Origin: an uncultured Methylomonas sp.
Lineage (GTDB): Bacteria > Pseudomonadota > Gammaproteobacteria > Methylococcales > Methylomonadaceae
Reading direction: 5' to 3'
NCBI GenBank assembly: GCA_936941155.1
Contig: CAKZJE010000047.1
Coordinates: forward strand, 11,154-75,153
Length of the DNA: 64,000 nt
Part shown: piece by piece, positions 1-64,000 of the stretch
Numbering within the stretch: position 1 is the first letter of the stretch
How the letters are laid out: each line of letters opens with the position of its first letter
Position numbers and translations under genes: made by a program
Notes under the pieces: model-generated
Databases searched by the model: none
What the model saw: only the letters and a program-made list of their open reading frames with translations
Told to the model about the DNA's origin: nothing

Positions 1-87
1 AAAAATCAGAATTTAATGGCTTACATACACCTTTAAAAATTACTTTTTTAATTCATAAACTTATCTAAATAAAATTTAGAATAATAT

Positions 88-831
88 TTATATTAATTTT
101 TGCCTATTTTTTATCATGTTATATAGCCTATTATCCACACTCACTCGTCTTTTAAGAACATCACGAATAATAGGTCTGCTTGTATCAATTTTACGGGATG
201 ATTTAGCCTCATTAACTTTCTTTGAAAAATCATAATTTACTAACTTGTCCTCCAAGGACAGATCTTTCACTACAGAGTTTATTCCCTCTATTAAATTATC
301 TTGAAAGATAATTTTATTAAACCTTTGAGATGCTTTTATTGCAGTATCGATGTCTTTCATTGTAATTAATTCAGTAGTTCCAATAAAATATCGAGTTTGA
401 CAATTATCCAATAATCTTATTCCAAAGTCTTTAATATGAACTAAAAAATAGTCTATTTCTCTATAATCATTTAAATTAGTATTTTTAATCTGATATACAA
501 CTTCTTGTGTTGATTTATTTAGCATATTACATTCACGTTTTTTCTCTGGTAAATTATAATGATCTAACCATAAGATATGTGATGCTAGATGTGAAATAGG
601 CTCACGGATAATAGTAAATAAATAGACATCGTTATCCAACAAACTTTTCAGGTTTGGGTAATATATGTGTCCTGATAAAAAATCAACATTGGAAAATGTA
701 TTTTGTAAATCATCCAGTTTTCTTTCCGCATGTGCAATAAATTTATCTGTGCCTAAAGCGTGCTCAAAAATATCATTTATAGCGGAACCTGCGGTCTTTG
801 CTATGTGCATAAAGACTACTTTTTTATACAT
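88..831 (-). CDS. Sulfotransferase family protein (Sulfotransfer_2/galactose-3-O-sulfotransferase-like)
   Basis: The N-terminal motif VFMHIAKTAGSA resembles the 5'-PSB motif (hIPKTGGTT) of carbohydrate sulfotransferases. The gene lies at the edge of a polysaccharide locus. Confidence 0.5.
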   Translation of the reverse strand: MYKKVVFMHIAKTAGSAINDIFEHALGTDKFIAHAERKLDDLQNTFSNVDFLSGHIYYPNLKSLLDNDVYLFTIIREPISHLASHILWLDHYNLPEKKRECNMLNKSTQEVVYQIKNTNLNDYREIDYFLVHIKDFGIRLLDNCQTRYFIGTTELITMKDIDTAIKASQRFNKIIFQDNLIEGINSVVKDLSLEDKLVNYDFSKKVNEAKSSRKIDTSRPIIRDVLKRRVSVDNRLYNMIKNRQKLI

Positions 832-852
832 AAATCCCTCATACTCAACTCA

Positions 853-3800
853 CTATATAAAGTTCAACAGCTGTTCGGCTATAGTTACGGAAACCTCATC
901 TAAATTAGATTTGCCACCAAAAAACCAGTCAATTTTTGCTTTTCCTCGCCAACCTATTTCAGAATCTTCATTCCATTTATTAGCTAAAGAAAAAAGTTGT
1001 TCTGAAACCGCATCCACATCAAAAGCAGAAAATGTCTCAATATTATCGTGCGTCAACGATAAATCTTTATTGTCATAATTATTAGCCAATACTAAAACAC
1101 CTGCTTCAGCCATTTCCAAAGGAGGATAACTAGGATGCGGTGAAACCATTAAAGAAATAGCTAAAGCAGATTTTGATGCCAATTCAGCATATTCATCAAG
1201 AGTTAGTCTTCCTAAAATTTCAATTGATTTAGAAATTTTAATTTTTTCTGCATTAAAGTTTTCGCCAATTGCAATAAATCGCCAATCAGCCCAGAAATCT
1301 GGATTATTTTGAGCAGCTGAGCTTATGATAACATCTAAAAACGGCAAACAGTTTCTTTCTGCGTGAGATCTTGCATATAACAAAACAATCCGTTCTTTTT
1401 TTGTGTCTCGACAAATAGCTTCTTTATATTTTACATTAATACCCGGATACAAAGTAAAACCTTCCTGATAATAATTATGCGCTTTAAAAAAGTTAAATAG
1501 AATTTCGGTATTAAAAATCGGGATAGTTTTTTCAGGATGACGATAAGTTTGATCGGCTAACGCATATTTGGTCGACCACGCATAAAAACCGCATTCATAA
1601 TCTTGAATCAAATAAAGGAATGGATATTCTCTGCCCGCAAAAATTTGCTGTTGTTGCCGCATGATGTCCAAGGCATTTTGCGCAGTCCACCAAGCAGTTG
1701 CCATAAAAATATCATTTTCTCGCACAAAAAAAGGATAACGGTAACGCTGCGCTCCGTCAATAACTACATCTTCATCTGCAACATCGGCATCTAACGGAGC
1801 AATAAATTGATAATTTGAAGGAGGCGCGTATTGATTCGATGGCGTTGCATCGGTGCTAATTAAGCGTGCATCAAATGCTTCACCCAATTGTTCTCTGATC
1901 GCAAAAAACATATCTAAAGCCGTAGCAACGCCCGCATAGCCTTGTGAAGTTTCAACCGTTGGGATAAGTAAATTAATGCGCGGCTTAGTTTTAAAACTAG
2001 GGCGAACAAAAAATTTACTACATTCTGGATAATAATGTCGCAGTGTACCTAGCTCATGGCTTGCCGGTAGATAACGATTACCCTGTGCCAACAGATTATT
2101 TAACAATTCTTGGTTTTCTATCGACTCTACTTTTTTATTCGTAGCAGGCAATCCAACCAACCATTCATAACCTGCCATTTCCACAAAATACAGAAAACTA
2201 CGTTCAATCGCATGGGCAAGTGTGCCGTCTATTTGTCCTGCCTCAGGATTAAAATGGTAATAACGTAAGTTTGTTTTTAACAATACCTGCAATGCCGATG
2301 CTTTAAACCAGAACATTGAACCCGATGGAAAATCAAGCACACTTTCTTTAAACACTTTTTGATTATGTAAGCCCAATAAGCCTGAAACCATACCAAAATT
2401 TCCACCCCACTGAATTAATTTTTTAATAGCTCCAAAATGTTCTGGGATGTAAGCACCTATTTTCTCGTTTTCTAGCAAAGACAGAATATTACTGACTAAT
2501 TCCGGTGTGCCTAAATTAGCCTCAAAAAGATAAGTGCGCCAGTCATTAAATTCTTTTGCATAATGCTTAGATTTTTTTGAATGAATATGTATGCCAAAAT
2601 CCACTTCTTTTAATCTATCGCGAAAACCCACAATCATGGGGGCAATATCACGTCCGCGATTTGGAGTGACACGAATTTCAAAAGGATGGATTGAGTGTTC
2701 TTCACAAATCGCTTTAATTTCTTTTGCTTTCAGTGAAGTATCAGTAGAAATATAAATACAGCAAGGTGATGGAATATTTTTTGTTTTTTCCAACATTTCT
2801 TGCGCTAAATCAGGATAAAAAATATGCGCAAAAACACCTACTTTTCCATGCTGGCTGGCATCTGGATTTATTTTAAGATGTGTAGGTAAAGTAATTGTTT
2901 TTCGGCTACTAGGAAAAGGCTTAAGGTTTTGATCTGGAGCTTCATTATTTCGGCAAGCAGAACCTTTGTGATAACCAATAGTGAGATAATGCGCTAAAGG
3001 ATTTGTGGTTTGAAGATTGAGTTGGTGTTCTGCAACATAAAAATTATGATCAAACAGAGGATGAACAGCACGGTTTTCTGAATAGCCAGACTGAGCATAA
3101 TGCAGCAACGCTTCCATTTCGGATAATGCCACATCCGCTGCATAAGTGTAGTAATGTGCTTTTGAGAAAAACGGGTGCGGATCAGTTTTAGCGTCCCATG
3201 CTTGCGCAAGATAATCGACAAGTGCCGGAACATCTAATGTGCGTGGAGCTATTTGCTCAAGATAAAACTCTGCATCAAATAATGGATGTGGACTAACCAT
3301 CTCTTTATTTTCAAAGAAATGTTGTAATGGTGATAGTTTTAATGAAGTTAATTCTAAGCCTTCATTTGCTAAATAATATTTGGTATTAAACAAAGGATGC
3401 GGACTAATTCCTTTTGCCCAGCCTACATAGCAATAATGTGACAAAGGATCAGGGCCTATAACTTCATTTTTGTGTTGTTGCTGATAAAACTTAACATCAA
3501 ATAAGGGATTAGGATTAAAACCATTACGCCATCCCCATACAATAAAGTGATAAAAAGGATCAATAGGTTCTGCAAGATCTTTCAGATAAGTTTTGGTATA
3601 CCAATCAGACCAAAACAGAGGATGTGGTTTAGCGTTTTGTTTCCAACCTTCGGTAGTGTAATGAATCAAAGGCGGGGTATTGATTTTATTTTCAGATAAA
3701 TAAGTCTCTTGATACCATTTTGCATTGAATAAAGGGTGAGGATTATGAAGTTTCTCAATACCTTTTTCAATAAAATAGCTTAAAGGATCAACAGTAGTGC

Positions 3801-4380
3801 TGTTACTTTCTTTGTATGCTGCTAAATACCAATTAAAATCAAAATACGGAGTTGGCGAAATAGACTTTTTCCAGCCAATTGTTAAATAATGTTCAATAGG
3901 ATTTGTGATAATTGCAGAAGACTTTGTAGATTCTATATAGTAATACTCGTCAAATAAATCAGCTAATGAATAAACTATTTTTTCTTTGCTTTGTTCTGCA
4001 ATCAATTCATTTAAGGCTTTTAATTCGTTAGTAAAAATATCGTTTCCAAAGCTTTCTTTAGGAAGAATTAAAAGAGCTTTATTCCAACAATTTAAAGCCT
4101 CAGGAAATTTTTTTAAAACCACAAAAGCACGCGCTCTGTTATCTTCAATCCAAACATTTTCACCAAACTTAACTTGTGCATTATCAAGTATTTTTAAAGA
4201 CTTAGAAACATCAATATCACGCAAAAAAATCGCATATTTTAAATAATCTTCTAAAACAGCTTCTGAGTGATTAATTAAACTCATATAAAGCGATAGTTTT
4301 GCATTTTTATCAATTGCCTCATTTAATGAAGCTCTCAATATTTGAATATCTTTGCTTTTAATCATACTTTTATTTTTCAT
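853..4380 (-). CDS. Giant multidomain polysaccharide biosynthesis protein: N-terminal TPR, 7 tandem ~45-aa 'HY..GW..G..PHPLFD..(W/F)Y' repeats, rhamnan-synthesis-F-like glycosyltransferase domain, C-terminal GT-B-like domain
   Basis: The motif PHPLF(D/N)xx(W/F)Y recurs seven times in the translation. The central region (GVFAHIFYPDLAQEML...CCIYISTD) looks like rhamnan synthesis protein F. The C-terminal 350 aa have glycosyltransferase-like features. Confidence 0.55.
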   Translation of the reverse strand: MKNKSMIKSKDIQILRASLNEAIDKNAKLSLYMSLINHSEAVLEDYLKYAIFLRDIDVSKSLKILDNAQVKFGENVWIEDNRARAFVVLKKFPEALNCWNKALLILPKESFGNDIFTNELKALNELIAEQSKEKIVYSLADLFDEYYYIESTKSSAIITNPIEHYLTIGWKKSISPTPYFDFNWYLAAYKESNSTTVDPLSYFIEKGIEKLHNPHPLFNAKWYQETYLSENKINTPPLIHYTTEGWKQNAKPHPLFWSDWYTKTYLKDLAEPIDPFYHFIVWGWRNGFNPNPLFDVKFYQQQHKNEVIGPDPLSHYCYVGWAKGISPHPLFNTKYYLANEGLELTSLKLSPLQHFFENKEMVSPHPLFDAEFYLEQIAPRTLDVPALVDYLAQAWDAKTDPHPFFSKAHYYTYAADVALSEMEALLHYAQSGYSENRAVHPLFDHNFYVAEHQLNLQTTNPLAHYLTIGYHKGSACRNNEAPDQNLKPFPSSRKTITLPTHLKINPDASQHGKVGVFAHIFYPDLAQEMLEKTKNIPSPCCIYISTDTSLKAKEIKAICEEHSIHPFEIRVTPNRGRDIAPMIVGFRDRLKEVDFGIHIHSKKSKHYAKEFNDWRTYLFEANLGTPELVSNILSLLENEKIGAYIPEHFGAIKKLIQWGGNFGMVSGLLGLHNQKVFKESVLDFPSGSMFWFKASALQVLLKTNLRYYHFNPEAGQIDGTLAHAIERSFLYFVEMAGYEWLVGLPATNKKVESIENQELLNNLLAQGNRYLPASHELGTLRHYYPECSKFFVRPSFKTKPRINLLIPTVETSQGYAGVATALDMFFAIREQLGEAFDARLISTDATPSNQYAPPSNYQFIAPLDADVADEDVVIDGAQRYRYPFFVRENDIFMATAWWTAQNALDIMRQQQQIFAGREYPFLYLIQDYECGFYAWSTKYALADQTYRHPEKTIPIFNTEILFNFFKAHNYYQEGFTLYPGINVKYKEAICRDTKKERIVLLYARSHAERNCLPFLDVIISSAAQNNPDFWADWRFIAIGENFNAEKIKISKSIEILGRLTLDEYAELASKSALAISLMVSPHPSYPPLEMAEAGVLVLANNYDNKDLSLTHDNIETFSAFDVDAVSEQLFSLANKWNEDSEIGWRGKAKIDWFFGGKSNLDEVSVTIAEQLLNFI

Positions 4381-4561
4381 ATTATTTTATGAATGATGGT
4401 AAATCGTAATTTTTAAAATACTGACTGTTTGTTGTGTTTTAAGTTAAATCTGTTTCAGCTTTAACAAACATTAAAATCAACATAGAATAACTCAAGAACC
4501 GCGTCTAGTGGAAAACATTGTACTAGGTAGACAAACATAAATATACGGGGGCAGGCTGAAA

Positions 4562-5509
4562 ATGCTGGTTAAAGCACTATTTTTATCAGAAGGACATACT
4601 GCAAGCACCGATTACTTTATTGTTCCTTACTTAGAAAGCAGAGGTTATGAAGTTTCTTTACTTGACTCGCGTTTTTTTGTCACAGATTTCGATTCAAAAC
4701 CTTATCAACTTCTTGTTATTTCACGATATTTAACAGCTAAACAGCTCAGTTTCTTAGAGAAAAAAACACCATCTCAGTTAAAAATTGTTTACTTTATGGA
4801 TGATGATTTGTTCGATTTTCACGCCTTGCGTGGTCTGCCTTGGTTGTATCAGTGGAAAATTTTTACAAAAGCTGTTCGGCATCGTATGCGGTTGCAAAAA
4901 CTGTGTGATGAAATTTGGGTATCAACACCCTTTTTGGCAGAAAAATACGCCCATCTTCAGCCTAAATTATTAAGCCCGATGCTTTCTGGCAAAACGCGGG
5001 AAACTAAACCAGCGGTTCAGGTGTGCTATCATGGCACAGCATCACATCAACAAGAAATTGACTGGTTATTACCGATTATCAGCGCGGTGCAATCACGGAC
5101 GGAAAATATACATTTTGAGCTGTTTGGTTCGCGTACTGTGGCGAAAACTTTTCGGCAACTTCCGCGTGTTTCTGTGTTACATCAAATGAGTTGGACTCAC
5201 TATTTAGCGTTTACTTCCATGCAAAAAAGAGATATTGCTTTAGCTCCTTTGCTAAATAACAGATTTAATGCAGCACGCGGTGCAACTAAGTTTTTCGATT
5301 ATGCGCGGATGGATGCGGTCGGTATTTATTCAAATATCCAACCTTATCAAGGCTTTATTCAAGATGATGTTGATGGTTTTTTGCTCGATAATCAGCCAGA
5401 AAAATGGATAGCAAAAATCGTCGATTTAGCAAATAATCTGCAAAAAAGACAGGAAATGATTCAAGCTATTCAAAATCGCCGCGCTTCTTTAACGCTCCCC
5501 AACTTATAA
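4562..5509 (+). CDS. Putative GT-B glycosyltransferase
   Basis: The C-terminal region (GFLLDNQPEKW...) resembles GT1/GT4 family C-terminal domains, and the gene sits inside the capsule-like locus. Confidence 0.4.
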   Translation: MLVKALFLSEGHTASTDYFIVPYLESRGYEVSLLDSRFFVTDFDSKPYQLLVISRYLTAKQLSFLEKKTPSQLKIVYFMDDDLFDFHALRGLPWLYQWKIFTKAVRHRMRLQKLCDEIWVSTPFLAEKYAHLQPKLLSPMLSGKTRETKPAVQVCYHGTASHQQEIDWLLPIISAVQSRTENIHFELFGSRTVAKTFRQLPRVSVLHQMSWTHYLAFTSMQKRDIALAPLLNNRFNAARGATKFFDYARMDAVGIYSNIQPYQGFIQDDVDGFLLDNQPEKWIAKIVDLANNLQKRQEMIQAIQNRRASLTLPNL

Positions 5510-5513
5510 AAAC

Positions 5514-6503
5514 ATGATTGGCACTTGTTTCGGCACTATTTTAACCGCAACCTATCGCGACCAATTTTTAGGCGAACCGATTGCGCCTTTTTATTTACAT
5601 GTTGGCAACTTAAATGGAATCTGCGGATGGGGACGAAAACTCAGCGGTCGTTGCGCAAGCATTGTGGCTAAGTTATTAAATTTACCCTGTTTTTTATTAG
5701 AAGACGGTTTTTTGCGCTCTTGCGGTTTAGGGGTAGAAAAATCACCGCTACTTTCTATCGTCGTGGATGATTTAGGGATTTATTATGATGCTAGTCGCCC
5801 TTCGCGTTTAGAACACCTGATTAACGCACTGGTGTTAGATGAAACTTTGCAATCCCAAGCCGCAGACGCTTTAAATCTCATTCGCCAACATCGGTTATCA
5901 AAATACAATCACGCCCCTGAATGGCAGTTGCCAAATCTTACAGAGAATGCGCAAACACGGGTTTTGGTGATAGACCAAACTTTGAACGATTTATCGGTGC
6001 GATTAGGCGGGGCAAATAAAAAAGTATTTGCGCAAATGTTAGCGGCAGCGATTGCTGAAAATCCAGGTGCTGAAATTTGGGTAAAAACTCATCCAGACGT
6101 ATTAAGCGGCAAAAAACAAGGTTATTTAGGTCATTTGAACCTAAAATCATCAATTTATTTACTAGCCGAAAATATTTCACCACTGTGTTTATTAGAACAA
6201 ATCGACAAAGTCTATGTTGCCACCTCACAAATGGGTTTTGAAGCCTTGATGTTACACAAACCAGTGGTTTGTTTTGGGCAACCTTGGTATGCAGGCTGGG
6301 GCTTAACCGAAGATCGGCATCCCAAAATGGAAAAATTACGTTCCCGCCGCTCCTCTAAACGCACGTTAGAACAACTGTTTGCCGCTGCTTATTTACAATA
6401 TCCGCGTTACATTCAGCCTGAAACCGGACAACTCGGCACTATTTTTGATGTGATTGCATGGTTGATGCAATACAAAATTTCTGCTCAACAACATGAAAAA
6501 TAG
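5514..6503 (+). CDS. kpsC: KpsC-like capsule polysaccharide beta-Kdo transferase, N-terminal Capsule_synth domain only
   Basis: There is strong colinear similarity to the E. coli KpsC N-terminal half (LEDGFLRS, VVDDxGIYYDAS, WVKxHPDVL, CFGQPWYAxWGLTDDRHP). The protein is 329 aa versus about 675 aa for full KpsC. Confidence 0.7.
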   Translation: MIGTCFGTILTATYRDQFLGEPIAPFYLHVGNLNGICGWGRKLSGRCASIVAKLLNLPCFLLEDGFLRSCGLGVEKSPLLSIVVDDLGIYYDASRPSRLEHLINALVLDETLQSQAADALNLIRQHRLSKYNHAPEWQLPNLTENAQTRVLVIDQTLNDLSVRLGGANKKVFAQMLAAAIAENPGAEIWVKTHPDVLSGKKQGYLGHLNLKSSIYLLAENISPLCLLEQIDKVYVATSQMGFEALMLHKPVVCFGQPWYAGWGLTEDRHPKMEKLRSRRSSKRTLEQLFAAAYLQYPRYIQPETGQLGTIFDVIAWLMQYKISAQQHEK

Positions 6504-7716
6504 ACATTTTTTGTTTCTGCAAGGTGTGGCGAGCCCTTTTTTCGACCAACTTGCTGATGCACTCATCGCCGCACAACAACAGGTTGATAAAATTCATTTT
6601 TGTGGTGGTGACAATTTTTATTGGAAAGACAAAAAAGCATGGCATTTTAACGCCCCCAGCCATCAGCTTGAGGCATTTATTGCAGAAAAATTTTGCCAAG
6701 CACAGTTTACCGATGTTGTTTTGTTTGGCGATATGCGTCCAATTCACCGTCCAGCAATTGCAATTGCCAAAAAATATCAAGCAAAAATCTGGGTATTTGA
6801 AGAAGGTTATCTGCGTCCTAATTGGCTAACTTTGGAAGAAAATGGCGTAAATGGCAATTCATCTCTTTCAAAAAATCCTGATGATTATTTATTGCAATCG
6901 CAACAAATTCCAATGTATCAAAACGGTTTAGATACTGATTATTCAATTCTTATTCGTTTATGGCGCGATATACAATATAATTTTGCGCGTTATTTATTCT
7001 CTTATCGCTACCCACATTATCAATTACACCGACCACAAAGCGCGTTGCGTGAATATTGGGGCTGGATAACGCGATTTCCGATACAAAAAATATTTGGAGA
7101 TTATTTTGCAAATCAAATCCACAAACAATTGTTAAAAAATAACAGTAGTTTTTTCTTATTTCCATTGCAATTACATTACGATGCACAAATAATTTATCAT
7201 TCGCCTTTTGAGACAATTGAAGGGGCTATTTCAATCGTATTAGAATCATTTGCACAGTATGCCGATAAAAAAGATGTGTTGGTGATTAAAAATCATCCAT
7301 TGGATATAGGTATTATTAATTATCGAAAAATTATTCAACAGAAACAAAAACAGTTGAAACTGGAAAATAAAGTTTTTTTTATGAATGGTGGAAATTTAGA
7401 GTTATTCTTAAAAGATTGCAAAGGCACTGTCACCATTAATAGCACTGTAGGTATTTCAGCATTGCAAAATAACTCACCTGTAATTAGTTTAGGAAAAGCA
7501 ATTTACAATATCGCAGGATTAACCTTTCAAGGAAGTTTAGATGATTTTTGGACACAAGCGCAATCACCCGATAAAACATTATTTAAAAACTTTAGAAATA
7601 CAGTGATTCATCAAACACAAATTAATGGCAATTTTTACACCGAAAAAGGTATTGCAATGGCAGTAGAAAACTCTCTTCAGCGTATTTTATGTGCAACTGC
7701 AATGGAAACAGAATGA
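6493..7716 (+). CDS. kpsS: KpsS-like capsule polysaccharide beta-Kdo transferase
   Basis: The N-terminus matches E. coli KpsS (LLQGxxxPFF, GGDxFY, FGDxRPxH, FEEGYLRP). The gene overlaps kpsC by 11 bp. Confidence 0.7.
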   Translation: MKNRHFLFLQGVASPFFDQLADALIAAQQQVDKIHFCGGDNFYWKDKKAWHFNAPSHQLEAFIAEKFCQAQFTDVVLFGDMRPIHRPAIAIAKKYQAKIWVFEEGYLRPNWLTLEENGVNGNSSLSKNPDDYLLQSQQIPMYQNGLDTDYSILIRLWRDIQYNFARYLFSYRYPHYQLHRPQSALREYWGWITRFPIQKIFGDYFANQIHKQLLKNNSSFFLFPLQLHYDAQIIYHSPFETIEGAISIVLESFAQYADKKDVLVIKNHPLDIGIINYRKIIQQKQKQLKLENKVFFMNGGNLELFLKDCKGTVTINSTVGISALQNNSPVISLGKAIYNIAGLTFQGSLDDFWTQAQSPDKTLFKNFRNTVIHQTQINGNFYTEKGIAMAVENSLQRILCATAMETE

Positions 7717-9215
7717 TAATTCTTACCAGCTTGCTTGTTTTAATTGCTTTAACAATTGTTTCAGAACTGTATATTGTTAAACCAAAAAACATTTTTGAAG
7801 ATAGAAAATTCTCTGGTTTATTTATTCACACGTTAGCGATTCTATTTGTTTTTATTGCAGTTTTCTTTATTTTTCATCGTGTTATATTTTCAAGCTGTAT
7901 TGCTTTTGTGATACATTTAATTGTAGTGATTATTAATAACGCAAAATATCAAGCCTTAAAAGAAAGCTTGGTTTTTTCAGATATTGTGATGTTTTCACAA
8001 GCGTTTAAATTCCCGCGTCTGTATTTTCCTTTTGTAAATAGTCTGTTATTAATTGCAGTGCCTATTGTCGTGGTTTTGGCTTTATATTTTGGCTTAATCC
8101 TAGAATCTACCTTTTACTTTAATTCTGGATTAACAGATTCTTTATTGCTATTAATGAGTGATTTTATTTTATTTTTTTTGCTGCACTATTTGGCAAAAAA
8201 ACAAAGTTTAGCTTTTCAGTCAAAAGAGGATTTAAAGAAATTTGGTTTATTTTCCAGTGTTATTATTGGCACAGTGCAAGCTTATCAAGCGTTTAATTTA
8301 AAACAACTTTCTGAACAATTAATTAATACTCCTTTTACATCCTTGTCTGATGTTGAAATAGCGAAAAATCGCACTGATATTATTGTGGTGCAAAGTGAAT
8401 CTTTTTTTGATGTGCGGCGTTTATATGCGGCTATTTCACCTGAAATTTTGAAAAATTATGATGCAATTAAAAGCACAGCGCAATTTTCTGGCAAATTAAA
8501 TGTGCCAGCGTGGGGCGCAAATACCATGCGTACTGAATTTGCTTTTTTGTCGGGATTAAGTGATGAGGAATTAAATTGTTTTCGCTATTATCCGTATCAT
8601 TATATTCATAGCGAAGTTTTTTCTATTGCTGCGTATTTAAAAAAACAAGGTTTTCGCACGGTTTGTATTCATCCTTTTGCAGCGGATTTTTTTGAGCGAA
8701 AACGGGTTTTTTCATTATTGGGTTTTGATGAATTTATTGATATAAAACAATTTAAAAAAACACAGTCTGATGAAATTTATATGAGCGATTTTGCAGTGAC
8801 TGAAAAGATTATTGAAGTTCAAGAAAGTTCTGATAAACCGGTTTTTATTTTTGCAATTACTATCGAAAATCATGGCCCTTTGCATTTAGAAAAAACTTCC
8901 TCTGCGGATGAAAAAATAGTTTATCAAATCAAGCCTGATTTTGATTCGCATGATTTAACGGCTTATTTGCGGCATTTACAAAATGCGGATGCAATGATTG
9001 CGGACTTAACGGCTCATTTTCAGCAAAAAACCACGCAAACGTGTTTTTGTTTTTATGGCGATCATGTGCCTAGCATTCCGAGTGCATATCAGGTGTTGCA
9101 GTTTGAGAATAGCCAAAGCGATTATTTTATTTGGCACAGTCATCAGGATGCAATTTGCGAAACGAAAACCATAGCGGCGCATCAATTGGGTGTGTTATTA
9201 ATGGGGCAATTATGA
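7689..9215 (+). CDS. LTA-synthase/sulfatase-family membrane protein (5 N-terminal TM helices + alkaline-phosphatase-superfamily domain)
   Basis: The N-terminal 170 aa are hydrophobic, and the C-terminal domain resembles phosphoglycerol/phosphoethanolamine transferases. Confidence 0.5.
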   Translation: MCNCNGNRMIILTSLLVLIALTIVSELYIVKPKNIFEDRKFSGLFIHTLAILFVFIAVFFIFHRVIFSSCIAFVIHLIVVIINNAKYQALKESLVFSDIVMFSQAFKFPRLYFPFVNSLLLIAVPIVVVLALYFGLILESTFYFNSGLTDSLLLLMSDFILFFLLHYLAKKQSLAFQSKEDLKKFGLFSSVIIGTVQAYQAFNLKQLSEQLINTPFTSLSDVEIAKNRTDIIVVQSESFFDVRRLYAAISPEILKNYDAIKSTAQFSGKLNVPAWGANTMRTEFAFLSGLSDEELNCFRYYPYHYIHSEVFSIAAYLKKQGFRTVCIHPFAADFFERKRVFSLLGFDEFIDIKQFKKTQSDEIYMSDFAVTEKIIEVQESSDKPVFIFAITIENHGPLHLEKTSSADEKIVYQIKPDFDSHDLTAYLRHLQNADAMIADLTAHFQQKTTQTCFCFYGDHVPSIPSAYQVLQFENSQSDYFIWHSHQDAICETKTIAAHQLGVLLMGQL

Positions 9216-9979
9216 ATATTATTATCACTGGCGCAAGCGCGGGAATTGGTTTTGCATTAGCGAAACTCTATGCAAAACAAGGTGTTAATTTAGGATTGAT
9301 CGGGCGAAGTTCTGAAAAATTAGCGATTATTTCTGCGATTTGTCGTGAGCAGGGGGCACAGGTTGTGACTGCGGCAATAGATGTGACTGACACGGAAGCT
9401 TTAAAAAATTGGCTGCTGGCGTTTGATGCGCAATTTCCGGTGGATTTGTTGATTGCGAATGCGGGCGTGACCAGCATTATGCCCGACGATGGCGCGGGCG
9501 AGTCGTGGGCGGCGGTTTCGCAAGTGTTGGATGTGAATATTTACGGTGTTTTCAACACAGTTTATCCGTTAATTGAACCAATGCGGCAACGTCAAAAAGG
9601 ACAAATTGCACTGGTTAGTTCGTTGGCGGCGTTTCGTGGAATGCCAATTAGTCCGGCGTATTGCGCCACGAAAGCGGCGGTAAAATCTTACGGTGAGGCG
9701 TTAAGAGGTTGGTTGCAACAGGATAATGTGCAAGTGAATGTGATTTGTCCGGGCTTTGTGAAATCACAGTTGAGCGACCAGTTTACGCAACCGAAAATTT
9801 TAATCATGTCAGCCGAGCAAGCGGCAAAAATTATTCAACGTGGTTTGGAAAAAAATAACGCGGTGATTAGCTTTCCATTTCCACTGGATTTAGGGATGAA
9901 AATTTTAGGAATTTTGCCGGCGTGGTTTGTGAATTGGATTTTTACGGTTTTAAATTACAGTGCGAAAAATACAGTCTGA
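9212..9979 (+). CDS. Short-chain dehydrogenase/reductase (SDR)
   Basis: It has the Rossmann motif IIITGASAGIG and catalytic YxxxK (YCATKAA). The ATG overlaps the TGA of the upstream gene (ATGA), so the six-frame start at 9131 is rejected. Confidence 0.8.
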   Translation: MNIIITGASAGIGFALAKLYAKQGVNLGLIGRSSEKLAIISAICREQGAQVVTAAIDVTDTEALKNWLLAFDAQFPVDLLIANAGVTSIMPDDGAGESWAAVSQVLDVNIYGVFNTVYPLIEPMRQRQKGQIALVSSLAAFRGMPISPAYCATKAAVKSYGEALRGWLQQDNVQVNVICPGFVKSQLSDQFTQPKILIMSAEQAAKIIQRGLEKNNAVISFPFPLDLGMKILGILPAWFVNWIFTVLNYSAKNTV

Positions 9980-10079
9980 ATCAGGATTTTCAGGATTAAA
10001 AGATTAACAGGATGTTCTTTATCTGGTTAATCCTAAAATCTTGTAAATCTTGATTCAGAAAAAATTGATGAAAAAAGTC

Positions 10080-11207
10080 TCAAGCTAATAAATTAATCAG
10101 CATTTGCTCATAAATTTTGCTTAAAATTTCTAAATCATCTAGCCCAATATTTTCATTAACTTTATGAATGCTTTCATTCAGCGCACCTAGCTCTAAAACT
10201 TGTGCTCCGGTGGGTGCAATAAAGCGTCCATCAGAAGTGCCGCCGCCTGTGTCGTCCACTGTTTCAAAGCCTGTGATTTGTTGAATGGCAACATGCGCCG
10301 CGTCAATCAACGCGCCGGACGAAGTTAAAAAGGGATTGCCGGATAATCGCCAAGTGATGTCATATTTGAAATCGTATTTGTCTAAAATCGCGTGCGTGCG
10401 TTGCTTAATCATGTCCGCATTCAGTTCTGAACTAAAGCGCAAATTAAACATCACCTCTGCGGTTGCCGGAATAATGTTTTCCGCGCCTGTGCCAGAATTA
10501 ATATTGGACACTTGCAAACTGGTGGGTGGAAAAAATTGGTTGCCGTTATCCCACACTTCTTCCGTGAGTTCTTTCAAGGCTGGGGCAAAACGATGAATCG
10601 GGTTGTTAGCTAATTCGGGATAAGCGACATGTCCTTGAATTCCATGCACTTTTAATAAGGCGTTTAAAGAGCCGCGCCGTCCAACTCGAATCACATCGCC
10701 AATTTTTTTATCAGAAGAAGGCTCGCCGACTAAACACCAGTCGATTTTTTCTTGCCGCGCTTCCAAAACTTCTACCACTTTTACGACACCATTCGTCGCG
10801 ATGCCTTCTTCATCACTGGTCAACAGAACCGCAATTGAGCCTTGGTGATTGGGATGGTTTTCTACAAAACGTTCAACTGCGGTGATAAAAGCGGCAATTC
10901 CGCCTTTCATATCTGCTGCGCCACGACCGTAGAGTTTGCCATTGCGAATGGTTGGTTCAAATGGAGGCGAATCCCATGCCGCTAACGAGCCGGTCGGGAC
11001 AACATCGGTATGCCCTAAAAACACAAACAGCGGTTTTGCCGTGCCGCGTTTTAGCCAAATATTTTGCGTATCATTAAAATCCAGCCGTTCTGCCTGAAAA
11101 GCTAACGGAGCTAAACGTTGAATCAGTAAATCTTGGCAGCCTGCGTCTTTTGGGGTGACAGATTCGCGGCGAATTAAATCAATTAAAAGTTCTAAAGTGG
11201 GTGTCAT
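10080..11207 (-). CDS. dapE: Succinyl-diaminopimelate desuccinylase
   Basis: This is an M20 peptidase with full-length DapE-like sequence ([15 protein letters not shown]). Confidence 0.9.
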
Positions 11208-11545
11208 AGTGTGCGTTGATAGTCATCAGCATTAAAGCCAATCAGAAAAGCATTGCCCGTTGCAAAAATCGGGCGTTTGATTAAAGTCGGATAGTCGAGG
11301 AGTAATTGCAGGGCGGTGTCAGCGGATAAATTCTGTTGTTGCGCATCGCTTAATTGTCGCCATGTGGTGCTGCGTTTGTTGACTAAGGTTTCCCAACCTA
11401 GATTTTGCGCAAATTGCTGCAACAATTCCAAATGAATGCGGTCTACTTTGTAATCATAAAACTCGTAGACGACATTGTGTTGATCCAACCATGCACGGGC
11501 TTTTTTCACGCTGTCGCAGTTTTTAATCCCGTAAAGTGTTGGCAT
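11204..11545 (-). CDS. ArsC/Spx-family protein (YffB-like)
   Basis: [20 protein letters not shown] is the characteristic ArsC-family N-terminus. It is translationally coupled to dapE. Confidence 0.75.
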
Positions 11546-11550
11546 AGCAA

Positions 11551-11805
11551 TTACCAATCGGTGGTTAATAATTCATCAATGCTTGGCAGTTCTTTGTCGT
11601 TTTTGCAGCGTTGTTTGTAAATATCGACAAATTCCATAAAGGCTTGTTCCAAATCATCTAAGGTTTCTTCTTCAATTTCGCGCTCATCAGAAGAGGGAAT
11701 GTCGTCAGAGTTTAAATAGTCTTTTTGGAAAGAAATTTCGCTGTTAATTGCCAAAATTGCGTAAATAATGGCGTTGCTAGAGGGTGATTGAGTCATAGAG
11801 TTCAC
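11551..11805 (-). CDS. Hypothetical acidic protein (84 aa)
   Basis: The ORF ends 5 bp before the arsC-like start. It is highly acidic with no recognisable domain. Confidence 0.35.
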   Translation of the reverse strand: MNSMTQSPSSNAIIYAILAINSEISFQKDYLNSDDIPSSDEREIEEETLDDLEQAFMEFVDIYKQRCKNDKELPSIDELLTTDW

Positions 11806-12202
11806 ATTGGTTAAGTTAAAAGTAAGAAGGTTAAATCGGTTCGGCAGTCATTTTGACAGATGACAATGAGCAAGGTTGTTTTCAGTGTAGCAATAACGCG
11901 CTTTTCCAACAAACTAAAAGATTTTTTTAGCCTTTGCGGCTGGGTTTTGATGGCAGAAAAATAGGTATTTAGCGCGGCATTGAATAGTTTTTTTGTTTTT
12001 TCAAGCGGACTCCATGCTTTGGTTGATTTTAAGTAGTAGAACAATCCAAATTTGTCGCACCTACAAAAAACACTATTAGGCGCGTGCGTTTCATGCCGCA
12101 ATCACTTCATCATGGACAAAATGTAATCGAATCACGCTCGGTTTTTGAGCGTCTTCAAAATGACATGCGACAGCTTCACGAACATTGGTAGTGCGTTTTA
12201 TT

Positions 12203-12475
12203 TTAAGTCGTTGTGACCGCTGTTATTTTTGAAATTAAAGGAAAGTTTTTTGGATTGCGAATTGAATCAATATGCAAATCAATATCCAGTTCAGACCAAT
12301 AAAGATGATGGGGCAGCGGTCTTTCAACACAAAACAGTTGTTCCACAGGAGCTTGACGAAACCAGGGAAATTCTGAAAACGGCACAAAAAGCTCCTCTTC
12401 TTCATCAAGTAAGAGCCAAAAGCCGTGTTTTGAAACGTTTAAAATTTCAACTTGGGAAGTGTTTGTGCCAAGCAT
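12203..12475 (-). CDS. DUF2442-family protein
   Basis: The sequence pattern is typical of DUF2442. It is paired with an upstream DUF4160 gene, as is commonly seen. Confidence 0.55.
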   Translation of the reverse strand: MLGTNTSQVEILNVSKHGFWLLLDEEEELFVPFSEFPWFRQAPVEQLFCVERPLPHHLYWSELDIDLHIDSIRNPKNFPLISKITAVTTT

Positions 12476-12689
12476 TTTTGATTTCCTGTTCGTGTGATTT
12501 AACCAAGTTTTCTGCTTCTTTGAGTTCTTGTGCGGACAAATTGAAGTTTTGCGCTAAAGCAATGATCGGTTCAAGCCAAAACTTTGCTTCGCCATCAGCA
12601 TGTTGAACGTGGACGTGCATTCGTAATTCTTCACGCGAGAAAAAGTAGAAGCGATAGCCGCGTTCGCGGAATACGGTAGGAGGGTTCAT
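12447..12689 (-). CDS. DUF4160-family protein
   Basis: The 80-aa protein is paired with DUF2442, and its start overlaps the stop of the upstream 59-aa ORF (ATGA). Confidence 0.55.
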   Translation of the reverse strand: MNPPTVFRERGYRFYFFSREELRMHVHVQHADGEAKFWLEPIIALAQNFNLSAQELKEAENLVKSHEQEIKNAWHKHFPS

Positions 12690-12863
12690 AAAGTGCCAAA
12701 TCCTGCATTGATAAGAAAATCCAGTTTTCCTGCATTGGAATCTTGCTCAATTTTTTTCTCCCAGCGTGATTGCTCGAATTCGATAAACCAGTCGCGCAAT
12801 TTTGCAAAAGAATTATCATCTAATTCTTCGATGTATTGTTCTATTGTTTCTACTTGAATCATT
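12686..12863 (-). CDS. Small ORF (59 aa, MIQVETIEQYIEELDDNSFAKLRDWFIEFEQSRWEKKIEQDSNAGKLDFLINAGFGTL)
   Basis: This was found by manual translation and is below the ORF-track cutoff. There is an AGGAG RBS 7 nt upstream, and the stop overlaps the DUF4160 start. Confidence 0.3.
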
Positions 12864-12892
12864 TGGAATGACTCCTGAAAATTATTAGGTGG

Positions 12893-12960
12893 CGATATTG
12901 TGATGCTTTTCCCTGATTACATTTCATTCCATCAGGGCTACTTGCTGTTCCTTTATCCGG
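12893..12960. repeat. Cassette-associated ~80-bp repeat, copy A
   Basis: The sequence attgtgatgcttttccctgattacatttcattccatcagggctacttgc resembles the copies at 13022-13075 and 13938-13985. Confidence 0.55.
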
Positions 12961-12989
12961 TTGTATCGGATGGTTATATTCGGGTCTAA

Positions 12990-13080
12990 GTTCATCTTTC
13001 ATAAATAATTATGATTTTGGTATTGTTATGCTTTTTCTGATTTAATTTCATCAATGGTGCTTGCTATTCTCAAGCTTAAT
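12990..13080. repeat. Cassette-associated ~80-bp repeat, copy B
   Basis: It contains catctttcataaataattatgattttggtattgttatgc...catcaatggtgcttgc. The stop codon of gene 13051-13851 lies inside it. Confidence 0.6.
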
Positions 13081-13851
13081 AACAAGCTCCATCCCTTGAA
13101 GCTGATACCGCAGAGAACTTTGCAATTCTTTTTTAATGTCAGTCATTTCCTCTAAAAAGCTACCACCAAAGAATCCCTCCTCTAAATCGCCTGTTATTTC
13201 AAATTCTATTCGCTTGTTCTTTTCCAACACCCGATAAGTCAGGCTAATTTCATCACTCTTATAAAGACCTTCGTTATCCAGAAGAGTACATTTTTTACAT
13301 ATTAAATCATGAGCATCAGTCACTTCTCTAATGCGCATAATTATCCCAACAATATCAATGCTTCCCGGAGAAGGTTTGTGAACATAAGGTCGTTGCGACG
13401 TTCCTGTAATTCCTATTATGGTTAATACAATCGCAGGAATTTTAATTAATTTACCTATGTTTAACTTTAATGAATATCTGTCACGCTTCGCGTAAACAAA
13501 GTGTGCAGCAGGGATAATGACAAAAGCCACCAAATCACTGTAGTCAACCGTGCGAATAAGCTTTAGCAGACTATAGGTATTAATGAATTCGATTAAGGCT
13601 TGAGAATAGGGACTTTTCCAGTATGAAAACAGCCCAACTACAAGCACGGAAGTTTCCAATACCCTCTTTGGAAATGCGTCTCTCAACACTAAAACGATAA
13701 GAAATATTCCAGAAAAGTCAGATATTTTTCCTGTAACAATACCTGGAAAATAATATTTAAAAACATGATCATTCAAGATGAGAAGAAACACGGAAAGTAA
13801 TAAAGGCCATGTTGTATAAATGCTATTTTTCATAGATTTTTCATCTTCCAA
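13051..13851 (-). CDS. Hypothetical membrane protein (266 aa)
   Basis: It has three or four predicted N-terminal TM segments and a soluble C-terminus, with no recognisable domain. Confidence 0.45.
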   Translation of the reverse strand: MEDEKSMKNSIYTTWPLLLSVFLLILNDHVFKYYFPGIVTGKISDFSGIFLIVLVLRDAFPKRVLETSVLVVGLFSYWKSPYSQALIEFINTYSLLKLIRTVDYSDLVAFVIIPAAHFVYAKRDRYSLKLNIGKLIKIPAIVLTIIGITGTSQRPYVHKPSPGSIDIVGIIMRIREVTDAHDLICKKCTLLDNEGLYKSDEISLTYRVLEKNKRIEFEITGDLEEGFFGGSFLEEMTDIKKELQSSLRYQLQGMELVIKLENSKHH

Positions 13852-13899
13852 TTCAGCAAGTAGTCTTCAATCATAAAAATCCATAATCGTTATTTTTAT

Positions 13900-13985
13900 C
13901 CCATTCGTATTTCATAAATAATTACAGTTTTGATATTGTTATGATTTTCCTAATCTATTTCATTCCATCTGGGCTATTTGCTAAT
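13900..13985. repeat. Cassette-associated ~80-bp repeat, copy C
   Basis: The sequence gtatttcataaataattacagttttgatattgttatgattttcc...cattccatctgggctatttgc is about 75% identical to copy B. The stop of gene 13974-14354 lies inside it. Confidence 0.6.
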
Positions 13986-14354
13986 TTTTTCTTTTCTAAC
14001 TCTAATAAAAACTACAATACACCACAGAATTATTGCCGATATAATCATTACCATAACGAGCATATAAAGTGGAAGCCATCTAAGAGCAACAAAAACACAC
14101 AGAATTAACCATGCTAGCAAGAAAAGCACTAAAGTTTTAAAAAAGATTTTTCGTTTAGTGCCTGGTGTTGCAAATATTGCAGCAATACCAGAGATGATTA
14201 GCTGTATTGCAAATAAAATTGAACTTAAACAGCCAAGTGCATAAAAAAGCACTGCAAGTGACAGGATTTCAACTCCGGATTTTGCATAAGCCGAGTTTGG
14301 CATTAAAAATAATGCAATTCCCAACATATTATTTTTAATCATAAAAATCCACAA
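13974..14354 (-). CDS. Small polytopic membrane protein (126 aa)
   Basis: It has four hydrophobic segments and no recognisable domain. Confidence 0.4.
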   Translation of the reverse strand: MWIFMIKNNMLGIALFLMPNSAYAKSGVEILSLAVLFYALGCLSSILFAIQLIISGIAAIFATPGTKRKIFFKTLVLFLLAWLILCVFVALRWLPLYMLVMVMIISAIILWCIVVFIRVRKEKISK

Positions 14355-14384
14355 TCGATTGCAAAGCGGTCAACAACTTGCACA

Positions 14385-14425
14385 CCCAATAAACAAAAAA
14401 GCCGACATTGCGTCGGCTTTCTTGT
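14385..14425 (-). terminator. Rho-independent terminator downstream of dapD
   Basis: On the minus strand the hairpin aaagccgac-gcaatg-tcggcttt is followed by a T-run. Confidence 0.5.
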
Positions 14426-14436
14426 GTCAAAACTAA

Positions 14437-15255
14437 TTAATCCCGCAACAACTCATTAATGCTAGTTTTGCTGCGTGTTCTTTCATCCACTTGTTTAATG
14501 ATAACAGCGCAATACAAACTGTATTTGCCATCGCTGGAAGGCAAGTTGCCCGAAACCACTACCGAACCTGCTGGAATGCGCCCGTAAGTCACTTCGCCCG
14601 TCATGCGGTTGAAAATCTTGGTGCTTTGACCAATATAAACGCCCATTGAAATCACTGAGCCTTCTTCCACAATCACGCCTTCCACGATTTCAGAACGTGC
14701 GCCGATAAAACAATTGTCTTCAATAATCGTTGGTGCAGCTTGCAATGGCTCTAGCACTCCACCTATGCCTACGCCACCGGACAAATGCACGTTTTTACCA
14801 ATTTGCGCACATGAACCGACTGTCACCCAAGTGTCAACCATGGTGCCGCTATCCACATACGCGCCGATATTCACATAAGACGGCATTAAAATTGCGCCCG
14901 GAGCGATATAAGAACCGTGTCTGGCATTGGCATTTGGCACAACCCGCACGCCCGCTTTGGCGAAATCTTCGGGGGTGTAAGTGGCAAATTTAGTTTCGAT
15001 TTTGTCGTAATAACGATTTACACCGCCGTCCATTACACGGTTTTCGTTGATTCTGAAAGACAGCAACACAGCTTTTTTCAGCCATTGATTCACTACCCAT
15101 TGCCCATTGATTTTTTCGGCAACCCGCGCTGTGCCCTTGTCTAGTAAGTTTACTGATGCTTCAATGGCATCACGCAATTCCGCGCACACGCTGGTTGGAG
15201 TGATGTCGGCACGGTTTTCAAAAGCGTCACAAATAATTTTTTCAAGATTTTGCAT
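14437..15255 (-). CDS. dapD: 2,3,4,5-tetrahydropyridine-2,6-dicarboxylate N-succinyltransferase
   Basis: It is near-colinear with E. coli DapD ([21 protein letters not shown], hexapeptide repeats). Confidence 0.9.
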
Positions 15256-15309
15256 GATAATTTTTAAGATTACAGAGAGTTAATAAAATGTTGTGTTAGA
15301 TTTCTAGCA

Positions 15310-15341
15310 AACCTTTCAGGTCTTAAAGACCTGAAAGGTTT
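15310..15341. repeat. Palindromic element acctttcaggtcttaaagacctgaaaggtt (family R2) at the dapC 3' end
   Basis: This is a perfect 13-bp stem. A near-identical copy lies at 28487-28518. Confidence 0.6.
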
Positions 15342-16576
15342 AAACCAGCAATAAAGTTTTTGATTCGCAAAGCCGCTTCCGTGCATTCTGCCACCGGAGC
15401 AACTAAAGCAATTCTGACATGATTTTCACCCGGATTAACGCCATCAGCTTCGCGTGATAAATAACTGCCCGGCAACACAGTGACGTTTTGCTGGGCAAAA
15501 AGTTGTTGCGCAAAATCCGTATCTGACATCCCCCTCATTCCCCCTTTGTTAAAGGGGGACGCTGAAAGCTGGGGGATTTTCAACCAAATATAAAAACTGG
15601 CAGGCGGTTTTTTCACTTCACAAACATCAGACAAAACATTGATAAATGCGGCAAATTTTTCCCGATACAGTTTTCTGTTTTCCACCACATGCGCTTCATC
15701 TTGCCATGCCGCAATACTGGCATATTGCGTTGGCAGTGGCATTGGGCAGCCGTGATAAGTGCGATATTGAAAATAACTTGCCAAAATATCAGCATCACCC
15801 GCGACAAAACCGGAACGCAAGCCCGGCGCGTTAGAGCGTTTTGATAAACTTTGAAACATCACACAGCGTTTAAAAGCCGTGTTGCCGAGTTGATACGCCG
15901 ATTGCAATAAACCTTGCGGTGGATTTTGTTCATCATCATAAAGTTCGGTGTAGCATTCATCCGATGCGATGACAAAATCAAACTTTTTAGCTAACGCTAA
16001 GATTTTCTGATGTTGTTCTTTGCTCAATAAAGTTCCGGTCGGATTGCCTGGCGAACAAATAAACAGCAATGCGCAGCGTTGCCAAACTTCATCGGGTACG
16101 CTGTCAAAATCAGGCAAATAGTCATTTTCCTCCGGCGTATTCAAATAATAAGGTGTTGCGCCCGCTAACAGAGCCGCGCCTTCATAAATTTGATAAAACG
16201 GATTTGGCATTACCACCAGAGGTTTTTCGTTTGGATTAACCACCGCTTGCACAAACGAAAACAGAGCCTCGCGCGTACCGCTGACGGGTAGCACTTGTGT
16301 TTCTGGATTTACACTATTTTCAGAAAATCCGAACCGCTTTTCGATCCATTGACTAATCGTGCCGCGTAACTGCGGCAAACCTTTCGTGGTTGGATAATTG
16401 CCTAATCCTGACAAGTTATTTATCAACGCTTGTTGAATAAATGCCGGCGTGGGATGTTTTGGCTCGCCAATGGATAAAGCAATATGCGCTTTTTCCGCTG
16501 GCGGCGTAATCCCCTGTTTTAAAGAACTCAGTTTTTCAAACGGATAAGGGTGACATTGAGTTAAATACGGGTTCAT
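15323..16576 (-). CDS. dapC: Class I aminotransferase, probable N-succinyl-LL-diaminopimelate aminotransferase
   Basis: It has the aminotransferase I/II fold with a PLP lysine region (SLSKRSNAPGLRSGF), and the dapC-dapD arrangement is known from betaproteobacterial loci. It also contains an unusual GC-rich in-frame insertion (see findings). Confidence 0.65.
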   Translation of the reverse strand: MNPYLTQCHPYPFEKLSSLKQGITPPAEKAHIALSIGEPKHPTPAFIQQALINNLSGLGNYPTTKGLPQLRGTISQWIEKRFGFSENSVNPETQVLPVSGTREALFSFVQAVVNPNEKPLVVMPNPFYQIYEGAALLAGATPYYLNTPEENDYLPDFDSVPDEVWQRCALLFICSPGNPTGTLLSKEQHQKILALAKKFDFVIASDECYTELYDDEQNPPQGLLQSAYQLGNTAFKRCVMFQSLSKRSNAPGLRSGFVAGDADILASYFQYRTYHGCPMPLPTQYASIAAWQDEAHVVENRKLYREKFAAFINVLSDVCEVKKPPASFYIWLKIPQLSASPFNKGGMRGMSDTDFAQQLFAQQNVTVLPGSYLSREADGVNPGENHVRIALVAPVAECTEAALRIKNFIAGLNLSGL

Positions 16577-17364
16577 TTGCTACAGTTTGGACGTTTACCG
16601 GAAGCTTGCGCTTGTTGATATTGTTGCAATGCACCCGCCATATTATTGTTTAATTCGCTAATGCGGCTGGCATTGGCAGGATGCGTGGACATAAATTCAG
16701 GCGTTTCTTGTCCGCCACTGGCTTGCGACATTTTTTGCCACAGTGCCAAGCTTTGTCTAGGGTCAAAGCCTGATTGCGCCATTAAGCGTAAGCCAATGAT
16801 GTCGGCTTCGCTTTCTTGGGTACGACTGTAAGGTAATAACACACCGTATTCTGCTGCCATCCCTAACGCGCTCATGCCTAGCTGTCCTAACGCTGTTTGC
16901 GGAACGCCTACCACAGCACCTACAACGCTCATGCCTTGATTCATGGCAGTTTCTTGCGACATTCTTTCGTTGCTGTGTTTGGCTAAAACGTGACCAATTT
17001 CATGCCCGATGACGGCGGCTAATTGTGATTGATCTGTGACCATATTCACTAAGCCGGTATATACGCCGATTTTATTGCCCGGCAATGCAAAAGCGTTCAG
17101 AGAATTATCTTCAAAAACAACAATTTCCCATACGCCACCGCCGACTAATTGCGTAATCGGTTGCGCAATGCAGTTTACATAGCTGGTATAGCGGCTGTTG
17201 GTTGTCACGGGTTTGGTTTGTTTTAATTTGGTAAATGCTTGCAATCCCATTTCCGACATTTGTGTATCAGGCATCATCATGAACTGAGTTCTGCCGGTGG
17301 GGCTTTTGGTGCAAGCTGTTAAAACACAGCAGGCGGCTAACGTTAAGAGGAGTTTGTTACGCAT
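16573..17364 (-). CDS. M48-family zinc metalloprotease lipoprotein (YcaL/LoiP-like)
   Basis: It has the HEXXH motif VIGHEIGHVLAKH and the lipobox LTAC. Confidence 0.75.
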   Translation of the reverse strand: MRNKLLLTLAACCVLTACTKSPTGRTQFMMMPDTQMSEMGLQAFTKLKQTKPVTTNSRYTSYVNCIAQPITQLVGGGVWEIVVFEDNSLNAFALPGNKIGVYTGLVNMVTDQSQLAAVIGHEIGHVLAKHSNERMSQETAMNQGMSVVGAVVGVPQTALGQLGMSALGMAAEYGVLLPYSRTQESEADIIGLRLMAQSGFDPRQSLALWQKMSQASGGQETPEFMSTHPANASRISELNNNMAGALQQYQQAQASGKRPNCSK

Positions 17365-17525
17365 GGTTTATGTCTCAGTGGAATTGATAAAACAGACGGT
17401 ATTTTAGCGTAACTTCAGCATGAGCGGTTAAAAAACCTGTTGGTTTAGCTGGATGAAAACTTTAGGGAATGCGGTTTGCGGAACTTAAGCGTAACAAAGC
17501 AGGTGGCTTTATTTGTTAAAGCCAA

Positions 17526-17565
17526 AATTTTTCAAGACGACTGGTCATCTTGAAAAAATTTCAGA
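17526..17565. repeat. Palindromic element family R1 (tttcAAGACGACtgGTCaTCTTgaaaaaattt)
   Basis: It is an intergenic copy. Similar copies lie at 32121-32158, 48215-48260 and 54861-54898. Confidence 0.6.
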
Positions 17566-17630
17566 AAAACTCTTAAAACAAACACCGCTTTGATTACGGT
17601 ATCGCTAAATGAAGTCGGGCGTTGAGTGAT

Positions 17631-18254
17631 TTATTTAAAGGTTGAAATTGCAGCAGCTTTCGGGGTGGGTTCTGGTTTGTTATTGGGCTGATTCATAACG
17701 CCTTGTGTTGACTCTATGATGCGATGATTGGAATGCTTTTCTTCTCTGCTAGGCATTAAATACTGATTTTGATAATAAAGTTCGTATTGAATCAATGGCT
17801 TTACAGCTTCCAAGGTTCTAATTTGCATTTCTAGCATTTCCTTTTTACTAATTGCGTTATTCATATACATTTGGCATGTGAAATATGAATTTGCCAGAAA
17901 TAGCTGCATTCCTTGGGTGCGTTTATTCAAAACTGTATTTGCAGTCGATGCTTCAAAGATTGCATCAATATCCGCAGATGTTTTTCCCGCTTGTTGTATC
18001 GCCGCTTTAATTTGATTGAGATGCGCGGTATCAATCCCAATTTCGGTCGGTGCTTCAGCACAAAAGCGATTGTTTTTAAAATTGACTAGAACAACTCTGC
18101 GTTCTGGTGTTAAAGAAAGAGTGCCGATTGGCGCGGCTTTAAACACTGTTTGATTTAACCTTTCTTCGATCACAGGTTGCTCCATAGGGTTAGTAAACAA
18201 TGAACAGCCTTGGAAAATATTGCAAACTATTATTAGAGCAAAGGATTTTTTCAT
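17631..18254 (-). CDS. Hypothetical lipoprotein
   Basis: It has a signal peptide and the lipobox FQGC. Confidence 0.45.
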   Translation of the reverse strand: MKKSFALIIVCNIFQGCSLFTNPMEQPVIEERLNQTVFKAAPIGTLSLTPERRVVLVNFKNNRFCAEAPTEIGIDTAHLNQIKAAIQQAGKTSADIDAIFEASTANTVLNKRTQGMQLFLANSYFTCQMYMNNAISKKEMLEMQIRTLEAVKPLIQYELYYQNQYLMPSREEKHSNHRIIESTQGVMNQPNNKPEPTPKAAAISTFK

Positions 18255-18294
18255 AAATCTTCTCTTTAATATTTAAAAACGGAAGCCACAGGAT

Positions 18295-18334
18295 ATGTAG
18301 GTTCGGATTTATCCGAACAATGCTAAGGAAGGTG
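18295..18334. repeat. MITE-like element family R3 (tgtaggttcggatttatccgaacaatgc), partial copy
   Basis: It shares its first 30 bp with the copy at 34272-34340. Confidence 0.5.
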
Positions 18335-18442
18335 TACAAATCAACTTAGGCAAGTTTCCTCTTAAAATCGCTGAGGTTACGACTGGCAGTCCTTTAAGGA
18401 CTGCCAGTCGTAAAGTTGCCGCGTTTATTTCATGCGCATTTT
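18332..18442. repeat. ~110-bp repeat family R4, copy 1 (contains the 12-bp-stem hairpin gactggcagtcc-tttaa-ggactgccagtc)
   Basis: It is about 90% identical to 29262-29372, and both copies are intergenic. Confidence 0.6.
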
Positions 18443-18461
18443 TTACGCGCTGTTACTTAAA

Positions 18462-18833
18462 TCAAAAGGCATAAAACATGTTGGCTAATGCCAGTCCAAT
18501 TAACGTAAAAAAAGTGCATTGCATTCCAAGCACTCTAAAACGCAGATTTTCAGTTAATAAACCACGCGCGTGCAGAATGCGTCCGATGACCAGAACAATA
18601 CCAGCGATATGTATCATGGCGGTATGCCCTGCATTGAATTCTAAAAGTATGAGTAAAATCAGTGAAATAGGGATGTATTCAATCGCATTTCCTTGCACAC
18701 GGATAGCCAGCTGAAGTTCAGCTTCGCCACCATCGCCTAAGCTGACTTGTTTTGACCTGCGCACGTTGATAACTCGCAGCGATAGCCAAACAATCCAGAG
18801 TGCTAATAATCCGGCATATAAAGAACTAATCAT
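18462..18833 (-). CDS. MAPEG-family inner membrane protein (YecN-like)
   Basis: It has three or four TM helices with a MAPEG-like pattern. The start was chosen at the internal M (MISSLYAG). Confidence 0.6.
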   Translation of the reverse strand: MISSLYAGLLALWIVWLSLRVINVRRSKQVSLGDGGEAELQLAIRVQGNAIEYIPISLILLILLEFNAGHTAMIHIAGIVLVIGRILHARGLLTENLRFRVLGMQCTFFTLIGLALANMFYAF

Positions 18834-18932
18834 AAAATCCTCTTCAATATAAAAGTTGGTTTGGGTTTTGCGCCTTACTGCATTAAGAAACAACTGTCTT
18901 CGTTGTCGGCATGGGGTAGTAATGTTTCAATA

Positions 18933-19202
18933 CTAATAAACCTCATCATGTGTTCCAATATCCACTAAAGTAATTTCATCATCTTGAATCACAATTACGC
19001 AAACAATACGATATTCATACGTCAAACTACACGCATGAAATTCGCTAAACTCCCCTTTCAGTTTATGCGTTTTTAAGGATGGGTCGAAAGGGTTATTTTT
19101 TAGCTTCTTAAGAGTTTCAGAATATTTATCAAGCAAGTGAGCGTGTTTTTTAAAAAACTTTCGTTCTTTGCGTTGATAGCTTTCATTTCTAATTAATTTC
19201 AT
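18933..19202 (-). CDS. RelE/ParE-family type II toxin
   Basis: The C-terminal RIVCVIVIQDDEITLVDIGTHDEVY matches the RelE/ParE signature. It overlaps the upstream small antitoxin-like ORF. Confidence 0.7.
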   Translation of the reverse strand: MKLIRNESYQRKERKFFKKHAHLLDKYSETLKKLKNNPFDPSLKTHKLKGEFSEFHACSLTYEYRIVCVIVIQDDEITLVDIGTHDEVY

Positions 19203-19419
19203 TGCGGAGAGATTTAATATGTGAATCTATATCGTCTATTTCACTAAATCCTGAATAATCACCTTGTTTTATTTTTGCCAACGTGTTTAAACACATTGTT
19301 TTGTCTATTTTAAATTCTTCGCTTTCTTGAAGCTGTTTGAGTTTGCTTTTAAATTCACCGAGGTATTGTTGCACAACGTGGCTGGGTAAATTATCGGGAA
19401 TATCAATCGTGATTTGCAT
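19189..19419 (-). CDS. Putative antitoxin of the RelE/ParE module
   Basis: This 76-aa ORF overlaps the toxin start by 14 bp. Confidence 0.45.
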   Translation of the reverse strand: MQITIDIPDNLPSHVVQQYLGEFKSKLKQLQESEEFKIDKTMCLNTLAKIKQGDYSGFSEIDDIDSHIKSLRNEIN

Positions 19420-19435
19420 TTTTTGTTCTCTATTT

Positions 19436-19492
19436 TTGTTTTTGGCTCACACGCAAGAGGCGGCGCAATATGTTTTACTATTGCGTTTTATG
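19436..19492. repeat. Repeat family R5 (ttttggct..acgcaagaggcggcgcaatatgttttactattgcg), copy 1
   Basis: It contains the palindrome ggcgcaata...tattgcgcc and abuts the higA stop codon. Confidence 0.6.
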
Positions 19493-19494
19493 GG

Positions 19495-19725
19495 TTATAA
19501 ATCCGTAATCTCAGGAACAAAAGCCTCTTCATATTGTTCAATTAAAACGCCTACTAGCTCCATTAATGACGCTAACGGGTGTTTTTCATTTTCCCCTACG
19601 GTATCAATTAAGCTATCCAACAATTCAACCGCTTGTGCGTAGTCACGTTCAGAATGCAAGACATGCACGAATTTTGACAGATTATTCCAAACAGGGGTTA
19701 TTTGTTCCAGATAAACGGCTGACAT
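19495..19725 (-). pseudogene. higA: HigA-like antitoxin, C-terminally truncated (HTH domain missing)
   Basis: It aligns to E. coli HigA residues about 15-76 (YTQALELVDHLL...PEF). It stops exactly at a family-R5 repeat, and no HTH region follows. Confidence 0.5.
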
Positions 19726-19726
19726 A

Positions 19727-20014
19727 TTATTCCTTCCATTTGTTTTTATCGTATTCGGCGTGAGTGAGGACATTGCGGATATAGATTCGGTGGCTGTTGT
19801 AGTGAATGGCGGCAATCAAGCGCACTTTGTTACCTGCAATGTTAAACACGGTGAGTTTGCCAACTTGGTCGGCGTGTGGGAATAGGGTTTTGAGTTCGTT
19901 AAACGAGTTAAAGTCGTTTGTTTTTACCACGCGATACCAATGTTGCAAGGCGGTTTTTACGTCAGGATATAAAACTGCAAAGTCGTTTAGCCGTTTTCGC
20001 GTGATGATGTGCAT
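19727..20014 (-). CDS. higB: HigB-family type II toxin (mRNA interferase)
   Basis: MHIITRKRLNDFA...VFNIAGNKVRLIAAIHYNSHRIYIRNVLTHAEYDK closely matches the HigB consensus. Confidence 0.8.
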   Translation of the reverse strand: MHIITRKRLNDFAVLYPDVKTALQHWYRVVKTNDFNSFNELKTLFPHADQVGKLTVFNIAGNKVRLIAAIHYNSHRIYIRNVLTHAEYDKNKWKE

Positions 20015-20027
20015 TATTTTACGTTTC

Positions 20028-20088
20028 GTTTTTGGCTTTTAACGCAAGAGGCGGCGCAATGCGTTTCACTATTGCACTTTACCGCGCT
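20028..20088. repeat. Repeat family R5, copy 2
   Basis: tttggcttttaacgcaagaggcggcgcaatgcgtttcactattgcactttaccgcgc. Confidence 0.6.
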
Positions 20089-20533
20089 AATTTAAAATAA
20101 TTTCCCAATCCTTTAACATCACAATATTTCCTAATTGCGAAGTTTTAGAAAAATGTCTTTTATCCGCAGTGACAAAATAGCAATTATTCAAAATTGCTAA
20201 AGCATGATAAACCGCATCATAAAATGATGGAAAGCCTGATTTATCATGTCCCATATCACAAATAGCTAAAGCTTTTTCAATGATTGGCGAGTTTAATTCA
20301 ATAAGCTGTAATCCTAAATTTTGTAATTTCGTAATAATGGCATAAATCTGTTGTATGTCAACTTTACTGACTTTAGCAACTGCCAAGACTTCATATAAAA
20401 ATAAGTTGGGGGCAAAAATTTCATAGGCTTGTGCCGTTAAATGATTAATTAATGCAATTGCTTTGTCTGTTTCAGGTTCTTGTAGAAACAGTTTATTAAA
20501 TACACAGGAATCTAAAACAATTTTATTTTCCAT
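20087..20533 (-). CDS. vapC: PIN-domain toxin (VapC-like)
   Basis: The acidic residues expected of a PIN fold are present (D8, E48, D104/D124-like positions). Confidence 0.7.
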   Translation of the reverse strand: MENKIVLDSCVFNKLFLQEPETDKAIALINHLTAQAYEIFAPNLFLYEVLAVAKVSKVDIQQIYAIITKLQNLGLQLIELNSPIIEKALAICDMGHDKSGFPSFYDAVYHALAILNNCYFVTADKRHFSKTSQLGNIVMLKDWEIILN

Positions 20534-20786
20534 GATTCAATAATTCGGTTAGTTCATGGTCTTTTCCTTCTCTTAACATGCGTGTCATTTCTTCGGAAGA
20601 TAAAGCGGCTTTAACCGGCTGAATGGCTTTTATCATTGCCATTAATTCCCGTTGCTGCTGTTTTCTTTTTTCCTGTAAAAGTTTGGCTTCTACCGCGTCT
20701 AATACAAATTGTTTTAAATCCTGTTGCGGTAAAGTTTCTTGCAAGTCAAAAAATAATTGGTCTGGAAATTCAATAGCGAGTTGCAT
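20523..20786 (-). CDS. Putative VapB-like antitoxin
   Basis: This 87-aa ORF overlaps the PIN gene start. Confidence 0.45.
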   Translation of the reverse strand: MQLAIEFPDQLFFDLQETLPQQDLKQFVLDAVEAKLLQEKRKQQQRELMAMIKAIQPVKAALSSEEMTRMLREGKDHELTELLNHGK

Positions 20787-20868
20787 TTTTTCCTTTAAAG
20801 ATTGATTTTCTTATTTAATTGTTTGCAAAAAAGGCGGATAAGTACCGCCTTTTGTGTTTTGGATTGTT

Positions 20869-20906
20869 ATGCGGCGCAATACGTTTCACTATTGCACCCT
20901 ACCGAG
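20869..20906. repeat. Repeat family R5, partial copy 3
   Basis: The sequence is gcggcgcaatacgtttcactattgcaccctaccgagc, and it forms the truncation junction of the second higB copy. Confidence 0.55.
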
Positions 20907-21096
20907 CTTTGTTACCTGCAATGTTAAACACGGTGAGTTTGCCAACTTGGTCGGCGTGTGGGAATAAGGTTTTGAGTTCGTTAAACGAGTTAAAGTCGTT
21001 TGTTTTTACCACGCGATACCAATGTTGCAAGGCGGTTTTTACGTCAGGATATAAAACTGCAAAGTCGTTTAGCCGTTTTCGCGTGATGATGTGCAT
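20899..21096 (-). pseudogene. higB: Truncated duplicate of higB (first 63 codons identical to 19727-20014)
   Basis: About 225 bp (20907-21130) are near-identical to 19814-20037. The coding region breaks at an R5 repeat. Confidence 0.7.
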
Positions 21097-21107
21097 TATT
21101 TTTCGTT

Positions 21108-21170
21108 TCGTTTTTGGCTTTTAACGCAAGAGGCGGCGCAATATGTTTTACTATTGCGCCCTACCGCGCT
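21108..21170. repeat. Repeat family R5, copy 4
   Basis: ttttggcttttaacgcaagaggcggcgcaatatgttttactattgcgccctaccgcgc. Confidence 0.6.
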
Positions 21171-21582
21171 ACGATTTTGCTTCCCAAAATGGTATCCAGT
21201 TTCGTACAGGCTTTGTATTTTCACAGTCTGAATGATAGCGTCTTGCCAAGTATTTATCTCCATCTTCTAAACCTTTCTTGTATTCACTTGTTGCATTAAG
21301 AGGTATATGTGTTGGTGTAAGTATAGCGACAAATACTGTGCCATCTTCAATCACTTTTATTTCAAATGGCTTCCAACCTACATAACCGCCCATCCCATTT
21401 TTAACATTAATTTCACTGCACCAAATCTTACGATTATCACTAGAAGTGATATTACGAAACATTGCTGAACCTGGGTCTATTAAATCACTATGCTTAATAA
21501 CCATATCCCGAAGATAATCTTCTGTTTTTGTGCAACCAGTAATAAATAAGCTAATAAGCAAAGTGATAATAAGTTTTTTCAT
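21169..21582 (-). CDS. Hypothetical lipoprotein (paralog of 22034-22510)
   Basis: It has the lipobox ITGC and a shared motif N(G/K)xGGY(V/I)G(W/Y)xPF(E/K)(I/V). Confidence 0.5.
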   Translation of the reverse strand: MKKLIITLLISLFITGCTKTEDYLRDMVIKHSDLIDPGSAMFRNITSSDNRKIWCSEINVKNGMGGYVGWKPFEIKVIEDGTVFVAILTPTHIPLNATSEYKKGLEDGDKYLARRYHSDCENTKPVRNWIPFWEAKS

Positions 21583-21655
21583 GGTTTAAAAATTAATTAA
21601 AAGGGTCGCAGTCAGCACGGTAGGGCGGATTGCAATCCGCCTTACGAGTTACGAG

Positions 21656-22009
21656 TTAAGGCACATCATCGGATTGTTTATCGCCACACTTTACTCCACT
21701 CTCAAAGGCATACCAATCATTCGCTACGAAAGATTTTAAGAGTTCTTTATCTTTTACTTTCCCTGAAGCATTCTTAGCGGAGATGATTACTTCACCTAGC
21801 TTTACAAACATGGAGGGATTAATAGCCTTAATAACCTCACTTAACGTAGAAACCTTATATTCTAAGTGTTTTAATGGGGATTTCGCGTCTTGTTTTGTTG
21901 GCGCATTCACGACCTCATCAACAAGTTGTCTAAGCTCTTTTAGTGTGCTGTCGTTCATAAGAACTCCTAATTTAATTAATACATAATACACGATTTTACA
22001 TATTATCAA
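21656..22009 (-). CDS. Hypothetical protein
   Basis: This is an ORF with no recognisable domain. Confidence 0.3.
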   Translation of the reverse strand: MIICKIVYYVLIKLGVLMNDSTLKELRQLVDEVVNAPTKQDAKSPLKHLEYKVSTLSEVIKAINPSMFVKLGEVIISAKNASGKVKDKELLKSFVANDWYAFESGVKCGDKQSDDVP

Positions 22010-22033
22010 GAGGCTGGATAATTTTTTACGAGT

Positions 22034-22510
22034 TTATTCGTCAATATCATCACAATATACATGTTCACCGCTATCAATTATTTCTACTTTCCATCCGTTT
22101 TTTGATTCAGCCAGGTTGACTTTAAACGGGATATATCCAATGTAGCCACCAAATTTATTTTTATAATTAACAAAACCACAATAAGTGATAGTAGTTATAT
22201 CCATAAATTTACAAACACTTTTATTTTTAGACCACTTAAAATGTGCTGAATACGGGTCATTTAATTTATTGCTTATATGTTTTTTTACTGCGTTTATTTG
22301 GCTTTTTGTTATAGGCTTTTCTGTGCAGACTTTCTCTGTAGGTCTAGTCTGAACTATAACTTTTGTTCTAACTATTTCCTTGTATTGAGTATTGTTGGGA
22401 GGCTCATCAGTATAATAAACCTCACCATTAGGAGCAACGTATCTATAAACATTACTTATCGCTATTTCTGGAAAAATCAAAGCAATTGTAATAAAAAGTA
22501 ATTTAATCAT
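22034..22510 (-). CDS. Hypothetical secreted protein (paralog of 21169-21582)
   Basis: It has a signal peptide and a conserved C-terminal domain shared with its paralog. Confidence 0.5.
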   Translation of the reverse strand: MIKLLFITIALIFPEIAISNVYRYVAPNGEVYYTDEPPNNTQYKEIVRTKVIVQTRPTEKVCTEKPITKSQINAVKKHISNKLNDPYSAHFKWSKNKSVCKFMDITTITYCGFVNYKNKFGGYIGYIPFKVNLAESKNGWKVEIIDSGEHVYCDDIDE

Positions 22511-22816
22511 TTTATGTTCCTTACCAATAGTTATTAATTAACTTTAATTATTTTTTATTTGTTTGATTTTATTCCATGCTGTCTATATTTGTTAATTCAT
22601 CTGGCGACACCAAAAAATTATCATACCATCCCTCATTATTATCTTAACGCTTTAAAAATACTTTTAAATTCAACTCTTTTGTTTAATTTAGCGTAAATTA
22701 AACAAACGATGTAAAAAATCAAAAAAGCTGATTTGCAATGGTTGCTTTTGTTGTTTTTAGGAGCTAAAGTCAATTATTGATTCAATTACGAATTCAATAA
22801 TAAAGGAGAAAAATAA

Positions 22817-22930
22817 ATGTTTAAATTCTTAGAGAAAGTGCTAGATAAATGTGGCTCTGGAACACTTATTAACATTATGTGTTTGAGCATTGCTTTAATA
22901 GCAATGATTATTTTACTAAAACAAAGTTAG
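22817..22930 (+). CDS. Small hydrophobic peptide (37 aa, MFKFLEKVLDKCGSGTLINIMCLSIALIAMIILLKQS)
   Basis: A strong RBS (aaaggagaaaaataaATG) precedes it, it has a single predicted TM helix, and it is followed by the hairpin ccacctttttt...aaggtgg. It was found manually. Confidence 0.3.
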   Translation: MFKFLEKVLDKCGSGTLINIMCLSIALIAMIILLKQS

Positions 22931-23133
22931 GGAAAACTAAAAATACCACCTTTTTATATTTTTAATGTGAGAAGGTGGCTTTACTATCCCATCGCTGCAT
23001 TTTGATTAGCCGCCGCGTAACTTCTGGTAAATTCAAAAACACTTCGCCTGAAACCCGCTAGGCGACTCTAACACAACGTTTCATCCTGAATCCGCGCCAC
23101 ATAAAACCCCGCGTGATAATTCGCAAAAGCCAC

Positions 23134-23355
23134 TTATGCTTTTAAAAACTCGTCAACACTCACATTGGCTTGTTTCAAAACCGCTTTTAGAGTTCCTTCT
23201 TTCAGCGTTTGATGATGCGGCAACGTTAAATACCGCCCGTCTTCACCATGTTTCCAAATCTCGTGACTGCCTTTTGCCTGTCGGTGTAACACAAAACCCA
23301 ACACATCTAGCTTGCGTGAAACATCCCGATAACTAAAACCTGATAAACGCCCCAT
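23134..23355 (-). CDS. hicA: HicA-family toxin (mRNA interferase)
   Basis: It shows the HicA/YcfA consensus (LGFVLHRQAKGSHEIWKH...). Confidence 0.8.
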   Translation of the reverse strand: MGRLSGFSYRDVSRKLDVLGFVLHRQAKGSHEIWKHGEDGRYLTLPHHQTLKEGTLKAVLKQANVSVDEFLKA

Positions 23356-23604
23356 TTAATAACCGACGACCAGCGCGTAATTTAATTTTTTCGGCACTGT
23401 CGGCAATTTATGCCATTCCTCACGCTTATCCTGCAAAATCAGTTTTGCTAAATCCTGAGCAATTTCAATTGTTTCAACTAAAGTTCGCCCTTCTGCTACT
23501 AAACCTTGAACATCAGAACTGGTAGCCAGATAGTAACTTTCACCATTTTCAACATGTTGTTCAATACTCAGTTTTATAATATGTTCCATAACATTTTCTC
23601 TCAT
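23356..23604 (-). CDS. hicB: HicB-family antitoxin
   Basis: It is an 82-aa protein of the UPF0150/HicB-like fold, immediately upstream of hicA. Confidence 0.65.
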   Translation of the reverse strand: MRENVMEHIIKLSIEQHVENGESYYLATSSDVQGLVAEGRTLVETIEIAQDLAKLILQDKREEWHKLPTVPKKLNYALVVGY

Positions 23605-23683
23605 TCATTTATAAATCAGGTCTACAGCAAAGTACAAATAAATCACTGCCCCATAAAACAAACCGGCTAAAAACCCCTTTTGC

Positions 23684-24088
23684 TTATAATTCCTTAAAGG
23701 GATTAATAATCAGCAACTTATTTTCAATTAATTGCCCATGCTGCATATCTTCTGAATACAACGTTGTGCAACTTGCCTCCAATGCGGTGGCAATAATCAA
23801 ACTATCGTAAAATGAAAACCGATACCGTTCCATTACTGTAATAGCTGAGATAACAGGTCTTGGCAACACAGCAACAACATCGCACTCCGCAATTAAGCGC
23901 ATTAAAATGGACTGCGTATCTTGCGGGGAAAATTTGAGCTTACGTTGCAGCGTATTGGCAGTTTCAGTTAAAACCTGTGTAGAAATAACCGGTTTTGCCG
24001 CGATAATTTTTAAAGCGAGCAGACGTTTATCGTCATCATCACTCACGCTATAAATGATAACGTTGGTATCAGCAAAGTTAGCGTTCAT
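23684..24088 (-). CDS. PIN-domain toxin (VapC-like), second module
   Basis: FADTNVIIY...D...E...SLIIATALE is a PIN signature. The start was trimmed to MNANFADTN. Confidence 0.6.
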   Translation of the reverse strand: MNANFADTNVIIYSVSDDDDKRLLALKIIAAKPVISTQVLTETANTLQRKLKFSPQDTQSILMRLIAECDVVAVLPRPVISAITVMERYRFSFYDSLIIATALEASCTTLYSEDMQHGQLIENKLLIINPFKEL

Positions 24089-24302
24089 TGGCTTCTTCGC
24101 GGTTAAACGTAAACTCTTGAAATCCGGTGCGATACGGTGCAAATGCGGTTTCAAGTTCGGCGACTTTGTCAACAGCAACAGCTTCAGTTTTGATGGCATA
24201 GCGTACTTTTAAATAGCCAATAAAATCCAAAACTTCGGCGCGTAAATTCTCCGGCAAGATTTGTGATTCGTGGTAAATCAGTTCGGCGGTATCAACTAAC
24301 AT
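24078..24302 (-). CDS. Putative antitoxin of the second PIN module
   Basis: This 74-aa ORF overlaps the PIN start. The start was chosen at MLVDTAEL. Confidence 0.4.
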   Translation of the reverse strand: MLVDTAELIYHESQILPENLRAEVLDFIGYLKVRYAIKTEAVAVDKVAELETAFAPYRTGFQEFTFNREEANER

Positions 24303-24494
24303 AATTATTTTCTCTTTATTATTGAGTTCAGGCGATTTGTAAGAAGTATAAATCACAGCCCCGTAAAACAAAACGGCTTAAAACCCTTCGGCGCATTATT
24401 GCTACGCCGTTTTTAACACATCATCTACATTGAGTTGCTTATAGATAAAAAACCGGATAACTTCAGCAGCATCCGGCTTTTTAACACCAACCTA

Positions 24495-24899
24495 TCAATC
24501 CTCCCGATAACACGCACTCGCACTCGCGGTTTCCCACAACACCACCTGATCGACATTAAAACCCTGCTGTTTAATATGCTGAAAAATCATTTTACTCAAC
24601 ACCTCAGCGGTCGGATGCTCCTCAATCGCCAAAAAACGCTCATTTTGCGCAATCAACATCGGAATAATCGGATCATTTTTATGCAGCAAAAAATTATGAT
24701 CTAAAACCTCATCCACAAAAGACTCAACACACGCCTTAATATCCGAAAAATCGCACACCATCCCTTGCTCATTCAGCTGCGCCTGTTTAATAGAAATCGC
24801 AGCCTTCACGCTATGACCATGTAAATTACGGCATTTGCCAGCGTGATTCATCAATCTATGACCGTAACAAAAATAAACTTCTTTAGTGATTATAAACAT
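24495..24899 (-). CDS. queD: 6-carboxy-5,6,7,8-tetrahydropterin synthase
   Basis: CxxxHGH and HGHS motifs are present (YFCYGHRL...CRNLHGHSV), consistent with the PTPS family. Confidence 0.8.
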   Translation of the reverse strand: MFIITKEVYFCYGHRLMNHAGKCRNLHGHSVKAAISIKQAQLNEQGMVCDFSDIKACVESFVDEVLDHNFLLHKNDPIIPMLIAQNERFLAIEEHPTAEVLSKMIFQHIKQQGFNVDQVVLWETASASACYRED

Positions 24900-24910
24900 A
24901 TTCTAACTAT

Positions 24911-25225
24911 TTAAAGGGAAAGGTAACCATCATCATGCAACACTGTCATACTGGCACTAATCACAAATGATTTGTCCTCCAAACTACGCACATTCACCAC
25001 TCTCACATGCGCTCGTAATGGCGGCGTGGCGGGGTGTTGCGATTGAATCGTCATCTCCAATTCATCATCGAGTTTTAATAATTTATTGGAAACAAAAGAA
25101 ACACCAGCCCCGCTTAATGTGGTACATCTACCTTTATAAACTTTATCGCTATTTAACAGCCGATATTCGATTTCGCAATCCACATTAATCCGAAAATACT
25201 CGCGCCTTTCATTAAACTCTACCAT
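24911..25225 (-). CDS. PilZ-domain protein
   Basis: It has RxxxR (RREYFRI) and a (D/N)xSxxG-like motif (LSGAGVSF). Confidence 0.6.
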   Translation of the reverse strand: MVEFNERREYFRINVDCEIEYRLLNSDKVYKGRCTTLSGAGVSFVSNKLLKLDDELEMTIQSQHPATPPLRAHVRVVNVRSLEDKSFVISASMTVLHDDGYLSL

Positions 25226-25418
25226 TATGATTTCTCCAGACTCTTGTCTCGTTGTTTCAAGGGTTACAAAGTGTACTATAAAAAAACCAGCGCGAATTGA
25301 TTTATTAACCCACTGAAAAGCCCAGAATTTAACAGCAATTGCGTGATATTCACTGACTATCTGTGCGTTTTTGTGTAAAATTTTGCCATATCCTATTGTT
25401 ACTATTTAAGAGTCAATT

Positions 25419-26435
25419 ATGAGTAAAGCAACCGTTCTTACAGGCATTACCACCACAGGCACACCGCATTTAGGCAATTACGTTGGCGCAATTCGCCCTG
25501 CCATTGCAGCCAGCAAAAATGATAATGTGCTGCCGTGTTATTTTTTGGCAGATTATCACGCCTTAATAAAATGCCAAGAACCGGAGCGCGTTAGACAATC
25601 GAGCTTAGAAATTGCCGCAACGTGGCTGGCTTTAGGACTGGACACTTCCAACGCGATTTTTTACCGGCAATCGGATGTGCCAGAAATCATGGAATTAACC
25701 TGGCTGCTCACTTGCGTGACGGCAAAAGGTTTAATGAACCGCGCTCATGCGTATAAAGCGGCAGTGGCTGAAAATGAACAAAGCGAAGACGGTGACACAG
25801 ATAAAGGCATCACAATGGGATTATTCAGTTATCCGATTTTGATGGCGGCCGATATTTTAATGTTTAACGCTCATAAAGTGCCGGTTGGTAAAGACCAAAT
25901 TCAACATATTGAAATGGCACGAGATATTGCCAGCCGTTTTAATCATATTTATGGCGAACATTTTGTGATTCCAGAAGCCGTTGTTGATGAAAATGCTGCG
26001 ACTTTATTAGGCTTAGATGGTCGGAAAATGAGCAAAAGCTATAACAACACCATTCCGTTGTTTGAGCCTGAAAATAAATTGAAAAAATTGATTAATAAAA
26101 TCAAAACCAATTCCTTAGAACCCGGCGAGCCGAAAGACCCTGAAACTTGCACGTTGTTCAGCACTTATCGCGCGTTTGCCCGTCCGAGTGAAGTGGAAGA
26201 AATTCGCAAACAATATGCTGAAGGAATTGGTTGGGGCGAGATGAAAAAAATCTTGTTTGAACACATTAACACACATATTGCGCCCGCTAGAGATCGATAT
26301 CAAGCCTTGATGCAAGCTCCTGAACATATTGAAGAAGAATTGCAAGAAGGTGCGAAAAAAGCCCGTGCCATCAGCCAGCCATTTATCAAAGAGTTGCGCA
26401 AAGCCGTTGGGATTGCCGCTATTTCTGCACGATAG
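25419..26435 (+). CDS. trpS: Tryptophan--tRNA ligase
   Basis: The class I motifs TGTPHLGNY (HIGH-like) and KMSKS are present, and the protein is full-length TrpRS-like. Confidence 0.9.
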
Positions 26436-26504
26436 TTTTGTCGTGAACGTCATAGCTATTTACACATCTTTAGTTTGAAAAATAGTTATATATCAATAGG
26501 ATAT

Positions 26505-26640
26505 TAAAATAGGTAGGTTGGGTTAGCGTTATTGAGCGAAGCGAGATAAGCGTAACCCAACATGCAGCGTTAAAATAAACGCACTTTGTTGGGTTACGCT
26601 CTTTTTTCTGACGAAAAAAGTAGCTAACCCAACCTACAAA
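26505..26640. repeat. Nested inverted-repeat element (outer IR aggtaggttgggttagcg / cgctaacccaacctac; inner IR gcgtaacccaac / gttgggttacgc)
   Basis: This is read directly from the sequence. Its termini resemble the family R3 TIR (tgtaggt...acctaca). Confidence 0.5.
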
Positions 26641-26765
26641 AACTCTTTATTATCAATGATTTTGTTATAAAAACTGTCAAACTATCTTGTGTAGATGCCT
26701 ATGCGTGAACGTAGTTCCGTTGTGTTTCAATGTCTCTACAGTATTACCCATTGAGTCAATCGCCA

Positions 26766-27472
26766 TGAACCATGAAGAGATTGTTTATAGCTTTAAATTA
26801 GAAACCGCAGAAATAAAGCAAGTTCATATCAGTTTAGAGCAAAACACCTTGAATCTTGTGCATCCAATTCCGCTGAAAAACTTACCCGCATGGACTCATC
26901 TTGACTTCAATCAATGCCCTAATTGCCCGTTAAAACATCGCCTCCATTGCCCGATTGCCGCGAATATTTCTGTGCTGGCAAGTTCCTTTACGCAGTATCC
27001 TTCTTATCAAAAATCCGAAGTTCATGTGCAAATGAACTCACGCAGCTGTGTGGAAACCACTGATGTGCAAAGCGCATTGAGTTCTATTTTAGGGATTTAT
27101 ATGGTGACTAGCGGCTGTCCTGTGATGGATAAATTACGCCCGATGGTGTATTTTCATTTACCCTTTGCTACGCCGTTAGAAACGCAATATCGTGCGATTA
27201 CCATGTATTTAGTGGCGCAATATTTGCGCAACAAACAAGGCAAAAAGCCTGATTGGGATTTAAAAGGCTTTATTAAAATGTATGCCGAAATTCAGAAAGT
27301 GAATTTTGCGTTTAGTAAACGCTTAAGTGAGATTGATGAAAACGCCACTAACAAATGCGCTTTGATTATTTTGGACGATATAGCGTCGTTGATTCACTTA
27401 AATTTTCAAATAAATGAAGAAATTCCGGCTGAATTAGAATCTATTTTTCAACATTTTTTGGATGAAATTTAA
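26766..27472 (+). CDS. Conserved hypothetical Cys-rich protein (CPNCP...HCP...SGCP), paralog 1
   Basis: It is about 55% identical to 27723-28448. The start was moved to MNHEE by alignment with the paralog. Confidence 0.5.
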
Positions 27473-27722
27473 AGGCAATTTCAAAAAAACAACCTGCTTA
27501 CAACTTCAGTATTTAGAGGCGCAACTATCTATATTATATTGCAAGCAAGTAATTGATTTATTATGATTTTTAGAAACGAAAAACCTTGCGTCTCTACGCT
27601 AAAAGCAACGTACTAGCAAAAGTTTGGACGATTTTTGTAGTCTAACACGGATGCTCACGCAATCACCGCCACCTTAAAATGTACGTTTACGCACTTATCA
27701 ATCGCTCTATTTTGAGTACATT

Positions 27723-28448
27723 ATGATGCCTGAAGAAAATACCCATTATGAATACCGCTTTACCCTTGACTCAGGGGAAACCAAAACTATTGAGGTTTGC
27801 TTAAATACAGAAACACTGGCGATTATTTGCCCGCCTGCTGATGCGCCACTGCCAGACTGGACGCGGCTTGAATACAGCCAATGCCCAAATTGCAATTTAT
27901 CGGCTAAAACACACACGCATTGTCCGATTGCTGTGAATATTTCAACCGTTGCCGATGCTTTTAGCGAACTCAGTTCTTTTCAGCAGGCAAAAGTTTCTGT
28001 GCAAGGCAATTCTCGACTGTTTATTAAAACTACCGATATTCAGACCGCATTAAGTTCAATTTTAGGAATCTATATGGTGACTAGCGGCTGTCCGATTATG
28101 GATAAATTGCGTCCGATGGTGCGTTTTCATTTGCCATTTGCCACATCGCTGGAAACGCAATATCGCGCGATTTCCATGTATTTAGCCGCTCAATATTTGC
28201 GCTATAAAAAAGGCAAAAAGCCCGATTGGGCGTTAAAAGGTTTTGTGAAAATGTACGAAGAAGTGCACAAAGTTAATGTGGCGTTTACCAATCGCCTCAA
28301 TGCCGTTGATAAATGTGATGCCAATAATAGTGCGCTGATTGTATTAGATAGCTGCGCTGAGTTGATTAATTTTAATTTTGAAATGGATGAAGAAGTGCCC
28401 AAAGAATTGGAAGGAATTTTTAAGCCGTTTACAAATAGCGCACTTTAA
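27723..28448 (+). CDS. Conserved hypothetical Cys-rich protein, paralog 2
   Basis: It is a tandem paralog with conserved CxxC, HCPIA, MVTSGCP and RPMVxFHLPFAT motifs. Confidence 0.55.
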   Translation: MMPEENTHYEYRFTLDSGETKTIEVCLNTETLAIICPPADAPLPDWTRLEYSQCPNCNLSAKTHTHCPIAVNISTVADAFSELSSFQQAKVSVQGNSRLFIKTTDIQTALSSILGIYMVTSGCPIMDKLRPMVRFHLPFATSLETQYRAISMYLAAQYLRYKKGKKPDWALKGFVKMYEEVHKVNVAFTNRLNAVDKCDANNSALIVLDSCAELINFNFEMDEEVPKELEGIFKPFTNSAL

Positions 28449-28486
28449 AAACCCAAGTTGTTGTATAACAAAAACATTATCACCCA

Positions 28487-28518
28487 AACCTTTCAGGTCT
28501 TTAAGACCTGAAAGGTTT
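28487..28518. repeat. Palindromic element family R2 (aaacctttcaggtctttaagacctgaaaggtttt), likely terminator
   Basis: It is a second copy of the hairpin at 15310-15341. Confidence 0.6.
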
Positions 28519-28578
28519 TACGCCCAGAATGCTATTCACTAGCACTTCACTTTTTAATTCACCTCACAGGAACATATC

Positions 28579-29175
28579 ATGCAAACAACCATTAAAGTCT
28601 GGGATATTCCCTTGCGCATTTTTCATTGGCTGCTGGTGGCAGGGTTTAGCGTCGCTTATATTACCGAAGAAGATTTTTTAAACATCCATATTTGGGCTGG
28701 TTATCTAGTTATCGGACTGCTGGTTTTTCGCCTGATTTGGGGATTTATTGGCAACGAATATTCCCAATTTAAAAACTTTCTATGCAGTCCAGCGGAAAGT
28801 TTTGCCTATTTCACACAAGTATTAACCCGCACCAACAAACGCTATATTGGACACAATCCTGCTGGAGCAGCCATGATTGTGATGATGTTGGTGAGTATTT
28901 TAATCACATCGCTCACAGGTTTAGTATTGCTGGAAGTCATTTCAATTCCGATTGGCGCACAAATCAATTCTGCGTTTTTAAAGTGGATTATGGAATCAGG
29001 TTACGGTCATTCTGTCGAAGAAATTCACGAGTTTTTTGCCAATTTCAGTGTGCTTTTAGTTGTAGCGCATATTGCGGGTGTGGTTTTTGAGAGTATTTCA
29101 CACAAAGAAAACCTAGGCAGAGCCATGATGACAGGCGAAAAACGCAGTGAAGACGCTCCTTCTGATGGCGCATAG
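28579..29175 (+). CDS. Cytochrome b561-family protein (CybB-like)
   Basis: It has four TM helices with conserved His (RIFHWLL, IHIWAGY, VAHIAG). Confidence 0.7.
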   Translation: MQTTIKVWDIPLRIFHWLLVAGFSVAYITEEDFLNIHIWAGYLVIGLLVFRLIWGFIGNEYSQFKNFLCSPAESFAYFTQVLTRTNKRYIGHNPAGAAMIVMMLVSILITSLTGLVLLEVISIPIGAQINSAFLKWIMESGYGHSVEEIHEFFANFSVLLVVAHIAGVVFESISHKENLGRAMMTGEKRSEDAPSDGA

Positions 29176-29261
29176 GTTTCAAGGTATTAAAAACACGGGA
29201 GGTCAGGCTTTGCCTGACAGGGCAAGCAAAGCTTGCACTCCAGAACTTTAGTTTAACTACT

Positions 29262-29372
29262 TAGGAACGAGTACAAATCAACTTAGGCAAGTTTGTTTTT
29301 AAAATCGCTGAGGTCAGGACTGGCAGTCCTTTAAGGACTGCCAGTCCTAAAGTTGCCGAGTTTATTTTGTGC
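29262..29372. repeat. ~110-bp repeat family R4, copy 2
   Basis: It is about 90% identical to 18332-18442 and is preceded by a separate hairpin at 29200-29240. Confidence 0.6.
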
Positions 29373-29421
29373 GCATTCCTTATATATTTCTTTTGTTTAA
29401 ATACGCACTACCGAAAATACT

Positions 29422-30435
29422 ATGAAAATTTGGTTTAACAAAAACTTCTCCAGTGTTGCGTTTATTCTGGCTTCATTACAAAAAAACAGCGCGGTTACAA
29501 CGCTTTTTTCACACACTCACGCCGTTGCACATCAGCATTTAGCCGATGAATTTATTTATGAACCCGAAAACGCGCCCGATTATCTGACGTTTTGTTTAAA
29601 CACTTGCCAGCAATATCAAGTGGATGTTTTTTATCCTTGGCGGCATTTTGCGTTGCTGTATCCGCATAGACACCGATTTTCGGAGTTAGGTGTGAAAGTT
29701 ATTTTTCCTTGCTCAGATGTTGCGTTTACTTTGCTTGATAACAAAGCCTTGTTTTATCGGCATTTAGCAGAAAAACAGATTGCCGTGCGGATGCCGTTGT
29801 TTGCGACCGCAAGTTCAAAAAAAGAATTTATTTCACAATATCAATCGCTTAGAAAAAGCACAGATAAACTTTGCATGAAACCGAGTGTGTCGATTTATGC
29901 AGCGGGTTTTAAAATTATTCACGATGAACCTGATTATGATGCGTGGAAAGCCTTGATTCATGGCAAAGATCAATATGAAATCGCTTATTCGCAGTTATTA
30001 GGGGTGTTGCCGGATGATTTTTCAAAAGAAATGATGCTGTTGGATTTTTTGGCAGGTGATGAATATAGCCACGATATTTTGTGCCATGCGGGAAAAATTA
30101 TCGCAGGCACAATTCGGCAAAAACATAATGAGCATGAAAAATATCAATCGTTGATTGCCTACCCTGAAATTGTGCAAATGAGCGAATTGTTGGTTGCGGA
30201 GTTTAATTTGAGTGGATTTATTAATATTCAATATCGTGATGATAAACATGGAGTGCCATTTTTGTTGGAAATTAATCCGCGTATTTCCGGCGGTTTTCCC
30301 AAAATTGTGTTGGCGGGGATTGATTATGTCGATTTGTTTGTGAAGATGGTGAGCGGGCAAACAATTTGTGCTGCGGACATTCAACAAGAGGTTGGGGTGA
30401 AGGTGGGGAAAAGTTCGGATTATGTGAAGGTTTAA
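29422..30435 (+). CDS. ATP-grasp-fold enzyme
   Basis: The C-terminal FINIQYRDDKHGVPFLLEINPRISGG is typical of an ATP-grasp Mg/ATP-binding loop. Confidence 0.6.
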   Translation: MKIWFNKNFSSVAFILASLQKNSAVTTLFSHTHAVAHQHLADEFIYEPENAPDYLTFCLNTCQQYQVDVFYPWRHFALLYPHRHRFSELGVKVIFPCSDVAFTLLDNKALFYRHLAEKQIAVRMPLFATASSKKEFISQYQSLRKSTDKLCMKPSVSIYAAGFKIIHDEPDYDAWKALIHGKDQYEIAYSQLLGVLPDDFSKEMMLLDFLAGDEYSHDILCHAGKIIAGTIRQKHNEHEKYQSLIAYPEIVQMSELLVAEFNLSGFINIQYRDDKHGVPFLLEINPRISGGFPKIVLAGIDYVDLFVKMVSGQTICAADIQQEVGVKVGKSSDYVKV

Positions 30436-30604
30436 TTAAAAGCAAAGTTCGTTTTTTTGCTGTGCTAGCTACGTCAGCTGATGAGATTTAGCGTTATATA
30501 AAACCTTGATTTGGAAATATTATTTTTTATACCTAAGTAATATTTTGGTAACAATCATTGCGCATAATCTGAAGGCTTTTAAATCTAACTCTTGGGATTT
30601 TATA

Positions 30605-31981
30605 ATGACTAAAAAACTTCTTTCTTGTGTATTGCCTTTATTAATGGCAACTTCTGTGGCACATGCTGAAATTAAATTGATTGCGGTAGGTCAAGTAGAT
30701 GGCAGTTATCGTGATTTATCCGTAAGAACAGCGGCTCCGCTGGAAAATGGCACTATTGGAAATATTTTGGGTGGCGTAGGCTCAGGCTTAGCGTATGCAG
30801 GCGGCAATATTTTTATCGCTTTACCTGATCGCGGTCCAAATGCAACAGCTTACGATGCAACACGCGACGATACAACATCGTATATCAACCGTTTCCAAAC
30901 GTTTGATTTATCATTATCTGCGAATCCTAATTACAACGCCGCAGTTGTAGGCTCAATGCCTTTTCTTTTGTCACCACAATTAACGGCAACAACGCTGTTA
31001 TCAAGTGCTGCACAGTTAAACTACGGTGTTAATGGTGCTCCTAAATGGAACACAGCGAGCAAAAATTATTACACAGGTCGTTCTGACGGTTTTAATCCTG
31101 CACTGAATTCAACAAATCCAAACAATGCACGTCTTGACCCTGAAGGTGTTCGGGTTTCAAACGATGGAAAAAGTGTTTTTATTTCTGACGAATACGGCCC
31201 TTATGTTTACCAATTTAGTCGTGCGACAGGACAATTGATTAAGTCATTTAAATTACCTGATCATTTTGCAGTGACTAACTTACGCTCTTTTGAAAAAAAT
31301 GCGGATGGTGAAATTGCGATGAATACAGCAGGCAGAACCAGTAACAAAGGGATGGAAGGTTTAGCGATTACGCCAGACGGCTTAACATTAGTCGGCGTTA
31401 TGCAAGCAAACTTAATTCAAGATACTAAAAAATACATCCGTATTGTGACTATTGATATTGCAACAGGCACAACCCATGAATACGCTTATTTGCTGACAGA
31501 CGGTTCTGGTCTGAGTGAAATTGTTGCGATTAATAATCACGAATTTTTAGTGGATGAACGCGATGGCGCGGGTTTAGGCGATGGCAGTGCTGCTGTTGTG
31601 AAAAAACTGTTTAAAATTGATTTAGCGACTGCAACAGATGTAAGTGCAGTGACTAAAATTGACGCTACAACACCTTTAGTTGCCAAAACTTTATTTTTAG
31701 ATGTTGTTGCAGCATTAACTGCCAACGGAATCAGTGCAACTGAAGTGCCTGCTAAAATTGAAGCGGTTGCTTTTGGCCCTGATGTAAGAATGGGTAACAA
31801 AATTAAGCACACACTTTTTATTGCTAACGACAATGATTTTTTACCAACAGCGGTTACACCAACAGGTGCTGTTGCAAATCCTAACAAATTTTTTGTTTTC
31901 ACTGTTGATAAAACCGATTTACCAACATTTGTACCACAAAAAATTGCCCCACTTTTAATCGACAAACATGATCGTGGCTAA
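30605..31981 (+). CDS. Secreted hypothetical protein, possibly esterase-like-activity-of-phytase/beta-propeller family
   Basis: It has the signal peptide MTKKLLSCVLPLLMATSVAHA and an NKGMEGLAITPDG-type motif. The function assignment is weak. Confidence 0.35.
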   Translation: MTKKLLSCVLPLLMATSVAHAEIKLIAVGQVDGSYRDLSVRTAAPLENGTIGNILGGVGSGLAYAGGNIFIALPDRGPNATAYDATRDDTTSYINRFQTFDLSLSANPNYNAAVVGSMPFLLSPQLTATTLLSSAAQLNYGVNGAPKWNTASKNYYTGRSDGFNPALNSTNPNNARLDPEGVRVSNDGKSVFISDEYGPYVYQFSRATGQLIKSFKLPDHFAVTNLRSFEKNADGEIAMNTAGRTSNKGMEGLAITPDGLTLVGVMQANLIQDTKKYIRIVTIDIATGTTHEYAYLLTDGSGLSEIVAINNHEFLVDERDGAGLGDGSAAVVKKLFKIDLATATDVSAVTKIDATTPLVAKTLFLDVVAALTANGISATEVPAKIEAVAFGPDVRMGNKIKHTLFIANDNDFLPTAVTPTGAVANPNKFFVFTVDKTDLPTFVPQKIAPLLIDKHDRG

Positions 31982-32120
31982 GTAATGGCTTGTTAAAAAT
32001 CTTTGCAACTAATCAGGCAAAGAATAAGTTCTCTGACAGTGGCTTTAGGAGTACAAACGTTGCGTTTGTACTCCTTTTTTTTACCTAAAAATTTTTTTGA
32101 ATTTAATTAGTTGAGGCAAA

Positions 32121-32158
32121 AATTTTCAAGACGACTGGTCGTTTTGAAAAAATGCTGG
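32121..32158. repeat. Palindromic element family R1
   Basis: aaattttcaagacgactggtcgttttgaaaaaatgctgg. Confidence 0.6.
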
Positions 32159-32235
32159 AATTTAAAGCTTACAAATTTAAAAATTGCACGATGATATATT
32201 ATTGGAATTTCCCCCGCGTTGTTGTCACTGCCGTG

Positions 32236-33069
32236 TTATCGCTGCACATACACCGCGCCTTGAAATTGCACTTCTTTAAATTCTTTTCGATTGCCCCACA
32301 GCGATTCGGTTGCGCCGACTAATAACGCCCCCTCCGGCGTGAGCATTTTCACCATTGCTGATAAAACTTTGCTGCGCACATCCGCAGAAAAATAAATCGT
32401 CACATTGCGGCACAAAATCAAATCGAAACGACCTAAATGTGAAAAATCGCGGGTCAAATTAATATTTGCAAAATGCACCCGCAGACGAATATTAGGTCGC
32501 AACACCCATAAATTTTGCCCTTGATGCTCAAAATATTTATTGCGGCGCGTTAGCGATAAACCGCGATTAATCTCAAAATCGTTATAACGCGCATGGCGGG
32601 CTGTTTCTAAAGCCGCTTGTGAAATATCCATTGCGTGAATTGAAAAACAACGCGCTAAAGCAGCGGCGTTTTGGCGTTGGCACATTTCATCAATCAACAT
32701 CGCCAGCGAATAAGCCTCTTGCCCTGTGGAACAGCCGGCAATCCATATTCTAATTTCTTGCGCCCCTTTTTCGAGTTTTTTGAACAACGCCGGCAAAATG
32801 GATTTTTCCAAAGCATTCCAGCAAGAATCATCACGAAACCACAAGGTTTCGTTTGTGGTCATTAAATTAATCACCGTAGGCAGCAGTCTTTCGGGTTCAA
32901 ATTGCAAACGAGAAAACAATTGCCCAAAACTATGCAGCCCTAAACTGGTCGCAAAATCGCTTAAGCGCGTTTGCACTAAATAATCCTGATCGTCTTGCAA
33001 ATTGATGCCGCATTGCTCTTTTAAGAGTTGGCTAATTTGTCTAAATTCGTGTTTAGTAATTGCTTGCAT
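32236..33069 (-). CDS. cheR: Chemotaxis protein methyltransferase
   Basis: It has CheR N- and C-terminal domains (SAM-binding GCSTGQEAYS). Confidence 0.85.
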   Translation of the reverse strand: MQAITKHEFRQISQLLKEQCGINLQDDQDYLVQTRLSDFATSLGLHSFGQLFSRLQFEPERLLPTVINLMTTNETLWFRDDSCWNALEKSILPALFKKLEKGAQEIRIWIAGCSTGQEAYSLAMLIDEMCQRQNAAALARCFSIHAMDISQAALETARHARYNDFEINRGLSLTRRNKYFEHQGQNLWVLRPNIRLRVHFANINLTRDFSHLGRFDLILCRNVTIYFSADVRSKVLSAMVKMLTPEGALLVGATESLWGNRKEFKEVQFQGAVYVQR

Positions 33070-33078
33070 ACGTCAGTT

Positions 33079-34185
33079 TTATAAAGTTAATTGGTTGATG
33101 CGGTTGCCAAGCTCGTTTAACGAAACGACTTCATCGGCTAATCCTGCTTCAAAAACACTGCCGGGCATTCCCCAAACCACTGAAGAATCTTGGTCTTGCA
33201 CCAAACATTTCGCGCCGTTGCGTTTTAACATCCGCACGCCTTCTGTGCCGTCGCGTCCCATGCCTGTCATCACCACCGCTAAGATATTGCCGTTAAACGT
33301 GGCTGCGACTGAGCGAAATAATACATCAACAGAAGGGCGGCAATTATTCACGGGCGGGGTTTCATTCACAGCCAAACAGTAATCGCCATCAAGATGGCTG
33401 CGTAACACTAAATGTTTGCCACCGGGCGCAATATAAATTCGACCGGGCAGTAGTTTTTCGCCACCTTTAGCTTCGCTGACTTGCAGCGGGGTTTCTTCAT
33501 TGAGTTTTTTGGCTAAAGATTCGGTAAACATTGGTGGCATGTGTTGCACAATGATAATCGGGCAGGGCATGGCGGGATTGAGTTTTGGAATTAATTGATC
33601 CAAGGCTTTCGGGCCGCCGGTGGAAACTCCAATCACGATTAAGTCAATTTTGCCTTTGCGACTGCGCAAGGGCTGTGCAGTTGTTTCAACAATTCTTTGG
33701 CGTGCGACAAGGGTAGGTGTTGCTGTTTGCAGAGTTTCCGTGCGCAGCGGAGGAGTGCGACTCAATAAGGCATATTTTTTAGTCTGCACCAGACTAATCA
33801 AAGGCTGTAGATAATTGACTAATTCAGCAATTCCTTGTTCTGGACTGCTGACTTTAGGTTTTGCCACAAAATCTAACGCGCCGATTTGTAATGAGCGCAA
33901 AGTTTCGCGACTGCTTTTCAAATCAAAGCTGCTAATCATAATCGCTTCAATCGCAGGATGCTGTTGTTTGATTTGCCGGAGTGTTTCCACGCCGTCCATG
34001 TCGGGCATTACCACATCCAACAACACTAAGTCAGGTTCTAACATATTGATTTTTCTAATAGCAATCTGTCCAGAAGCGGCTGTGCCAATACATTCTGCAT
34101 CTGCGATTTTGTCGATAACCGACATCAAAATTTGTCTATAGCTAATACTGTCATCGACAACGAGAACTTTTACTTTGTCATTCAT
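33079..34185 (-). CDS. cheB: Protein-glutamate methylesterase/response regulator
   Basis: It has an N-terminal receiver (VLVVDDS...DVVMPDMDG) and a CheB methylesterase domain (GVSTGGP, MTGMGRDG). Confidence 0.9.
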   Translation of the reverse strand: MNDKVKVLVVDDSISYRQILMSVIDKIADAECIGTAASGQIAIRKINMLEPDLVLLDVVMPDMDGVETLRQIKQQHPAIEAIMISSFDLKSSRETLRSLQIGALDFVAKPKVSSPEQGIAELVNYLQPLISLVQTKKYALLSRTPPLRTETLQTATPTLVARQRIVETTAQPLRSRKGKIDLIVIGVSTGGPKALDQLIPKLNPAMPCPIIIVQHMPPMFTESLAKKLNEETPLQVSEAKGGEKLLPGRIYIAPGGKHLVLRSHLDGDYCLAVNETPPVNNCRPSVDVLFRSVAATFNGNILAVVMTGMGRDGTEGVRMLKRNGAKCLVQDQDSSVVWGMPGSVFEAGLADEVVSLNELGNRINQLTL

Positions 34186-34271
34186 TATTTAAGTGAGGGA
34201 GGGGCGAGAAAACAAATAGTTTTGAGGTGAACAGGATGAATTTGTGTGGGCGATTAAGCAAAAACAGTTTT

Positions 34272-34340
34272 TTGTAGGTTCGGATTTATCCGAACAATGC
34301 GAAAAATGCGATTAATGCGAATAAATTCGCCCCTACAAAA
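34272..34340. repeat. MITE-like element family R3, full copy (TIR tttgtagg / cctacaaa, internal hairpins)
   Basis: ttgtaggttcggatttatccgaacaatgcgaaaaatgcgattaatgcgaataaattcgcccctacaaaa. Confidence 0.6.
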
Positions 34341-34407
34341 ATAAAAATTATTTTTCAATAGCTTAGGTGTATTTATTTGCGTGGAGACGCGATTAATCGC
34401 ATCGCTA

Positions 34408-34923
34408 CTAATCTTTTAATTTGAAGCTTTCATTTTTTAAATTGCAAACACAATTAATTAACTGCTCAATTGCAAGAATAATAATAAATTGGTTTTGTTG
34501 TTGAATCATGCCGGAAATAAACTCTTCTTTTTCATTCGCGACATTTGGCAAGGGCGGCAAAATTTCTTTTTCCTCCACATTCAATGTTTCGCCCATTTTA
34601 TCAACCAAAATTGCCAGCGGGTCTTTAATCGCAATCTCGGTATTAAAAGTTTTGCGGGTTAATTTATTCAGCCGCGTTAATTCCGCTTTGGTTTTTAAAA
34701 TAATCAAGGCGCGTTGCGCTAACGGCACATTGGTTTTTTGCTCTAAAAAAAACTGCGGATCCATCACGGTTAAAATCTGTCCGCGCAAATTCATAATCCC
34801 AATTAAATATTCAGGAGCTTCAGGCACGGGGCTGACTTCATGCAGCCGCCCAATTTCTTTGGCTAATAAAATATCAATCGCATAACGCTCTGATCCTAAA
34901 TAAAAACTGATAAATTGGCGCAT
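34408..34923 (-). CDS. cheW: Chemotaxis coupling protein
   Basis: It is a single CheW-like domain of 171 aa. Confidence 0.85.
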   Translation of the reverse strand: MRQFISFYLGSERYAIDILLAKEIGRLHEVSPVPEAPEYLIGIMNLRGQILTVMDPQFFLEQKTNVPLAQRALIILKTKAELTRLNKLTRKTFNTEIAIKDPLAILVDKMGETLNVEEKEILPPLPNVANEKEEFISGMIQQQNQFIIILAIEQLINCVCNLKNESFKLKD

Positions 34924-34953
34924 GTTTTCTTCCTGTGTGTAAATCTGTCGAAT

Positions 34954-37900
34954 TTATTCTGAATAACGTGCCAATGTTTTTAGCACCAGCTCTTTGTCCA
35001 ATTTAACCAGCCATTCATTAAATCCGGCTTTTTTTCCATCTGCGATGGTTTGTTCATCATTCAAGGTGGTCAAGGCAATCACAGGCAATTTATCCCAACG
35101 TGGATTGGCGCGAATATTTTTCACCATTTCTCGCCCGTCCATAATCGGCATTTCTATATCACTTAACACCAAATCAAAATCCTGCTGATGCAGCGTATCT
35201 AAGCCTTCGCGTCCATTGTTTGCGGTGGTGACTTTATACCCGCCCGCCTCGATACACTCTTTGATCACTTTCATAAAAAATGGCGTATCTTCCACTAATA
35301 AAATATGTTTGTTTTTAGCTTTTTCAGCATTGATTTCTAGTTTTTCCACGCTATCTGGCTCGCCGGCTTCTAAAATACTGTGCAAATCTAACATCAAGGT
35401 GATTTTTCCATCTAACAGCATTGAGCCTAAAATACCGGAGTTTTTCATGGCGGTATTTTCCAGTTTGATGACCGCGCTTTTGGTATCAACAACCCGATTA
35501 ATCAATAGCGCGACCGGAATTTTTGTGCGTTTAGGGATAATAATATTGGCAATTGCTTCATAATTATTGGGTTTTTGCACCGGCAAGCAGTTTTCTAAGC
35601 GCAATAAACGCATTTGTTCGCCGCGATATTCAATGTATTCATTGCCAGCTATAAATTGAATTCGCCTAACATCCAAACTATCAATCCTCCGAATCCACGA
35701 CAGTGCTAGGGCAAAATGTTCTTCAGTGTTATTGTCAAAAATCAATAACGATTGCGGCTCTTGCTCCACTTTGCGTTGCTGTGAGGAGCTGTTATTGTCT
35801 TTTTGCAGCTCTGTGTAAGTGAGTTGATTTTTATGGATATAGCCTTGTACATCAATAATCATGGCAATTGCACCATCACCTAAAATACTAGTGCCGGAAA
35901 AGTTTTTCACCTGCCGGAAATATTCGGGCATTGGTTTGACCACAATTTCTTCACTGCCTAAAATTTGATCAACGATGACGGCTACGCGATTATTTTCTGC
36001 TTTAATAATCAAAATATATAAAGGATTTTCGATACTTAGCTGAGGATTTTCTTCAGTGGCGGTAATCATATTTAAACTTTCTGCCAAAGAAATCAGCGGT
36101 AGAAAACTTCCGCGTAGCGATAACATTCGTTGCCCGCGCACTTTTCCCACTTGTTTGGCGTAATCATCGGCTTCTAACAGCACCATTTCTTCTAAATTGC
36201 TTTGTGGAAAAGCAAAACGGCAATTTTGTACGCTGACAATCAGGGCAGAAATAATCGCCATTGTTAGCGGGAGCGTCATTGTGATGCTGCTCCATTTGCC
36301 TAATTGCGAGTTAATGTCGATGCTGCCGCCAATTTGTTCAATATTGGTTTTCACCACATCCATGCCAATGCCGCGTCCTGAGACGGAGGAAACCGTTTTG
36401 GCAGTGGAAAATCCGGGCGTGAAGATTAAATTCATTTTTTCTTTCGCGCTCATTTTTTCCATGATGTCGGCGGTGATAATGCCGCTTTCTAAGGCTTTGT
36501 GCGCAATGAAATCGGGGTCAATACCTTTGCCGTCATCACTGAATTGAATCACGACTTGCCCGCTTTCATGGAAGGCTTTTTGCAAAATCGTGCCGCACGG
36601 CGGTTTGCCTTGTTTAATCCGTTCTTGTGGCGTTTCGATGCCGTGATCTGCCATATTTCGAATAATATGAGTGACAGGATCACTTAACGATTCAATAATG
36701 GTTTTGTCTAATTCAACATCCGCGCCTTCTGTAACCAGCTCTATTTGTTTGCCTAAATCTTTTTCTAACTGTCTGATTAAACGAGGGAATTTATTAAAAA
36801 TTACCCCGATAGGCTGCATTCGTGTGCCCATAATTTCTTCCTGCATTTCAGTGGTAATGCGGTTGAAATTATGCAAAATTACTTTTAAGCCGGGGGTTTG
36901 CACAATCAGCGGTTCACAGAGTCTAAACACTTGATTACGAACTAAAACTAATTCGCCTGCTAAATCAATCAGTTTATTGAGACGTTTTACATGCACCCGA
37001 ATGGTTTCTTCCGTTTCGGAGTGACTAATAATGGCAGGTTCTTCTTCAATAATGGGCTTAGCAAGAGAGGTTGTCGCAGGAGGTGACGGAATGGACGTTA
37101 GGTTTTCGGTGCTTTGTGTGGCGACCGCAACTGTTTCTTCTATTGCGGCATTGTGTTCGCTTTCGTGGGCATCTAGGTTTTTCAGTTGCTTTAGGCGATG
37201 ACATAATTGCTCAATATCAATGCCGTTATCGCCTTGATGTTGTTCAATTAATTGAATTAAACAGTCATAGCCTTCCAGCAAGGTATCAATATATTTTCCT
37301 TCCATCACCACTTGCGCGGCTTTTGCCAACGCGAGAATATCTTCCATGATGTGCGTGAGGCGCGAGATTTTTTCCAAGCCTAAAAAACTTGCGCCGCCTT
37401 TAATGGTATGCACATTGCGAAACAACTCATTGAGTTGCTGCATATTGCCGGGATTCGCTTCCAATGCGAGCAACGCGGTTTCTATGCGTGGCACACATTC
37501 CCGCGCTTCTTCAATAAAACTGCTTAATAAATCATGTTGTGCGAGTTTTTCTTCCTCTGAAAATTCATTTTCAGAAAAAACAAAAGGATTCAGATTGGCT
37601 TGGTTTTTAAAATCGGTAAAGTTTTCTTGCTGATTGATTGGCGTAGTTTCAGGAAAGTCATCCTGTTCTTCAATGAATTCTGGCTCAGAAAATTCGTTAG
37701 AGGGTTCAAAAAACTCAGCTTCGCTACGATGGGATTCTGCTATTTGTGCAAAGGCATTGAAATGCTCATTAGGGCGTTCAATGAGCTGATTGAGTTTCTG
37801 GCATTCCTGTTCTACATTGATATTATTACTGTTTTGCGGATCATCAATCATTTGCACCAGTCGGTCTTGACTGGACAGCAGCACATCAATATGTTGGTGG

Positions 37901-38148
37901 GTGAGCTGTAATTTGTTGCTGCGAGCTAGCGACAATAAGCTTTCCATGCTATGCGATAAGGTGCTGATATTGTGCAAGCCAAAAAAACCCGCGCCGCCTT
38001 TGATGGTATGCACACTGCGAAATAATTCATTCAGTACGGTTTGCTCATCGGGTTTATTTTCCAAAGATAATAAACTTGCCTCAATCACAGGCAGATGTTC
38101 GCGCGCTTCCTCAATAAAGGAGTTGATTAAATCATCACTGTCGTCCAC
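34954..38148 (-). CDS. cheA: CheA-family hybrid histidine kinase with two N-terminal HPt domains, HATPase, CheW-like domain and C-terminal receiver (WspE/ChpA-like)
   Basis: Two HPt motifs are present (LFRSVHTIKGGAGFFGL and LFRNVHTIKGGASFLGL). It also has an HATPase_c domain, a CheW-like domain and a C-terminal REC (LLVEDTPF...LSDIEMPIMDG). Confidence 0.85.
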   Translation of the reverse strand: MDDSDDLINSFIEEAREHLPVIEASLLSLENKPDEQTVLNELFRSVHTIKGGAGFFGLHNISTLSHSMESLLSLARSNKLQLTHQHIDVLLSSQDRLVQMIDDPQNSNNINVEQECQKLNQLIERPNEHFNAFAQIAESHRSEAEFFEPSNEFSEPEFIEEQDDFPETTPINQQENFTDFKNQANLNPFVFSENEFSEEEKLAQHDLLSSFIEEARECVPRIETALLALEANPGNMQQLNELFRNVHTIKGGASFLGLEKISRLTHIMEDILALAKAAQVVMEGKYIDTLLEGYDCLIQLIEQHQGDNGIDIEQLCHRLKQLKNLDAHESEHNAAIEETVAVATQSTENLTSIPSPPATTSLAKPIIEEEPAIISHSETEETIRVHVKRLNKLIDLAGELVLVRNQVFRLCEPLIVQTPGLKVILHNFNRITTEMQEEIMGTRMQPIGVIFNKFPRLIRQLEKDLGKQIELVTEGADVELDKTIIESLSDPVTHIIRNMADHGIETPQERIKQGKPPCGTILQKAFHESGQVVIQFSDDGKGIDPDFIAHKALESGIITADIMEKMSAKEKMNLIFTPGFSTAKTVSSVSGRGIGMDVVKTNIEQIGGSIDINSQLGKWSSITMTLPLTMAIISALIVSVQNCRFAFPQSNLEEMVLLEADDYAKQVGKVRGQRMLSLRGSFLPLISLAESLNMITATEENPQLSIENPLYILIIKAENNRVAVIVDQILGSEEIVVKPMPEYFRQVKNFSGTSILGDGAIAMIIDVQGYIHKNQLTYTELQKDNNSSSQQRKVEQEPQSLLIFDNNTEEHFALALSWIRRIDSLDVRRIQFIAGNEYIEYRGEQMRLLRLENCLPVQKPNNYEAIANIIIPKRTKIPVALLINRVVDTKSAVIKLENTAMKNSGILGSMLLDGKITLMLDLHSILEAGEPDSVEKLEINAEKAKNKHILLVEDTPFFMKVIKECIEAGGYKVTTANNGREGLDTLHQQDFDLVLSDIEMPIMDGREMVKNIRANPRWDKLPVIALTTLNDEQTIADGKKAGFNEWLVKLDKELVLKTLARYSE

Positions 38149-38157
38149 GCATAACTC

Positions 38158-40191
38158 CTAGTAAACGCCTTTGGCATTGAGAGCGACACCGTATTGCTTG
38201 TCGGTTTTTAAAATATGATCTAACAACCAATCTTTTAAAAACTCTAAAATACTTTCCGCCACTTCATGGACATTTTTGGTTTTTAATTGTGCTTGAAACA
38301 TTTGCACTTTATTCACAAAAGCCGCGTGAATGGATTTATGCGATTCCAGCTCTGGCCAATGATTATCTGTCAGCAGTTTTTCTTCGTAGCCAAAATGGAA
38401 CACGGTGTAATCGGCTAAATAATTCACAATATCTTCCATCGTTTCTTTGCTGATTTTATTTTTTACGCCGTAATCAAGCCGATTAATTAATTCCGCCAAA
38501 ATGCTATGTTGTCTGTCGATTTCTTTAATGCCAACGCTATAAATGGCTAAGTCCCAAACGATTAAAGGTGTATTAGCATCCCGCGTTTTGCCGCTTGTAG
38601 TATCCGCGTGTTGTTTGCTGTTTTGTGGAATTAGGGGGCTGACAGAGCTTTGTGCTGTTCTGTTGTGACTAAAAAAACTGTTATCTTGTTGATAAGCTTG
38701 TTCTTTAAAATTAAAACTGTTTGCTGATTGCACTAATCGCTGTGCCATAGCGGACAATTCGCTGGCATTTTGGTGACTTTGGGTGATTTCCTGCGTCATT
38801 TTTCCTAAAGTGGAGCGAATTGAATGAATATTGCTGTTCACTTTTTTGATGCTGCTCGACACTTCGCTACTGGAATTCGCTGCTTCTTTCACACCGGCAG
38901 CGGCTTCTTCCAAAGCGCGTGCGGAACTACGCGAGGCTTGCGAGGCTTCTGCCGCAGAGCGAGTAATTTCTTTTAGTCCTTTGGTAGCTTCTTGCAAATT
39001 CAACACAGATTCTTTGCTGGCATTCGCAATCCCATCAACTGCTTCTGTAATGGTGTCGGCGGAAGAGCTTTGTTGTTCTACTGAAAAATCAATGGCTTGG
39101 TTGATTTCAGCAACTTTATTAATTACTGTATTAACCGCTTGCGTGTGTTTTAACGCTTCAGCCGCATAATTTTGAATTTGTTCAATTTGGTCGGCAATTT
39201 CATTATTTGCCTCGGCGGTTTGTTGCGCTAAATCTTTAATCTCGCCCGCGACCACCGCAAAACCTTTACCCGCTTCGCCTGCACTGGCGGCTTCAATTGT
39301 CGCGTTTAAAGCTAACATGTTGGTTTGTCCGGCAATGCTGTCAATTAACTTCACCACGCGCCCGATTTTTTTGGCTGTTTCGCTTAGCTGATTCATGGTG
39401 GTGAGCGTTTCTTGTGCACTGGCTGTGGCATCTGCGGAAATTCGCATGGCATTTTGGGCATTTTTCGCAATTTCTGACATCGAAACCGACATTTTTTCGG
39501 CAGAATTTGCGACCGTATTAATATCTTGGGAGATGCGGTCAAAACTGTGATTAATTCCCACCATATTGGTTGAGGCTTCTTCAGCACTGGCGGCGACAGT
39601 ATTAATATTGGTACTTAATTCATAAACAGACGCGCTGACTGAGCTTACATTGCCGGAGGCTTCTTCAATTGAGGTTGCCATGATGTTTACGTTAAAGGCA
39701 ATATGTTCAGAAGAGGTGGCGGTTAACGCTAAACGGCAGTCAACATCGTTGGCACTTTCTGCAATTGAAGCAGAAGATTGTTTCAGTTTTTCAGAGGCTT
39801 GCGACACATCGGACACAGAATGATTAACGCGCTTAATCACACTGGACACTTTATCAACAAAGCTATTTAGCACATCTGCAAGTTGTCCTGCCTCACCGCT
39901 TTGGTCTGAAACTAAGCGTTTATTAAAGTCACCCCGCGCAATTTCTTCAGTGCTTACCACCAGTTTGCTAATAGACTGATAATGACGACTTAAATTTTGA
40001 TGAATAATATACGCCAACAAATAAGCCGCGATTGTGCCTAATACAAACACAGGGATTGCAGCTAATAAAAAATCAGCCATTACAAACGGCGCAGGGCTTG
40101 TTAATGCCATGACCGAAAAAGCCAAGGTGAGTAACCCTAAAGTAAAGCCTATAACGGTAATGAACAGAGAGTGTTTATTATATGAATACAT
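38158..40191 (-). CDS. Methyl-accepting chemotaxis protein with minimal periplasmic loop and C-terminal hemerythrin (HHE cation-binding) domain (DcrH-like)
   Basis: It has two N-terminal TM helices and an MCP signalling domain. The C-terminal 135 aa ([22 protein letters not shown]...HFGYEEKLL...HKSIHAAF...DWLLDHI) match the bacteriohemerythrin iron-ligand pattern. Confidence 0.8.
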
Positions 40192-40212
40192 GGAAATCCT
40201 ATAGTTTTACGT

Positions 40213-41490
40213 TTAGCCTAAAATAACTTGGTTTCTGCCGTTTTTCTTTGCTTCATAAAGCAGTTTGTCTGCTTTTGTTAGTGCCGATTCTAAGTTTTCT
40301 TCTAATGTAGTACAAACGCCAATACTGGCTGTGATTTTTAAAATGAGGTTATCAGACAACTGAATTGGATTTTCTTCAATTCGTGCGCGTAAACTTTCAA
40401 AAATAGAACCGGCTTCTTCTTGCGAAGTATTGGATAATAAAAAACCAAACTCTTCACCGCCAAAACGTGCCACTAAATCTCCGGCTCGAAAGCTTCCGTT
40501 TAAAAGCTGCCCCATTTTTTTTAATACAACATCACCTGCATCATGTCCGTAGGTATCATTCACACGTTTAAAAAAATCAATATCAATTAAAGCAACAATA
40601 CATTGTTTTTTAGATTTATAAGCGCGGTTGAAAAGTTTTTCGCCGACTTCAAAAAAATGTCGCCGATTATAAAGACCGGTTAAAAAGTCACGGCTAGCAA
40701 TAAATTGCAGTTCTTTAATATAGCCTAATAAATCCATATTTTGATTAATGCGACAAAAGAACTCTTCTTCTAAAAAAGGTTTATTAATAAAATCGCTGCC
40801 GCCAATTTTTAAAAATCGTGCGGATAATAAATTATTGCCATAAGTGGACATGCCAATAATTGCCATATCTTGTTTGCTGTAAATGGCTCTGAGTTTTTTG
40901 GTCAGCTCAAAGCCATCCATTTGTGGCATATTAAAATCGGTAATCACCAACATAATATCTTTGTGTTCATGGGCAATATCGAAAGCCTGTTTACCATTTT
41001 CAGCTTCTAATACCATAAAACGATAAATAGACAATAAACGCTTAATATGTTTTCTAGCTGTTCTGGAATCATCCACAATTAAAGCTTTAATACGGGTATT
41101 TCTATTCAGTTGTTTTAATAATAAAACAATGTATTCAATATTAGCGGGGCATTCTTTTAGCACATAATCAACAATGCCTTTGCCCAGCATTCTGTCGCGT
41201 AAATCATCATCAAACTTTCCAGTAAATACAATGGCTGGAATATTATAATTTAAAACATAATCAACCACTTCGCCGTCTGGAGCATCAGGCAAATTTAAAT
41301 CTAATAAACTAGCAAAAAAGGTGTATTTCTTTGATTCGATTAATGCGATTAATTCAGCATAAGTTTCAGCAATCACAACTCTAAATTCAGAGTTTGCTTC
41401 CACACTGGTTTTAAGAATACGAGCAAATACTTTGCTATCTTCTACAACCAAGATGGTTTTTTTACTATTATCATATTGTTGATCAGTCAT
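40213..41490 (-). CDS. Response-regulator diguanylate cyclase (REC-REC-GGDEF, WspR-like)
   Basis: It has two receiver-like domains and a GGDEF domain with an intact GGEEF motif and an upstream RxxD (RAGD) I-site-like motif. Confidence 0.85.
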   Translation of the reverse strand: MTDQQYDNSKKTILVVEDSKVFARILKTSVEANSEFRVVIAETYAELIALIESKKYTFFASLLDLNLPDAPDGEVVDYVLNYNIPAIVFTGKFDDDLRDRMLGKGIVDYVLKECPANIEYIVLLLKQLNRNTRIKALIVDDSRTARKHIKRLLSIYRFMVLEAENGKQAFDIAHEHKDIMLVITDFNMPQMDGFELTKKLRAIYSKQDMAIIGMSTYGNNLLSARFLKIGGSDFINKPFLEEEFFCRINQNMDLLGYIKELQFIASRDFLTGLYNRRHFFEVGEKLFNRAYKSKKQCIVALIDIDFFKRVNDTYGHDAGDVVLKKMGQLLNGSFRAGDLVARFGGEEFGFLLSNTSQEEAGSIFESLRARIEENPIQLSDNLILKITASIGVCTTLEENLESALTKADKLLYEAKKNGRNQVILG

Positions 41491-41622
41491 AACTTAAAGA
41501 TCGCCCATTTTTTGCCATTTTTGATTATAGTTAGCTTCAAAATTGATTGATTTTTTATTTTTAATAAGAGGAGATTGTTCAGTAATTGAAGAGGATAAGC
41601 AAAGTTATTGAGCAATTACTTT

Positions 41623-42258
41623 TTAGAGCGTTAATTCTTTATTGATAATTTGTTTTAAGGCTTTTAGCATTTTAAAAATGGCAAAAATATCATTGCCATC
41701 CGCACTATAATTATTACTAATACAATATTCATTGCCTTGTAACACTATAAAGCTCCACCCCAAGCCAATGATAACCAAACCATAAATAGGCAATTTGTTG
41801 TTATTCATTTCACGCGCAACCAGCATTGCTGCCAAAACTTGTCCATCTGGAGTGCCTTGATTTTCAACGTGACGTTTATATTCGTGCAAACAGAAATAGG
41901 GGACATGCGGATTGCGTGTTCCCGTTGCAATCATGCCATCAACCATTCCAGAAAGTTGATATTCACCGATAACGCCGGATAAAGGTCGTTCTAAAAAATA
42001 GCCAATTCGTTCATCATCAATATTAGCCGTGACAATCATAGGGCTAATGAATTTATTTTCTAACTCAACTTCATTCCAAGCTTTACCACCTCTAATCAGA
42101 GTTTTTTGCAAATTTAATATATATTGTTTTTCAAATTCACTGATTTCTTCGTGATTGCTTTCCCACTGAACTAATAAGTCAGATTGCCAGATTTGTTTTA
42201 ATCCAAAAGCCTCATCTAAGCCATCTAAATCCCACTCTTTAAAAGTCGCTGTTTTCAT
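41623..42258 (-). CDS. Hypothetical protein (211 aa)
   Basis: This is a long ORF with no recognisable family. A D...EYK spacing is weakly reminiscent of PD-(D/E)xK. Confidence 0.4.
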   Translation of the reverse strand: MKTATFKEWDLDGLDEAFGLKQIWQSDLLVQWESNHEEISEFEKQYILNLQKTLIRGGKAWNEVELENKFISPMIVTANIDDERIGYFLERPLSGVIGEYQLSGMVDGMIATGTRNPHVPYFCLHEYKRHVENQGTPDGQVLAAMLVAREMNNNKLPIYGLVIIGLGWSFIVLQGNEYCISNNYSADGNDIFAIFKMLKALKQIINKELTL

Positions 42259-42322
42259 TTGATTTTTTAGATTTAAGTTTTATGCAGGCGTGCAAAACGG
42301 ATTTTGCACGCCTAATCATTTT

Positions 42323-45300
42323 TTAATTAACCCACAATCGCGCATTTCTGAACATGCGCAGCCACGCGCCGTCTTCTTGCCAATCTTCGGGTTGCCATGA
42401 ATTTTGCAAGGTTCTGAAGCAACGCTCAGGATGCGGCATCATAATGGTGAAGCGTCCGTCAGTCGTGGTTAAACCCGTAATACCCAGAGGAGAGCTGTTT
42501 GGATTCGCAGGAAAATCCGTAGTGATTTGTCCGTAATTATCGACATAACTTAATGCGACTAAACTGTGATTGATTTCACCTGCAAACTCAGCGCGTCCTT
42601 CGCCATGTGCCACAACGACAGGCAGTTTTGAACCTGCCATGCCTTTTAATAAAATGGAAGGTGAATCTTGCACTTCAACCATTGCCACCCGCGCTTCAAA
42701 TTGTTCTGAATTATTGCGCATGAAAGCTGGCCAATGTTCCGCGCCAGGAATTAATTCTTTCAAGGCGGACATCATTTGACAGCCGTTGCAAACGCCTAAG
42801 CCGAAAGTGTCTTCCCGTTGGAAAAATGCCGCAAATTCATGCCGTGCGTGTTGATTGAATAAAATGGATTTTGCCCAGCCGCCGCCTGCGCCAAGTACGT
42901 CGCCATAAGAGAAACCACCGCAAGCCGCGAGTCCTACGAAGTCGGCTAAAGTGACTCGACCGCTAATAATGTCGCTAACGTGTACGTCCACGCTGGTGAA
43001 TCCGGCTTTATCAAACGCTGCTGCCATTTCGACATGACCGTTGACACCTTGCTCACGCAAAATTGCCACGCGCGGACGTGCTGCGGTGCTTAAATGTGCG
43101 GTGATATTTTCATTCACATCGAACGATAAACTCGCGCTTAAGCCGGGGTCGTTGTCATCGGCAATGCGGTCAAATTGTTGTTGTGCGCAATTTGGATTGT
43201 CGCGTAAAGCTTGCATTCTAAAGCTGACTTCTGACCAGGTTTGTTGCAAACTGGCGCGAGTGTTTTGATAAATAATTTCCTCTGCCACACGAATCGTCAA
43301 AGTTTGTTCCGGTACAACTTTTGCCACAAAACAGCTACAGTGGATTAAACCGTTATCCGTTAAAATCGCCACAACATCATCGACATCAGTCATTTTGATT
43401 TGTAAAACCGCGCCCAATTCCTCATTGAACAAGGAAGCAAGCGGGTCGTTTCCTAACGCATCGAGAATTAAATCAACGCCCAAACGCCCCGCAAAGATCA
43501 TTTCTGCAATCGTTGCCAACAAACCGCCGTCAGAACGGTCGTGATAAGCTAAGATTTTGCCTTCGCTGTTAAGCTGTTGAATCGTGTCAAAAAAGACAGT
43601 GAATAGTTTTGCATCATCTAAATCAGGACACTCATTGCCTAATTGTTTATAAACTTGCGCCAACACTGAACCGCCTAAGCGATTTTTGCCTTGTCCTAAA
43701 TCAATCAGCAACAGCATACTGTCTTCGTTTTTCAATTCGGGCGTGAGTGTGAAACTCACATCTTCAACGGGTGCGAAAGCGGTAATAATCAATGAAAGTG
43801 GCGAAGTCATCACTTTTTCAGCATCGTCTTCTTTCCAAACGGTTTTCATGGATAAGGAATCTTTACCGACGGGAATGGCAATGCCTAAAGCTGGACAAAG
43901 CTCCATCCCCACCGCTTTCACGGTAGCAAACAACGCGGCATCTTCACCTTCTGAACCTGCGGCTGCCATCCAGTTTGCAGAAAGTTTTACATCATTTAAT
44001 GCGTCAATCCGTGCAGCCGCTAAATTCGTTAAGGCTTCACCAATTGCCATGCGACCGGAAGCAGGCGCATTGATTAATGCTAACGGTGTGCGCTCGCCCA
44101 TTGCCATCGCTTCGCCTGTCAGCGCGTGAAAACCGGAGGCTGTCACTGCCACATCCGCTACTGGCACTTGCCAGCGTCCGACCATTTGATCTCTGACCAC
44201 TAAACCTGTCACGGAGCGATCACCGATATGAATCAAGAAACTTTTATCTGCAACGGCGGGGAAAGATAAAACGCGCTTTACCGCTTCCGCGATTTCAATT
44301 TCTGAACTATCAAACGCAGGTAAATCAGGTTTTACGGTGACAACATCGCGATGCAGTTTTGGCGAATTGCCAAACAATACTGACATCGGAATATCCACAG
44401 GTTTATTGCCAAACAGCGAATCGGACAAGGTTAAATGTTCATCGTAAGTCGCTTCGCCAATCACCGCATATAAACAACGTTCGCGCTCACAAAACGCTTC
44501 AAACAATTCCAGCGATTCGGGTTTAACGGCAATCACATAACGCTCTTGCGCTTCGTTTGACCAAATTTGCATCGGAGTCATGCCTAAATCGGCGTTGTTG
44601 ACTTCGCGCAATTCAAAATAACCGCCGCGTCCGCAGTCGTGAATAATTTCGGGTACAGCGTTGGATAAACCACCCGCGCCAATATCGTGAATAGAAACAA
44701 TTGGCGTGTTTTCGCCTAACGCATTGCAATGATTAATCACTTCTTGGCAACGGCGTTGCATTTCGGGGTTTTCACGTTGCACGGACGCAAAATCGAGTTC
44801 TGCCGCACCTTCCCCAGAAGTTTGCGAAGAAGCCGCACCACCGCCCAAACCAATTAACATAGCGGGGCCGCCTAAAATAATGATGTACGCGCCAACCGGA
44901 ATCGGCTGCTTTTTCACCAACATCGGGCGAATATTACCCATGCCACCCGCAATCATAATCGGTTTGTGATAGCCACTGAATTTATTATCCAGTGAAGTCG
45001 TTTGTTCAAAAGAACGGAAGTATCCGGCTAAATTCGGGCGACCAAATTCATTATTAAACGCCGCGCCGCCGATAGGCCCTTGCAACATGATGTCTAAAGC
45101 AGAGGCGATGCGGTCGGGTTTGCCGTTGTCATCTTCCCAAGGTTGGGAAAAGTTGGGGATTTTTAAATGCGAAACTGAAAAACCTGTCAATCCGGCTTTG
45201 GTGTGTGAACCGCGTCCGGTCGCGCCTTCGTCACGAATTTCACCACCTGAACCGGTTGCCGCACCTGAGTGGGGAGAAATCGCAGTTGGGTGATTGTGCG

Positions 45301-46180
45301 TTTCGACTTTCATCAACAAATGCGCTTCTTCACTGACATAGCCATATTCGCCAGTGTGCGGGTCACGGATAAACACTTGCGCAATTGAGCCTGTCACGAC
45401 CGAAGCGTTATCGCTATAAGCCGATAAAATACCGTGTGGATTTTGTTCAGAAGTGTGTCGAATCATTTTAAACAAACTTAACGCTTGTGCTTCACCATCA
45501 ATTGTCCACGCTGCATTAAAAATTTTATGCCGACAATGTTCAGAATTGGCCTGCGCAAACATCATCAACTCCACATCCGATGGATTGCGTCCTAAGTCTT
45601 GAAATGCTTTGGTTAAATAATCAATTTCATCTGCGGATAAAGCTAAACCTAATTGGCTGTTGGCTTTGACTAATGCGTCTCTGCCTTGTTCGATGACTGC
45701 AACCGTTTCTAAAGGCTGGGGTTCGTGATGGGCAAATAATTCCAAATCATCAAAATCGGTTAGCACGGTTTGCGTCATTCGGTCGTGTATCAGCGCGATA
45801 ATGGCTTTTTTACTTTCCGCTGATAAAGCAGAAGAACTGGCTAAACAATATTCAATTCCGCGCTCCAAGCGTTTGACGGTTTTTAAACCACAACGCTGTG
45901 CAATTTCTGTGGCTTTGCTTGACCAAGGTGAAATTGTGCCTGAGCGTGGCACGACCAATAATTTCTCGCCTTGTAGATTTGGAATTATGTCTGCATGTCC
46001 ATAAGCCAATAAACGATTGAGTGTTTTTTGTTCCAACTCAGTTAAGTCGTGCTCTAAATCAACAAAATGGACAAATTTTGCAGTGACGGCGTTGATTGCA
46101 CTATCAATCACTTGCAAATCTGCTAATAATTTACCGGTACGAAAGTCAGAAAATGCAGGAGTTCCAGGAATTTTTAACAT
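42323..46180 (-). CDS. purL: Phosphoribosylformylglycinamidine synthase (large single-chain form)
   Basis: The 1285-aa protein has PurL/FGAM synthetase domains including a C-terminal glutamine amidotransferase (GVCNGCQ). Confidence 0.95.
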
Positions 46181-46268
46181 GTGTAGAATAAGGGGGAATA
46201 AAATAATTAGAAGAAAAAACGTTAGACACGGCAGGTTTTTTTAAACGCTACCGAGTCTAAATCTCGAC

Positions 46269-46964
46269 TCACTCTTCAGCAGAATCGGACTCGATTGTCG
46301 TCAAGAGTAGTTTTAATAAACTCAATCCGCTGCCGTCAGCTAAAGGAATTCCTTTTTCATTTAAAACCACTAACTCAGTAAGTTTATCATGTGCTAACAG
46401 TTTAATGTGATGGGGTTTTTCCTGATTTTGGTCAGGTGAAAAGACAAAATTAAACTCATCTAACAGCGACTCATCTTTATAACTGCTGGCGTTAGGGTCG
46501 TATTGCACGGTGAATTCTGCATTGGCTTGGTCGCGTGCGGTAATTTCCAGTCCTTTGCGGGTGAGAGCTTTGCCGACCAATCGCCATGCGATAGCAACAG
46601 GTTTATTAATTTGTAAGCGCGTGTCACCATCTACAAATTTAATTAATTCAACATGCGTTTTTTCAGCTTTTTGTGGCTCAGTCACAACGGCTGGAGCGGT
46701 TACTGTACCTGCGGGTACAGGAGCTGCTTTCACAACTTCACCTATCACCGCCACTGTTTCAGTATCTTCAGGCAATTGTTTAACGGCTGGTTTTTTTTCC
46801 AAGCTTTTGTTGAGAATCTCAGAGGGAATTGTCAAAGGCGGCAATTCAGAGCTGAACTGATAATCTTGTTCTTTGTTTGGAAAATAAGCACCAAGAAAGC
46901 CGCACCCACAGAGATTGATTGATGCGACAGTGATTAAAGCGAGATTGGCTATAGGTTTCATCAT
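46269..46964 (-). CDS. bamC: Lipoprotein, possibly outer membrane protein assembly factor BamC (NlpB-like)
   Basis: It has a lipobox (LCGCG) and sits immediately downstream of dapA, as nlpB/bamC does in E. coli. The sequence similarity is weak and the protein is shorter than E. coli BamC. Confidence 0.4.
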   Translation of the reverse strand: MMKPIANLALITVASINLCGCGFLGAYFPNKEQDYQFSSELPPLTIPSEILNKSLEKKPAVKQLPEDTETVAVIGEVVKAAPVPAGTVTAPAVVTEPQKAEKTHVELIKFVDGDTRLQINKPVAIAWRLVGKALTRKGLEITARDQANAEFTVQYDPNASSYKDESLLDEFNFVFSPDQNQEKPHHIKLLAHDKLTELVVLNEKGIPLADGSGLSLLKLLLTTIESDSAEE

Positions 46965-46969
46965 AAGGA

Positions 46970-47845
46970 TTAGATAATTTCAGCTTGAGACATGGCATCG
47001 TGAACCGCGCTGAAGCAATCTTCAGTTAGCCATGTTAATGGCAAGCGAATACCTGTGCCGCATAAGCCCATTTGTGAAACTGCCCATTTCACTGGAATTG
47101 GATTGGATTGAATAAACAATTGTTTGTGCAAGGCGGTTAATTTTGCATCAATTCCTAAAGCCGCTTCACGATTGCCATCAATTGCCGCCATAATCATTTC
47201 ATGTACCAAACGTGGTGCAACATTGCCGGTGACGGTGATTGTGCCGTTGCCACCCATTAAACAAAACTCACAACTGGTGGCATCATCACCGGTATAAAGC
47301 GCGAATTCTTCGCCACATAAATCGCGTAGTTTTTTCACGCGGGTTAAATCGCCAGTGGCTTCTTTTACACCCACAATATTGGGAATATGAGATAAACGTC
47401 CAACTGTTTCTGGCAACATATCACAGGCTGTGCGTCCTGGAACATTGTATAAAATTTGTGGAATATCAACGGCTTCTGCAACCGTTTTATGATGTAGATA
47501 TAAACCTTCTTGAGTTGGTTTATTATAATAAGGCGTAACCAATAAACACGCATCCGCACCTGCTTGTTGCGCACGGCGGGTTAATGCAATCGCCTCAGTG
47601 GTTGAATTTGCTCCTGTTCCTGCAATTACAGGAATTCTGCCATTCACATAGCCCACAATGGTTTTAATGACTTCACAATGTTCATCTTCCGTCAACGTAG
47701 CAGATTCACCGGTTGTTCCCACTGCCACTAATGAATCTGTGCCTTGCTCAATGTGAAATTCGACTAACTTTTTCAGGCTATCCTTATCCACTGAGCCATC
47801 GTTATTCATAGGGGTTATTAAAGCAACGATACTACCTTGAATCAT
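46970..47845 (-). CDS. dapA: 4-hydroxy-tetrahydrodipicolinate synthase
   Basis: It is full-length DapA-like ([16 protein letters not shown], catalytic-Lys region). Confidence 0.9.
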
Positions 47846-48214
47846 GAAAACCTCATCTCCAGAATTTATATAAATAAAAGTACACGCATTATAACAAGCA
47901 AATTCTTAAAACCCAGCTCGATAACATCTATCAGAGTAATTGAATTTTGCTGAAGACAATTATAAAAAGTATAAATCATTGAAAATAAATCAAATAATCT
48001 TATTTTTAGCTGTGGAAAGCAAAGCCATAAAGCACAGAAAATCTGTAAAAATACTGCGAGATTTAAAGATAATTTGTTAAATCGTGTTTTTTCAGGTTGA
48101 TTTTAACGAGAGAGCTAATTTAAGAAAAAAGTTTTCAAGAATTAGACTTACCTACGACTTTCAGTTTTGTGGAGCATGGAAGTTGTTTTCTAATCTCAAA
48201 GCGCAAAACAGATG

Positions 48215-48260
48215 AAATTTTTAAAGACGACCAGTCGTCTTAAAAAATTTCGGATTTAGA
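48215..48260. repeat. Palindromic element family R1
   Basis: gaaatttttaaagacgaccagtcgtcttaaaaaatttcgg. Confidence 0.6.
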
Positions 48261-48429
48261 AAAACTCAGGTGAGGATTTTTATGCAAATCACAACCACAA
48301 ATGATAGCTACTACTTTTGTTATTTCGAATCCAAGTGGAATAAGATTTTGCGATAAAACAAACTAAAAGTATTTTCCATGAGTTTCTCAAGGTTTAATCG
48401 CTAGTTTTAGCTTTCATTTATAAAACAAA

Positions 48430-49491
48430 ATGACTAAACTTTGCAAACGAGCATTTTCGCTGATTATTTCTGGATTTATGAAAGTCTTTTATAGTGTTGT
48501 TTTCAGTTTCTTCGCTGCTTTGCCCTTTGCACTGAATGCCGATGATGATGACCAAAATAGCAAAGCAGCTGCGAAGTCTTCTGCAACGCTCAAAGGTCAA
48601 AACCTGATTGTGCTGGATAAAGCCCAGCAACTGGCTTCCGGCTTGAAAACGATTAAATTAAAAGCCATAACGCATCGAGCTGAATTACTTAGCTACGGCA
48701 CAGCGATTAGCATAGAGCCGCTAGTATCTCTGCAAAATCAATATTTAACCGGATTAGCTCAACAAAGTAGTGCGAAAGCAAAAGTAGTTTTTAGTCAAAA
48801 TAATGTGAATCGTTTAAGCTATTTACATCGTGAGCAAATTATTGCCAGTCGGGTTTTACAAGAACAGCAGGCAGTCTTGCAAGCGGATAAAGCGACATTG
48901 GAGAGCAGTCATTATTTAAGGGCGCAAATGATTAGCACCGCGCAATTGCTGTGGGGACAGACCTTAACCGATTGGATAGTAAGTTCTGATGCTAGATTGA
49001 CAGCGTTAGCGCAGCAACGCATGAGCTTATTAAAAATCAATTTTCCGGCTAATATCGCGATAAACCAGCCGATAAAAACCATTTTTGTTGCGCCAACAGC
49101 GAATCGAAACCAGGCGATTGCAGCTGAATTTATTTCATCTGCACCGCAAGCCGATAATTTTTCGCAAGCACAGCAATATTTTTATCAAGTGCCAATGCAG
49201 CAAATTAAAACCGGAATGCGCGTGAATGCTTGGATTCCAACACAGCAGCAAGGGCAAGCAGGTGTTATGATTCCAGAATCAGCGGTGTGTTGGCATTTAG
49301 GACAAGCCTTGGTTTTTACGAAAGTTGCACCGCAGCAATTTAGTCGGCAAGTCCTTGTGGATTACCAAAAACTGGCAGGCGGATATTTTGTACGATCTGG
49401 TGTAAAAGCAGGCGATGAAATTGTAAATGTGGGAGCACAAATGCTACTTTCACAAGAGTTTAAAGGACAGATTCCTGATGAAGACGATTAA
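48430..49491 (+). CDS. Secreted Gln-rich hypothetical protein; the C-terminus is weakly reminiscent of efflux membrane-fusion proteins
   Basis: It has a signal peptide and no confident domain. Confidence 0.35.
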   Translation: MTKLCKRAFSLIISGFMKVFYSVVFSFFAALPFALNADDDDQNSKAAAKSSATLKGQNLIVLDKAQQLASGLKTIKLKAITHRAELLSYGTAISIEPLVSLQNQYLTGLAQQSSAKAKVVFSQNNVNRLSYLHREQIIASRVLQEQQAVLQADKATLESSHYLRAQMISTAQLLWGQTLTDWIVSSDARLTALAQQRMSLLKINFPANIAINQPIKTIFVAPTANRNQAIAAEFISSAPQADNFSQAQQYFYQVPMQQIKTGMRVNAWIPTQQQGQAGVMIPESAVCWHLGQALVFTKVAPQQFSRQVLVDYQKLAGGYFVRSGVKAGDEIVNVGAQMLLSQEFKGQIPDEDD

Positions 49492-49560
49492 TTAACGTAA
49501 GTTATGATGTTAGAATATAGTGGCAATACTCGTTAGCTTAACAACCTAGGTAATCACAGA

Positions 49561-51198
49561 ATGAATAGCGATTCAAAGTTTGAAGCGATTCCCAGAATAA
49601 AAAACTATAAAATTCCAATTAAATTGGAGGAATCCGCTTTATCTGAATGGTTAATCCATATAGGACATTTTGATAGCCTAGAATCTTGTGCGCAAATTTT
49701 AGTTTTATTACAGGCCTTAAACAAAGAAACGCTCGCATTTAAAAATAGAATTGTGTTTTTAGTGATGATTAGTGACTATCTTAAACACTTTATTAGTTAT
49801 TTGAGTAATCCCTGTTGGGATGCCGCTTTTCCGCTCTCTGATGATGAAAATGCTTATGCGCAGGTGATTACTTGGAATTATTTAACGCTAGGACAAAGTT
49901 TTTTTATTGCAGCAGACAGTGCAAATAAAAAAAATGACGCGACTTTTTGCATTGCAATGGCTTTGCACGCATTAGGACAAGCGCAATTACACATTGCCGC
50001 CACTTATACCGTTCCTAATGATGGATTTTGGAGTTTGTTGTATAAAATTTTTGCGTGGGCAGAAAAAAAAGCGTTGCTGCATTTACCGATAGAAAGTGCG
50101 GAGTTAGAGGGACAAACGATTAATAGCCTGTTTGCAAGAAGCCTTATGTTTCAAGTGTGCGATACCAATCAATATGCGCCGAGAGATATTCGCACTATTT
50201 TTAAAGTGTTAGGTCAAACCTGTCACACTGTGGCGATTGATGTTTATCCTAGTCAATTAGAAGGCTTATGTATCTTAGATTTAAAATCGGATGATCCGCC
50301 TCTTAACGTAAAAAATCAGAATAAAATAGGTAGCGACTTAGTGCGTTATTTTTCTCCAGTCGCGGTGGCAAATATTATTAACCGTGATTTTATCCAAAGC
50401 AGTGTTTGGAGTGGGGCGTTAAAATCAATTAACACAACGCTGTTTAGTCGTGTGATTAAAACGCTGGGATTGACGCAAAAAAGGCAATATACCCGCAAAC
50501 GTGAAGAGCATAATCTTTTAGGCGTGATTGGCTTTCAGGACATTATTGGCTTTTTATATAAAATAAATAAAACCCCGTTTGTCGATTTACCTCAGGTTAA
50601 TGCGAACTCTTCTGAGAAAGAATTCGGCATGAATATTGAAAGCACAGAAGAAGAGCGTAATCTAAAACACAAAGAATTAGGCACTCGCAATCAGCAGATT
50701 TGGCAACCTTCTAAACACATCACAGAAATTCCAATCAAAAAAGTGTCGTTAAAAGAAATCAATGTGTGTGATAGCAGTGCGAATGGCTATGCTGTGACAT
50801 GGCAGCAAGACTACACCAAAACCAGAATCGGCGATTTATTTGGGATTATTTCAGCGGATAAAAGACGTTTGGAAATTGCCATTATTCGCAGGATTGCTTT
50901 AAACAACAATAATAACTTTAACACCGATTTTAGATTTGGCGCGGAATTGCTGGGGTTTGAATCAGAAATTGTCTATCTTTCAAATTTAAATAAAAATCAG
51001 CCCGGCACATGGGCTGTGTTTATTCCTGAAGTGGAGCTGTTAGAGCGTCCGGCGGCAGTTATTTTTGACATCGGACATTTTAAAGTCGGTGACAATGTTT
51101 ATATACACCGATGCGGAACAAAGTTTCTTTGTTTGTTGTTAAAAGAGCTGCATTCCACTGTTGCCATTGCGCATCTTGAAGTGGTTATCATCGGCTAA
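49561..51198 (+). CDS. Hypothetical protein (545 aa)
   Basis: This is a long ORF with no recognisable domain. Confidence 0.35.
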   Translation: MNSDSKFEAIPRIKNYKIPIKLEESALSEWLIHIGHFDSLESCAQILVLLQALNKETLAFKNRIVFLVMISDYLKHFISYLSNPCWDAAFPLSDDENAYAQVITWNYLTLGQSFFIAADSANKKNDATFCIAMALHALGQAQLHIAATYTVPNDGFWSLLYKIFAWAEKKALLHLPIESAELEGQTINSLFARSLMFQVCDTNQYAPRDIRTIFKVLGQTCHTVAIDVYPSQLEGLCILDLKSDDPPLNVKNQNKIGSDLVRYFSPVAVANIINRDFIQSSVWSGALKSINTTLFSRVIKTLGLTQKRQYTRKREEHNLLGVIGFQDIIGFLYKINKTPFVDLPQVNANSSEKEFGMNIESTEEERNLKHKELGTRNQQIWQPSKHITEIPIKKVSLKEINVCDSSANGYAVTWQQDYTKTRIGDLFGIISADKRRLEIAIIRRIALNNNNNFNTDFRFGAELLGFESEIVYLSNLNKNQPGTWAVFIPEVELLERPAAVIFDIGHFKVGDNVYIHRCGTKFLCLLLKELHSTVAIAHLEVVIIG

Positions 51199-51232
51199 GG
51201 AATGCGTACGAAACAACTTATGCAAGTTTATT

Positions 51233-51283
51233 TTGTGTAGGTGCGGATTTATCTGCACTGTGCGAATGAATTTGCACCTACAG
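51233..51283. repeat. MITE-like element family R3
   Basis: ttgtgtaggtgcggatttatctgcactgtgcgaatgaatttgcacctacag. Confidence 0.55.
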
Positions 51284-51324
51284 TTGTCGAGCTTATTTCA
51301 TGCACGTTTCTAATTGTTTTTGCT

Positions 51325-52002
51325 TTAAAAAGAATGATGCAACAACGTAGCAACCACATCGGAAAGTGTCTTTAATAAGTCGTCTGATTCAGCATCAGCA
51401 TTTTGGCGCGAATAGCGATGGGGATTAACATCACGGTGTAAATCAAGAGCTCGGTTTTTTCGCTCTTCCCTCGTTTGTAATTTTTGTTGCTCCGCGCCCA
51501 ATTGTCCTCCCGCTTTTTTCCATTCCATTAAATGGGTTATTTCGCCATTGTCTAACCAAATTCCATGCAGACGGCATTGGTCAACCACCACACCACTGCG
51601 ATAACCAAAATTCACTCTGTCCATTAACATCTGACAAACCGGGCATTTCACATATTTGATTTTCTGCTGGGTGGGATAGCGTTCTTGATTAATATTATCA
51701 ATCAGTTGCCAATTGATTTCTGTAGCCTCAGCGACCGTATTATCCAGCAGTATTTCGATTTCGCCCGGATCAAAAAATAAACCAAAACAGTTTTGACAAC
51801 GTTCAATATACAAATCGCCGTTGATTTTTAAGTCGATAGTTTGCAATGGAATATGACAAACAGGACAAATACGCTCCGACTGTTGCGTTTCTAAGTTATA
51901 GTCCTGTTTATCGTGCAAATCCATATCATTGCGCACCCCACAATATTCGCAGCAATTGCTGTTTGCAGGTAATGGCGCGGCGCAACTTTTACAGAGTGCC
52001 AT
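51325..52002 (-). CDS. Double zinc-ribbon (TFIIB-type) protein
   Basis: Two CxxC...CxxC pairs are present (CKSC..CEYC and CPVC..CQNC, plus CPVC..C). It is located 3 bp downstream of the SPFH gene. Confidence 0.5.
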   Translation of the reverse strand: MALCKSCAAPLPANSNCCEYCGVRNDMDLHDKQDYNLETQQSERICPVCHIPLQTIDLKINGDLYIERCQNCFGLFFDPGEIEILLDNTVAEATEINWQLIDNINQERYPTQQKIKYVKCPVCQMLMDRVNFGYRSGVVVDQCRLHGIWLDNGEITHLMEWKKAGGQLGAEQQKLQTREERKNRALDLHRDVNPHRYSRQNADAESDDLLKTLSDVVATLLHHSF

Positions 52003-52004
52003 GA

Positions 52005-53021
52005 TTAAAATGCCGCCAAAATCGCTTGTTTTTTCGCCGCATATTCATCAGCGGAAATTAAATCAGCTTCATACATTTGCTTTAATTTAGCTAATTTTGC
52101 CATCGGGTCATCTTGTGCGGCTTGTGGAGCGGCGGGTTGTTGTGGCTGATTAAACGCTTGCGCCATCGTTTGCCCCAAACTTATTCCAGCACCTAAACCC
52201 ATTCCCATGCCTGCACCGCCGCCTTCATTTCTAGCCGCCTCGCGCATGGCTTCCAATTGTTGCATTTTGGCGTAATCCAATCCCACAGCTTGCGCGGCTT
52301 GCGCTTCTGCGGTCATATCTGCAATCCGATTAATCCGTTTTAAGGTTTCATCATCAAAACTCGTGCCTTCAATCCGAAAATCGGTGATTTCAAAACCTAG
52401 TTTGGCAAAGGCTTCGCCTAATTTCTGCGCTAAACCTTCCGTAATTTCTTCGCGATTCGCATCAATATCGGTGTAAGTGAAATGACTTGTGGCTAAATAA
52501 TCTGAAATGGGCTGCACAATCCGTGCGGACATCACTTTTCTCAAATCATCGGCATAAAAACTGTTATGGCTGCCAACTACATTCACAAAAAATGTGCCTG
52601 GATCAGAAATTTTGTAGCTGTAATTGCCAAATGCGCGTAAACCGACTGGAAATTTATATTTGGGGTCTTCGTATTTTATCGGTGAAGTTGTGCCCCATTT
52701 TTGATCGAGAATTTCACTGATTTTAAAAAAATAAATTCCCACTTTATGTTCGCTTTCAAAAAACTGCATAAAGCGGCTGATGGTTGTCCAAAACGGAATG
52801 TTGTCGGTTTTCAGATTGATTAAACATTGTTGCGTAATCACCGATTCCACTTTGCCACGATAAACGAAAATGCAGCCTTGCCCTGGCCCTACGATCAGCG
52901 TGGAAGCATTTTTAATTTCATCGCCATTGTCTGTCCATTGGCTGAATAATGCGTCCGGTTCAGGATTTGTCCATTCAATTACCGTGCGCAGTTGTCGTTT
53001 TAAGCCATCAAAAAGTGCCAT
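52005..53021 (-). CDS. SPFH/Band-7-family protein with C-terminal SHOCT domain
   Basis: It has an SPFH-like core, a Gly/Ala/Gln-rich linker and the C-terminal LAKLKQMYEADLISADEYAAKKQAIL (SHOCT). Confidence 0.55.
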   Translation of the reverse strand: MALFDGLKRQLRTVIEWTNPEPDALFSQWTDNGDEIKNASTLIVGPGQGCIFVYRGKVESVITQQCLINLKTDNIPFWTTISRFMQFFESEHKVGIYFFKISEILDQKWGTTSPIKYEDPKYKFPVGLRAFGNYSYKISDPGTFFVNVVGSHNSFYADDLRKVMSARIVQPISDYLATSHFTYTDIDANREEITEGLAQKLGEAFAKLGFEITDFRIEGTSFDDETLKRINRIADMTAEAQAAQAVGLDYAKMQQLEAMREAARNEGGGAGMGMGLGAGISLGQTMAQAFNQPQQPAAPQAAQDDPMAKLAKLKQMYEADLISADEYAAKKQAILAAF

Positions 53022-53143
53022 TGCAAGCCTCGTGTGTTTAGGTGAAATTTAAAATAGTTTAGCACATTGTTTAGGGCTGCATTTTAGCAGTTAATTAAAG
53101 CGACTAGGTTTATAATAGAAAATGTAAAACATGAGGAGAAACA

Positions 53144-53683
53144 ATGACAATGAGAGATTTTAAAGATAAAACCCCGCACATTGGCACGGCGGTTTATTTG
53201 GATGAAAGCGCGGTAGTGATTGGTGATGTAAAGCTGGCGGATGATGTTTCGGTGTGGCCGATGGCGGTGATTCGTGGTGATGTGGCGACCATCACAATTG
53301 CGGAGGGAACCAATATTCAAGATGGCGCGGTGCTGCATGTGTCTCATGCGGGAAAATATTCACCGCAAAATCATCCTTTAACGATTGGCAAAGGGGTCAC
53401 AATTGGGCATCGCGCGGTTGTTCATGCTTGTACGGTTGGCAATTATTGTTTAATTGGGATTGGTGCAATTATTATGGATGATGTGGTGCTAGAAGATTAT
53501 GTGATGTTGGGAGCTGGGTCGTTAGTGCCGTCTGGTAAAGTGCTTGCGAGTGGTTATTTATATTTAGGCTCACCCGCAAAACAAGCCAGACCTTTAACCG
53601 AGACTGAAAAACAGTTTTTAGAATATTCAGCAGCGCATTATGTGGTGTTGAAAAATGAATATCTCGTTATGCAAAAAAAATAA
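53144..53683 (+). CDS. Gamma-class carbonic anhydrase family protein (hexapeptide repeat, YrdA/PaaY-like)
   Basis: It has left-handed beta-helix hexapeptide repeats and conserved His residues. Confidence 0.8.
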   Translation: MTMRDFKDKTPHIGTAVYLDESAVVIGDVKLADDVSVWPMAVIRGDVATITIAEGTNIQDGAVLHVSHAGKYSPQNHPLTIGKGVTIGHRAVVHACTVGNYCLIGIGAIIMDDVVLEDYVMLGAGSLVPSGKVLASGYLYLGSPAKQARPLTETEKQFLEYSAAHYVVLKNEYLVMQKK

Positions 53684-53781
53684 TTCTTAACAGAGATTCC
53701 TAGAGATATTGCATGGCAACGTCTCTATGTTTTTAAAACAACTTAGATTAAAGCGTAAAGTAATTACTTAGGAGAAAAATA

Positions 53782-54687
53782 ATGATAAATCAATCAATTG
53801 CGGGACTGATTGGCAATACAAAATTAGTGAAATTACAACGGGTTGTTAAAGAAGGCAGCGCGGATGTGTATGTGAAAATAGAATCTAGCAATCCCGGTGG
53901 CTCAGTAAAAGACCGCATCGGTTTAGCCATGATTAGCGCGGCGGAAAAATCAGGGGCGTTACAAGCGGGCGGGGCAATTGTGGAAGCAACTTCTGGAAAC
54001 ACGGGCATTGCGTTGGCGATGGTGGCGGCGGCGCGTGGTTATCATTGTATTTTAACCATGCCAGAAACCATGTCAGTAGAAAGACGGCAACTTTTGGCGT
54101 TATTGGGCGCGGAATTGGTTTTAACGCCGGGCAGTGAGGCGATGACGGGCGCGATTAATAAAGCCATAGAGATTTCAACTAACGATGGCGCGTTTATGCC
54201 GAAACAGTTTGAAAATCCTGCTAATCCTGAAATACATCGGCAAACCACTGCGGAAGAAATTTGGGCTGCAACTGAAGGCAAAGTTGATGCGTTTGTGTGT
54301 GGTGTGGGAACAGGCGGCACAATTACAGGGGTTGCGGAAGTCATCAAAAGCAGAAATTCAGCCTTTCAAGCGATTGCGGTAGAGCCAGTTGAATCGCCTC
54401 TTATTTCTGGTGGCAAACACAGTCCGCATAAAATTCAAGGGATTGGTGCGGGTTTTATTCCTAAAAATCTTAATCTCAGTATTTTAGACAGCGTTGAACA
54501 AGTTAGCACAGCAGAAGCATTTGCGATGCGTCATTCATTAGCGGTTGAAGAGGGGATTTTAGCGGGAATTTCATCCGGCGCGAGTGTTTGCGCGGCGTTG
54601 CGAGTGGCGGAGAAATTAGGTGCAGGTAAAATGGTGGTGACGATTGTGCATGACACAGGTGAACGTTATTTGAGTATGGCTGGCTAA
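53782..54687 (+). CDS. cysK: Cysteine synthase (O-acetylserine sulfhydrylase)
   Basis: TMPETMS, QFENPANPEIH, GVGTGGT and HKIQGIGAGFIP match E. coli CysK. Confidence 0.85.
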   Translation: MINQSIAGLIGNTKLVKLQRVVKEGSADVYVKIESSNPGGSVKDRIGLAMISAAEKSGALQAGGAIVEATSGNTGIALAMVAAARGYHCILTMPETMSVERRQLLALLGAELVLTPGSEAMTGAINKAIEISTNDGAFMPKQFENPANPEIHRQTTAEEIWAATEGKVDAFVCGVGTGGTITGVAEVIKSRNSAFQAIAVEPVESPLISGGKHSPHKIQGIGAGFIPKNLNLSILDSVEQVSTAEAFAMRHSLAVEEGILAGISSGASVCAALRVAEKLGAGKMVVTIVHDTGERYLSMAG

Positions 54688-54860
54688 ATTTAGTTAAATC
54701 TTTTAGGTAAATTGACTAGGTCGGATTGCATAGAAAATCAGACCTAGTTTACTGACCTCACTTTTTTTTCACTGTGTTGGCTGCAAAGTTAAGTTTTTCT
54801 TGAATATCAGTAGGTAACGAGGTTAAACAATGTTGATCAAATAGGGCGGCGAATTGCGTT

Positions 54861-54898
54861 AATTTACAAGACGACCAGTCGTCTTAAAAATTTTTTGC
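54861..54898. repeat. Palindromic element family R1
   Basis: aatttacaagacgaccagtcgtcttaaaaattttttgc. Confidence 0.6.
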
Positions 54899-55027
54899 AT
54901 AATTTATCGAGTCAAAAACCAAGATTTTTGACAAGCACAACTCGCTATAACTCAAGGCATTATCAAACTCAAAAAGCGTGATTTTTGATTGCGTTGATTT
55001 TTACTATATACAAAGACAGAGCAAAAA

Positions 55028-55516
55028 TCAGTAATCCGCGTGATTAATATTATGTTGACGCTCCATGCCTTCGGTTAAATTATAGCCTTCCTCATTGTAC
55101 AGATTACCGATAAAAAATAAGCGCATATCCACAATCCACGCAATTTTTCTGACTTTGTCTTTTTCAATAATTAGCGTTGAAATTTTATAATTGTGATCAA
55201 CAATCTGCGACACAATCGTGATTGGGTTTGCAGGGTCTTCTCTCAGAGCACCAGTGACAATCCGTTGTGCAGATTCCATCGTCAGTACAGGATGTTCAGA
55301 TTTCACTACAGGCAGTTTTGCCTTTTTTTCATTTTCAAGTGCTTGCGCATTAAAATAGCCAACGTCATAGATAACCTTACCTAGCAGCCCAAGTATAATC
55401 GCGACACCATAAACAGAGAGAGCGACTTTTAATCGCCATCTAACACGAGGATTTGATAGTTTTTTGATAAAAACGGAAAGTTTCATAGTTGCTTTTAGTG
55501 CGAATGATAGAGCCAA
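55028..55516 (-). CDS. Hypothetical membrane-anchored protein
   Basis: It has a single N-terminal TM segment and no domain. Confidence 0.35.
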   Translation of the reverse strand: MALSFALKATMKLSVFIKKLSNPRVRWRLKVALSVYGVAIILGLLGKVIYDVGYFNAQALENEKKAKLPVVKSEHPVLTMESAQRIVTGALREDPANPITIVSQIVDHNYKISTLIIEKDKVRKIAWIVDMRLFFIGNLYNEEGYNLTEGMERQHNINHADY

Positions 55517-55897
55517 TAAATTCGGCTGATTTTGAAAAATAGAGAAAATTAAAAGTTAGAGGAAAAATAGACAGCGTAATCGGCGGCATGTTTTTTGTAA
55601 AACATTTGATGCAATAGGATTAACTATTGAGGCTTGCAAATTCTATCTAGCTTAAGATTTTTTCATTTTAACATGCTGCTTTTATCGGTTGTGATAGATA
55701 AAAGCGCGTTTTTCTGATGCGATTATAAAAGAAAAATCCATCTTAAGCAGGGGCTAGAGAAAAAATTAATCAGACGGCTAAAATAGCCAGAGGTTGAAAC
55801 TGCAATCGATGATTGAGTTTAATATCCCGCGACTAAAACTAAAGTGCTTTTAGTCGCGAGAAAAATAAATGGAATGATGTTGCGTTTTTATCATCAC

Positions 55898-56662
55898 TTA
55901 ATGCGAAGCGAGATAATGATCTATTTCTGCATTAATCATCGCCTCATAGTGACGGCGTAATGTAGAGTCAGTAGGGCGTGGGGCTTTATTTTTTTCAATG
56001 CAAGCGCGTAACTGTGTTAAAAAATGTCTTTTTAACATGGAATCTTCAGGCACAACACAGCATTTTTCTTCAGCGGCACTGACTGGAGTTTCAGCTTTAA
56101 CAGCAACGTTTACAGTAGCACTCTGCGGCTTTTGCGCTGCTTCATAATTTGCAAACAACTGTGCCATTTTTGCTTCACTTTCCAAACAATCTTCAGCTTT
56201 AGCGGTAAGCATTGCATCATAATGACGGCTTAAAGCACTGTCTGTGGGAGCGGGGCAAGTGGTTGCCGCCAGCATGTGCCGAAGAGTTTGCAGCTTTTGC
56301 TGTCTTTTGGTTTGCTCTTCAGGACTCAGTTCGTTGCTAGTGGTAATGACGACAGGTGCAGCAGTTTGTTCTGGTTGTGTTGTGCTGGCAACAGCAGTTG
56401 CGGCAACATTGCTTGTCGGTTCCGGCAAGTCCAGTGTCGGCGGTGTTGTTACAGTAAGATCTGTCTGAGATAGACTACTCTCTTGTTGTGGCGATGCTTC
56501 TGTTTCTGCATTTTTTTTTCTTAGATAAATAAAAGCGTATGCTGCCGCACCTACTGCCGCGCCTACGCCTGTTACCATCGGTAACGCCTCTATCAACATG
56601 GGTATAATTGCGATTGTCATAACGATTATCCTCTTAAGTAAGAAGTGAAAAGAACACTGCAA
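55898..56662 (-). CDS. Hypothetical protein with N-terminal TM and three DSxL(S/K/R)RH(Y/F) repeats
   Basis: The repeats are visible in the translation (DSALSRHYDAM, DSMLKRHFLTQL, DSTLRRHYEAM). Confidence 0.4.
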   Translation of the reverse strand: MQCSFHFLLKRIIVMTIAIIPMLIEALPMVTGVGAAVGAAAYAFIYLRKKNAETEASPQQESSLSQTDLTVTTPPTLDLPEPTSNVAATAVASTTQPEQTAAPVVITTSNELSPEEQTKRQQKLQTLRHMLAATTCPAPTDSALSRHYDAMLTAKAEDCLESEAKMAQLFANYEAAQKPQSATVNVAVKAETPVSAAEEKCCVVPEDSMLKRHFLTQLRACIEKNKAPRPTDSTLRRHYEAMINAEIDHYLASH

Positions 56663-56977
56663 GAAGTTTAATGTTTGCTACTTGCACATGAGCAACTCAA
56701 TTCGCATTGTCATCTTTTTATAATAAAACTTATCAGAAAAACAAGACGATTGAGTTTTTTTAAGAGCGCGAACATCAGCTGAAAACAAAGCAATGTCTAT
56801 GCTCTAAGTTTTTTAGGTGAAATCCTGAGAAGGTGAGATACCAACACTTAAACTGTTTTAATAACATCCTTTTGTAGAATGTTATCGCTTAATTTAGTGT
56901 TGGTAAACCATGATGATAAGAGAAAAAGAAAAAACAGAAAGAATGCTTGCAAAGCAGAGGACTCTGCAAGCTAACAG

Positions 56978-58762
56978 TTACTCAGCTACGGCTGTTTTAC
57001 TGCGTCTTGACGTGGAAGCCATGCGTTTTTTGCCCTTGTCTTTTTTCTTTGCAGCCTCATCCACTTTCGTAATATTCAGTGGTTGACCTGCAATGCGAAC
57101 TTTTCTCAATTCTTGCAGCAAGTCTTTTGGCATTCCCGCCGGTAATTCTACTGTGCTGTAGTCTTCTTCGATTTTGATTTTAGCAATATGATCGCCGTCA
57201 ATCCCTGTTTCATTGGCAATTGCACCGACAATATTACCCGGTTTCACACCATGCGCATGTCCGACTTCAATACGGAAAACTTCCATGTCGATACCGGAAG
57301 ATGCACCTCTAACACGCGGTTTGCGTTCTCTGCTAGGTTTATCATCACCGCCAGAACTGCGCTCTGTTCTTTCGGAACGTTCGCGGCGTGGTCTGTCTTC
57401 TGAGTCGCTTCTTTCAGTACGCGCAACTTTCGGAGGATTTTTCAACAACAATGGAATATCACCTTGCAGCAATTTTGCTAAAGCAGCGGCAATTTCAATC
57501 GCAGGAATGTCGTGTTCTTGTTCGTATTGCTCAATCAACTGCGTGAAAAAGCTTAATTCTTCAGCTGCTAAAGTATCGGTAATACGTTGTTTAAAACGGC
57601 TAATCCGGTTGTTGTTAATCAATTCTGTTGAAGGCAACTGCATTTCTTCAACTTTGCGTTTGGTTGCGGTTTCGATATTACTTAATAAACGTCTTTCGCG
57701 CGGAGAAACAAACAAAATTGCCTCGCCACTTCTGCCCGCACGTCCGGTTCTGCCGATACGATGAATATAACTTTCAGTATCGTAAGGAATGTCGTAGTTA
57801 ATAACGTGACTAATACGGTCAACGTCCAAACCACGCGCCGCCACGTCTGTAGCAATCAAAATGTCAATTTTGCCATTTTTTAAATGCTCAATCGTGCGCT
57901 CACGCAATGCTTGGGATAAATCACCATTGATTGCCGCAGCAGAATAGCCACGCGCTTCGAGTTTTTCTGCCAATTCGATGGTTGCAGTTTTGGTTTTAAC
58001 GAAAATAATCATTCCGTCAAATGTTTCTGCTTCTAAAATTCGCGTGAGTGCGTCTAATTTGTGCAAGCCACTCACAAACCAAAATCGTTGCCGAATCGCT
58101 GGCGTTTCTGTGGTTTTGACTTTAATCGTGACTTCTTCAGGATTGTTTAAATATTTTTGCGCAATTTTGCGAATAATGCTGGGCATTGTTGCAGAAAACA
58201 GCGCGATTTGGCGTTGTGCTGGCGTTTGTTCCAGAATCCATTCAACGTCATCAATAAAACCCATCCGCAACATTTCGTCGGCTTCATCTAACACTAAGGT
58301 TTTCAGTGAATCGAGTTTTAAAGTGCCGCGACGCATGTGATCCATAACGCGCCCAGGTGTGCCGACAACCACATGCACACCGCGTGTGAGTTGGCGCAAT
58401 TGCACATTGTAATCTTGACCGCCATAAATCGGCAGTACATGGAAATTCTTCAAGCGAGCCGCATACCCCTGAAATGCTTCGGCAACTTGAATGGCTAATT
58501 CGCGTGTAGGTGCTAACACCAATACTTGCGGGTCTTTAAGTTTAAGGTCTATGCGAGACAAGATAGGCAACGCAAAGGCTGCTGTTTTACCTGTACCGGT
58601 TTGAGCTTGCCCCAGAACGTCGTGTCCTTGAAGCATGAAAGGGATGATTTTCGCTTGAATAGGCGAGGGTGTCTCATAACCGATGTCGTCCAATGCTTTT
58701 AGCACCGGATCAATCAGTGCTAAGTCACGGAAGGAGGGTAATGGAGAAACACTATCGGACAT
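56978..58762 (-). CDS. deaD: DEAD-box ATP-dependent RNA helicase (DeaD/CsdA-like with DbpA-type C-terminal RNA-binding domain)
   Basis: It has a Q motif, GKT, DEAD, SAT and HRIGRTGRAGR motifs, plus a basic Arg/Ser/Glu-rich tail. Confidence 0.9.
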   Translation of the reverse strand: MSDSVSPLPSFRDLALIDPVLKALDDIGYETPSPIQAKIIPFMLQGHDVLGQAQTGTGKTAAFALPILSRIDLKLKDPQVLVLAPTRELAIQVAEAFQGYAARLKNFHVLPIYGGQDYNVQLRQLTRGVHVVVGTPGRVMDHMRRGTLKLDSLKTLVLDEADEMLRMGFIDDVEWILEQTPAQRQIALFSATMPSIIRKIAQKYLNNPEEVTIKVKTTETPAIRQRFWFVSGLHKLDALTRILEAETFDGMIIFVKTKTATIELAEKLEARGYSAAAINGDLSQALRERTIEHLKNGKIDILIATDVAARGLDVDRISHVINYDIPYDTESYIHRIGRTGRAGRSGEAILFVSPRERRLLSNIETATKRKVEEMQLPSTELINNNRISRFKQRITDTLAAEELSFFTQLIEQYEQEHDIPAIEIAAALAKLLQGDIPLLLKNPPKVARTERSDSEDRPRRERSERTERSSGGDDKPSRERKPRVRGASSGIDMEVFRIEVGHAHGVKPGNIVGAIANETGIDGDHIAKIKIEEDYSTVELPAGMPKDLLQELRKVRIAGQPLNITKVDEAAKKKDKGKKRMASTSRRSKTAVAE

Positions 58763-59003
58763 TTATGTACCTGCTGAAAAAATAATGAGTCGCAAAAAGC
58801 GATAAGGGACGGTTTAAGTGTTTATTATACAATAATTTATAGATAATAGATATTGTAATAAAGGCTGGCGACTGAGATTAAGGCATCCCTAGTTTTGCCT
58901 TTAAAAACCACCGTGAGAGCTTTTTTGGTTAGCATGTAAAGTATGTGGCTAAGCTGTACTTAACTCTTTGTAACAAAGCATAAGTTGCAAGGCATTAACG
59001 ATT

Positions 59004-59052
59004 TTTGTAGGTGACATAAACTCGCATTGTTTGGATAAATCCAAACCTACAT
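59004..59052. repeat. MITE-like element family R3
   Basis: tttgtaggtgacataaactcgcattgtttggataaatccaaacctacata. Confidence 0.55.
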
Positions 59053-59067
59053 AGATATTGATGCTTT

Positions 59068-61314
59068 GTGCAGAGTCTTAAAGATTTGCAGAGGTGGACA
59101 GTGGACAATTTTTCCGTCATCGTTTTTAATACTTTTATGAAAAACAAATTAAGCCTAAGCAAAATAATGAAAATCTTAAAAAAACGCCCATTTAAAGTCG
59201 ATTTACTAAGCTGTTTTTTGGGTTTAATTCTGTTTACGGTAGTTATTGTTATTTATAGCTACGAAACCCATTCAAAAAACACGATTAGCTTAGTCTCAGA
59301 CTTAGCTAATAGCCAGCTTCATCATGCAGTGAGTAAAACTGCCCGACAAATTAATATTGCTCAATATACACCCGAATTAATATCAAATTTATTATCCGAT
59401 CATTTTGATATTGAACATGATAAACAGCTAGAGCAACAAATTATTAAAGTCTTAAATAAAACACCTTTTCTATTTATGTGTTTTATTGCAGATGAGCAAG
59501 GCAATTTTATTTTAGGATATAGAAATAAATTTAATACCATTTCTACTAAAGTTATTCATAGAACAGAACAAAAATCGCAAGAATTGTCTAAATATCGTGA
59601 TGAAAAAGGCGTTGTTTATAAAGAAAAAACAGAAATAAATCCCGCTTATGAACCAAGAAAAAGATTGTGGTATATCGGTGCAAAAAAGAATTTACAACCC
59701 TATTGGACTGAAATTTATCGGTTTTATCATAATGACTTTGATAATGCTTATGCCGCGAAAACTGAAAATAAAAACTTATACGGTATTACAATTGCCAATC
59801 CGATTATTAATGATAAAAAAAAATTAATGGGCGTAGTTGGTGTTGATATTAGTCTGATGGAATTATCAGAATTTTTATCCAAATTAAAAATTGGAAAAAA
59901 TGGCAAAGCATTAATTGTAAATGATACAAGGCAACTGATTGTGTATCCTTTTGCCAATAGTGAGAAATTAATTGCTACGCCAGAGCATCAAGGAATGCGT
60001 ATTGAAGATATTCAAATTCCTTGGTTAAGAGAAGGTGTGGAAGGGTATTTTAGAAAATCAGAAAAAACTTTTTTCTATACTTATCAAGGGCATATTTATT
60101 TAGTGAAATCGCATGATTTTTCCGCAGAAATTGGCAAACCTTGGTATTTAATTATTGTGGTGCCGATTGATGATTTTTTAAACAACATCAAACAAAGTCG
60201 GTTAGTTAATTTTGCGATTACATCAATCATGCTGTTGTTATCGGTATTATTTTCTCTATGGTTATCACGCAGTTTATCAAAACCGCTTGAAGCAATGACG
60301 AAAACGATGCGGCAAATTAATGATTTAGATTTTGCCAATTTAATTCGCACTTCTTCTTCAATTAAAGAATTTCAACAAATGTCAGATGCGTTAAATGCGA
60401 TGACGCAAGGTTTAAAAGCCTTTTTAAAATATATTCCGCCAGAAGTCGTTGAAGAATTAATTAAAAAAGGCGAAAACGTGACATTAGGCGGACAGGAATT
60501 GCAATTAAGTATTTTGTTTTCAGATATTGAAGGCTTTACTGAAATCACCGAAGACAGTGCGCCAATGGAAATCATGGCTGATTTAACCTATTATTTCGAC
60601 CAAATGGTGAAAGTGATTGTGTTAAATAATCAAGGGACTGTGGATAAATTTATTGGTGATGCGGTGATGGCATTTTGGGGTGCGCCAAGTTACACCAATG
60701 AACATGCGCGGCTTTCGTGTTTAGCCGCTTTGCAATGCCAAGCGGAAATTGCCAAATTCAATCAGCAAAGAATTGCCGAGAAAAAACGCGTGTTTAATAC
60801 TCGCATTGGCATTCACACCGGCACGGCAATTGTGGGCAATATTGGCTCAAGCGATCGTTTTAATTACACCGTGATTGGCGATAATGTGAATTTAGCTTCG
60901 CGATTAGAGGGATTAAATAAACTCTATGAAACTAATATTATTGTAAGTCACACCACTTATCGGCAGGCGTATGAATTTTTTGTGTTTAGACCGCTGGATT
61001 TTGTGATTGTGAAAGGAAAAAATATCGGGATTAAAGTTTATCAATTGCTGGCTGAAAAAGATAAATGCGATGAAAAAACTTTGGCGTTAGTTGAACAAGC
61101 GACAAAAGCGTTTAATTGTTATTTAGATAAAAACTTTACTGAGGCATTACAGATTTATTTGCAGATTTTAGAAACCTATCCTGATGATAAACCTGCAAAA
61201 GTGATGATTGAAAAGTGCGATAAGTTTATTGAAATTCCCCCTGATGAAAACTGGACAGGGGCAACCCGTGTTTTTGAAAATCGAATTTTTATTAGGAATA
61301 AACACGATATGTAA
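59068..61314 (+). CDS. Membrane sensor adenylate/guanylate cyclase (Cache-like periplasmic domain, HAMP, class III cyclase domain, C-terminal TPR-like tail)
   Basis: It has LSILFSDIEGFT and FIGDAVMAFWGAP cyclase motifs. An alternative start at 59137 (MKNKLSL) is possible. Confidence 0.8.
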   Translation: MQSLKDLQRWTVDNFSVIVFNTFMKNKLSLSKIMKILKKRPFKVDLLSCFLGLILFTVVIVIYSYETHSKNTISLVSDLANSQLHHAVSKTARQINIAQYTPELISNLLSDHFDIEHDKQLEQQIIKVLNKTPFLFMCFIADEQGNFILGYRNKFNTISTKVIHRTEQKSQELSKYRDEKGVVYKEKTEINPAYEPRKRLWYIGAKKNLQPYWTEIYRFYHNDFDNAYAAKTENKNLYGITIANPIINDKKKLMGVVGVDISLMELSEFLSKLKIGKNGKALIVNDTRQLIVYPFANSEKLIATPEHQGMRIEDIQIPWLREGVEGYFRKSEKTFFYTYQGHIYLVKSHDFSAEIGKPWYLIIVVPIDDFLNNIKQSRLVNFAITSIMLLLSVLFSLWLSRSLSKPLEAMTKTMRQINDLDFANLIRTSSSIKEFQQMSDALNAMTQGLKAFLKYIPPEVVEELIKKGENVTLGGQELQLSILFSDIEGFTEITEDSAPMEIMADLTYYFDQMVKVIVLNNQGTVDKFIGDAVMAFWGAPSYTNEHARLSCLAALQCQAEIAKFNQQRIAEKKRVFNTRIGIHTGTAIVGNIGSSDRFNYTVIGDNVNLASRLEGLNKLYETNIIVSHTTYRQAYEFFVFRPLDFVIVKGKNIGIKVYQLLAEKDKCDEKTLALVEQATKAFNCYLDKNFTEALQIYLQILETYPDDKPAKVMIEKCDKFIEIPPDENWTGATRVFENRIFIRNKHDM

Positions 61315-61327
61315 CGGAAAAATGCGG

Positions 61328-62161
61328 TTAAAACAGTTCCCAAATAGGTTTTATGCCATCGGGCAGAGGCGCAAGTCGCCCTAGTTCTAACCAAACATTT
61401 TTGGGATTGTGAAAATCAGAGCCTTGCGAGGCTGCTAAATCAAATTGTTTGGCGTAATTTAAGCTGCGTCTGACTTCATCAGGATTAATGCGTCCAGTAA
61501 TCACTTCAATCCCCGCGCCACCGACTTCTTTAAAAACCGTTAAAAAGCGTTTCATCCAACTAGCAGTTAAGTTATAGCGCATTGGGTGTGCAACCACCGC
61601 CACGCCACCCGCTTGATTAATCCAGCTCACAGCATCCGAAAGCTCTGCCCACGTTGTGCTGGTGTAAGCCGGTTTTCCTTGCCCTAAATAGCGGTCAAAC
61701 GCTTCCTGTTCTGTGTCAACGTGATGCTGCGCGACTAAAAAATCAGCAAAATGACTGCGCGTTATCATGCCTGTTTCGCCTGCGGCGGCGACAACCGCTT
61801 CGTAAGCTCCAAAAATGCGTTTTTTCTCTAATAAGGCGGCTATTTTTGCCACCCGTTCATAGCGAATGGTTTGAATTTGTTTGATGCCTGCTTTTAAAGC
61901 GATATTTTCAGGGTCAATATTTAAGCCGACAATATGAAAACATTGTTTATTCCATGTGACGGATAATTCTATGCCGTTGATTAGCTTGATATTCACAGCT
62001 TCGGCGGCTTGTTGCGCTTCGGCTAAACCGACGGTGGTATCGTGGTCAGTTAATGCCAGCGCGGTGACTTGTTGTTGCTGGGCGCGAATAATCAGGTCGG
62101 TTGGGGATAAAGAGCCATCAGAGGCTGTGGAGTGGCTATGTAAATCATATTTTTCGAGCAT
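61328..62161 (-). CDS. PHP-domain phosphoesterase (TrpH/YciV-like)
   Basis: It has N-terminal DLHSHSTASDG and TDHDT motifs. Confidence 0.75.
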   Translation of the reverse strand: MLEKYDLHSHSTASDGSLSPTDLIIRAQQQQVTALALTDHDTTVGLAEAQQAAEAVNIKLINGIELSVTWNKQCFHIVGLNIDPENIALKAGIKQIQTIRYERVAKIAALLEKKRIFGAYEAVVAAAGETGMITRSHFADFLVAQHHVDTEQEAFDRYLGQGKPAYTSTTWAELSDAVSWINQAGGVAVVAHPMRYNLTASWMKRFLTVFKEVGGAGIEVITGRINPDEVRRSLNYAKQFDLAASQGSDFHNPKNVWLELGRLAPLPDGIKPIWELF

Positions 62162-62294
62162 TGTTTATAAAGGTTTTGTTTTTGCATGAAGATTGGGTAG
62201 AAATAGTAACACAATCATCACACTGCGTATTTTTCAGCGCAGATTTATTCGCAGCTGTAAATGGTGAGATTTACTTTGCAATACCCTACTCAGC

Positions 62295-62705
62295 TTATTT
62301 TTGCGCAGTGGCATTTAACTTTTTTTGCATTGCGAGCATTTCTTCCAAACGAGAAATATCTTTGTCTTTTTGGCTGATGATTTCGTGCTGGTGTTGGTTG
62401 ATAAGTTGCAGTTTTTGCACTTCAAAGGCTAATTCGGCGGGTGAAGCGATAATCTGACCACCATCGCCGTTATTAGAATAATTATTGTTTAAATAAATAT
62501 TTTTGCCATCCAGCGGAATCAGTTCGATTAAATCCACATCCAACACTTCGGCGATTTGTTTCATTTTGGAAAAATAAGCTTTGGTTGTGCCACGTTCAAT
62601 TTTGGAATATCCGCTGATTGACATATTCAGTTTTTCTGCCATGTCTTCCTGTGACCAGTTTTTGGCTTCGCGTAAAAAGCGGATTTTTTCGTGAACTTCC
62701 ATCAT
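62295..62705 (-). CDS. XRE-family HTH transcriptional regulator with C-terminal coiled coil
   Basis: The HTH_3 motif is FLREAKNWSQEDMAEKLNMSISGYSKIERG. Confidence 0.7.
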   Translation of the reverse strand: MMEVHEKIRFLREAKNWSQEDMAEKLNMSISGYSKIERGTTKAYFSKMKQIAEVLDVDLIELIPLDGKNIYLNNNYSNNGDGGQIIASPAELAFEVQKLQLINQHQHEIISQKDKDISRLEEMLAMQKKLNATAQK

Positions 62706-62810
62706 TTTTCCTTAAATTCTTCTAATTGGGTAGGTAACTGCACTGTTAGGCAATTGTAGCAAATTTGGGGAGGTTTAGAATGCAGCTTCTGTTAATTTAG
62801 GAGTAAAAAA

Positions 62811-63116
62811 ATGGCTAATGAAGTTAAAGATGCAACAGTTGCAACGGCTGCAATTGCAACGGGGGCAGCGGCTGGTATTGGAAATGCGGCAATGGTTTAT
62901 ACAGGGGCAGTTGCAGCAGCTGAAGCTGCAGGATTAGCTGGTGCGGCTGCAACATCATCGGCTCTTGCTACTTTAGGTGGTGGAGCAATTGCCGCAGGTG
63001 GCGGTGGTATGGCAGCAGGAGTTGCGGCTGTTGCTACGGCCGCTGCGTGGCCTGCGGCAGCGGTAGCTGTTGTTGGTTTTGGTGGCTATAAACTGGTCAA
63101 ATGGTTAAAGGATTAA
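62811..63116 (+). CDS. Gly/Ala-rich small protein (101 aa) with amphipathic C-terminus
   Basis: About 60% of residues are Ala or Gly. It has GxxxG-like zippers and the C-terminal motif GYKLVKWLKD. It is transcribed divergently from the XRE regulator. Confidence 0.45.
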   Translation: MANEVKDATVATAAIATGAAAGIGNAAMVYTGAVAAAEAAGLAGAAATSSALATLGGGAIAAGGGGMAAGVAAVATAAAWPAAAVAVVGFGGYKLVKWLKD

Positions 63117-63117
63117 C

Positions 63118-63612
63118 ATGACTACAATCAATACCGTTTCAGAGTTATTAAAAGCGTCAAACGTAACCGATTTAGCCCCTAAAAATTTCTCTAAGGTTTT
63201 TCATTATATTGGAAAAAATCAAGCTACTGTTAGTAAAGGAGTTATTGCTGAATTAGCCTCAGTCATGAAAAGTTCAACTGAAGCAACAACTATGGCATAC
63301 AAAGCGATGCAAAGTTTAGTCGAAGATGCAAATGAACGGGCTTCCCAATCTTCATTAAAGAATATGGGTAATGTCATTAATTTGCTACATGAAAATGGCG
63401 TTTCAGATAAACGTATCGACAGTTTACTCCCACAGCTTTTAAAACAAGCACATGAAATGGAGAAAACAAAGATAGAGGGTAATAATAAATTGGCTAACAC
63501 GGCTTTATTAATAACTGGGGTACTTGCCGCAATTTTCTTAAACAAGAAGATGGACGGAGACAACATTGAAAGAAATAACAAAACTAAACCAAGAAAATTC
63601 TGGGAGAGCTAA
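63118..63612 (+). CDS. Hypothetical protein with C-terminal TM segment (164 aa)
   Basis: Its ATG lies 2 bp after the upstream stop, and it has the C-terminal hydrophobic stretch ALLITGVLAAIFL. Confidence 0.4.
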   Translation: MTTINTVSELLKASNVTDLAPKNFSKVFHYIGKNQATVSKGVIAELASVMKSSTEATTMAYKAMQSLVEDANERASQSSLKNMGNVINLLHENGVSDKRIDSLLPQLLKQAHEMEKTKIEGNNKLANTALLITGVLAAIFLNKKMDGDNIERNNKTKPRKFWES

Positions 63613-63614
63613 TT

Positions 63615-63782
63615 GTGAAAGACATTCTCAAATTGCTTTGGAACATAGGTTATTGGATGGGCGGGTGGTCTGGCTTTACTTTTGGGTCAATAGGAACTTT
63701 AGTAGCATTGGCAGTTAGAGTTAGCTTTTTCAGTGATGACAATAAGTCTTCTGATGGTTCTGACACCAATCAAAATCCGTAA
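63615..63782 (+). CDS. Small Trp/Gly-rich membrane peptide (55 aa, GTG start)
   Basis: It was found by manual translation and lies directly upstream of a strong terminator. Confidence 0.25.
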   Translation: MKDILKLLWNIGYWMGGWSGFTFGSIGTLVALAVRVSFFSDDNKSSDGSDTNQNP

Positions 63783-63795
63783 CCTGAACTAAATA

Positions 63796-63830
63796 AAAAC
63801 CGCCAATGGCAAAACCAAAGGCGGTTTTTT
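63796..63830 (+). terminator. Rho-independent terminator
   Basis: The hairpin aaaaccgcc-aatggcaaaaccaaa-ggcggtttttt is read directly from the sequence. Confidence 0.6.
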
Positions 63831-64000
63831 ATTGCCTATCAACAAACTACCCCGACATTTAAAACTGATTTAACTGCGATTAAGTTAAGAGTTTATGCTT
63901 TATTTTTCAATAAGATACTTGTAGGGTGGGCACGCTTTTTTGCCCACCGAGAAAAATTAACCACTTAAAATGCTTGAAAAACTATGTTCTTCTATACGAT

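Follow-up and report, generated by a model that had tools for sequence, protein, structure and literature searches.

In Neisseria, 'minimal mobile elements' are variable islets that lie between conserved genes and are exchanged by homologous recombination. Classical REP families are dispersed and abundant. The GTAG-tagged REPs are short stem-loops ending in GTAG, which lie mostly downstream of coding regions, occur as single, dimeric or grouped copies, and are cleaved at the GTAG by RAYTs (Di Nocera et al. 2013, PMC3733652); REPINs and the RAYT transposases (TnpA-REP, Y1/HUH) are the subject of Bertels and Rainey (2011, PMC3116915). Methylococcales methanotrophs lay outside the genomes surveyed for GTAG REPs (PMC3733652), and chromosomal integrons with order-specific attCs are known in this order (PMC8352920). 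The dhiTA system consists of DUF4160 paired with DUF2442 (PMC8198452). Here we compare with these systems a locus of a methane-oxidising member of the Methylococcales (source entry, uncultured Methylomonas sp.), which is contained in a 64-kb stretch of DNA, the window. Related sequences are referred to by L numbers.

The variable region of this locus is bounded on the left by dapD (14437-15255, minus strand; NCBIfam TIGR00965, 475 bits), which is conserved, with 72-95% identity across 80 related loci. A terminator-like hairpin lies 3′ of dapD (14393-14425, minus strand), in which GCCGAC-GCAAT-GTCGGC is followed by a T-run; it corresponds to inverted repeat I19, whose 14-nt arms are 93% complementary. 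The right border is formed by o84, the gene of an acidic 84-aa protein (11551-11805, minus strand), together with the arsC-like gene and dapE, and the identities of dapD, dapE and the ArsC-family gene were confirmed with NCBIfam. Of the 80 related loci in the genome collection, 27, all of Methylococcales type, have o84 upstream of arsC-dapE, with identities of 55-78%; its match to NCBIfam Tsi2_fam is weak (E 2e-4, under the cut-off). The first-pass annotation had included o84 in an insertion spanning 11546-14436. These bounds are too wide: o84 belongs to a conserved o84-arsC-dapE block of the Methylococcales and, given that it is conserved outside the insertion, the variable segment is 11806-14436. 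The six small same-strand ORFs described between dapD and arsC-like/dapE are all present.

Comparison with related genomes supports an insertion rather than an ancestral arrangement. In 10 outgroup gammaproteobacterial loci the dapD-arsC gap is 5-20 nt, so that dapD nearly abuts arsC, and the inserted genes are absent. The islet genes occur at the dapD-o84 position only in the same species (L001-L003), and are absent from that position in 80 of 80 related genomes. Among 26 Methylococcales loci, the dapD-o84 gap ranges from 29 to 3225 nt; its cargo in relatives comprises Uma2, DUF1456, a BglII endonuclease with an MT-A70 methylase, a ParE toxin gene and PLDc_2, as well as Endonuclease_NS, a DDE transposase and HNH genes. 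Given that the gap varies in both length and content, the junction between dapD and o84 is a hot spot, at which genes for restriction-modification, toxin-antitoxin systems and nucleases have repeatedly landed. The GC content is 30-36% in 12800-14400, as against 45-49% in the flanking dap genes. At the right end of the variable segment is a stretch of ~400 nt (11806-12202, minus strand), for which the gene tables of L001 and L002 list no gene and which has no similarity to the genes occupying the same gap in relatives; homology between the window and its relatives begins only at o84. In our reading, 11806-14436 is probably a lineage-specific accessory islet at a recurrent hot spot between dapD and o84-arsC-dapE, with repeats that combine REP-type elements and local duplication.

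Three of the islet's ORFs form a module. The small acidic ORF o58 (12686-12862, minus strand) has no significant family match in Pfam, NCBIfam or PADLOC; it is translationally coupled, through an ATGA overlap, to the gene of a DUF4160 protein of the DhiT-type toxin family (12447-12689, minus strand; Pfam PF13711, E 3e-17). The latter gene comes first and overlaps, at 12447-12475, that of a DUF2442 protein of the DhiA-type antitoxin family (12203-12475, minus strand; Pfam PF10387, E 4e-13). Both DUF assignments had been made at first reading and are confirmed by Pfam. On the strength of its domains, o58/DUF4160/DUF2442 is predicted to be a DhiTA-type toxin-antitoxin-like module. It has the same domain pair as DhiTA, with the toxin gene first and the genes overlapping, but differs by an extra coupled 58-aa ORF upstream and by the weak match of the DUF4160 protein to the NCBIfam equivalog toxin_DhiT (19.8 bits versus a cut-off of 100).

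The three related repeats reported earlier, here called R1, R2 and R3, are present on the minus (coding) strand. A 40-nt degenerate pattern has exactly 3 sites in 64 kb, where shuffles give an expectation of 0, and covariance models find only R1-R3 in the window, all of them within 1.1 kb and in direct orientation. The repeats do not begin exactly at stop codons, as had been claimed; the gene-end copies overlap the last 3-9 codons, and R1 follows no gene. R2 and R3 are also longer than first thought, at ~115 nt. The first ~45 nt of each repeat are a core, REP-A, composed of AGCAAGTAG, a 7-bp stem and a loop of ~13 nt, with the GTAG head directly abutting the stem. The best-preserved REP-A is in R1 (12863-12950, minus strand), which reads AGCAAGTAG CCCTGAT ggaatgaaatgta ATCAGGG, has no gene upstream and scores 59-66 bits with the covariance models; the tail of R1, which is partly common to L095 and L096, ends at the AGGAG preceding o58. 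In R2 (12973-13069, minus strand), the REP-A core (13021-13069) has a shortened loop and a head mutated to GCAC, as a result of which o266 reads through to a TGA 6 nt further. The R2 tail contains a remnant gene start, MKDELRPEYN, which has a weak match (ELRPEYD, E 0.05-0.08) to ORFs of L091 and L048. R3 (13890-13986, minus strand; 45-56 bits) has its REP-A core at 13938-13986, with the head ATAG and a decayed stem; the stop codon TAG of o126 (13974-13976) is the TAG of this head, and in the strain variant L003 the R3 stem is intact (CCCTGAT/ATCAGGG). The R3 tail is common to R2, and the similarity of the two tails extends far beyond the core. The '80-bp repeats' are composites of a REP-like core and flanking DNA from local duplication or recombination. 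Serial duplication, one of the layouts first proposed, explains part of the repeat similarity, namely the R2/R3 tails and a doubled 24-nt box (see below), but not the core, which is a REP-type hairpin.

The other layout first proposed was an integron-type cassette array, in which the repeats would be attC sites and an IntI from elsewhere in the genome would recombine them. The ORFs are indeed small, co-oriented and low in GC; they belong to no known family or to toxin-antitoxin types, a repeat stands after each of them, and the Methylococcales carry chromosomal integrons with attCs of their own (PMC8352920). However, a regular-expression search of 11500-14500 on both strands shows no RYYYAAC...GTTRRRY pair at the repeats; the only R''/R' pair in this interval lies inside the DUF4160 coding sequence (12497-12608), and the 8 pairs in the window correspond to the background rate. 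When the three repeats were folded as ssDNA on both strands, z-scores were -1.9 to +0.4 versus shuffles, with no long paired structure of the kind sought (an imperfect hairpin of 57-141 nt). It was already noted that the window has no integrase, and we found neither an integrase nor a transposase among ~30 scanned ORFs, the remaining large ORFs being read by eye; the Pfam gene table of L001 likewise holds no Phage_integrase or other recombinase. Furthermore, the conserved structure consists of a GTAG head, a 7-bp stem and a conserved loop, not of an R''-L''/L'-R' bulged hairpin, and relatives carry this core in inverted doublets, whereas we know of no attC sites that form such doublets. Given that core pairs, a significant fold and an integrase were not found, and that doublets exist in relatives, the integron cassette array is largely refuted, and the proposition that an IntI acts on these repeats from elsewhere in the genome is hardly credible.

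The REP reading draws on copies from other genomes. In an alignment of 11 copies from 6 contigs, stem pairing is 83% of cells versus 70% in shuffles, and there are 11 double-sided stem changes versus 4.3 expected, a number reached by 0 of 500 shuffles. Compensatory changes are seen at 4 of the 7 stem pairs, and slid stem registers are all at most 51% paired. The stems observed are CCCTGAT/ATCAGGG, CCCGTAT/ATACGGG, CCCGCAT/ATGCGGG and CGCGTGT/ACACGGG. The head is GTAG in R1, L091, L096, L097, L089a-d and L039, GTGG in L095, ATAG in R3 and GCAC in R2. Beyond the 3 copies in the 64-kb window, ~11 further REP-A copies were found in ~0.87 Mb of related DNA and metagenome contigs. The distance of the REP-A copies to a stop codon is 0-30 nt, unless they are intergenic; two window copies overlap the last codons. 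The genes that precede REP-A copies are homologs of o126 and o266, the gene of an FGE-sulfatase protein, an 83-aa ORF and an SduA_C (Shedu C-terminal domain) gene. Inverted tail-to-tail doublets are present in L089 (7133-7229 and 1199-1294) and L039 (8197-8296), while the window copies are all direct. A RAYT gene is present in the relative L043 (NCBIfam NF047646, 148 bits versus a cut-off of 80, after frameshift repair), and a second, weaker one in the relative L032. The window also holds two more GTAG-hairpin families, B with 4 copies and C with 3. REP-A fits the GTAG-type REP/REPIN elements.

These copies also bear on the proposition that the repeats are purely local, that is, decayed tandem duplications of the o266 3′ end and flank, with copies elsewhere being remnants of deleted o266-type genes. 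Such an origin would agree with the fact that the head AATAGCAAGTAGC is contained in the 3′ ends of o266 homologs, distant homologs at other loci included (L086, L089), with the 91% identity of R1 to the native 3′ flank of the L091 o266 homolog, and with the lack of a further copy in the 64-kb window and of any match to the first pattern in the JGI metagenomes and IMG/VR. On the other hand, the core is found behind at least four unrelated genes of other contigs, forms inverted doublets and has compensatory stem changes. This points to an element maintained by its structure, not to one gene's decaying flank, and makes a purely local origin unlikely.

Several observations nevertheless speak against the REP reading. 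Only 3 copies are present in 64 kb, clustered within 1.1 kb and in direct orientation, and neither a RAYT nor any other recombinase was found in the window. At 7 bp, the stem is short; it is also AT-rich, and in a 90-nt context it folds no better than shuffles; the heads and stems of R2 and R3 are degenerate. The copies that supply the covariation and the doublets (L089, L039, L034) are GC-richer and scored 18-30 bits with the first model, so that their assignment to one family is partly a matter of judgement. Finally, the 5′ leader shared by three unrelated cargos, described below, has no explanation in REP biology.

It should also be considered whether the main role of the 3′ element is that of an RNA signal (a 3′-UTR stabiliser, a processing site or an sRNA), under selection together with the genes, and not that of a DNA-level repeat. 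The element stands right after the stop codon and on the coding strand in every cassette, the L095 stem variant retains pairing through G-U only, and the loop GGAATGAAATG is more conserved than the stem. However, the element has no Rfam match and no U-tract for termination, and the inverted copies in the L089 and L039 doublets cannot all be on the coding strand. Since REPs also act in mRNA, an RNA role is compatible with the REP reading and hence no true alternative to it; that the element is mainly an RNA signal seems very improbable.

The remaining two ORFs of the islet encode membrane proteins. The small protein o126 (13974-14342, minus strand; 122 aa from the ATG of the box described below or 117 aa from the next ATG) has a signal-peptide-like N-terminus and is nearly an ORFan, with only 2 clusters among 5.8 billion proteins and no match in Pfam, NCBIfam or PADLOC; a 68% homolog is found in L095, at a different locus but with the same flanks. 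The 260-aa protein o266 (13051-13833, minus strand) has 5-6 TM helices and a C-terminal alpha/beta domain. It has 24 close clusters, which lie at different loci in other Methylococcales, and belongs to a large, uncharacterised family (4715 representatives in a profile search) with no Pfam match; its AF2 model (pLDDT 73) suggests a weak CDF-like resemblance.

The two membrane-protein ORFs are each closely preceded by a copy of a second repeat, which is new relative to the first reading. This is a 24-nt box, AATCATAAAAATCCAYAATCG, found at 13866-13889 and 14334-14357. The latter copy is part of the full 5′ element, 5′E (14334-14382, minus strand), GTTGTTGACCGCTTTGCAATCGATTGTGGATTTTTATGATT, which has an SD-like GGA and an ATG, is promoter-like in a consensus scan (-35 at 14365-14360, -10 at 14343-14338), and is 89-94% identical over 32-40 nt to DNA that precedes unrelated cargos in L091, L095 and L097. 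The short copy (13866-13889, minus strand) consists of the box only, with the R3 tail standing in place of the upstream half. A uORF of 14 codons starts at the ATG of this copy (13874) and ends in a TGA that overlaps the ATG of o266; L091 has this uORF too, with an identical ATGA overlap. In L091 the leader of o266 is uninterrupted, whereas o126 and R3 lie between the two box copies in the window. The same 39-nt 5′E (SD and ATG) and the same 3′ REP-A bracket three unrelated cargos, namely o126, uORF+o266 and ORF165+ORF83, at four loci, where the neighbours are dapD, plsY together with a DUF2283 pair, a 79-aa ORF and a gene resembling an HTH antitoxin. In this respect the cassette-like layout of the first-pass annotation holds, with shared 5′ and 3′ boundary elements around unrelated ORFs both here and in other contigs.

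The units of 5′ leader, cargo and 3′ REP could be regarded as true mobile cassettes, moved by a RAYT, another HUH/Y1 enzyme or a different site-specific recombinase with the hairpin end as its recognition site. Besides the shared brackets, this would agree with the 5′E homology ending exactly at ATG(A) and with a flank identity (86-100%) equal to or above the coding identity (83-87% nt). However, no copy is linked to a recombinase, and inspection of the window and its relatives revealed no target-site duplication or terminal inverted repeats around the unit, such as a MITE or IS-type transposon would have; the reverse complement of 5′E matches the 3′ tails at only ~67%, with indels, this match is not conserved in L091 or L095, and the bases flanking the units differ between loci. 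Moreover, 5′E has no hairpin like that of the 3′ end; the ends of IS200/IS605 carry resembling hairpins. The contigs supporting the bracketed units are all 0.9-2.7 kb, so that the context of this evidence is thin, and homologous recombination through shared flanks could yield the same pattern. Dedicated mobility of this kind is doubtful in our view.

Our preferred reading, REP-type elements with local duplication in an accessory islet, would resolve the islet into two tandem mini-cassettes, each with a 5′ leader (SD and ATG), a membrane ORF (o126 or o266) and a 3′ GTAG-headed REP hairpin, plus one orphan copy of the 3′ element and the three-gene o58/DUF4160/DUF2442 module. A RAYT-type Y1 transposase system would use the hairpins as substrates or have left them as relics; in mRNA they may act as 3′ stem-loops, like other REPs. 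The direct-repeat flanks could let cassettes come and go by homologous recombination, either through unequal crossover or through loop-out circles that re-integrate.

This analysis removes a false lead, since gene-end repeats in a co-oriented array of small ORFs look integron-like and are here REP-type hairpins with local duplication. It also documents REP-A as a GTAG-REP family of Methylococcales methanotrophs, along with families B and C of the window. As judged from sequence comparison, the modular unit of leader, cargo and REP appears to go beyond ordinary REPs. That such units are undescribed, integrase-less, REP-tagged small mobile cassettes of the Methylococcales is a tentative and rather unlikely proposition. 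If it were true, their ends would be recognition sites for a RAYT-like or other ssDNA enzyme, or portable homology arms, and unrelated genes would replace one another at the start codon and build up into arrays at hot spots where toxin-antitoxin and defence genes abound. Active mobilisation of the units would tie REP/RAYT systems to gene movement; to our knowledge, these systems have so far been regarded as moving only themselves.

Set beside the known systems, the locus shares with integron arrays small co-oriented genes, mostly with function-less annotation or of toxin-antitoxin type, each followed by a repeat, as well as a chromosomal variable region and the same boundary elements around different cargos. 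Unlike integron arrays, its repeats show no R''/R' cores or attC bulged hairpins, no integrase or attI was found in the window, and each unit has its own 5′ leader with SD and ATG. With the GTAG REP/REPIN elements it shares a short stem-loop with an unpaired GTAG directly 5′ of the stem, an extragenic position just downstream of genes, stems that covary while the head is kept, an occurrence as singles, groups and, in relatives, inverted doublets, and RAYT genes in related genomes. It differs from them in that the window copies are only three, clustered and direct, that the REP-A stem is short and AT-rich (7 bp) and its loop unusually long and sequence-conserved (13 nt), and that the head is extended (AGCAAGTAG) and overlaps stop codons; REP-A also travels with a fixed 5′ leader around variable cargos, which is undescribed for REPs. 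Finally, the locus resembles the Neisseria islets in having a fixed housekeeping pair (here dapD and o84-arsC-dapE), genome-specific content and no dedicated recombinase, but its cassettes carry portable short flanks, 5′E and REP-A, that are found elsewhere in other genomes.

Look-ups with dapD assign the window to a methanotroph of the Methylococcales that is represented only in metagenomes. Every gene across positions 10080-17364 of the window lies on the minus strand. By Pfam and NCBIfam assignment, an M48 peptidase gene (17364-16573), dapC (16576-15323) and dapD (15255-14437) are followed by a terminator-like hairpin (14425-14393), the membrane-protein ORFs o126 (14342-13974) and o266 (13833-13051), the small ORF o58 (12862-12686), DUF4160 (12689-12447), DUF2442 (12475-12203), a gene-free stretch of about 400 nt (12202-11806) in which we sought remnant genes and found none, the acidic 84-aa ORF o84 (11805-11551), an arsC-like gene (11557-11204) and dapE (11207-10080). 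The GC content of 12800-14400 is 30-36%, as against 45-49% in the dap genes. The first-pass annotation had taken this locus to be split by an insertion, and because dapD is separated from the arsC-like gene by only 5-20 nt in 10 outgroup gammaproteobacterial loci, an insertion into the ancestral arrangement is confirmed. Sound overall for the repeats and the ORFs, that annotation erred in counting o84 as part of the insert: o84 lies directly upstream of arsC-dapE in 27 of 80 related loci, all of Methylococcales type, at 55-78% identity, and is part of the conserved frame, outside the insertion. The o84 product (11551-11805) is small and very acidic, is conserved throughout Methylococcales between dapD and the arsC-like gene, and has a weak full-length match to NCBIfam Tsi2, a T6SS immunity family (E 2e-4; 21.8 bits versus a cut-off of 70).

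The variable part is thus the gap between dapD and o84 (11806-14436 here, the islet), which spans 29 nt to 3.2 kb among 26 loci. In relatives it holds genes for Uma2, DUF1456, a BglII-type endonuclease with an MT-A70 methylase, a ParE toxin, nucleases of PLD, NucA and HNH type, or a DDE transposase, while o126, o266 and DUF4160/DUF2442 occur at this gap in no relative's locus, only in the same-species contigs L001-L003. The gap is, in short, a hot spot where accessory and defence-type genes collect. In the closest relative (CAIQWF010000190.1; dapD 95%) the junction is likewise a breakpoint: convergent bfd-like and GGDEF genes come after dapD, and o84-arsC-dapE is inverted on the other strand about 8 kb away, behind an HD-GYP gene; the locus yielded no empty-site comparison. 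Either the block was inverted, with a breakpoint again falling in this gap, or the MAG is misassembled. On the far side of dapE, positions 88-9215 carry a capsule-type polysaccharide cluster (sulfotransferase, glycosyltransferases, Capsule_synth genes resembling KpsC/KpsS, and a sulfatase-family membrane protein) with a GC content of 30-34% around 8000-9000, which looks like another accessory region. Elsewhere in the window, two DUF6901 paralogues of 261 and 241 aa stand side by side at 26687-28448 (Pfam E 7e-71 and 7e-79).

The three related repeats described earlier, R1 (12863-12950), R2 (12973-13069) and R3 (13890-13986), were borne out: a degenerate 40-nt pattern matches just these three sites in 64 kb and none in shuffled sequence. 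They share a GTAG-headed hairpin core of ~45 nt, here called REP-A, whose best copy, R1, reads in coding orientation AGCAAGTAG CCCTGAT ggaatgaaatgta ATCAGGG AAAA. The core also follows the o266 homolog in contig L091 (91% identical) and the o126 homolog in L095, and a pattern scan of metagenomes placed it after two more unrelated genes, encoding an FGE-sulfatase protein (L096) and an 83-aa ORF (L097). JGI metagenomes and IMG/VR, searched with the first 40-nt pattern, gave no match. A covariance model built from the copies in the window, L091, L095, L096 and L097 picked up GC-richer relatives in further contigs of Methylococcales. One of these, L089, holds an inverted doublet (AGCAAGTAG CCCGTAT...ATACGGG beside an inverted AGCAAGTAG CCCGCAT...ATGCGGG) and a second that begins 10 nt past the stop of a gene for SduA_C, the Shedu C-terminal domain. 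Among the 80 dapD loci, no REP-A copy was found except distant relatives: a further doublet of this type in L039, and a weak copy within the dapD-o84 gap of Methylomonas methanica (L034).

Across 11 copies, 83% of cells in the 7-bp stem are paired versus 70% in shuffled alignments, and double-sided changes number 11 versus 4.3, a count reached in 0 of 500 shuffles. Slid registers give 51% paired cells or less. Compensatory changes at four of the seven pairs support the stem.

The layout of the locus had been likened to an integron-type cassette array. Chromosomal integrons with their own attC type are present in Methylococcales (PMC8352920). For the repeats here, an attC identity was rejected on core motifs, folding and the absence of an integrase among the ORFs scanned. 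Only one RYYYAAC...GTTRRRY pair occurs in 11.5-14.5 kb, within the DUF4160 gene, which is the background rate; single-stranded DNA folding of the repeats on both strands is no better than that of shuffled sequence; and neither a scan of about 30 ORFs of the window nor the precomputed Pfam table revealed an integrase or transposase. Other identities were also discarded. Rfam has no match at the repeats, its sole matches being weak, sub-threshold ones on the dapD terminator. By inspection, the CATAA-6-TTATG core with XerD-arm similarity of Xer/dif-like (pdif module) sites is absent, the nearest dif-like stretch having a spacing of 4 nt and being unconserved between repeat copies. A small conserved peptide in the repeat (a 47-aa ORF at 12859-13002; MKCNQ-type ORFs) was rejected because the reading frames are broken in R2, R3, L096 and the strain variant L003.

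GTAG-type REPs are regarded as products and cleavage substrates of RAYT transposases (PMC3733652). In a related MAG (L043, 3773-4300), a RAYT gene broken by two frameshifts stands about 6 kb upstream of dapD; once the frameshifts are repaired, its translation reaches 148 bits against the NCBIfam model REP_Tyr_transpos, whose cut-off is 80, a score independent of the tblastn query, an E. coli RayT sequence. The gene is bracketed by perfect inverted repeats of ~30 nt (TAGGATGCTGCCGACGTAAGGAGGCGCATC and its complement), and CAAGTAG stands just ahead of its start codon. A weaker RAYT-type gene occurs in L032.

The window itself contains two further hairpin families. REP-B (CGGTAG GGCGCAATA gtaaaaca TATTGCGCC GCCTCTTGCGT; minus strand, 19451-21171) is present in four direct copies, at 21163-21124, 20901-20862, 20081-20042 and 19490-19451, each directly 3' of a small toxin-antitoxin-type gene (YafQ, HigB, PIN). 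A 278-nt direct repeat of 95% identity (19812-20089 and 20894-21171) holds REP-B together with the 5' part of a higB-like gene, and the second higB is truncated by the REP-B copy at 20901. This array repeats the theme of the dapD islet, with REPs punctuating an array of addiction genes. REP-C (GTAG GTTCGGA ttta TCCGAAC AATGC) has three dispersed intergenic copies, at 18297(+), 34274(+) and 59050(-), two of which have an inverted GTAG...CTAC partner in a REPIN-like manner. Hence, with two extra families in the window, GTAG hairpins are a feature of this genome. Lone GTAG hairpins also stand at 21620(+) and 63921(+).

Past the core, R2 and R3 have ~70 nt more in common, including what may be the remnant of a gene start (MKDELRPEYN in R2), with a weak resemblance to a small 'ELRPEYD' ORF that lies 5' of o266 in L091 and also occurs in the L048 gap (E 0.05-0.08); the R1 tail is distinct, and portions of it reappear in L095 and L096. 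In addition, a 24-nt box occurs twice, at 13866-13889 and 14334-14357, each time just 5' of a membrane-protein ORF; a search with the box pattern returned a single chance-like match, in a viral coding region (L098). The o266 leader of L091 is continuous and corresponds to window 14380-14334 plus 13866-13830; therefore, o126 and R3 sit between two box copies in the window. This layout is what Campbell-type integration would produce, or an unequal crossover of units that have box and repeat in common. The proposal of serial duplication survives for the R2/R3 tails and the box, but the ~45-nt core is a GTAG REP-type hairpin. In L003 (97.6% identical) the R3 stem is intact, and R2 (2650-2746), where the contig ends, has a tail of R3 type, either by gene conversion between repeats or because a further cassette lies past o266. 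Judged from these sequences, the R3 stem and R2 tail point to ongoing exchange between repeat copies.

The box is the short form of a 5' leader element, 5'E (consensus GTTGTTGACGGCGTTGCAAACGATTGTGGATTTTTATGA), which precedes o126 in the window and L095, a 14-codon uORF overlapping the start of o266 in L091 and, as the short copy, in the window, and an unrelated 165-aa ORF in L097, where REP-A closes that ORF and the 83-aa ORF. Part of 5'E appears promoter-like in a consensus scan; its homology ends at ATG(A), the start codon in all three cases, and because this ATG serves as start codon, we argue that 5'E is mainly a translation-initiation leader. The uORF (MIEDYLL...NL*) is conserved (window 13830-13874; L091 463-507), and the overlap of its stop with the o266 start codon (ATGA) suggests that o266 may be under translational coupling or leader-peptide control. 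The neighbours of the units differ per locus (dapD; plsY together with a DUF2283 pair; a 79-aa ORF; an antitoxin-like HTH gene), with 5'E and REP-A around each unit; thus, both ends are common to three unrelated cargos. Our leading guess is homologous recombination through those ends, above active mobilisation of the units, which is less likely. A distant homolog of the 165-aa ORF (L101) has no clear 5'E or REP-A. As to signs of transposition, terminal inverted repeats between 5'E and the 3' tails were dismissed (only ~67%, with indels, and not kept in L091 or L095), as was a target-site duplication, since GCAAG stands at both flanks in the window and L003 alone, a pairing absent from L091, L095 and L097.

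Among the cargo proteins, o126 is close to an ORFan (2 clusters among 5.8 billion proteins). o266 has 24 close relatives, all Methylococcales-like, which stand singly at the ends of differing conserved operons, often near ParE/Phd, PIN or HicAB pairs; by profile search it belongs to a large uncharacterised family of 4715 representatives with no Pfam domain. Its model has 5-6 TM helices and an alpha/beta C-terminal domain, and the best Foldseek match, to the YiiP/ZnT cation-diffusion facilitators (E 1.3e-3, TM 0.2), is too weak a resemblance to build on. A distant homolog follows fabF in L084, with GC-rich GTAG-hairpin doublets on either side (about 5890-6000 and 6830-7020; for example, GTAG TTCGGGTTA gcgatagcg TAACCCGA), and the family seems to land in REP-rich intergenic DNA. 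PADLOC assigned no defence family to the islet proteins. DUF4160/DUF2442 is the domain pair of the DhiTA toxin-antitoxin system, shown experimentally (PMC8198452).

Taken together, the islet is best described as a hot-spot islet of REP-tagged mini-cassettes and a toxin-antitoxin-like module. REP biology does not explain why unrelated genes have both the 5' leader and the 3' REP in common; this is the one unexplained feature and merits attention in complete genomes. In REP-A, as in the published definition of GTAG-type REPs (PMC3733652), a GTAG head abuts a short stem-loop, and both occur just downstream of genes in single, grouped and inverted-dimer arrangements, the inverted dimers of REP-A being those of L089 and L039. 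The islet is a new lineage-specific variant of known things, namely GTAG REPs and variable islets.

Follow-up and report, generated by a model that had tools for sequence, protein, structure and literature searches.

In-frame selfish DNA within proteins is best known from Rickettsia, the only described host of the RPEs, which measure ~100–150 bp (Ogata et al. 2000, 2002, summarised in PMC10969869). Here we report the same behaviour in free-living methanotrophs, in the form of a short palindromic insert in the dapC gene of a 64-kb stretch of DNA (the window). Both systems consist of palindromic dispersed repeats that lie in frame in unrelated housekeeping genes as well as between genes, and in each the added peptide segment suits the fold of the host protein. 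The present system differs in its size (a 34-nt unit and a 42-nt net insert, the element spanning 42–57 nt), apparently in its sequence, in its spread over many phyla and phage contigs, and in offering one site at which both orientations occur and near-identical alleles differ by presence or absence. Judged by the size and host described for RPEs, the dapC element appears to be RPE-like in behaviour and not a member of the RPE family.

REP and REPIN sequences, which are mobilised by RAYT transposases, are imperfect palindromes of 20–40 nt, often arranged as inverted doublets, mostly extragenic and present in high copy (PMC3116915); as defined in PMC3733652, the palindrome carries at one end a conserved tetranucleotide, GTAG or CGTC. 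The family to which the dapC insert belongs likewise consists of short, mostly extragenic palindromes that form inverted doublets, including a double form within dapC itself (L004). However, its copies also occur inside coding sequence, its unit is near-identical across phyla whereas REP families are normally species- or genus-specific, and a GTAG/CGTC tag at the foot of the hairpin is absent from the consensus of 105 units. Bacterial MITEs, terminator-like ones included, are represented by Correia, QMITE1/2 of Coxiella, Chunjie and SPRITE (PMC10969869, PMC5896051). Shared with these are terminal inverted arms, a non-autonomous character, occasional in-frame fusion to host ORFs and positions right after stop codons, but the present element is smaller than a typical MITE and shows no target-site duplication at dapC.

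The small dispersed repeats (SDRs) of heterocystous cyanobacteria are cited in PMC4390886. Compared by description only, they share with the present family a tiny hairpin-forming unit, precise insertion and nesting. SDRs are said to have been described by Elhai et al. 2008 as tens of nt long, hairpin-forming, often nested, restricted to Nostocales and inserted precisely in conserved sequence. Given related copies on cyanobacterial plasmids, the two families may overlap. Intragenic invertons, finally, are invertible segments inside coding genes, and the dapC insert resembles them in having an interior between inverted repeats within a coding sequence whose frame is open both ways; here, however, the segment is only 34 bp long and the two orientations are seen between related genomes, in assemblies.

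The insert and its host gene

The product of dapC is a full-length DapC_gpp by TIGR03538 (637.4 bits, against a curated NCBIfam cutoff of 474.6), with profile positions 1–395 matching residues 1–409, and the gene stands in the row M48-peptidase / dapC / dapD. Its best protein matches are from Methylococcales (Methylobacter, Methylomonas and relatives). All residues that are invariant in 35 aligned homologues are intact in the window protein, including K246 in the stretch SLSKRSN, which we take to be the conserved PLP-lysine motif. The insert precedes the dapC stop codon by ~200 nt and does not lie at a gene boundary. Coordinates of the features are given in Table 1.

Table 1. Features of the dapC insert and its host gene in the window
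Feature	Position	Strand	Basis or remark
dapC (succinyldiaminopimelate transaminase, 417 aa)	15323..16576	minus	TIGR03538 match; host gene of insert
Net insertion, 42 nt (14 codons), Q336-G349; exact gap placement arbitrary within the C/G runs	15530..15571	minus	Codon alignments against empty alleles L003 and L278; protein alignments
Outer arm ATCCCCC (+ strand)	15528..15534		Pairs with 15571-15577; RNA and DNA folds, family consensus
Outer arm GGGGGAT (+ strand; ATCCCCC on coding strand)	15571..15577		Folds, allele comparison
Inner hairpin TCCCCCTTT-GTT-AAAGGGGGA, 9-bp stem, 3-nt loop	15539..15559		Core of dispersed repeat unit
Mini-hairpin GCTGAAAGC (coding strand GCT-TTC-AGC)	15561..15569		DNA minimum-energy fold and sequence comparison

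A sequence-only reading of the window had singled out a GC-rich block at 15529–15577, and the quoted letters are present once, as a 48-mer at 15529–15576, with 0 matches in 100 shuffles. On the coding strand the region reads AAA ATC CCC CAG CTT TCA GCG TCC CCC TTT AAC AAA GGG GGA ATG AGG GGG ATG TCA and translates as K-I-P-QLSASPFNKGGMRG-M-S. Three palindromes are nested in it, namely an outer 7-bp stem, a 3-bp mini-hairpin and the inner hairpin, which reads TCCCCCTTT-AAC-AAAGGGGGA on the coding strand and codes for S-P-F-N-K-G-G. The inner stem had been given as a perfect 8 bp; it is perfect, but longer, with 9 bp (15539–15547 / 15551–15559, 100% complementary). In overall layout the dapC copy comprises inverted arms AAAATCCCCC ... 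GGGGGAT(T/G)T, the mini-hairpin and one core hairpin. The outer arm at 15528–15534 is the counterpart, on the coding strand, of the AGGGGGAT(TT) arm of the family described below, and the arm at 15571–15577 contributes Ile-Pro codons where alleles lacking the insert have Thr-Pro. In Methylobacter copies the mini-hairpin is GCC-TTC-GGC, so that in this small sample both sides have changed with pairing kept.

Composition alone does not set the block apart. The earlier figures of 60% GC for the block and ~38% for the genome come out at 57% and, for the window, 39.5% (44.6% in the dapC gene); the block is indeed richer than its surroundings, but not extreme, since 3.1% of the 49-nt windows in the window are equally or more GC-rich. 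Its true anomaly is the clustering of C5/G5 runs, of which 4 of the window's 17 fall within these 49 nt, together with the nested palindromes. The folding energy of the block is -29.4 kcal/mol as RNA (z -3.6) and -17.0 kcal/mol as DNA (z -4.2), and in neither case did any shuffle fold as well. Normal codon usage across the block, together with the lack of any further copy in the genome, would have told against the sequence-only reading, but usage is abnormal: the element's codons are rare for dapC, which outside the element uses CCC for 3 of 33 Pro codons, GGG for 1 of 23 Gly and AGG for 0 of 13 Arg.

Alleles with and without the insert

The 14 residues that had been called extra and in frame between WLKIP and SDTDFAQQL are missing from the nearest homologues (82–87% identity, 398–403 aa), in which WLKTP and ISDT are directly joined, from the nearest solved structure, 3jtx, whose alignment has a 13-residue gap at the site, and from DapC proteins outside Methylococcales. 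Metagenomic relatives from gamma- and betaproteobacteria outside Methylococcales, where they could be parsed, show 0–3 extra residues here, where 0–4 had been put forward as normal for class I aminotransferases; the metagenome scan for dapC relatives returned chiefly distant, empty alleles. In DapC the inserted segment is confined to related Methylococcales and does not recur in unrelated taxa. The 3jtx alignment places the site between a beta-strand and the next helix, predicted to be the turn between strand FYIWLK and helix SDTDFAQQLF in the C-terminal domain. To this extent the expectation of a surface loop was borne out, and a position on the surface itself is plausible from the alignment. 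An AlphaFold2 model built from a 35-sequence alignment was discarded for placing the loop (mean pLDDT 52.5). Another, unrelated insert, DDLQG...LPGAT, occupies the same turn in P0049, P0099, P0118 and L138.

Homologue alignments show presence or absence exactly at this site, even within the window protein's own 90%-identity cluster, in which P0124 (403 aa) is empty and P0121 is filled, its insert differing at 2 nt. The gene of P0124, L278, and the window dapC share 94.8% DNA identity. Filled and empty members are mixed in one further 90%-identity cluster, that of P0019, with 412-aa and 398-aa alleles together. A tree of 120 DapC homologues, for which the columns of the insert were masked, places the window protein inside a clade whose other members are all empty, and places empty alleles inside a largely filled Methylobacter clade; two peptide types of equal length, ...IPLPSASPFEKGGLRGI... 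and ...IPLNPPLSKGEAEGRGI..., alternate between sister sequences. In the DNA, L208 and L210 carry the reverse complement of the L007 interior between identical arms; the same element is therefore present at the same site in both orientations. L007 and L208, which carry opposite orientations, are Methylobacter genes ~90% identical to each other. Both orientations are in frame and stop-free at dapC and encode different peptides (PSASPFEKGGLRG versus NPPLSKGEAEGRG). The series also includes double forms with two hairpins (L004 in DNA; P0028 and P0063) and decayed copies (P0014/L006, P0034, P0040, P0041, P0046, P0053). Among the 120 homologues, carriers of the element read K-I-P...G-(I/M)-S-D. Alleles without it have K-T-(P/S/A), after which the nearest empty relatives continue with (L/I/V)-A-D; exceptions to this pattern are decayed copies (e.g. 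P0014) and alleles with the unrelated third insert.

Conservation at the dapC insert acts on the DNA, not on the peptide. The window and Methylobacter dapC genes are ~69–70% identical, and the third positions of their identical-residue codons match in 47–50% of cases. In the stem codons, however, 10 of 10 third positions are identical between the window and the Methylobacter alleles (expected 0.47–0.50, P ~5e-4 to 9e-4), and of the 57 element positions compared with L280, the 5 that differ all lie outside the stems. The loop codon of the inner hairpin is variable (N, E, D, S, F, K), which, together with the different peptides given by the two orientations, makes protein-level selection on the segment unlikely. 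Across genes ~69% identical, stems that remain invariant are better conserved than would be expected of a decaying passenger. The stems could have stayed intact because their structure is selected, because other copies convert them or because the element is re-introduced; that decayed copies exist speaks against an obligatory function.

How the flanks are altered can be seen when a filled and an empty allele are set side by side. The empty allele reads TTG AAA ACA CCG CTT GCT GAC and the filled one TTG AAA ATC CCC [42 nt] ATG TCA GAT, so that ~10–13 nt of target are replaced by the element's arms with no direct repeat, and no target-site duplication is found at dapC between filled and empty alleles of 94.8% identity. 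The empty Methylobacter allele (ACG CCG ATT GCC) looks ancestral, unlike an excision scar. The dapC target, AAAAC(G/A)CC(C/G)(A/C)TT, is similar to two element arms joined, a resemblance compatible with copying that is guided by microhomology from another copy, or with recombination of short patches between alleles. In the trio of the window, L278 and L279, the window sides with the empty lineage over most of the gene (102 versus 18 informative sites in the first 900 nt), whereas eight consecutive informative sites flanking the insert side with the filled lineage; since seven of these eight switched sites lie in the rewritten arms, transfer of a patch and flanks borne by the element are inseparable. 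The corresponding comparison of the window with distant filled alleles is uninformative for recombination because the flanks are too conserved.

A dispersed family of nested palindromes

The core of the insert recurs well beyond dapC. With the pattern TCCCCCTTTNNNAAAGGGGGA, which asks for nothing but the hairpin, we searched 185,579 species, each represented by one genome, and found at least 132 sites in at least 120 genome stretches from many phyla, where ~9 would be expected by chance on our own estimate, which assumes uniform base composition. Among the matches listed, dapC is absent from the 120 stretches, and 108 of the 132 sites (82%) carry on one side of the hairpin an arm N1-6, G4-7, AT that the pattern had not requested. 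This third arm has the consensus TTgAGGGGGATTT; where it stands on the opposite side, it appears as the reverse complement AAATCCCCCTNAA. The presence of an unrequested third arm at 82% of sites therefore defines the unit as a 34-nt module of three heptamers, TCCCCCT/AGGGGGA: a 9-bp-stem hairpin TCCCCCTTT-N3-AAAGGGGGA and, 3 nt further on, a third heptamer copy AGGGGGATTT. The family consensus was drawn from 105 oriented units, and the terminal inverted arms of the family are AAATCCCCC / GGGGGATTT. The window element is a member, having the hairpin TCCCCCTTT-N3-AAAGGGGGA with an adjacent AGGGGGAT(TT) arm 3 nt away and a single mismatch to the 34-nt unit over positions 15526–15559.

By record titles, the hosts include Desulfobacterota, Chloroflexota, Nitrospirota, Omnitrophota, Parcubacteria, Ignavibacteria/Kapaibacteria and beta- and gammaproteobacteria, with Geomesophilobacter, Iodobacter and Pseudoxanthomonas as cultured isolates. 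Identity over 34 nt to the Methylobacter dapC insert was found in Iodobacter arcticus (L023), in a Xanthomonadaceae MAG (L028) and in L045, L105, L115, L123 and L125. Such near-identity across phyla is unusual for REP/MITE families. The full 28-base unit is present in 67 viral-contig stretches, at least 7 exact copies of it lying on one 23.6-kb viral contig, and the repeat unit is also found on cyanobacterial and Acinetobacter plasmids; on one Acinetobacter plasmid a doublet of units starts 10 nt past a stop codon. Inverted doublets, head-to-head or tail-to-tail, were seen in L012, L014, L047, L079, L088 and L281, and tandem arrays of units occur as well, often with a central GC-rich mini-hairpin.

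A search for other copies, including copies within coding sequences, had been proposed on the basis of the window alone. Its outcome favoured the reading, in that the motif is present in other genomes, Methylococcales included, both between genes and within CDSs; no second copy, even a degenerate one, lies elsewhere in the 64-kb window. Contigs of Methylobacter and other Methylococcaceae carry non-dapC copies (L011, L027, L031, L063, L079, L098, L102, L124), two of them on L011, at positions 336 and 2109, and L210 has an extra copy at position 3509, 7.5 kb from its dapC. Copies in Methylococcales lie mostly between genes, and some are in frame in genes. The C-terminal tail of AccD on L011 holds an in-frame copy of the same sub-type (with the GCCTTCGGC mini-hairpin) that reads IPLNPPLTKGEAEGAGG. 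An in-frame doublet separates haem-binding domains of a multihaem cytochrome on L076, and an NTPase on L036 has an in-frame copy between its SEFIR/TIR and AAA domains; in both cases real domains flank the copy on both sides.

Matches to known RNA families and to published repeats were likewise sought. An Rfam E-value scan of window positions 15300–15800 gave chance matches only, and a scan of 15 repeat-bearing loci at the Rfam gathering threshold returned only SRP RNA and tRNA, with no matching family. Full-text literature searches with the motif as DNA words and with the encoded peptides yielded nothing relevant and no name for the repeat. No IS-like pair of ends was seen among loci with two copies, and no RAYT- or IS200/TnpA-like ORF at E<=10 in a phmmer search of 4,269 ORFs from 120 8-kb stretches, a weak test that used a single distant query, an IS200 TnpA sequence.

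Origin and movement of the insert

We favour, at a probability of about 0.8, the explanation that the insert is a selfish REP/MITE-like repeat, RPE-like without being an RPE, which DapC tolerates in a permissive turn. The sequence-only reading had proposed an in-frame insertion of a small palindromic element of RPE type, and this proposal gains support from the dispersed family, the presence/absence of alleles and the atypical codons. Several observations sit less easily with a selfish repeat, namely the single copy in 64 kb, the failure to find a mobilising gene, the missing target-site duplication, the invariant stems and a 34-nt near-identity across phyla that is unusual for REP/MITE families. 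The invariance of the stems at synonymous sites across genes ~69% identical, in which non-stem positions change about as fast as the gene overall, would also suit a hairpin that functions as a nucleic-acid structure in dapC, either as an mRNA element that affects translation pausing, mRNA stability or RNA processing within the M48-dapC-dapD operon, or as a protein-binding DNA site, as would the strong fold. Family copies between genes lie right after stops and, in phage contigs, just upstream of starts (43 of 90 units versus 24 of 90 in the control), a placement that suggests terminator-like or ribosome-binding-site-like activity elsewhere. We nevertheless consider such a function unlikely: close relatives thrive without the element, both orientations occur, several lineages have decayed copies, and the window copy, which lies away from a gene boundary, has no T-tail and was not flagged as terminator-like. 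On these last two grounds a terminator role was rejected for the window copy. A ribosome-binding-site or start-codon role was also rejected as a general property of the family, since the bias seen in phage contigs has no counterpart in bacterial stretches (22 of 118 versus 19 of 118), which show no bias of orientation.

Methylobacter genes ~90% identical (L007 versus L208) have the element in opposite orientations at one site and within identical arms, each orientation being in frame and free of stops, and the orientation switches several times across the tree. This is also what would be seen if dapC held a programmed intragenic inverton, in which a recombinase flips the 34-bp interior and each population has two isoforms of the DapC loop. 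It is very improbable that this is the case, as mixed orientations within one population were not observed in the assemblies, the only data available, a 34-bp interior with 8–10-bp arms is very small by the standards of known recombinase systems, no recombinase gene adjoins dapC in any locus examined, the two peptides do not evidently differ in function, and template switching at a quasi-palindrome or re-insertion would explain the flips equally well. We give still less credence to an ordinary lineage-specific extension of the DapC loop, arisen by local duplication, selected at the protein level and unrelated to mobile DNA. The site is a variable turn that accepts other, unrelated inserts, and the window holds no further copy, as such an extension would have it; but the same 34–57 nt of DNA recur in many genomes, both between genes and inside unrelated ones, the orientations give different peptides, so that DNA rather than peptide is conserved, and the codon usage is foreign to dapC.

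Under the preferred explanation of a tolerated selfish repeat, the element would have joined the dapC reading frame as one copy of a nested-palindromic dispersed repeat, whose units pair in inverted orientation into longer palindromes. Its persistence would depend on three conditions: a length of exactly 42 nt, the lack of a stop in either orientation and a permissive turn between strand and helix. The element would then be a passenger without a role in the enzyme. On arrival, its arms probably rewrite the ~10–13 nt of target, changing T to I on one side and A to S on the other, instead of duplicating it. The filled state may pass between lineages by short-patch recombination, by microhomology-guided copying from another copy, or by both, and flips may come about when the inverted arms recombine with each other or when a template switch occurs between them.

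A broader and more speculative proposal, which we regard as doubtful, is that the 34-nt C5/G5 triple-heptamer module is an undescribed, cross-phylum, phage-borne mobile palindrome without a transposase of its own, spread by microhomology-guided copying or gene conversion into arm-like sites and flipping by template switching. Were it true, such palindromes would amount to a recurrent and reversible in-frame loop polymorphism in housekeeping enzymes and to a general bacterial counterpart of the RPE phenomenon.

The repeat family to which the insert is tied is tiny, with near-identical copies in many phyla and in phage contigs, and the dapC site offers a natural experiment, with empty, filled, flipped, doubled and decayed alleles at a single codon position. 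Combined with read-level data, this allele series could reveal how such mini-palindromes spread, flip and come to be purged, and how far the aminotransferase fold tolerates changes in its loop. In protein databases, repeats of this kind also give rise to odd low-complexity peptides (SPFxKGG, NPPLxKGE) and to length variants that are spurious.

Insertions at the DapC turn

The turn between a beta-strand and a helix in the C-terminal domain of DapC, where the window gene carries the C5/G5 element (a dispersed palindromic repeat made of an arm and a 9-bp-stem hairpin), forms a hot spot at which insertions are tolerated. The dapC gene of L138, one of the loci collected as dapC relatives, has at this same turn a 42-nt unit repeated twice in tandem, with the 9-nt direct repeat ACTGCTGAC bordering each copy. 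Peptides related to its product, DDLQGRSECSELPGA, were also found in the DapC homologues P0049, P0099 and P0118, and in P0091 an insert of this type occurs together with the C5/G5 element. A 48-nt repeat unrelated to the C5/G5 element is carried in frame by the Methylobacter dapC (L007) at a different site, where it encodes the peptide AAPVPDRLAAYTPSLA; related copies were observed in L138 and in a gene that fuses FMN-reductase with ArsC, where the repeat falls in the C-terminal tail.

Among the dapC alleles carrying the C5/G5 element (the window, L279, L280, L128, L005 and L007), a comparison that takes in genes only about 69% identical, the stems are 100% conserved, synonymous positions included, and spacer and loop positions diverge at approximately the gene-wide rate.

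Positions of inserts and palindromic repeats in the window and in retrieved loci (L)
Feature	Source	Position	Strand	Context
48-nt repeat GCCGCGCCCGTTCCCGACAGGCTTGCGGCATACACGCCATCCCTGGCG	L007	10352-10399		
Related copy of the 48-nt repeat	L138	about 1250		
Related copy of the 48-nt repeat	L209	about 13774	minus	
Third insert kind, 42-nt unit	L138	1931-2080		DapC turn
33-bp perfect palindrome AAACCTTTCAGGTCTT-A-AAGACCTGAAAGGTTT	window	15309-15341		
33-bp perfect palindrome AAACCTTTCAGGTCTT-A-AAGACCTGAAAGGTTT	window	28486-28518		
Stretch with an in-frame C5/G5 family copy	L011	2039-3010	minus	AccD C-terminal tail, Methylobacter MAG
C5/G5 family doublet, in frame	L076	about 6958		between haem domains, multihaem cytochrome-TPR protein
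C5/G5 family copy, in frame	L036	about 4664		NTPase, between SEFIR/TIR and AAA domains
Many C5/G5 copies	L228, L274			phage-like contig IMGVR_UViG_3300035670_001258
Many C5/G5 copies	L213, L227, L252			phage-like contig IMGVR_UViG_3300049722_000032
Tail-to-tail C5/G5 doublet	L281	2501-2590		Acinetobacter plasmid NZ_CP090068.1
Palindromic repeat, core GACTGGCAGTCCTT/AAGGACTGCCAGTC	window	18377-18413		
Palindromic repeat, core GACTGGCAGTCCTT/AAGGACTGCCAGTC	window	29300-29364		

C5/G5 units in viral contigs and on a plasmid

Beyond the in-frame copies in other proteins, C5/G5 units occupy short intergenic gaps in phage-like contigs; a frequent layout has arm-hairpin units in tandem, next a GC mini-hairpin and last an inverted unit. 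In viral contigs, 43 of 90 units (24 of 90 in the control) are followed on the same strand by an ORF whose start lies no more than 45 nt downstream of the AGGGGGAT arm, which may point to a role resembling that of a terminator or a ribosome-binding site for the units in these contigs. No such ORF-start bias downstream of the arm was seen in the bacterial stretches. On the Acinetobacter plasmid, the doublet begins 10 nt past the stop codon of a gene for 3-oxoacid CoA-transferase subunit B, and the plasmid record holds no annotation for it.

Other palindromes in the window

The two copies of the 33-bp palindrome are distinct in sequence from the C5/G5 element. The copy at 15309-15341 overlaps the 3′ end of dapC, encoding the final residues (...LNLSGL) and placing the stop codon at its centre, in agreement with the 5-residue C-terminal extension of 403-aa DapC homologues relative to those of 398 aa; the copy at 28486-28518 is intergenic. 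A further palindromic family shares a common core and is represented by a perfect inverted repeat of 18 bp (18377-18413) and by a 32-nt inverted repeat that is 78% complementary (29300-29364).

Follow-up and report, generated by a model that had tools for sequence, protein, structure and literature searches.

We propose that six co-oriented genes in the 64-kb window (the whole stretch of DNA that was analysed) form a self-contained, non-motility chemosensory pathway, in which the O2/redox state of a cytoplasmic di-iron hemerythrin would be relayed through CheA to the synthesis of the biofilm signal c-di-GMP, with methylation-based adaptation. We infer the O2-to-c-di-GMP function from domain content and synteny and hold it with moderate confidence; what the receptor senses, which proteins exchange phosphate and in which direction c-di-GMP responds are likewise predictions. 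As far as our literature searches show, the combination of a hemerythrin receptor and a c-di-GMP enzyme in one che operon is undescribed, and these searches found no paper describing the six-gene hemerythrin-MCP/GGDEF unit.

The cluster occupies positions 32236-41490 on the minus strand, and the ORF list places its six genes at exactly the coordinates that the initial annotation had given. Read 5' to 3' on that strand, they encode a REC-REC-GGDEF protein (the putative diguanylate cyclase, DGC), a hemerythrin-tailed MCP, a hybrid CheA, CheW, CheB and CheR. The domain set first ascribed to the six proteins was borne out by Pfam, which matched all of the expected domains with strong E-values, and every catalytic or ligand motif checked is intact. 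From the DGC gene to cheR, the intergenic gaps measure 21, 9, 30, 222 and 9 nt; the ends had been described as overlapping or near-abutting, but no genes overlap. The unusually long spacer of 222 nt between cheW and cheB (34186..34407, minus strand) holds a compound palindrome (~34270-34337). Since relatives have 0-95 nt at this point, we judge the palindrome to be a REP-like insertion and no conserved part of the system, and with a structured repeat in a gap of this length the adaptation genes need not be co-transcribed with the rest. Upstream of the DGC gene, an AT-rich stretch of 132 nt (41491..41622, minus strand) is a candidate promoter region for the operon, with a perfect TATAAT ~30 nt ahead of the start codon; no full sigma-70 match came up in this stretch in a scan for the consensus. 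The adjacent ORF211 (41623-42258) was considered as a seventh gene and rejected, as it has no family match and no counterpart beside the cassette at any of the other loci. At the opposite end, a 13-bp GC-rich hairpin (32047..32075), flanked by an A-tract and a T-tract, one on each side, sits between the cheR stop codon and a convergent plus-strand gene and may act as a bidirectional terminator. Rfam returned zero matches across the whole window, and hence no c-di-GMP riboswitch there.

The proposed input is a membrane-anchored MCP of 677 aa (38158..40191, minus strand), in which Pfam recognises HAMP, MCPsignal (2e-33) and Hemerythrin (5e-14) and NCBIfam a bacteriohemerythrin (E 6e-33). Hydropathy windows outline a transmembrane hairpin at residues ~9-63 (40003..40167), made of two hydrophobic segments (~9-31 and ~41-63) that are only ~9 residues apart, so that the receptor has essentially no periplasmic domain, as originally claimed; no 4HB domain was matched by Pfam, and the short loop is common to all Methylococcaceae members of the family in the alignment. 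HAMP (residues 73-115) and a long signalling bundle (117-495) follow (38707..39975). The hairpin tip of the bundle is E306, with ~27 heptads per arm and ~54 in total, and methylation-consensus-like motifs lie at 173, 201, 257 and 370, with E176/E177, E204/E205, Q260/E261 and Q373/Q374 as candidate methylation sites. The WspA homologue is a 40H receptor, and receptor length governs array mixing (PMC11253619), so that ~27 heptads per arm, set against 40H, argues for an insulated array. A variable linker of 48 residues (496-543) leads to the hemerythrin domain (residues 544-672; 38176..38562), whose best solved match is DcrH-Hr 2AVK (E 1.6e-20). The suggested resemblance to DcrH extends to the whole predicted iron site: all seven ligands (H562, H599, E603, H618, H622, H659 and D664) align with those of DcrH-Hr and are invariant in 8/8 family members. 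The pattern H-HxxxE-HxxxH-HxxxxD, named beforehand as the test on which the claim of a hemerythrin hung, is thus complete on alignment.

The hybrid CheA (1064 aa; 34954..38148, minus strand) was dissected with Pfam and an alignment to CheA structures in the PDB into Hpt1 (37846-38133, H47), Hpt2 (37270-37533, H247), P3 (36829-37008), P4 (36262-36681), P5/CheW (35833-36246), a second CheW-like domain (residues 809-928; 35365-35724, E 5e-10) and REC (34999-35304, D997). The two Hpt domains and the receiver had been recognised at the outset; the second CheW-like domain completes that description. Pfam finds no P2 domain, and in the PDB alignment both Hpt histidines, the G1/G2 boxes and the REC Asp are all intact. 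A search of a plasmid database found no close CheA, the best match being ~35% identical, and hence no genuine Wsp reference cluster. The remaining three genes, also on the minus strand, encode the coupling protein CheW (171 aa; 34408..34923, Pfam CheW 1.4e-25), the methylesterase CheB (368 aa; 33079..34185, Pfam REC and CheB_methylest) and a prototypal CheR methyltransferase (277 aa; 32236..33069), in which Pfam detects CheR_N and CheR only and no TPR extension. CheB retains D57 in its REC domain and, by alignment to 6YMZ and 1A2O, the catalytic Ser/His/Asp motifs VSTGG, QHMPP and GMGRDG.

The proposed output is a REC-REC-GGDEF response regulator of 425 aa (40213..41490, minus strand), composed of REC1 (~41116-41457, D64), REC2 (~40753-41082, D185) and a GGDEF domain (~40228-40698) with a RAGD I-site at residues 335-338 and GGEEF at 344-348. 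Pfam assigns the two receivers and GGDEF with an E-value of 1e-44, and the matches in the PDB are 3LUF REC-REC (E 7e-48), PleD (2e-42) and WspR (2e-33). Both receiver Asp residues, RxxD and GGEEF are kept in 7/7 orthologues. That this gene takes the place of CheY, as had been suggested, is consistent with Pfam, which finds no single-domain CheY gene inside the cluster and, across the six proteins, core che functions only, with CheY, CheZ, CheC, CheD and CheV all absent. Tandem receivers joined to a GGDEF domain with an I-site are also the architecture of PleD, CbrR and 3LUF-type regulators. The second receiver of PleD is not known to carry the phospho-acceptor Asp, whereas both receivers of the window protein retain it. 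The NCBIfam CbrR model scores 268 bits over the full length, under its equivalog cut-off of 600, and the PleD model 219 bits, with a cut-off of 474. PleD/CbrR-type regulators, moreover, pair with ordinary histidine kinases, outside che operons. The nearest relatives outside the clade, at <=61% identity, are orphan regulators whose genes lie in a folA/apaH housekeeping locus devoid of che genes, and by sequence comparison the window cyclase is closest to such stand-alone REC-REC-GGDEF regulators.

In the pathway that we envisage, the MCP, with its ~54 heptads and no periplasmic sensor, would assemble with CheW and the hybrid CheA (Hpt-Hpt-P3-P4-P5-CheW-like-REC) into a separate array. Binding of O2 to the hemerythrin, or its auto-oxidation from the diferrous to the diferric state, would induce a conformational change in the receptor close to the membrane-proximal adaptation region, and with it a change in the autophosphorylation of CheA. 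The Hpt domains would then hand phosphoryl groups on to the REC-REC-GGDEF protein, leading to its dimerisation and to c-di-GMP synthesis, the latter limited by feedback through the RxxD I-site, while the C-terminal REC of CheA would serve as a phosphate sink. CheR would methylate and CheB demethylate the receptor, and the pathway would thereby report a change in O2/redox conditions and not their absolute level. If the window system behaves like VcBhr-DGC, c-di-GMP synthesis would be favoured in the reduced, low-O2 state. Gene adjacency is no proof of phosphotransfer, and CheA's own REC could be the terminal acceptor.

O2/redox sensing by hemerythrin domains is documented for DcrH, for VcBhr-DGC of Vibrio cholerae and for Bhr-HD-GYP of Ferrovum (PMC9388753; PMC8846402). 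The last two share with the proposed pathway the control of c-di-GMP turnover by the O2/redox state of a hemerythrin, but they are one-component proteins with the hemerythrin fused to the enzyme, whereas in the window a complete chemosensory relay that would adapt by methylation is interposed between input and output. Characterised bacterial hemerythrin sensors work largely via redox state and not reversible O2 binding (PMC9388753; PMC8846402), the ligands are those common to hemerythrin folds in general, and the initial annotation, too, named NO and redox. The same pathway and output might on these grounds answer to NO, peroxide/oxidative stress or iron availability, with c-di-GMP reporting nitrosative/oxidative stress or iron status. 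We regard such a signal as rather unlikely, since DcrH-Hr, the nearest relative of solved structure, reacts with O2 and has the same pattern of ligands, and the hosts are methanotroph-type, for which O2 would be a key substrate.

A second alternative retains the input and dispenses with the output: the cluster would be an aerotaxis-type motility module, in which CheA phosphorylates a CheY encoded elsewhere and the REC-REC-GGDEF neighbour is unrelated or engages in cross-talk only. DcrH of Desulfovibrio vulgaris, which shares HAMP, the MCP signalling domain and the C-terminal hemerythrin with the window receptor, is thought to mediate anaerotaxis (PMC13401364), an Hr-MCP of SAR324 adjoins fliM, and the relatives of the cyclase elsewhere are, as noted, orphan regulators. 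The recurrence of the cassette speaks against a motility module. The DGC gene precedes the receptor gene by 21 nt in the same orientation and is kept in every complete copy despite changing flanks. The order DGC, Hr-MCP, CheA, CheW, CheB, CheR is repeated at L001, L002, L004, L017 and L022, which makes at least five complete same-order loci besides the window, and in these as in the partial copies L005 and L024 the Hr-MCP gene lies between the REC-REC-GGDEF gene and cheA. Spacers in the copies are short and flanking genes mostly unrelated, so that the receptor, the kinase and the cyclase move together as a unit; the synteny check proposed with the initial annotation, whether the MCP is tied to the GGDEF gene in relatives, thus came out in favour of the tie at seven loci. 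The nearest named homologues are from Methylovulum, Methylococcaceae MAGs and Methylomagnum. Two receptor loci have no adjoining upstream DGC gene, namely L006, whose Hr-MCP is 58% identical, and L018, an Hr-MCP-CheA cluster of Parabeggiatoa. No flagellar genes occur within the 64-kb window, where the larger flank ORFs examined are non-motility genes. Taken with the constancy of the cyclase, this makes a motility module, in our estimation, distinctly unlikely.

The proposed c-di-GMP pathway follows the logic of Wsp of Pseudomonas aeruginosa, in which an array with a hybrid CheA-REC, CheW, CheB and CheR acts on a regulator that is a diguanylate cyclase and so yields c-di-GMP instead of motility control. 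The label "Wsp-like" under which the cluster was first described is valid as this functional analogy only; as a statement of membership it fails, and canonical Wsp orthology is ruled out, on five architectural features. WspA is a 40H receptor with a 4HB domain in the periplasm, whereas the window MCP, of ~54 heptads, lacks a periplasmic domain and carries a hemerythrin at its C-terminus. There are two CheW proteins in Wsp (WspB and WspD), in the window one cheW gene and an extra CheW-like domain within CheA. WspC is a CheR-TPR (as defined in PMC3447774), and the window CheR is plain. A WspE-type CheA has a single Hpt, P3-P5 and REC in ~690-770 aa, as opposed to two Hpt and two CheW-like domains in 1064 aa; among the entries listed from the PMC10782961 supplement, which include no member of the present clade, the gammaproteobacterial ACF CheAs, those of Methylococcales included, likewise have one Hpt and are mostly ~690-770 aa. 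The gene order, finally, is wspA-B-C-D-E-F-R in the one and DGC-MCP-CheA-CheW-CheB-CheR in the other. The output differs as well, WspR being REC-GGDEF, although the active-site GGEEF and the I-site RxxD are shared. A Pseudomonas Wsp surface-sensing orthologue with merely a swapped receptor, to which the common logic of MCP, CheW, hybrid CheA-REC, CheB, CheR and a REC-GGDEF output might point, is highly improbable in view of these differences and of CheA/W/B/R proteins that are 44-54% identical to those of STAS/PP2C-linked clusters.

Other chemosensory classes offer partial parallels. Multidomain response regulators are a hallmark of ACF pathways (PMC3447774), and ~93% of CheAs with multiple Hpt domains and REC belong to the ACF or Tfp class (PMC10782961); the cluster carries such a regulator and contains no flagellar or pilus genes. 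The F7 stage-1 (Aer2/STAS) system comprises STAS, cheY, cheA, two cheW, an aer2-like receptor, cheR, cheD and cheB (PMC7184735), and identity with it was rejected, the window cluster having no cheY, cheD or PAS-heme receptor. A Thalassotalea locus (L016) tried as a Wsp-like comparator was likewise set aside, since its order, cheY-cheA-cheW-cheW-MCP-cheR-?-cheB, is F7-like.

The closest relatives of CheA, CheW, CheB, CheR and the MCP signalling domain are found in uncharacterised clusters of SAR324 and Desulfobacterales (L019-L021), whose CheAs are 44-54% identical over the kinase core and C-terminal part and have two Hpt-like N-terminal matches each. Their layout is STAS-CheA-CheW-(MCP)-CheB-CheR-REC-(REC-SpoIIE-HATPase_c_2), and their output is partner switching (an anti-sigma antagonist and a PP2C phosphatase/kinase); they contain no GGDEF, and their MCPs no hemerythrin. 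DcrH, in turn, possesses a periplasmic domain and presumably signals to a flagellar chemotaxis pathway, whereas the window receptor sits in a c-di-GMP-output cassette; we know of no report tying DcrH to a dedicated CheA-DGC operon. With a Che core nearest to STAS/PP2C clusters and a cyclase nearest to stand-alone regulators, the cassette looks like a modular re-assembly. We tentatively suggest, as a scenario that may well prove wrong, that methanotroph-type Gammaproteobacteria assembled a dedicated, adapting sensor of O2 change for c-di-GMP, in which a chemosensory core of the partner-switching type exchanged its STAS/PP2C output for an orphan-family REC-REC-GGDEF cyclase and acquired a hemerythrin receptor, whose unusual length insulates the array from other chemosensory systems.

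Chemosensory control of c-di-GMP is known almost solely through Wsp, whose stimulus remains ill-defined. A di-iron hemerythrin is by comparison a chemically defined and spectroscopically tractable sensor, and its presence in the receptor would make signalling from stimulus to c-di-GMP via an array directly testable; the cassette is present in the cultured methanotroph Methylomagnum ishizawai, at ~190.1-199.0 kb of contig FXAM01000003.1 in assembly GCA_900155475.1, so that genetics and biochemistry are feasible. The cluster also places hemerythrin-tailed MCPs, so far studied as isolated domains only, in a physiological context, and, being apparently assembled from three sources, it illustrates modular input/output swapping in chemosensory evolution. 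If the scenario of assembly outlined above is correct, the cassette would be the first chemosensory pathway with a defined intracellular gas/redox cofactor that drives a second-messenger output with methylation memory, and a clear natural case of an output being swapped from one chemosensory class to another. Methanotrophs at oxic-anoxic interfaces might by this route convert a change in O2 into the decision between an attached and a motile existence.

The six ORFs of the cassette all lie on the minus strand in the same orientation, and their coordinates match exactly the span of the initial annotation (32236-41490). In gene order they encode the cyclase (40213-41490; Pfam, two Response_reg domains and GGDEF, E 1e-44), the hemerythrin-tailed chemoreceptor Hr-MCP (38158-40191; HAMP, MCPsignal, 2e-33, and Hemerythrin, 5e-14), a hybrid CheA (34954-38148), CheW (34408-34923; CheW), CheB (33079-34185; Response_reg and CheB_methylest) and CheR (32236-33069; CheR_N and CheR), and each hemerythrin, MCP, CheW, CheB, CheR and GGDEF domain originally proposed has its Pfam match. 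Successive gaps of 21, 9, 30, 222 and 9 nt mean that the genes are tightly packed with none overlapping. Their ends, first described as overlapping or near-abutting, do near-abut at four of the five junctions (9-30 nt), and the cheW-cheB spacer is the single long gap. This spacer (RNA fold z-score -3.0) contains a compound palindrome (34270-34337, minus strand; TGTAGG-GCGAATTTATTCGC ... TCGGATAAATCCGA-ACCTACA) with a diverged second copy between convergent genes (~51221-51282, minus strand). Since the gap between these two genes is just 0-95 nt in relatives, the palindrome looks like a REP-like insertion.

The C-terminus of Hr-MCP, a bacteriohemerythrin by NCBIfam (E 6e-33), aligns with the crystallised hemerythrin domain of DcrH (2AVK) at E 1.6e-20, and each of the seven di-iron ligands lines up with its counterpart: H562 (IDRQH), H599 and E603 (HFGYEE), H618 and H622 (HKSIH), and H659 and D664 (DHILKTD). 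The ligand pattern anticipated for it (H-HxxxE-HxxxH-HxxxxD) is thus borne out, and the seven residues are invariant in an alignment of eight family members. Two hydrophobic segments (~9-31 and ~41-63) are separated by a loop of ~nine residues, which leaves no periplasmic sensor and agrees with the earlier description of a receptor with almost no periplasmic domain; Hr-MCP is a DcrH-type receptor minus DcrH's periplasmic domain. Its bundle starts at the end of HAMP (~117), turns at the tip glutamate E306 and returns as far as ~495; a variable 48-residue linker and then the hemerythrin domain follow. Four motifs fit the methylation consensus.

Piecewise scanning of CheA confirmed both Hpt domains of the proposed two-HPt, receiver-bearing hybrid, and added a second CheW-like domain (residues 809-928) absent from the initial annotation. 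CheA retains both Hpt histidines, its G1 and G2 boxes and its receiver Asp, and CheB has its own receiver Asp and Ser/His/Asp motifs. Each cyclase receiver retains its phospho-acceptor Asp (D64, D185), and an RxxD I-site lies five residues ahead of GGEEF, the same spacing as in PleD; D64, D185, RxxD and GGEEF are conserved across seven orthologues. In DcrH, VcBhr-DGC and Bhr-HD-GYP, sensing of O2 or redox state by the hemerythrin domain is well established (PMC8846402, PMC9388753). From the sequence we infer a pathway in which the di-iron site, through its redox or O2 state, would modulate the receptor, and hence CheA, which would phosphorylate the cyclase and lead to c-di-GMP synthesis; in line with the commonest role of such domains (PMC10782961), the CheA receiver would act as a phosphate sink, and CheR and CheB would supply adaptation.

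That the cassette would be a dedicated non-motility pathway is supported by its predicted content, because it holds no CheY gene, its CheA has no P2 domain by Pfam, and the multi-Hpt and REC architecture of that CheA belongs in ~93% of cases to the ACF or Tfp class (PMC10782961). The same reading is supported because its response regulator is multidomain, a hallmark of ACF pathways (PMC3447774), and because the receptor, at ~27 heptads per arm, is far longer than the WspA homologue of the 40H class, array sharing among receptors being set by receptor length (PMC11253619). The window also encodes a further second-messenger sensor, a 748-aa dCache-HAMP-nucleotidyl cyclase (59068-61314, plus strand).

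The initial label of Wsp-like holds for functional logic, a chemosensory array with a GGDEF output, yet judged on sequence features the cassette fails Wsp membership. Wsp has a receptor with a 4HB periplasmic domain, two CheWs and a CheR-TPR, whereas the cassette has no 4HB, one CheW and a CheR without TPR; its cyclase carries two receivers and its gene order differs. The cassette CheA (1064 aa, two Hpt) also departs from the single-Hpt, mostly ~690-770-aa ACF CheAs listed for Gammaproteobacteria, those of Methylococcus, Methylomonas and Methylovulum among them. An F7 stage-1 Aer2/STAS identity (defined in PMC7184735) was rejected; on the features compared, gene content and domain architecture, the cassette fits the ACF class. 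A Thalassotalea MAG (L016:4849-15440) carries an F7 stage-1-like order, cheY-cheA-cheW-cheW-MCP-cheR-?-cheB, with a REC-GGDEF gene at its end, and may represent another independent chemosensory-to-DGC coupling.

Relatives were gathered by protein searches and contig look-ups. The same six-gene order recurs in a Methylococcaceae-type NCBI assembly (L001), a Logan assembly (L002), a Methylococcaceae MAG (L004) and the cultured methanotroph Methylomagnum ishizawai (L017), and in a JGI metagenome contig (L022) that ends after cheW; two short contigs (L005, L024) hold partial copies. The suggested association of Hr-MCP with the cyclase therefore persists in all five same-order loci, with flanks that are mostly unrelated: purL and an unknown ORF upstream and a phytase-like gene downstream in the window, RnfH and TerD genes in L001, toxin-complex genes and an M4 peptidase in L002, and a sigma-54 activator and an eCIS gene in L017. 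Only one neighbour is common to two loci: on the cheR side, the window (29422-30435, plus strand) and L001 (13092-17169, a stretch with four TerD-family genes as well) both carry an ATPgrasp_Ter gene, which may be a remnant of a common ancestral neighbourhood. For each cassette protein, public data contain ~25-40 clusters at 90% identity, nearly all of them metagenomic. The closest named sources are Methylovulum, Methylococcaceae and Methylomagnum, which, with a G+C of ~40%, suggests an uncultured Methylococcales bacterium as the origin of the window. The 211-aa ORF between purL and the cassette (41623-42258, minus strand) has no Pfam or NCBIfam match and homologues only in near-identical contigs; by eye, a D…EYK stretch recalls PD-(D/E)xK nucleases. 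Elsewhere in the window are two tandem DUF6901 paralogues followed by a cytochrome b561 gene (26687-28448 and 28579-29175, plus strand) and a low-GC region (18000-25000; 0.34-0.39) whose ORFs are all below ~175 aa.

The next-nearest CheA relatives, from SAR324, an unclassified bacterium and Desulfobacterales (L019-L021), share 44-54% identity with it across the kinase core and the C-terminal part, and each has two Hpt-like N-terminal matches. The best MCP matches without hemerythrin come from the same lineages, and the nearest outgroups of CheW, CheB and CheR are L019-L021 cluster proteins (33-54% identity), against 24-35% for the F7-like Thalassotalea cluster. The SAR324/Desulfobacterales order is STAS, CheA, CheW, (MCP), CheB, CheR, REC, REC-SpoIIE-HATPase_c_2, a partner-switching output without GGDEF. 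These loci (~9700-19000 each) form a conserved and apparently uncharacterised cluster type, its CheA also with REC and, in L020 and L021, CheY and REC-SpoIIE-HATPase_c_2 after CheR; it looks like chemosensory input into a partner-switching output.

The cassette-linked cyclases form a clade at 65% identity or more; the nearest relatives beyond it (56-61%, including Psychromonas and metagenomic proteins) are, where context is readable, stand-alone between folA and apaH-ksgA-pdxA-surA. In a distant lineage (L037:8738-11640) a 42%-identical REC-REC-GGDEF directly follows a soluble MCP, whose C-terminus is a zinc-binding CZB domain, and a CheY, a second pairing of this cyclase family with a receptor bearing a C-terminal metal-binding sensor. 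The Hr-MCP of Ca. Parabeggiatoa (52% identical) does have a periplasmic domain and adjoins a 62%-identical CheA, and the upstream DGC is absent. An orphan, partly degenerate 58%-identical Hr-MCP in a Methylococcaceae MAG (L006:4151-6118), whose hairpin tip is altered (…NEMVQSVSVAGDADKGFAVVK-EIK…) and whose HAMP domain lacks 15 residues, may be a paralogue in decay; it adjoins Mla genes, TPR genes and a gene for a hybrid histidine kinase. In L103 (4417-7347) a gap of 25 nt separates a REC protein, whose degenerate GGDEF domain lacks the GGDEF motif, from the 35%-identical HAMP-MCP-hemerythrin gene that follows it; REC-HD-GYP and REC-HisKA genes are in the vicinity, and CheA, CheW, CheB and CheR are absent from ~5 kb of upstream and 10 kb of downstream sequence. 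Read most simply, the cassette would be a modular re-assembly: a CheA/W/B/R core and a long-bundle MCP that already existed would have gained a hemerythrin tail, and in the Methylococcales branch the partner-switching output would have been swapped for a REC-REC-GGDEF regulator.

The initial annotation had not seen this architecture described as a unit, and our full-text literature search likewise found no description of a hemerythrin-MCP/Che/DGC unit. [quoted passage not shown] The modules are all familiar, and specialists would find the cassette neat rather than startling. The way the modules are combined, the evidence that outputs were swapped and a defined sensor make it a useful experimental handle, through which stimulus-defined chemosensory c-di-GMP signalling becomes testable in a culturable organism.

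Follow-up and report, generated by a model that had tools for sequence, protein, structure and literature searches.

The window (the whole stretch of DNA analysed here, 64,000 nt) contains a six-gene chemosensory operon that we interpret, with a probability of roughly 0.6, as a Wsp-like pathway that senses O2/redox, adapts and controls c-di-GMP, with an MCP carrying a C-terminal hemerythrin (Hr) domain, MCP-Hr, as its dedicated receptor of the DcrH type. The genes run in the order REC-REC-GGDEF, MCP-Hr, CheA-REC, CheW, CheB and CheR, all on one strand and closely packed; four of the spacers measure 21, 9, 30 and 9 nt and the fifth 222 nt, and MCP-Hr is the only receptor among them. Hairpins at 42286-42313 and 32047-32075 bound the operon, whose features are as follows.

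40213..41490, minus strand: REC-REC-GGDEF diguanylate cyclase (DGC), 425 aa, operon gene 1 (Pfam match)
38158..40191, minus strand: MCP-Hr receptor, 677 aa (open reading frame)
34954..38148, minus strand: hybrid CheA, 1064 aa (domain matches)
34408..34923, minus strand: CheW coupling protein, 171 aa (PF01584, E=1.4e-25)
33079..34185, minus strand: CheB methylesterase, 368 aa, with REC at its N-terminus (Pfam; NF001965, 375.8 bits, cut-off 293)
32236..33069, minus strand: CheR methyltransferase, 277 aa, operon gene 6 (Pfam match)
32047-32075: terminator-like 13-bp hairpin downstream of the CheR gene

No CheY, CheZ or flagellar genes were found in the cluster, and the window ORFs that were scanned contained no flagellar genes either. 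The upstream reading frame orf211 (41623..42258) was rejected as an operon member, as it has no family match and is absent upstream of the orthologous operons. A promoter scan returned 23 sites, with 27 expected.

The same operon is found at each of the five related loci that were examined, with MCP identities of 65–75% and unrelated flanking genes. Three of these loci (L001, L014 and L015) hold all six genes, complete and in the same order, and the DGC gene comes first in each of them. The other two (L002 and L016) are truncated contigs, and the parts of the operon that they hold match. Orthologues retrieved by homology search cover 100% of the receptor length. The nearest relatives of MCP-Hr (75% identity) are from Methylococcaceae and Methylovulum MAGs, and two of the five loci are so named.

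The C-terminus of MCP-Hr is a genuine bacteriohemerythrin, as judged by sequence and predicted fold, and belongs to the O2-binding diiron type. Three profiles match above their curated cut-offs, namely NF033749 (113.7 bits, E=6e-33; cut-off 84), TIGR02481 (109.3 bits, E=1.2e-31; cut-off 51.75) and PF01814 (53.2 bits, E=5.3e-14; cut-off 25.3; residues 554–667). The closest solved structure is the Hr domain of DcrH (DcrH-Hr; 2avk; E=1.6e-20, 35% identity). Alignment to it pairs the DcrH iron ligands H23, H59, E63, H78, H82, H118 and D123 with H562, H599, E603, H618, H622, H659 and D664 of MCP-Hr, respectively. All seven diiron ligands (five His, one Glu and one Asp, in the motif H-HxxxE-HxxxH-HxxxxD) are kept, and across sets of 24 and 42 relatives six of them are invariant and H618 is nearly so. 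The AF2 model of the domain is a four-helix bundle (pLDDT 93.5; helices 19–40, 45–72, 78–101 and 104–136) that Foldseek superposes on DcrH-Hr (2avk) with TM scores of 0.89 and 0.94 and an rmsd of 1.4 Å. In the Foldseek ranking of this predicted structure DcrH-Hr comes first, followed by M. capsulatus Bhr and myohemerythrin.

A preliminary description of this DNA had placed a hemerythrin domain on the MCP from the bacteriohemerythrin-like spacing of its His, Glu and Asp residues, and had suggested a PF01814/TIGR02481 search and a structural prediction as checks. The spacing holds for every ligand in the alignment to DcrH, and both checks came out in favour of the domain, with no iron ligand lost. 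The peptide quoted there is the exact minus-strand translation of 38161..38580, i.e., the last 140 codons of the receptor gene. The plus-strand frame over this interval is full of stops, and the Hr feature is therefore on the minus strand. The domain does lie inside the interval, while about the first six residues encoded there belong to the linker. Its position and that of the ligand codons are given below.

38176..38562, minus strand: bacteriohemerythrin domain, residues 544–672 (profile matches)
38506-38508, 38395-38397, 38383-38385 and 38338-38340, minus strand: Fe-ligand codons for H562, H599, E603 and H618, respectively
38326-38328, 38215-38217 and 38200-38202, minus strand: Fe-ligand codons for H622, H659 and D664, respectively

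The residues that we take to form the hydrophobic O2 pocket are L565, F600, W655, L656, I660 and Y667, which align to L26, F60, W114, L115, I119 and Y126 of DcrH. They are invariant or nearly so among the relatives, with the exception of L565, which is the majority residue. Pocket positions of this kind are given in PMC3770913, citing French 2008. From the sequence we infer that the Hr domain would bind both iron and O2.

The cue sensed by the domain may also be something other than O2, although we consider this rather unlikely. Candidates are redox state or H2O2, acting through irreversible autoxidation, as well as NO, or iron, sensed as occupancy of the diiron site. Such a cue is favoured by the rapid autoxidation of bacterial Hr sensor domains and by the precedent of FBXL5, whose Hr-like domain senses iron. 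These points have to be set against the kept residues of the hydrophobic O2 pocket and against the identity of the closest relative, DcrH-Hr, the only sensor Hr for which an O2 adduct has been measured (Kd 0.3 µM; PMC9388753). Since O2 binding comes before autoxidation, O2 sensing and redox sensing are compatible.

The remainder of the receptor leaves the Hr domain as its only recognisable input module. HAMP (residues 73–115, PF00672), MCPsignal (244–410) and Hr (554–667) follow one another on a single ORF, behind a membrane hairpin in which a hydropathy scan and the AF2 model place TM1 at residues 2–31, a loop at 32–37 and TM2 at 38 to about 64. No periplasmic ligand-binding domain was found in MCP-Hr by hydropathy or in the AF2 model; the loop joining the TM helices is just 6 residues long, and sensing must therefore be cytoplasmic or membrane-based; the preliminary description had called the MCP cytoplasmic-sensing. 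Together with the Hr domain, the receptor is made up of the following parts.

39847..40191, minus strand: N-terminal membrane hairpin (TM1 ~8–31, TM2 ~38–64) and HAMP (residues ~66–115) (hydropathy, AF2 secondary structure, PF00672)
38719..39846, minus strand: MCP cytoplasmic signalling hairpin, residues 116–491 (PF00015, E=1.8e-33)
38563..38718, minus strand: flexible tether, residues 492–543, linking Hr to the C-terminal MCP bundle helix (alignment, pLDDT)

The signalling hairpin has its tip near G305, inside an invariant segment spanning roughly residues 287–325, and the AF2 model gives bundle helices at 100–303 and 305–491. As this modelled bundle is longer than the alignment to the 44H protein Tm1143, which covers residues 162–461 only, it suggests a length of about 52 heptads for the MCP-Hr bundle. 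A scan for the methylation consensus found a single strict site (residue 256), besides several near matches. The tether (about 50 residues, rich in S, N, Q, and P) varies in length and has a column identity of ∼28%, compared to 80–97% in its flanks, and it is disordered in the AF2 model (pLDDT <50 at residues 498–536). Within it, a LIPQ-type motif at residues 520–523 is kept in 23 of 23 orthologues.

A tether of this kind, being long, disordered and poorly conserved, argues against rigid helix-to-helix coupling. It also gives some ground to the idea that the Hr is not the input at all, so that the membrane hairpin is what is stimulated, as proposed for WspA in surface or membrane sensing, and the Hr is a local O2 buffer or scavenger, or a docking module. 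The LIPQ motif is reminiscent of the C-terminal tethers that recruit CheR or CheB in other MCPs, the WspA stimulus is apparently independent of the WspA periplasmic domain (PMC8846402), and for single-domain Bhr of methanotrophs a role in O2 delivery has been proposed (PMC12607906). We nevertheless find this very improbable. In every MCP-Hr relative that the Hr domain matched among the hits of the homology search, the Hr is C-terminal, across very divergent MCPs, and with ligands that are invariant (H618 nearly so) this is the pattern of a sensor module; as an O2 store, one Hr per receptor would be negligible.

The fusion of Hr to an MCP is a common, known design and by itself ordinary. The preliminary description had called such fusions uncommon outside anaerobes, and this did not hold up. 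An MCP signalling domain with a C-terminal Hr is the commonest multidomain Hr architecture (PMC4919030), and chimeric Hrs occur widely in the alpha-, beta-, gamma- and delta-proteobacteria, microaerophilic magnetotactic species among them (PMC2556348). In our searches, an MCP signalling domain was present in 39 of the best 150 50%-cluster representatives matched by the Hr domain, and the relatives of MCP-Hr came from MAGs of Methylococcaceae, Gallionellaceae, Nitrosomonadales, Nitrospirae and SAR324.

DcrH of Desulfovibrio vulgaris (PDB 2avk, 2awc, 2awy), named as the reference example in the preliminary description, is indeed the closest characterised relative. It shares with MCP-Hr the HAMP, the MCP signalling domain and a C-terminal Hr as cytoplasmic sensor, in which the seven ligands and the pocket residues are the same. 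Between its two TM helices DcrH carries a periplasmic domain (PMC9388753), which MCP-Hr lacks. DcrH has been proposed to feed flagellar anaerotaxis, whereas MCP-Hr is found in an operon with a DGC, and its host is a sulfate reducer, whereas the host of MCP-Hr is probably a member of the Methylococcaceae, a family of aerobic methanotrophs.

From its gene content, the operon is best read as a Wsp-like chemosensory system of the "alternative cellular function" (ACF) kind. Like the operon, the Wsp system of Pseudomonas (WspA-F and WspR) brings together a dedicated MCP, a CheA with a C-terminal REC (WspE), CheW, CheB and CheR, and it has a REC-GGDEF output and no CheY (PMC8846402). The CheA encoded here has two Hpt domains (H47 and H247), both with the HTIKG phosphorylation motif, followed by dimerisation, HATPase and CheW-like domains (the latter in two Pfam stretches) and a C-terminal REC at residues 949–1050 with the phospho-acceptor D997. 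The two systems differ in that Wsp has both WspB and WspD where the operon has one CheW gene, and in gene order. WspA has a periplasmic 4HB domain, whereas MCP-Hr is without one and carries a cofactor-binding sensor, so that its stimulus is predictable while that of WspA is still unknown.

The output proteins differ as well, since WspR is a REC-stalk-GGDEF protein and the operon DGC a REC-REC-GGDEF protein resembling PleD and CbrR. Its GGEEF motif (residues 344–348) and RxxD I-site (335–338) lie in the segment RAGDLVARFGGEEF, residues 335–348. Both receivers keep the canonical residues, including the phospho-acceptors (E17/D18, D64, T90 and K112 in REC1; D140/D141, D185, S215 and K237 in REC2). 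In PleD, by contrast, receiver 2 serves as an adaptor. Among PDB entries, 3luf (tandem REC, E=6.9e-48) and PleD (2e-42) match best, and both are closer than WspR. PleD from Caulobacter, CbrR from Campylobacter and 3luf all share the REC-REC-GGDEF architecture, the GGEEF motif and the RxxD I-site with the DGC. The DGC nonetheless scores below the equivalog cut-offs of both NF050064 CbrR (267.7, cut-off 600), its best-matching NCBIfam model, and NF007135 PleD (218.9, cut-off 474), and, unlike PleD and CbrR, it has a CheA as its presumed partner kinase.

The genes around more distant homologs of the receptor are more varied. A link to a DGC that is general to MCP-Hr proteins was rejected, as distant MCP-Hr genes are orphans or stand in other contexts. 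Upstream of the sister cluster L017 there is no DGC gene, and the DGC link is thus not universal; the sister proteins P0026 and P0027 have a periplasmic PF21623 domain. In another Methylococcaceae MAG (L003) an MCP-Hr with 58% identity is found outside any che operon, and che and c-di-GMP genes are absent near the MCP-Hr genes of L020 and L021. The MCP-Hr gene of L019 comes after REC-GGDEF and REC-HD genes, that of L018 (SAR324) adjoins fliM, and the distant Hr-MCP cluster L022 has a CheY-like REC, HDOD and CheX as its output. Outputs seem to have been exchanged among related Hr-MCP clusters, with a DGC here and CheY/HDOD/CheX in L022.

These outputs bear on classical aerotaxis as the function of the operon, i.e., CheA phosphorylating a CheY encoded elsewhere, or c-di-GMP acting mainly on the motor through PilZ-type brakes, with swimming as the output. 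CbrR, the best NCBIfam match of the DGC, has been linked to motility, which agrees with aerotaxis, as do the output of L022 and the fliM gene beside the SAR324 receptor. DcrH and other MCP-Hr proteins are also conventionally read as aerotaxis receptors (PMC13401364, PMC9388753). Aerotaxis is nevertheless unlikely for this operon. No CheY or flagellar genes were found in or beside it, either here or at the three complete orthologous loci, its first gene is invariably the DGC, and a hybrid CheA-REC is the architecture of Wsp-type non-motility systems (PMC8846402). The preliminary description had connected the receptor to c-di-GMP synthesis rather than to flagellar control, and the conserved synteny, with a DGC inside the operon, points the same way. 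The CheA of the operon may in addition act on response regulators whose genes lie outside the 64-kb window.

In the Wsp-like pathway that we favour, the Hr domain would be altered when its diferrous site binds O2, is oxidised, or both. A redox-dependent change of this kind is known from DcrH-Hr, whose N-terminal loop is ordered or disordered according to the redox state (PMC9388753). The altered Hr would then bias the MCP bundle towards one or the other signalling state and hence affect CheA autophosphorylation, and phosphorylated CheA would pass its phosphate on to one or both receivers of the PleD/CbrR-like DGC and change c-di-GMP synthesis. Phosphotransfer from CheA to the DGC is suggested by synteny and by the intact motifs. 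The receptor would be methylated by CheR and demethylated by CheB, so that the pathway would adapt and report changes in O2 rather than its absolute level. The likely physiological output is that cells of a Methylococcaceae-type host change from an attached or aggregated to a free-living state, or back, at a preferred position in the O2 gradient; the direction of the response and the phenotype are presumptive.

Control of c-di-GMP by the redox or O2 state of a diiron Hr is known from Bhr-DGC of Vibrio cholerae, where the Hr domain regulates DGC activity (PMC8846402), and from Bhr-HD-GYP of Ferrovum (PMC8846402, PMC9388753). In these proteins the Hr is fused directly, N-terminal to the catalytic domain, whereas in the operon the signal would cross a multi-protein array with methylation adaptation and a phosphorelay. 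Signalling from an Hr to an MCP has never been demonstrated, even in DcrH (PMC9388753, PMC13401364), and we counted this against the pathway. The long disordered tether, the single strict methylation-consensus site, the location of the L003 receptor outside a che operon, the lack of a DGC gene upstream in L017 and the possible further targets of CheA were counted in the same way. A more far-reaching proposal, which we put forward only tentatively, is that the operon represents an undescribed class of O2-to-c-di-GMP transducer, in which a LIPQ-tethered diiron Hr would gate the array and adaptation would make c-di-GMP pulses from temporal changes in O2.

No description of an Hr-MCP in a chemosensory operon with a DGC output was found in the literature searched. 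A study of Methylomonas denitrificans reports that the single-domain bhr-77 and bhr-88 adjoin che genes and makes no mention of CheA, MCP, c-di-GMP or diguanylate cyclase. A c-di-GMP review treats Wsp alone as a characterised pathway from a chemosensory system to a diguanylate cyclase. The locus could be used to test whether and how a C-terminal Hr controls an MCP, and MCP-Hr is a cleaner test system because it has no competing periplasmic sensor and an easily measured enzymatic output, c-di-GMP. What adaptation contributes to second-messenger signalling would also become visible in a Wsp-like pathway whose sensor has a defined cofactor. If the transducer proposal is true, it would provide a Wsp-type pathway with a chemically defined stimulus, and a way in which gradient-dwelling methanotrophs choose where to settle in counter-gradients of CH4 and O2. 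The operon may help to explain the positioning and attachment of Methylococcaceae at oxic-anoxic interfaces, which affects methane emission.

A minus-strand open reading frame of 677 codons (38158..40191) has the interval 38161..38580 at its 3' end, and the peptide quoted from this interval in the preliminary description is its exact minus-strand translation; the plus-strand frame has stop codons throughout. In a profile search, the C-terminal ~130 residues of the encoded chemoreceptor, MCP-Hr, scored above all curated hemerythrin cut-offs, each with a significant E-value: NF033749 bacteriohemerythrin (E = 6e-33, 113.7 bits, cut-off 84), TIGR02481 (E = 1.2e-31, 109.3 bits, cut-off 51.75) and PF01814 (E = 5.3e-14, 53.2 bits, cut-off 25.3). 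The closest solved structure is the hemerythrin (Hr) domain of the Desulfovibrio chemoreceptor DcrH (2avk, E = 1.6e-20). The DcrH iron ligands H23/H59/E63/H78/H82/H118/D123 align with H562/H599/E603/H618/H622/H659/D664, counted along the DcrH alignment and with codon coordinates checked, so that no ligand is lost. Six of the seven are invariant and H618 nearly so among 24 diverse C-terminal Hr domains of MCPs, and again in a 42-sequence full-length alignment. Conservation extends to the hydrophobic O2-pocket residues (L565, F600, W655, L656, I660 and Y667, corresponding to DcrH L26, F60, W114, L115, I119 and Y126).

The AlphaFold2 model of the domain (mean pLDDT 93.5) consists of an N-terminal loop followed by four long helices. 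Its first Foldseek match in the PDB is DcrH-Hr (TM 0.89/0.94, rmsd 1.4 A, 35% identity), and the next are Methylococcus capsulatus bacteriohemerythrin and then myohemerythrin. Neither outcome that would speak against the proposed C-terminal Hr domain, non-significant profile E-values or missing ligands, was seen, and the domain is confirmed. It would bind iron and O2, as does DcrH-Hr, which has an O2 Kd of 0.3 uM and a redox-dependent N-terminal loop (PMC9388753). A different stimulus, namely redox state, H2O2, NO or iron, is a minor possibility that partly overlaps with O2 sensing; the retained O2 pocket points to O2.

The Hr domain and its fusion to an MCP are already known kinds. The suggestion that such fusions are uncommon outside anaerobes is unsupported. 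Among the multidomain architectures of O2-binding hemerythrins, the combination of MCP signal and C-terminal Hr ranks first in frequency (33 + 14 proteins; PMC4919030). Alpha-, beta-, gamma- and delta-proteobacteria all contain chimeric hemerythrins, of which magnetotactic bacteria have many (PMC2556348), and deletions of MCP-Hr genes have been made in Magnetospirillum (PMC12442639). An exhaustive HMMER search with the window domain matched 19,797 cluster representatives at E<=1e-3 and 6,076 at E<=1e-10; 39 of the best 150 contain an MCP signalling domain. Relatives were found in MAGs of Methylococcaceae, Gallionellaceae, Nitrosomonadales, Nitrospirae and SAR324. Judged by its nearest relatives, the window would come from a member of the Methylococcaceae.

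MCP-Hr comes second in a minus-strand cluster of closely spaced genes:

40213..41490 (-), REC-REC-GGDEF diguanylate cyclase
38158..40191 (-), MCP-Hr
34954..38148 (-), hybrid CheA with two Hpt domains, dimerisation domain, HATPase, CheW-like region and C-terminal REC
34408..34923 (-), CheW
33079..34185 (-), CheB
32236..33069 (-), CheR

The intergenic gaps are, in gene order, 21, 9, 30, 222 and 9 nt, and hairpins bracket the region at 42286-42313 (after purL) and 32047-32075 (after cheR). Catalytic as well as phospho-acceptor motifs are intact. In the cyclase, GGEEF (344-348) is accompanied by an RxxD inhibitory site five residues upstream, and each receiver retains its acidic pocket, phospho-acceptor Asp (D64, D185), Thr/Ser and Lys. 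CheA carries an HTIKG motif in each N-terminal Hpt (at H47 and at H247), and its receiver is canonical (D997). Its CheW-like region appears as two Pfam stretches, and the Hpt duplication is also present in L001, L014 and L015.

These three loci (L001 from a Methylococcaceae MAG) carry the complete six-gene set in identical order, and the cluster parts present on the truncated contigs L002 (Methylovulum MAG) and L016 match. The MCPs of the five are 65-75% identical, and the loci have unrelated flanking genes; six genes conserved amid unrelated flanks are the signature of a functional unit. The 222-nt cheW-cheB gap (34186-34407) contains a ~70-nt imperfect palindrome (core ~34268-34337 (-), TGTAGGGGCGAATTTATTCGC...GGATAAATCCGAACCTACA; RNA fold z=-3.0), a 21-mer of which has a 3-mismatch copy at 51262-51282 (0 expected by chance). 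The repeat is missing from L014 and L015 and, since their cheW-cheB gaps are short, it resembles a REP/MITE-like insertion within the operon.

Other MCP-Hr loci have varied contexts. A sister cluster (L017; CheA 62% identical) encodes an MCP-Hr with an extra periplasmic domain, lacks the upstream cyclase gene and ends within cheB at the contig edge. Another Methylococcaceae MAG (L003) has a 58%-identical MCP-Hr outside any che cluster, and no che or c-di-GMP genes lie beside MCP-Hr in L020 and L021. At L019:3177-7347 an MCP-Hr (35% identical) lies immediately downstream of genes encoding REC-HD and REC-GGDEF, without a cheA in the vicinity, apparently a second, independent association with c-di-GMP enzymes. 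In the distant cluster L022:1355-13929, two MCP-Hr genes are accompanied by CheA-REC, CheW, CheB and CheR, and a CheY-like REC, an HDOD/HD protein and CheX come next; the hemerythrin-dedicated core is the same and the output differs. In L021:1615-5140 (Lambdaproteobacteria-like contig), a single-domain hemerythrin gene directly follows a PAS-GGDEF-EAL gene and lies some 3 kb upstream of the orphan MCP-Hr. From these contexts, hemerythrin-dedicated chemosensory clusters recur with differing outputs, the cyclase output being specific to the clade of the window operon.

An output in motility or aerotaxis, through regulators encoded elsewhere, is unlikely. One MCP-Hr does adjoin fliM (L018); CheY, CheZ and flagellar genes are absent from the window cluster and from the window ORFs scanned, the others of which have housekeeping and polysaccharide functions. 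We favour, at roughly 60%, a complete chain from diiron Hr through receptor and CheA to the cyclase. The diiron site would bind O2 and/or become oxidised, and the change in Hr would bias the receptor's kinase-control state. CheA~P would then phosphorylate the tandem-receiver cyclase, its presumed partner, and alter c-di-GMP synthesis. CheR and CheB would reset the receptor, so that the pathway would report changes in O2. What the analysis establishes is the identity of the domains, the ligands and pocket residues, the predicted fold, the motifs and the conservation of the operon; the binding of iron and O2, the direction of the response, the partner in phosphotransfer and the phenotype are inferred.

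The receptor layout was derived from hydropathy analysis and a full-length AF2 model (mean pLDDT 79):

residues about 8-31 and 38-64, TM helices joined by a 6-residue loop (hydropathy and AF2)
residues 73-115, single HAMP (Pfam)
residues 100-303 and 305-491, helices of a continuous hairpin (AF2)
around residues 287-325, invariant signalling tip (42-sequence full-length alignment)
residues 492-547, linker (pLDDT <50 for 498-536)
residues 548-673, Hr bundle (AF2)

As only six residues join the TM helices, MCP-Hr has no periplasmic ligand-binding domain. It is very unlikely that the Hr domain is not the receptor's input. The 44-heptad Thermotoga receptor Tm1143 aligns to residues 162-461 only, which suggests a bundle ~4-5 heptads longer per arm, roughly 52H. 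Across 23 orthologues the linker is variable in length, S/N/Q/P-rich and ~28% identical by column, against 80-97% in the bundle and Hr domain. Hr is thus held on a flexible tether to the membrane-proximal bundle end and not by a continuous helix. This bears on mechanism. The only published coupling proposal has redox-dependent ordering of the DcrH-Hr N-terminal loop act on the neighbouring methylation region (PMC9388753). A LIPQ motif (hydrophobic-hydrophobic-Pro-Gln; residues 520-523, 38623-38634 (-)) is retained in 23/23 orthologues and may be a short linear docking motif.

MCP-Hr shares its cytoplasmic module order with DcrH and would work similarly, but lacks the DcrH periplasmic domain. 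The pathway would work like Wsp, a chemosensory pathway activating a REC-GGDEF protein (PMC8846402), without being its orthologue: the receptor has no 4HB periplasmic domain, there is one cheW gene instead of two, and the REC-REC-GGDEF output is nearer to PDB 3luf and PleD than to WspR, and below both the CbrR and PleD NCBIfam equivalog cut-offs. Hemerythrin control of c-di-GMP is already known from the one-component proteins Bhr-DGC as well as Bhr-HD-GYP, and in V. cholerae Bhr-DGC the Hr domain regulates its cyclase activity (PMC8846402); here control would be routed via an adapting multi-protein array.

Elsewhere in the window, a 211-aa ORF between purL and the operon (41623-42258 (-)) matches nothing in Pfam or NCBIfam, and orthologous operons lack it upstream; a candidate D...E-x-K-like motif (VDG...HEYK) was seen by eye. 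At 26687-29175 (+), tandem DUF6901 paralogues of 261 and 241 aa precede a gene of the cytochrome b561 family and one for an ATP-grasp protein of Ter-operon type. A 748-aa dCache-HAMP-class III adenylate/guanylate cyclase (59068-61314 (+)) is a further membrane sensor with nucleotide second-messenger output, and two adjacent ORFs (353 and 545 aa; 48430-51198 (+)) gave no Pfam match at E<=1e-5.

The searchable literature held no account of an Hr-MCP conservedly coupled to a diguanylate cyclase through complete CheA/W/B/R, and a recent survey of bacteriohemerythrins in methanotrophs describes solely single-domain bhr near che genes, with no mention of a cyclase. The locus offers a tractable way into two questions: by what route a C-terminal hemerythrin passes its signal to an MCP, and what c-di-GMP control gains from a chemosensory array whose stimulus is defined.
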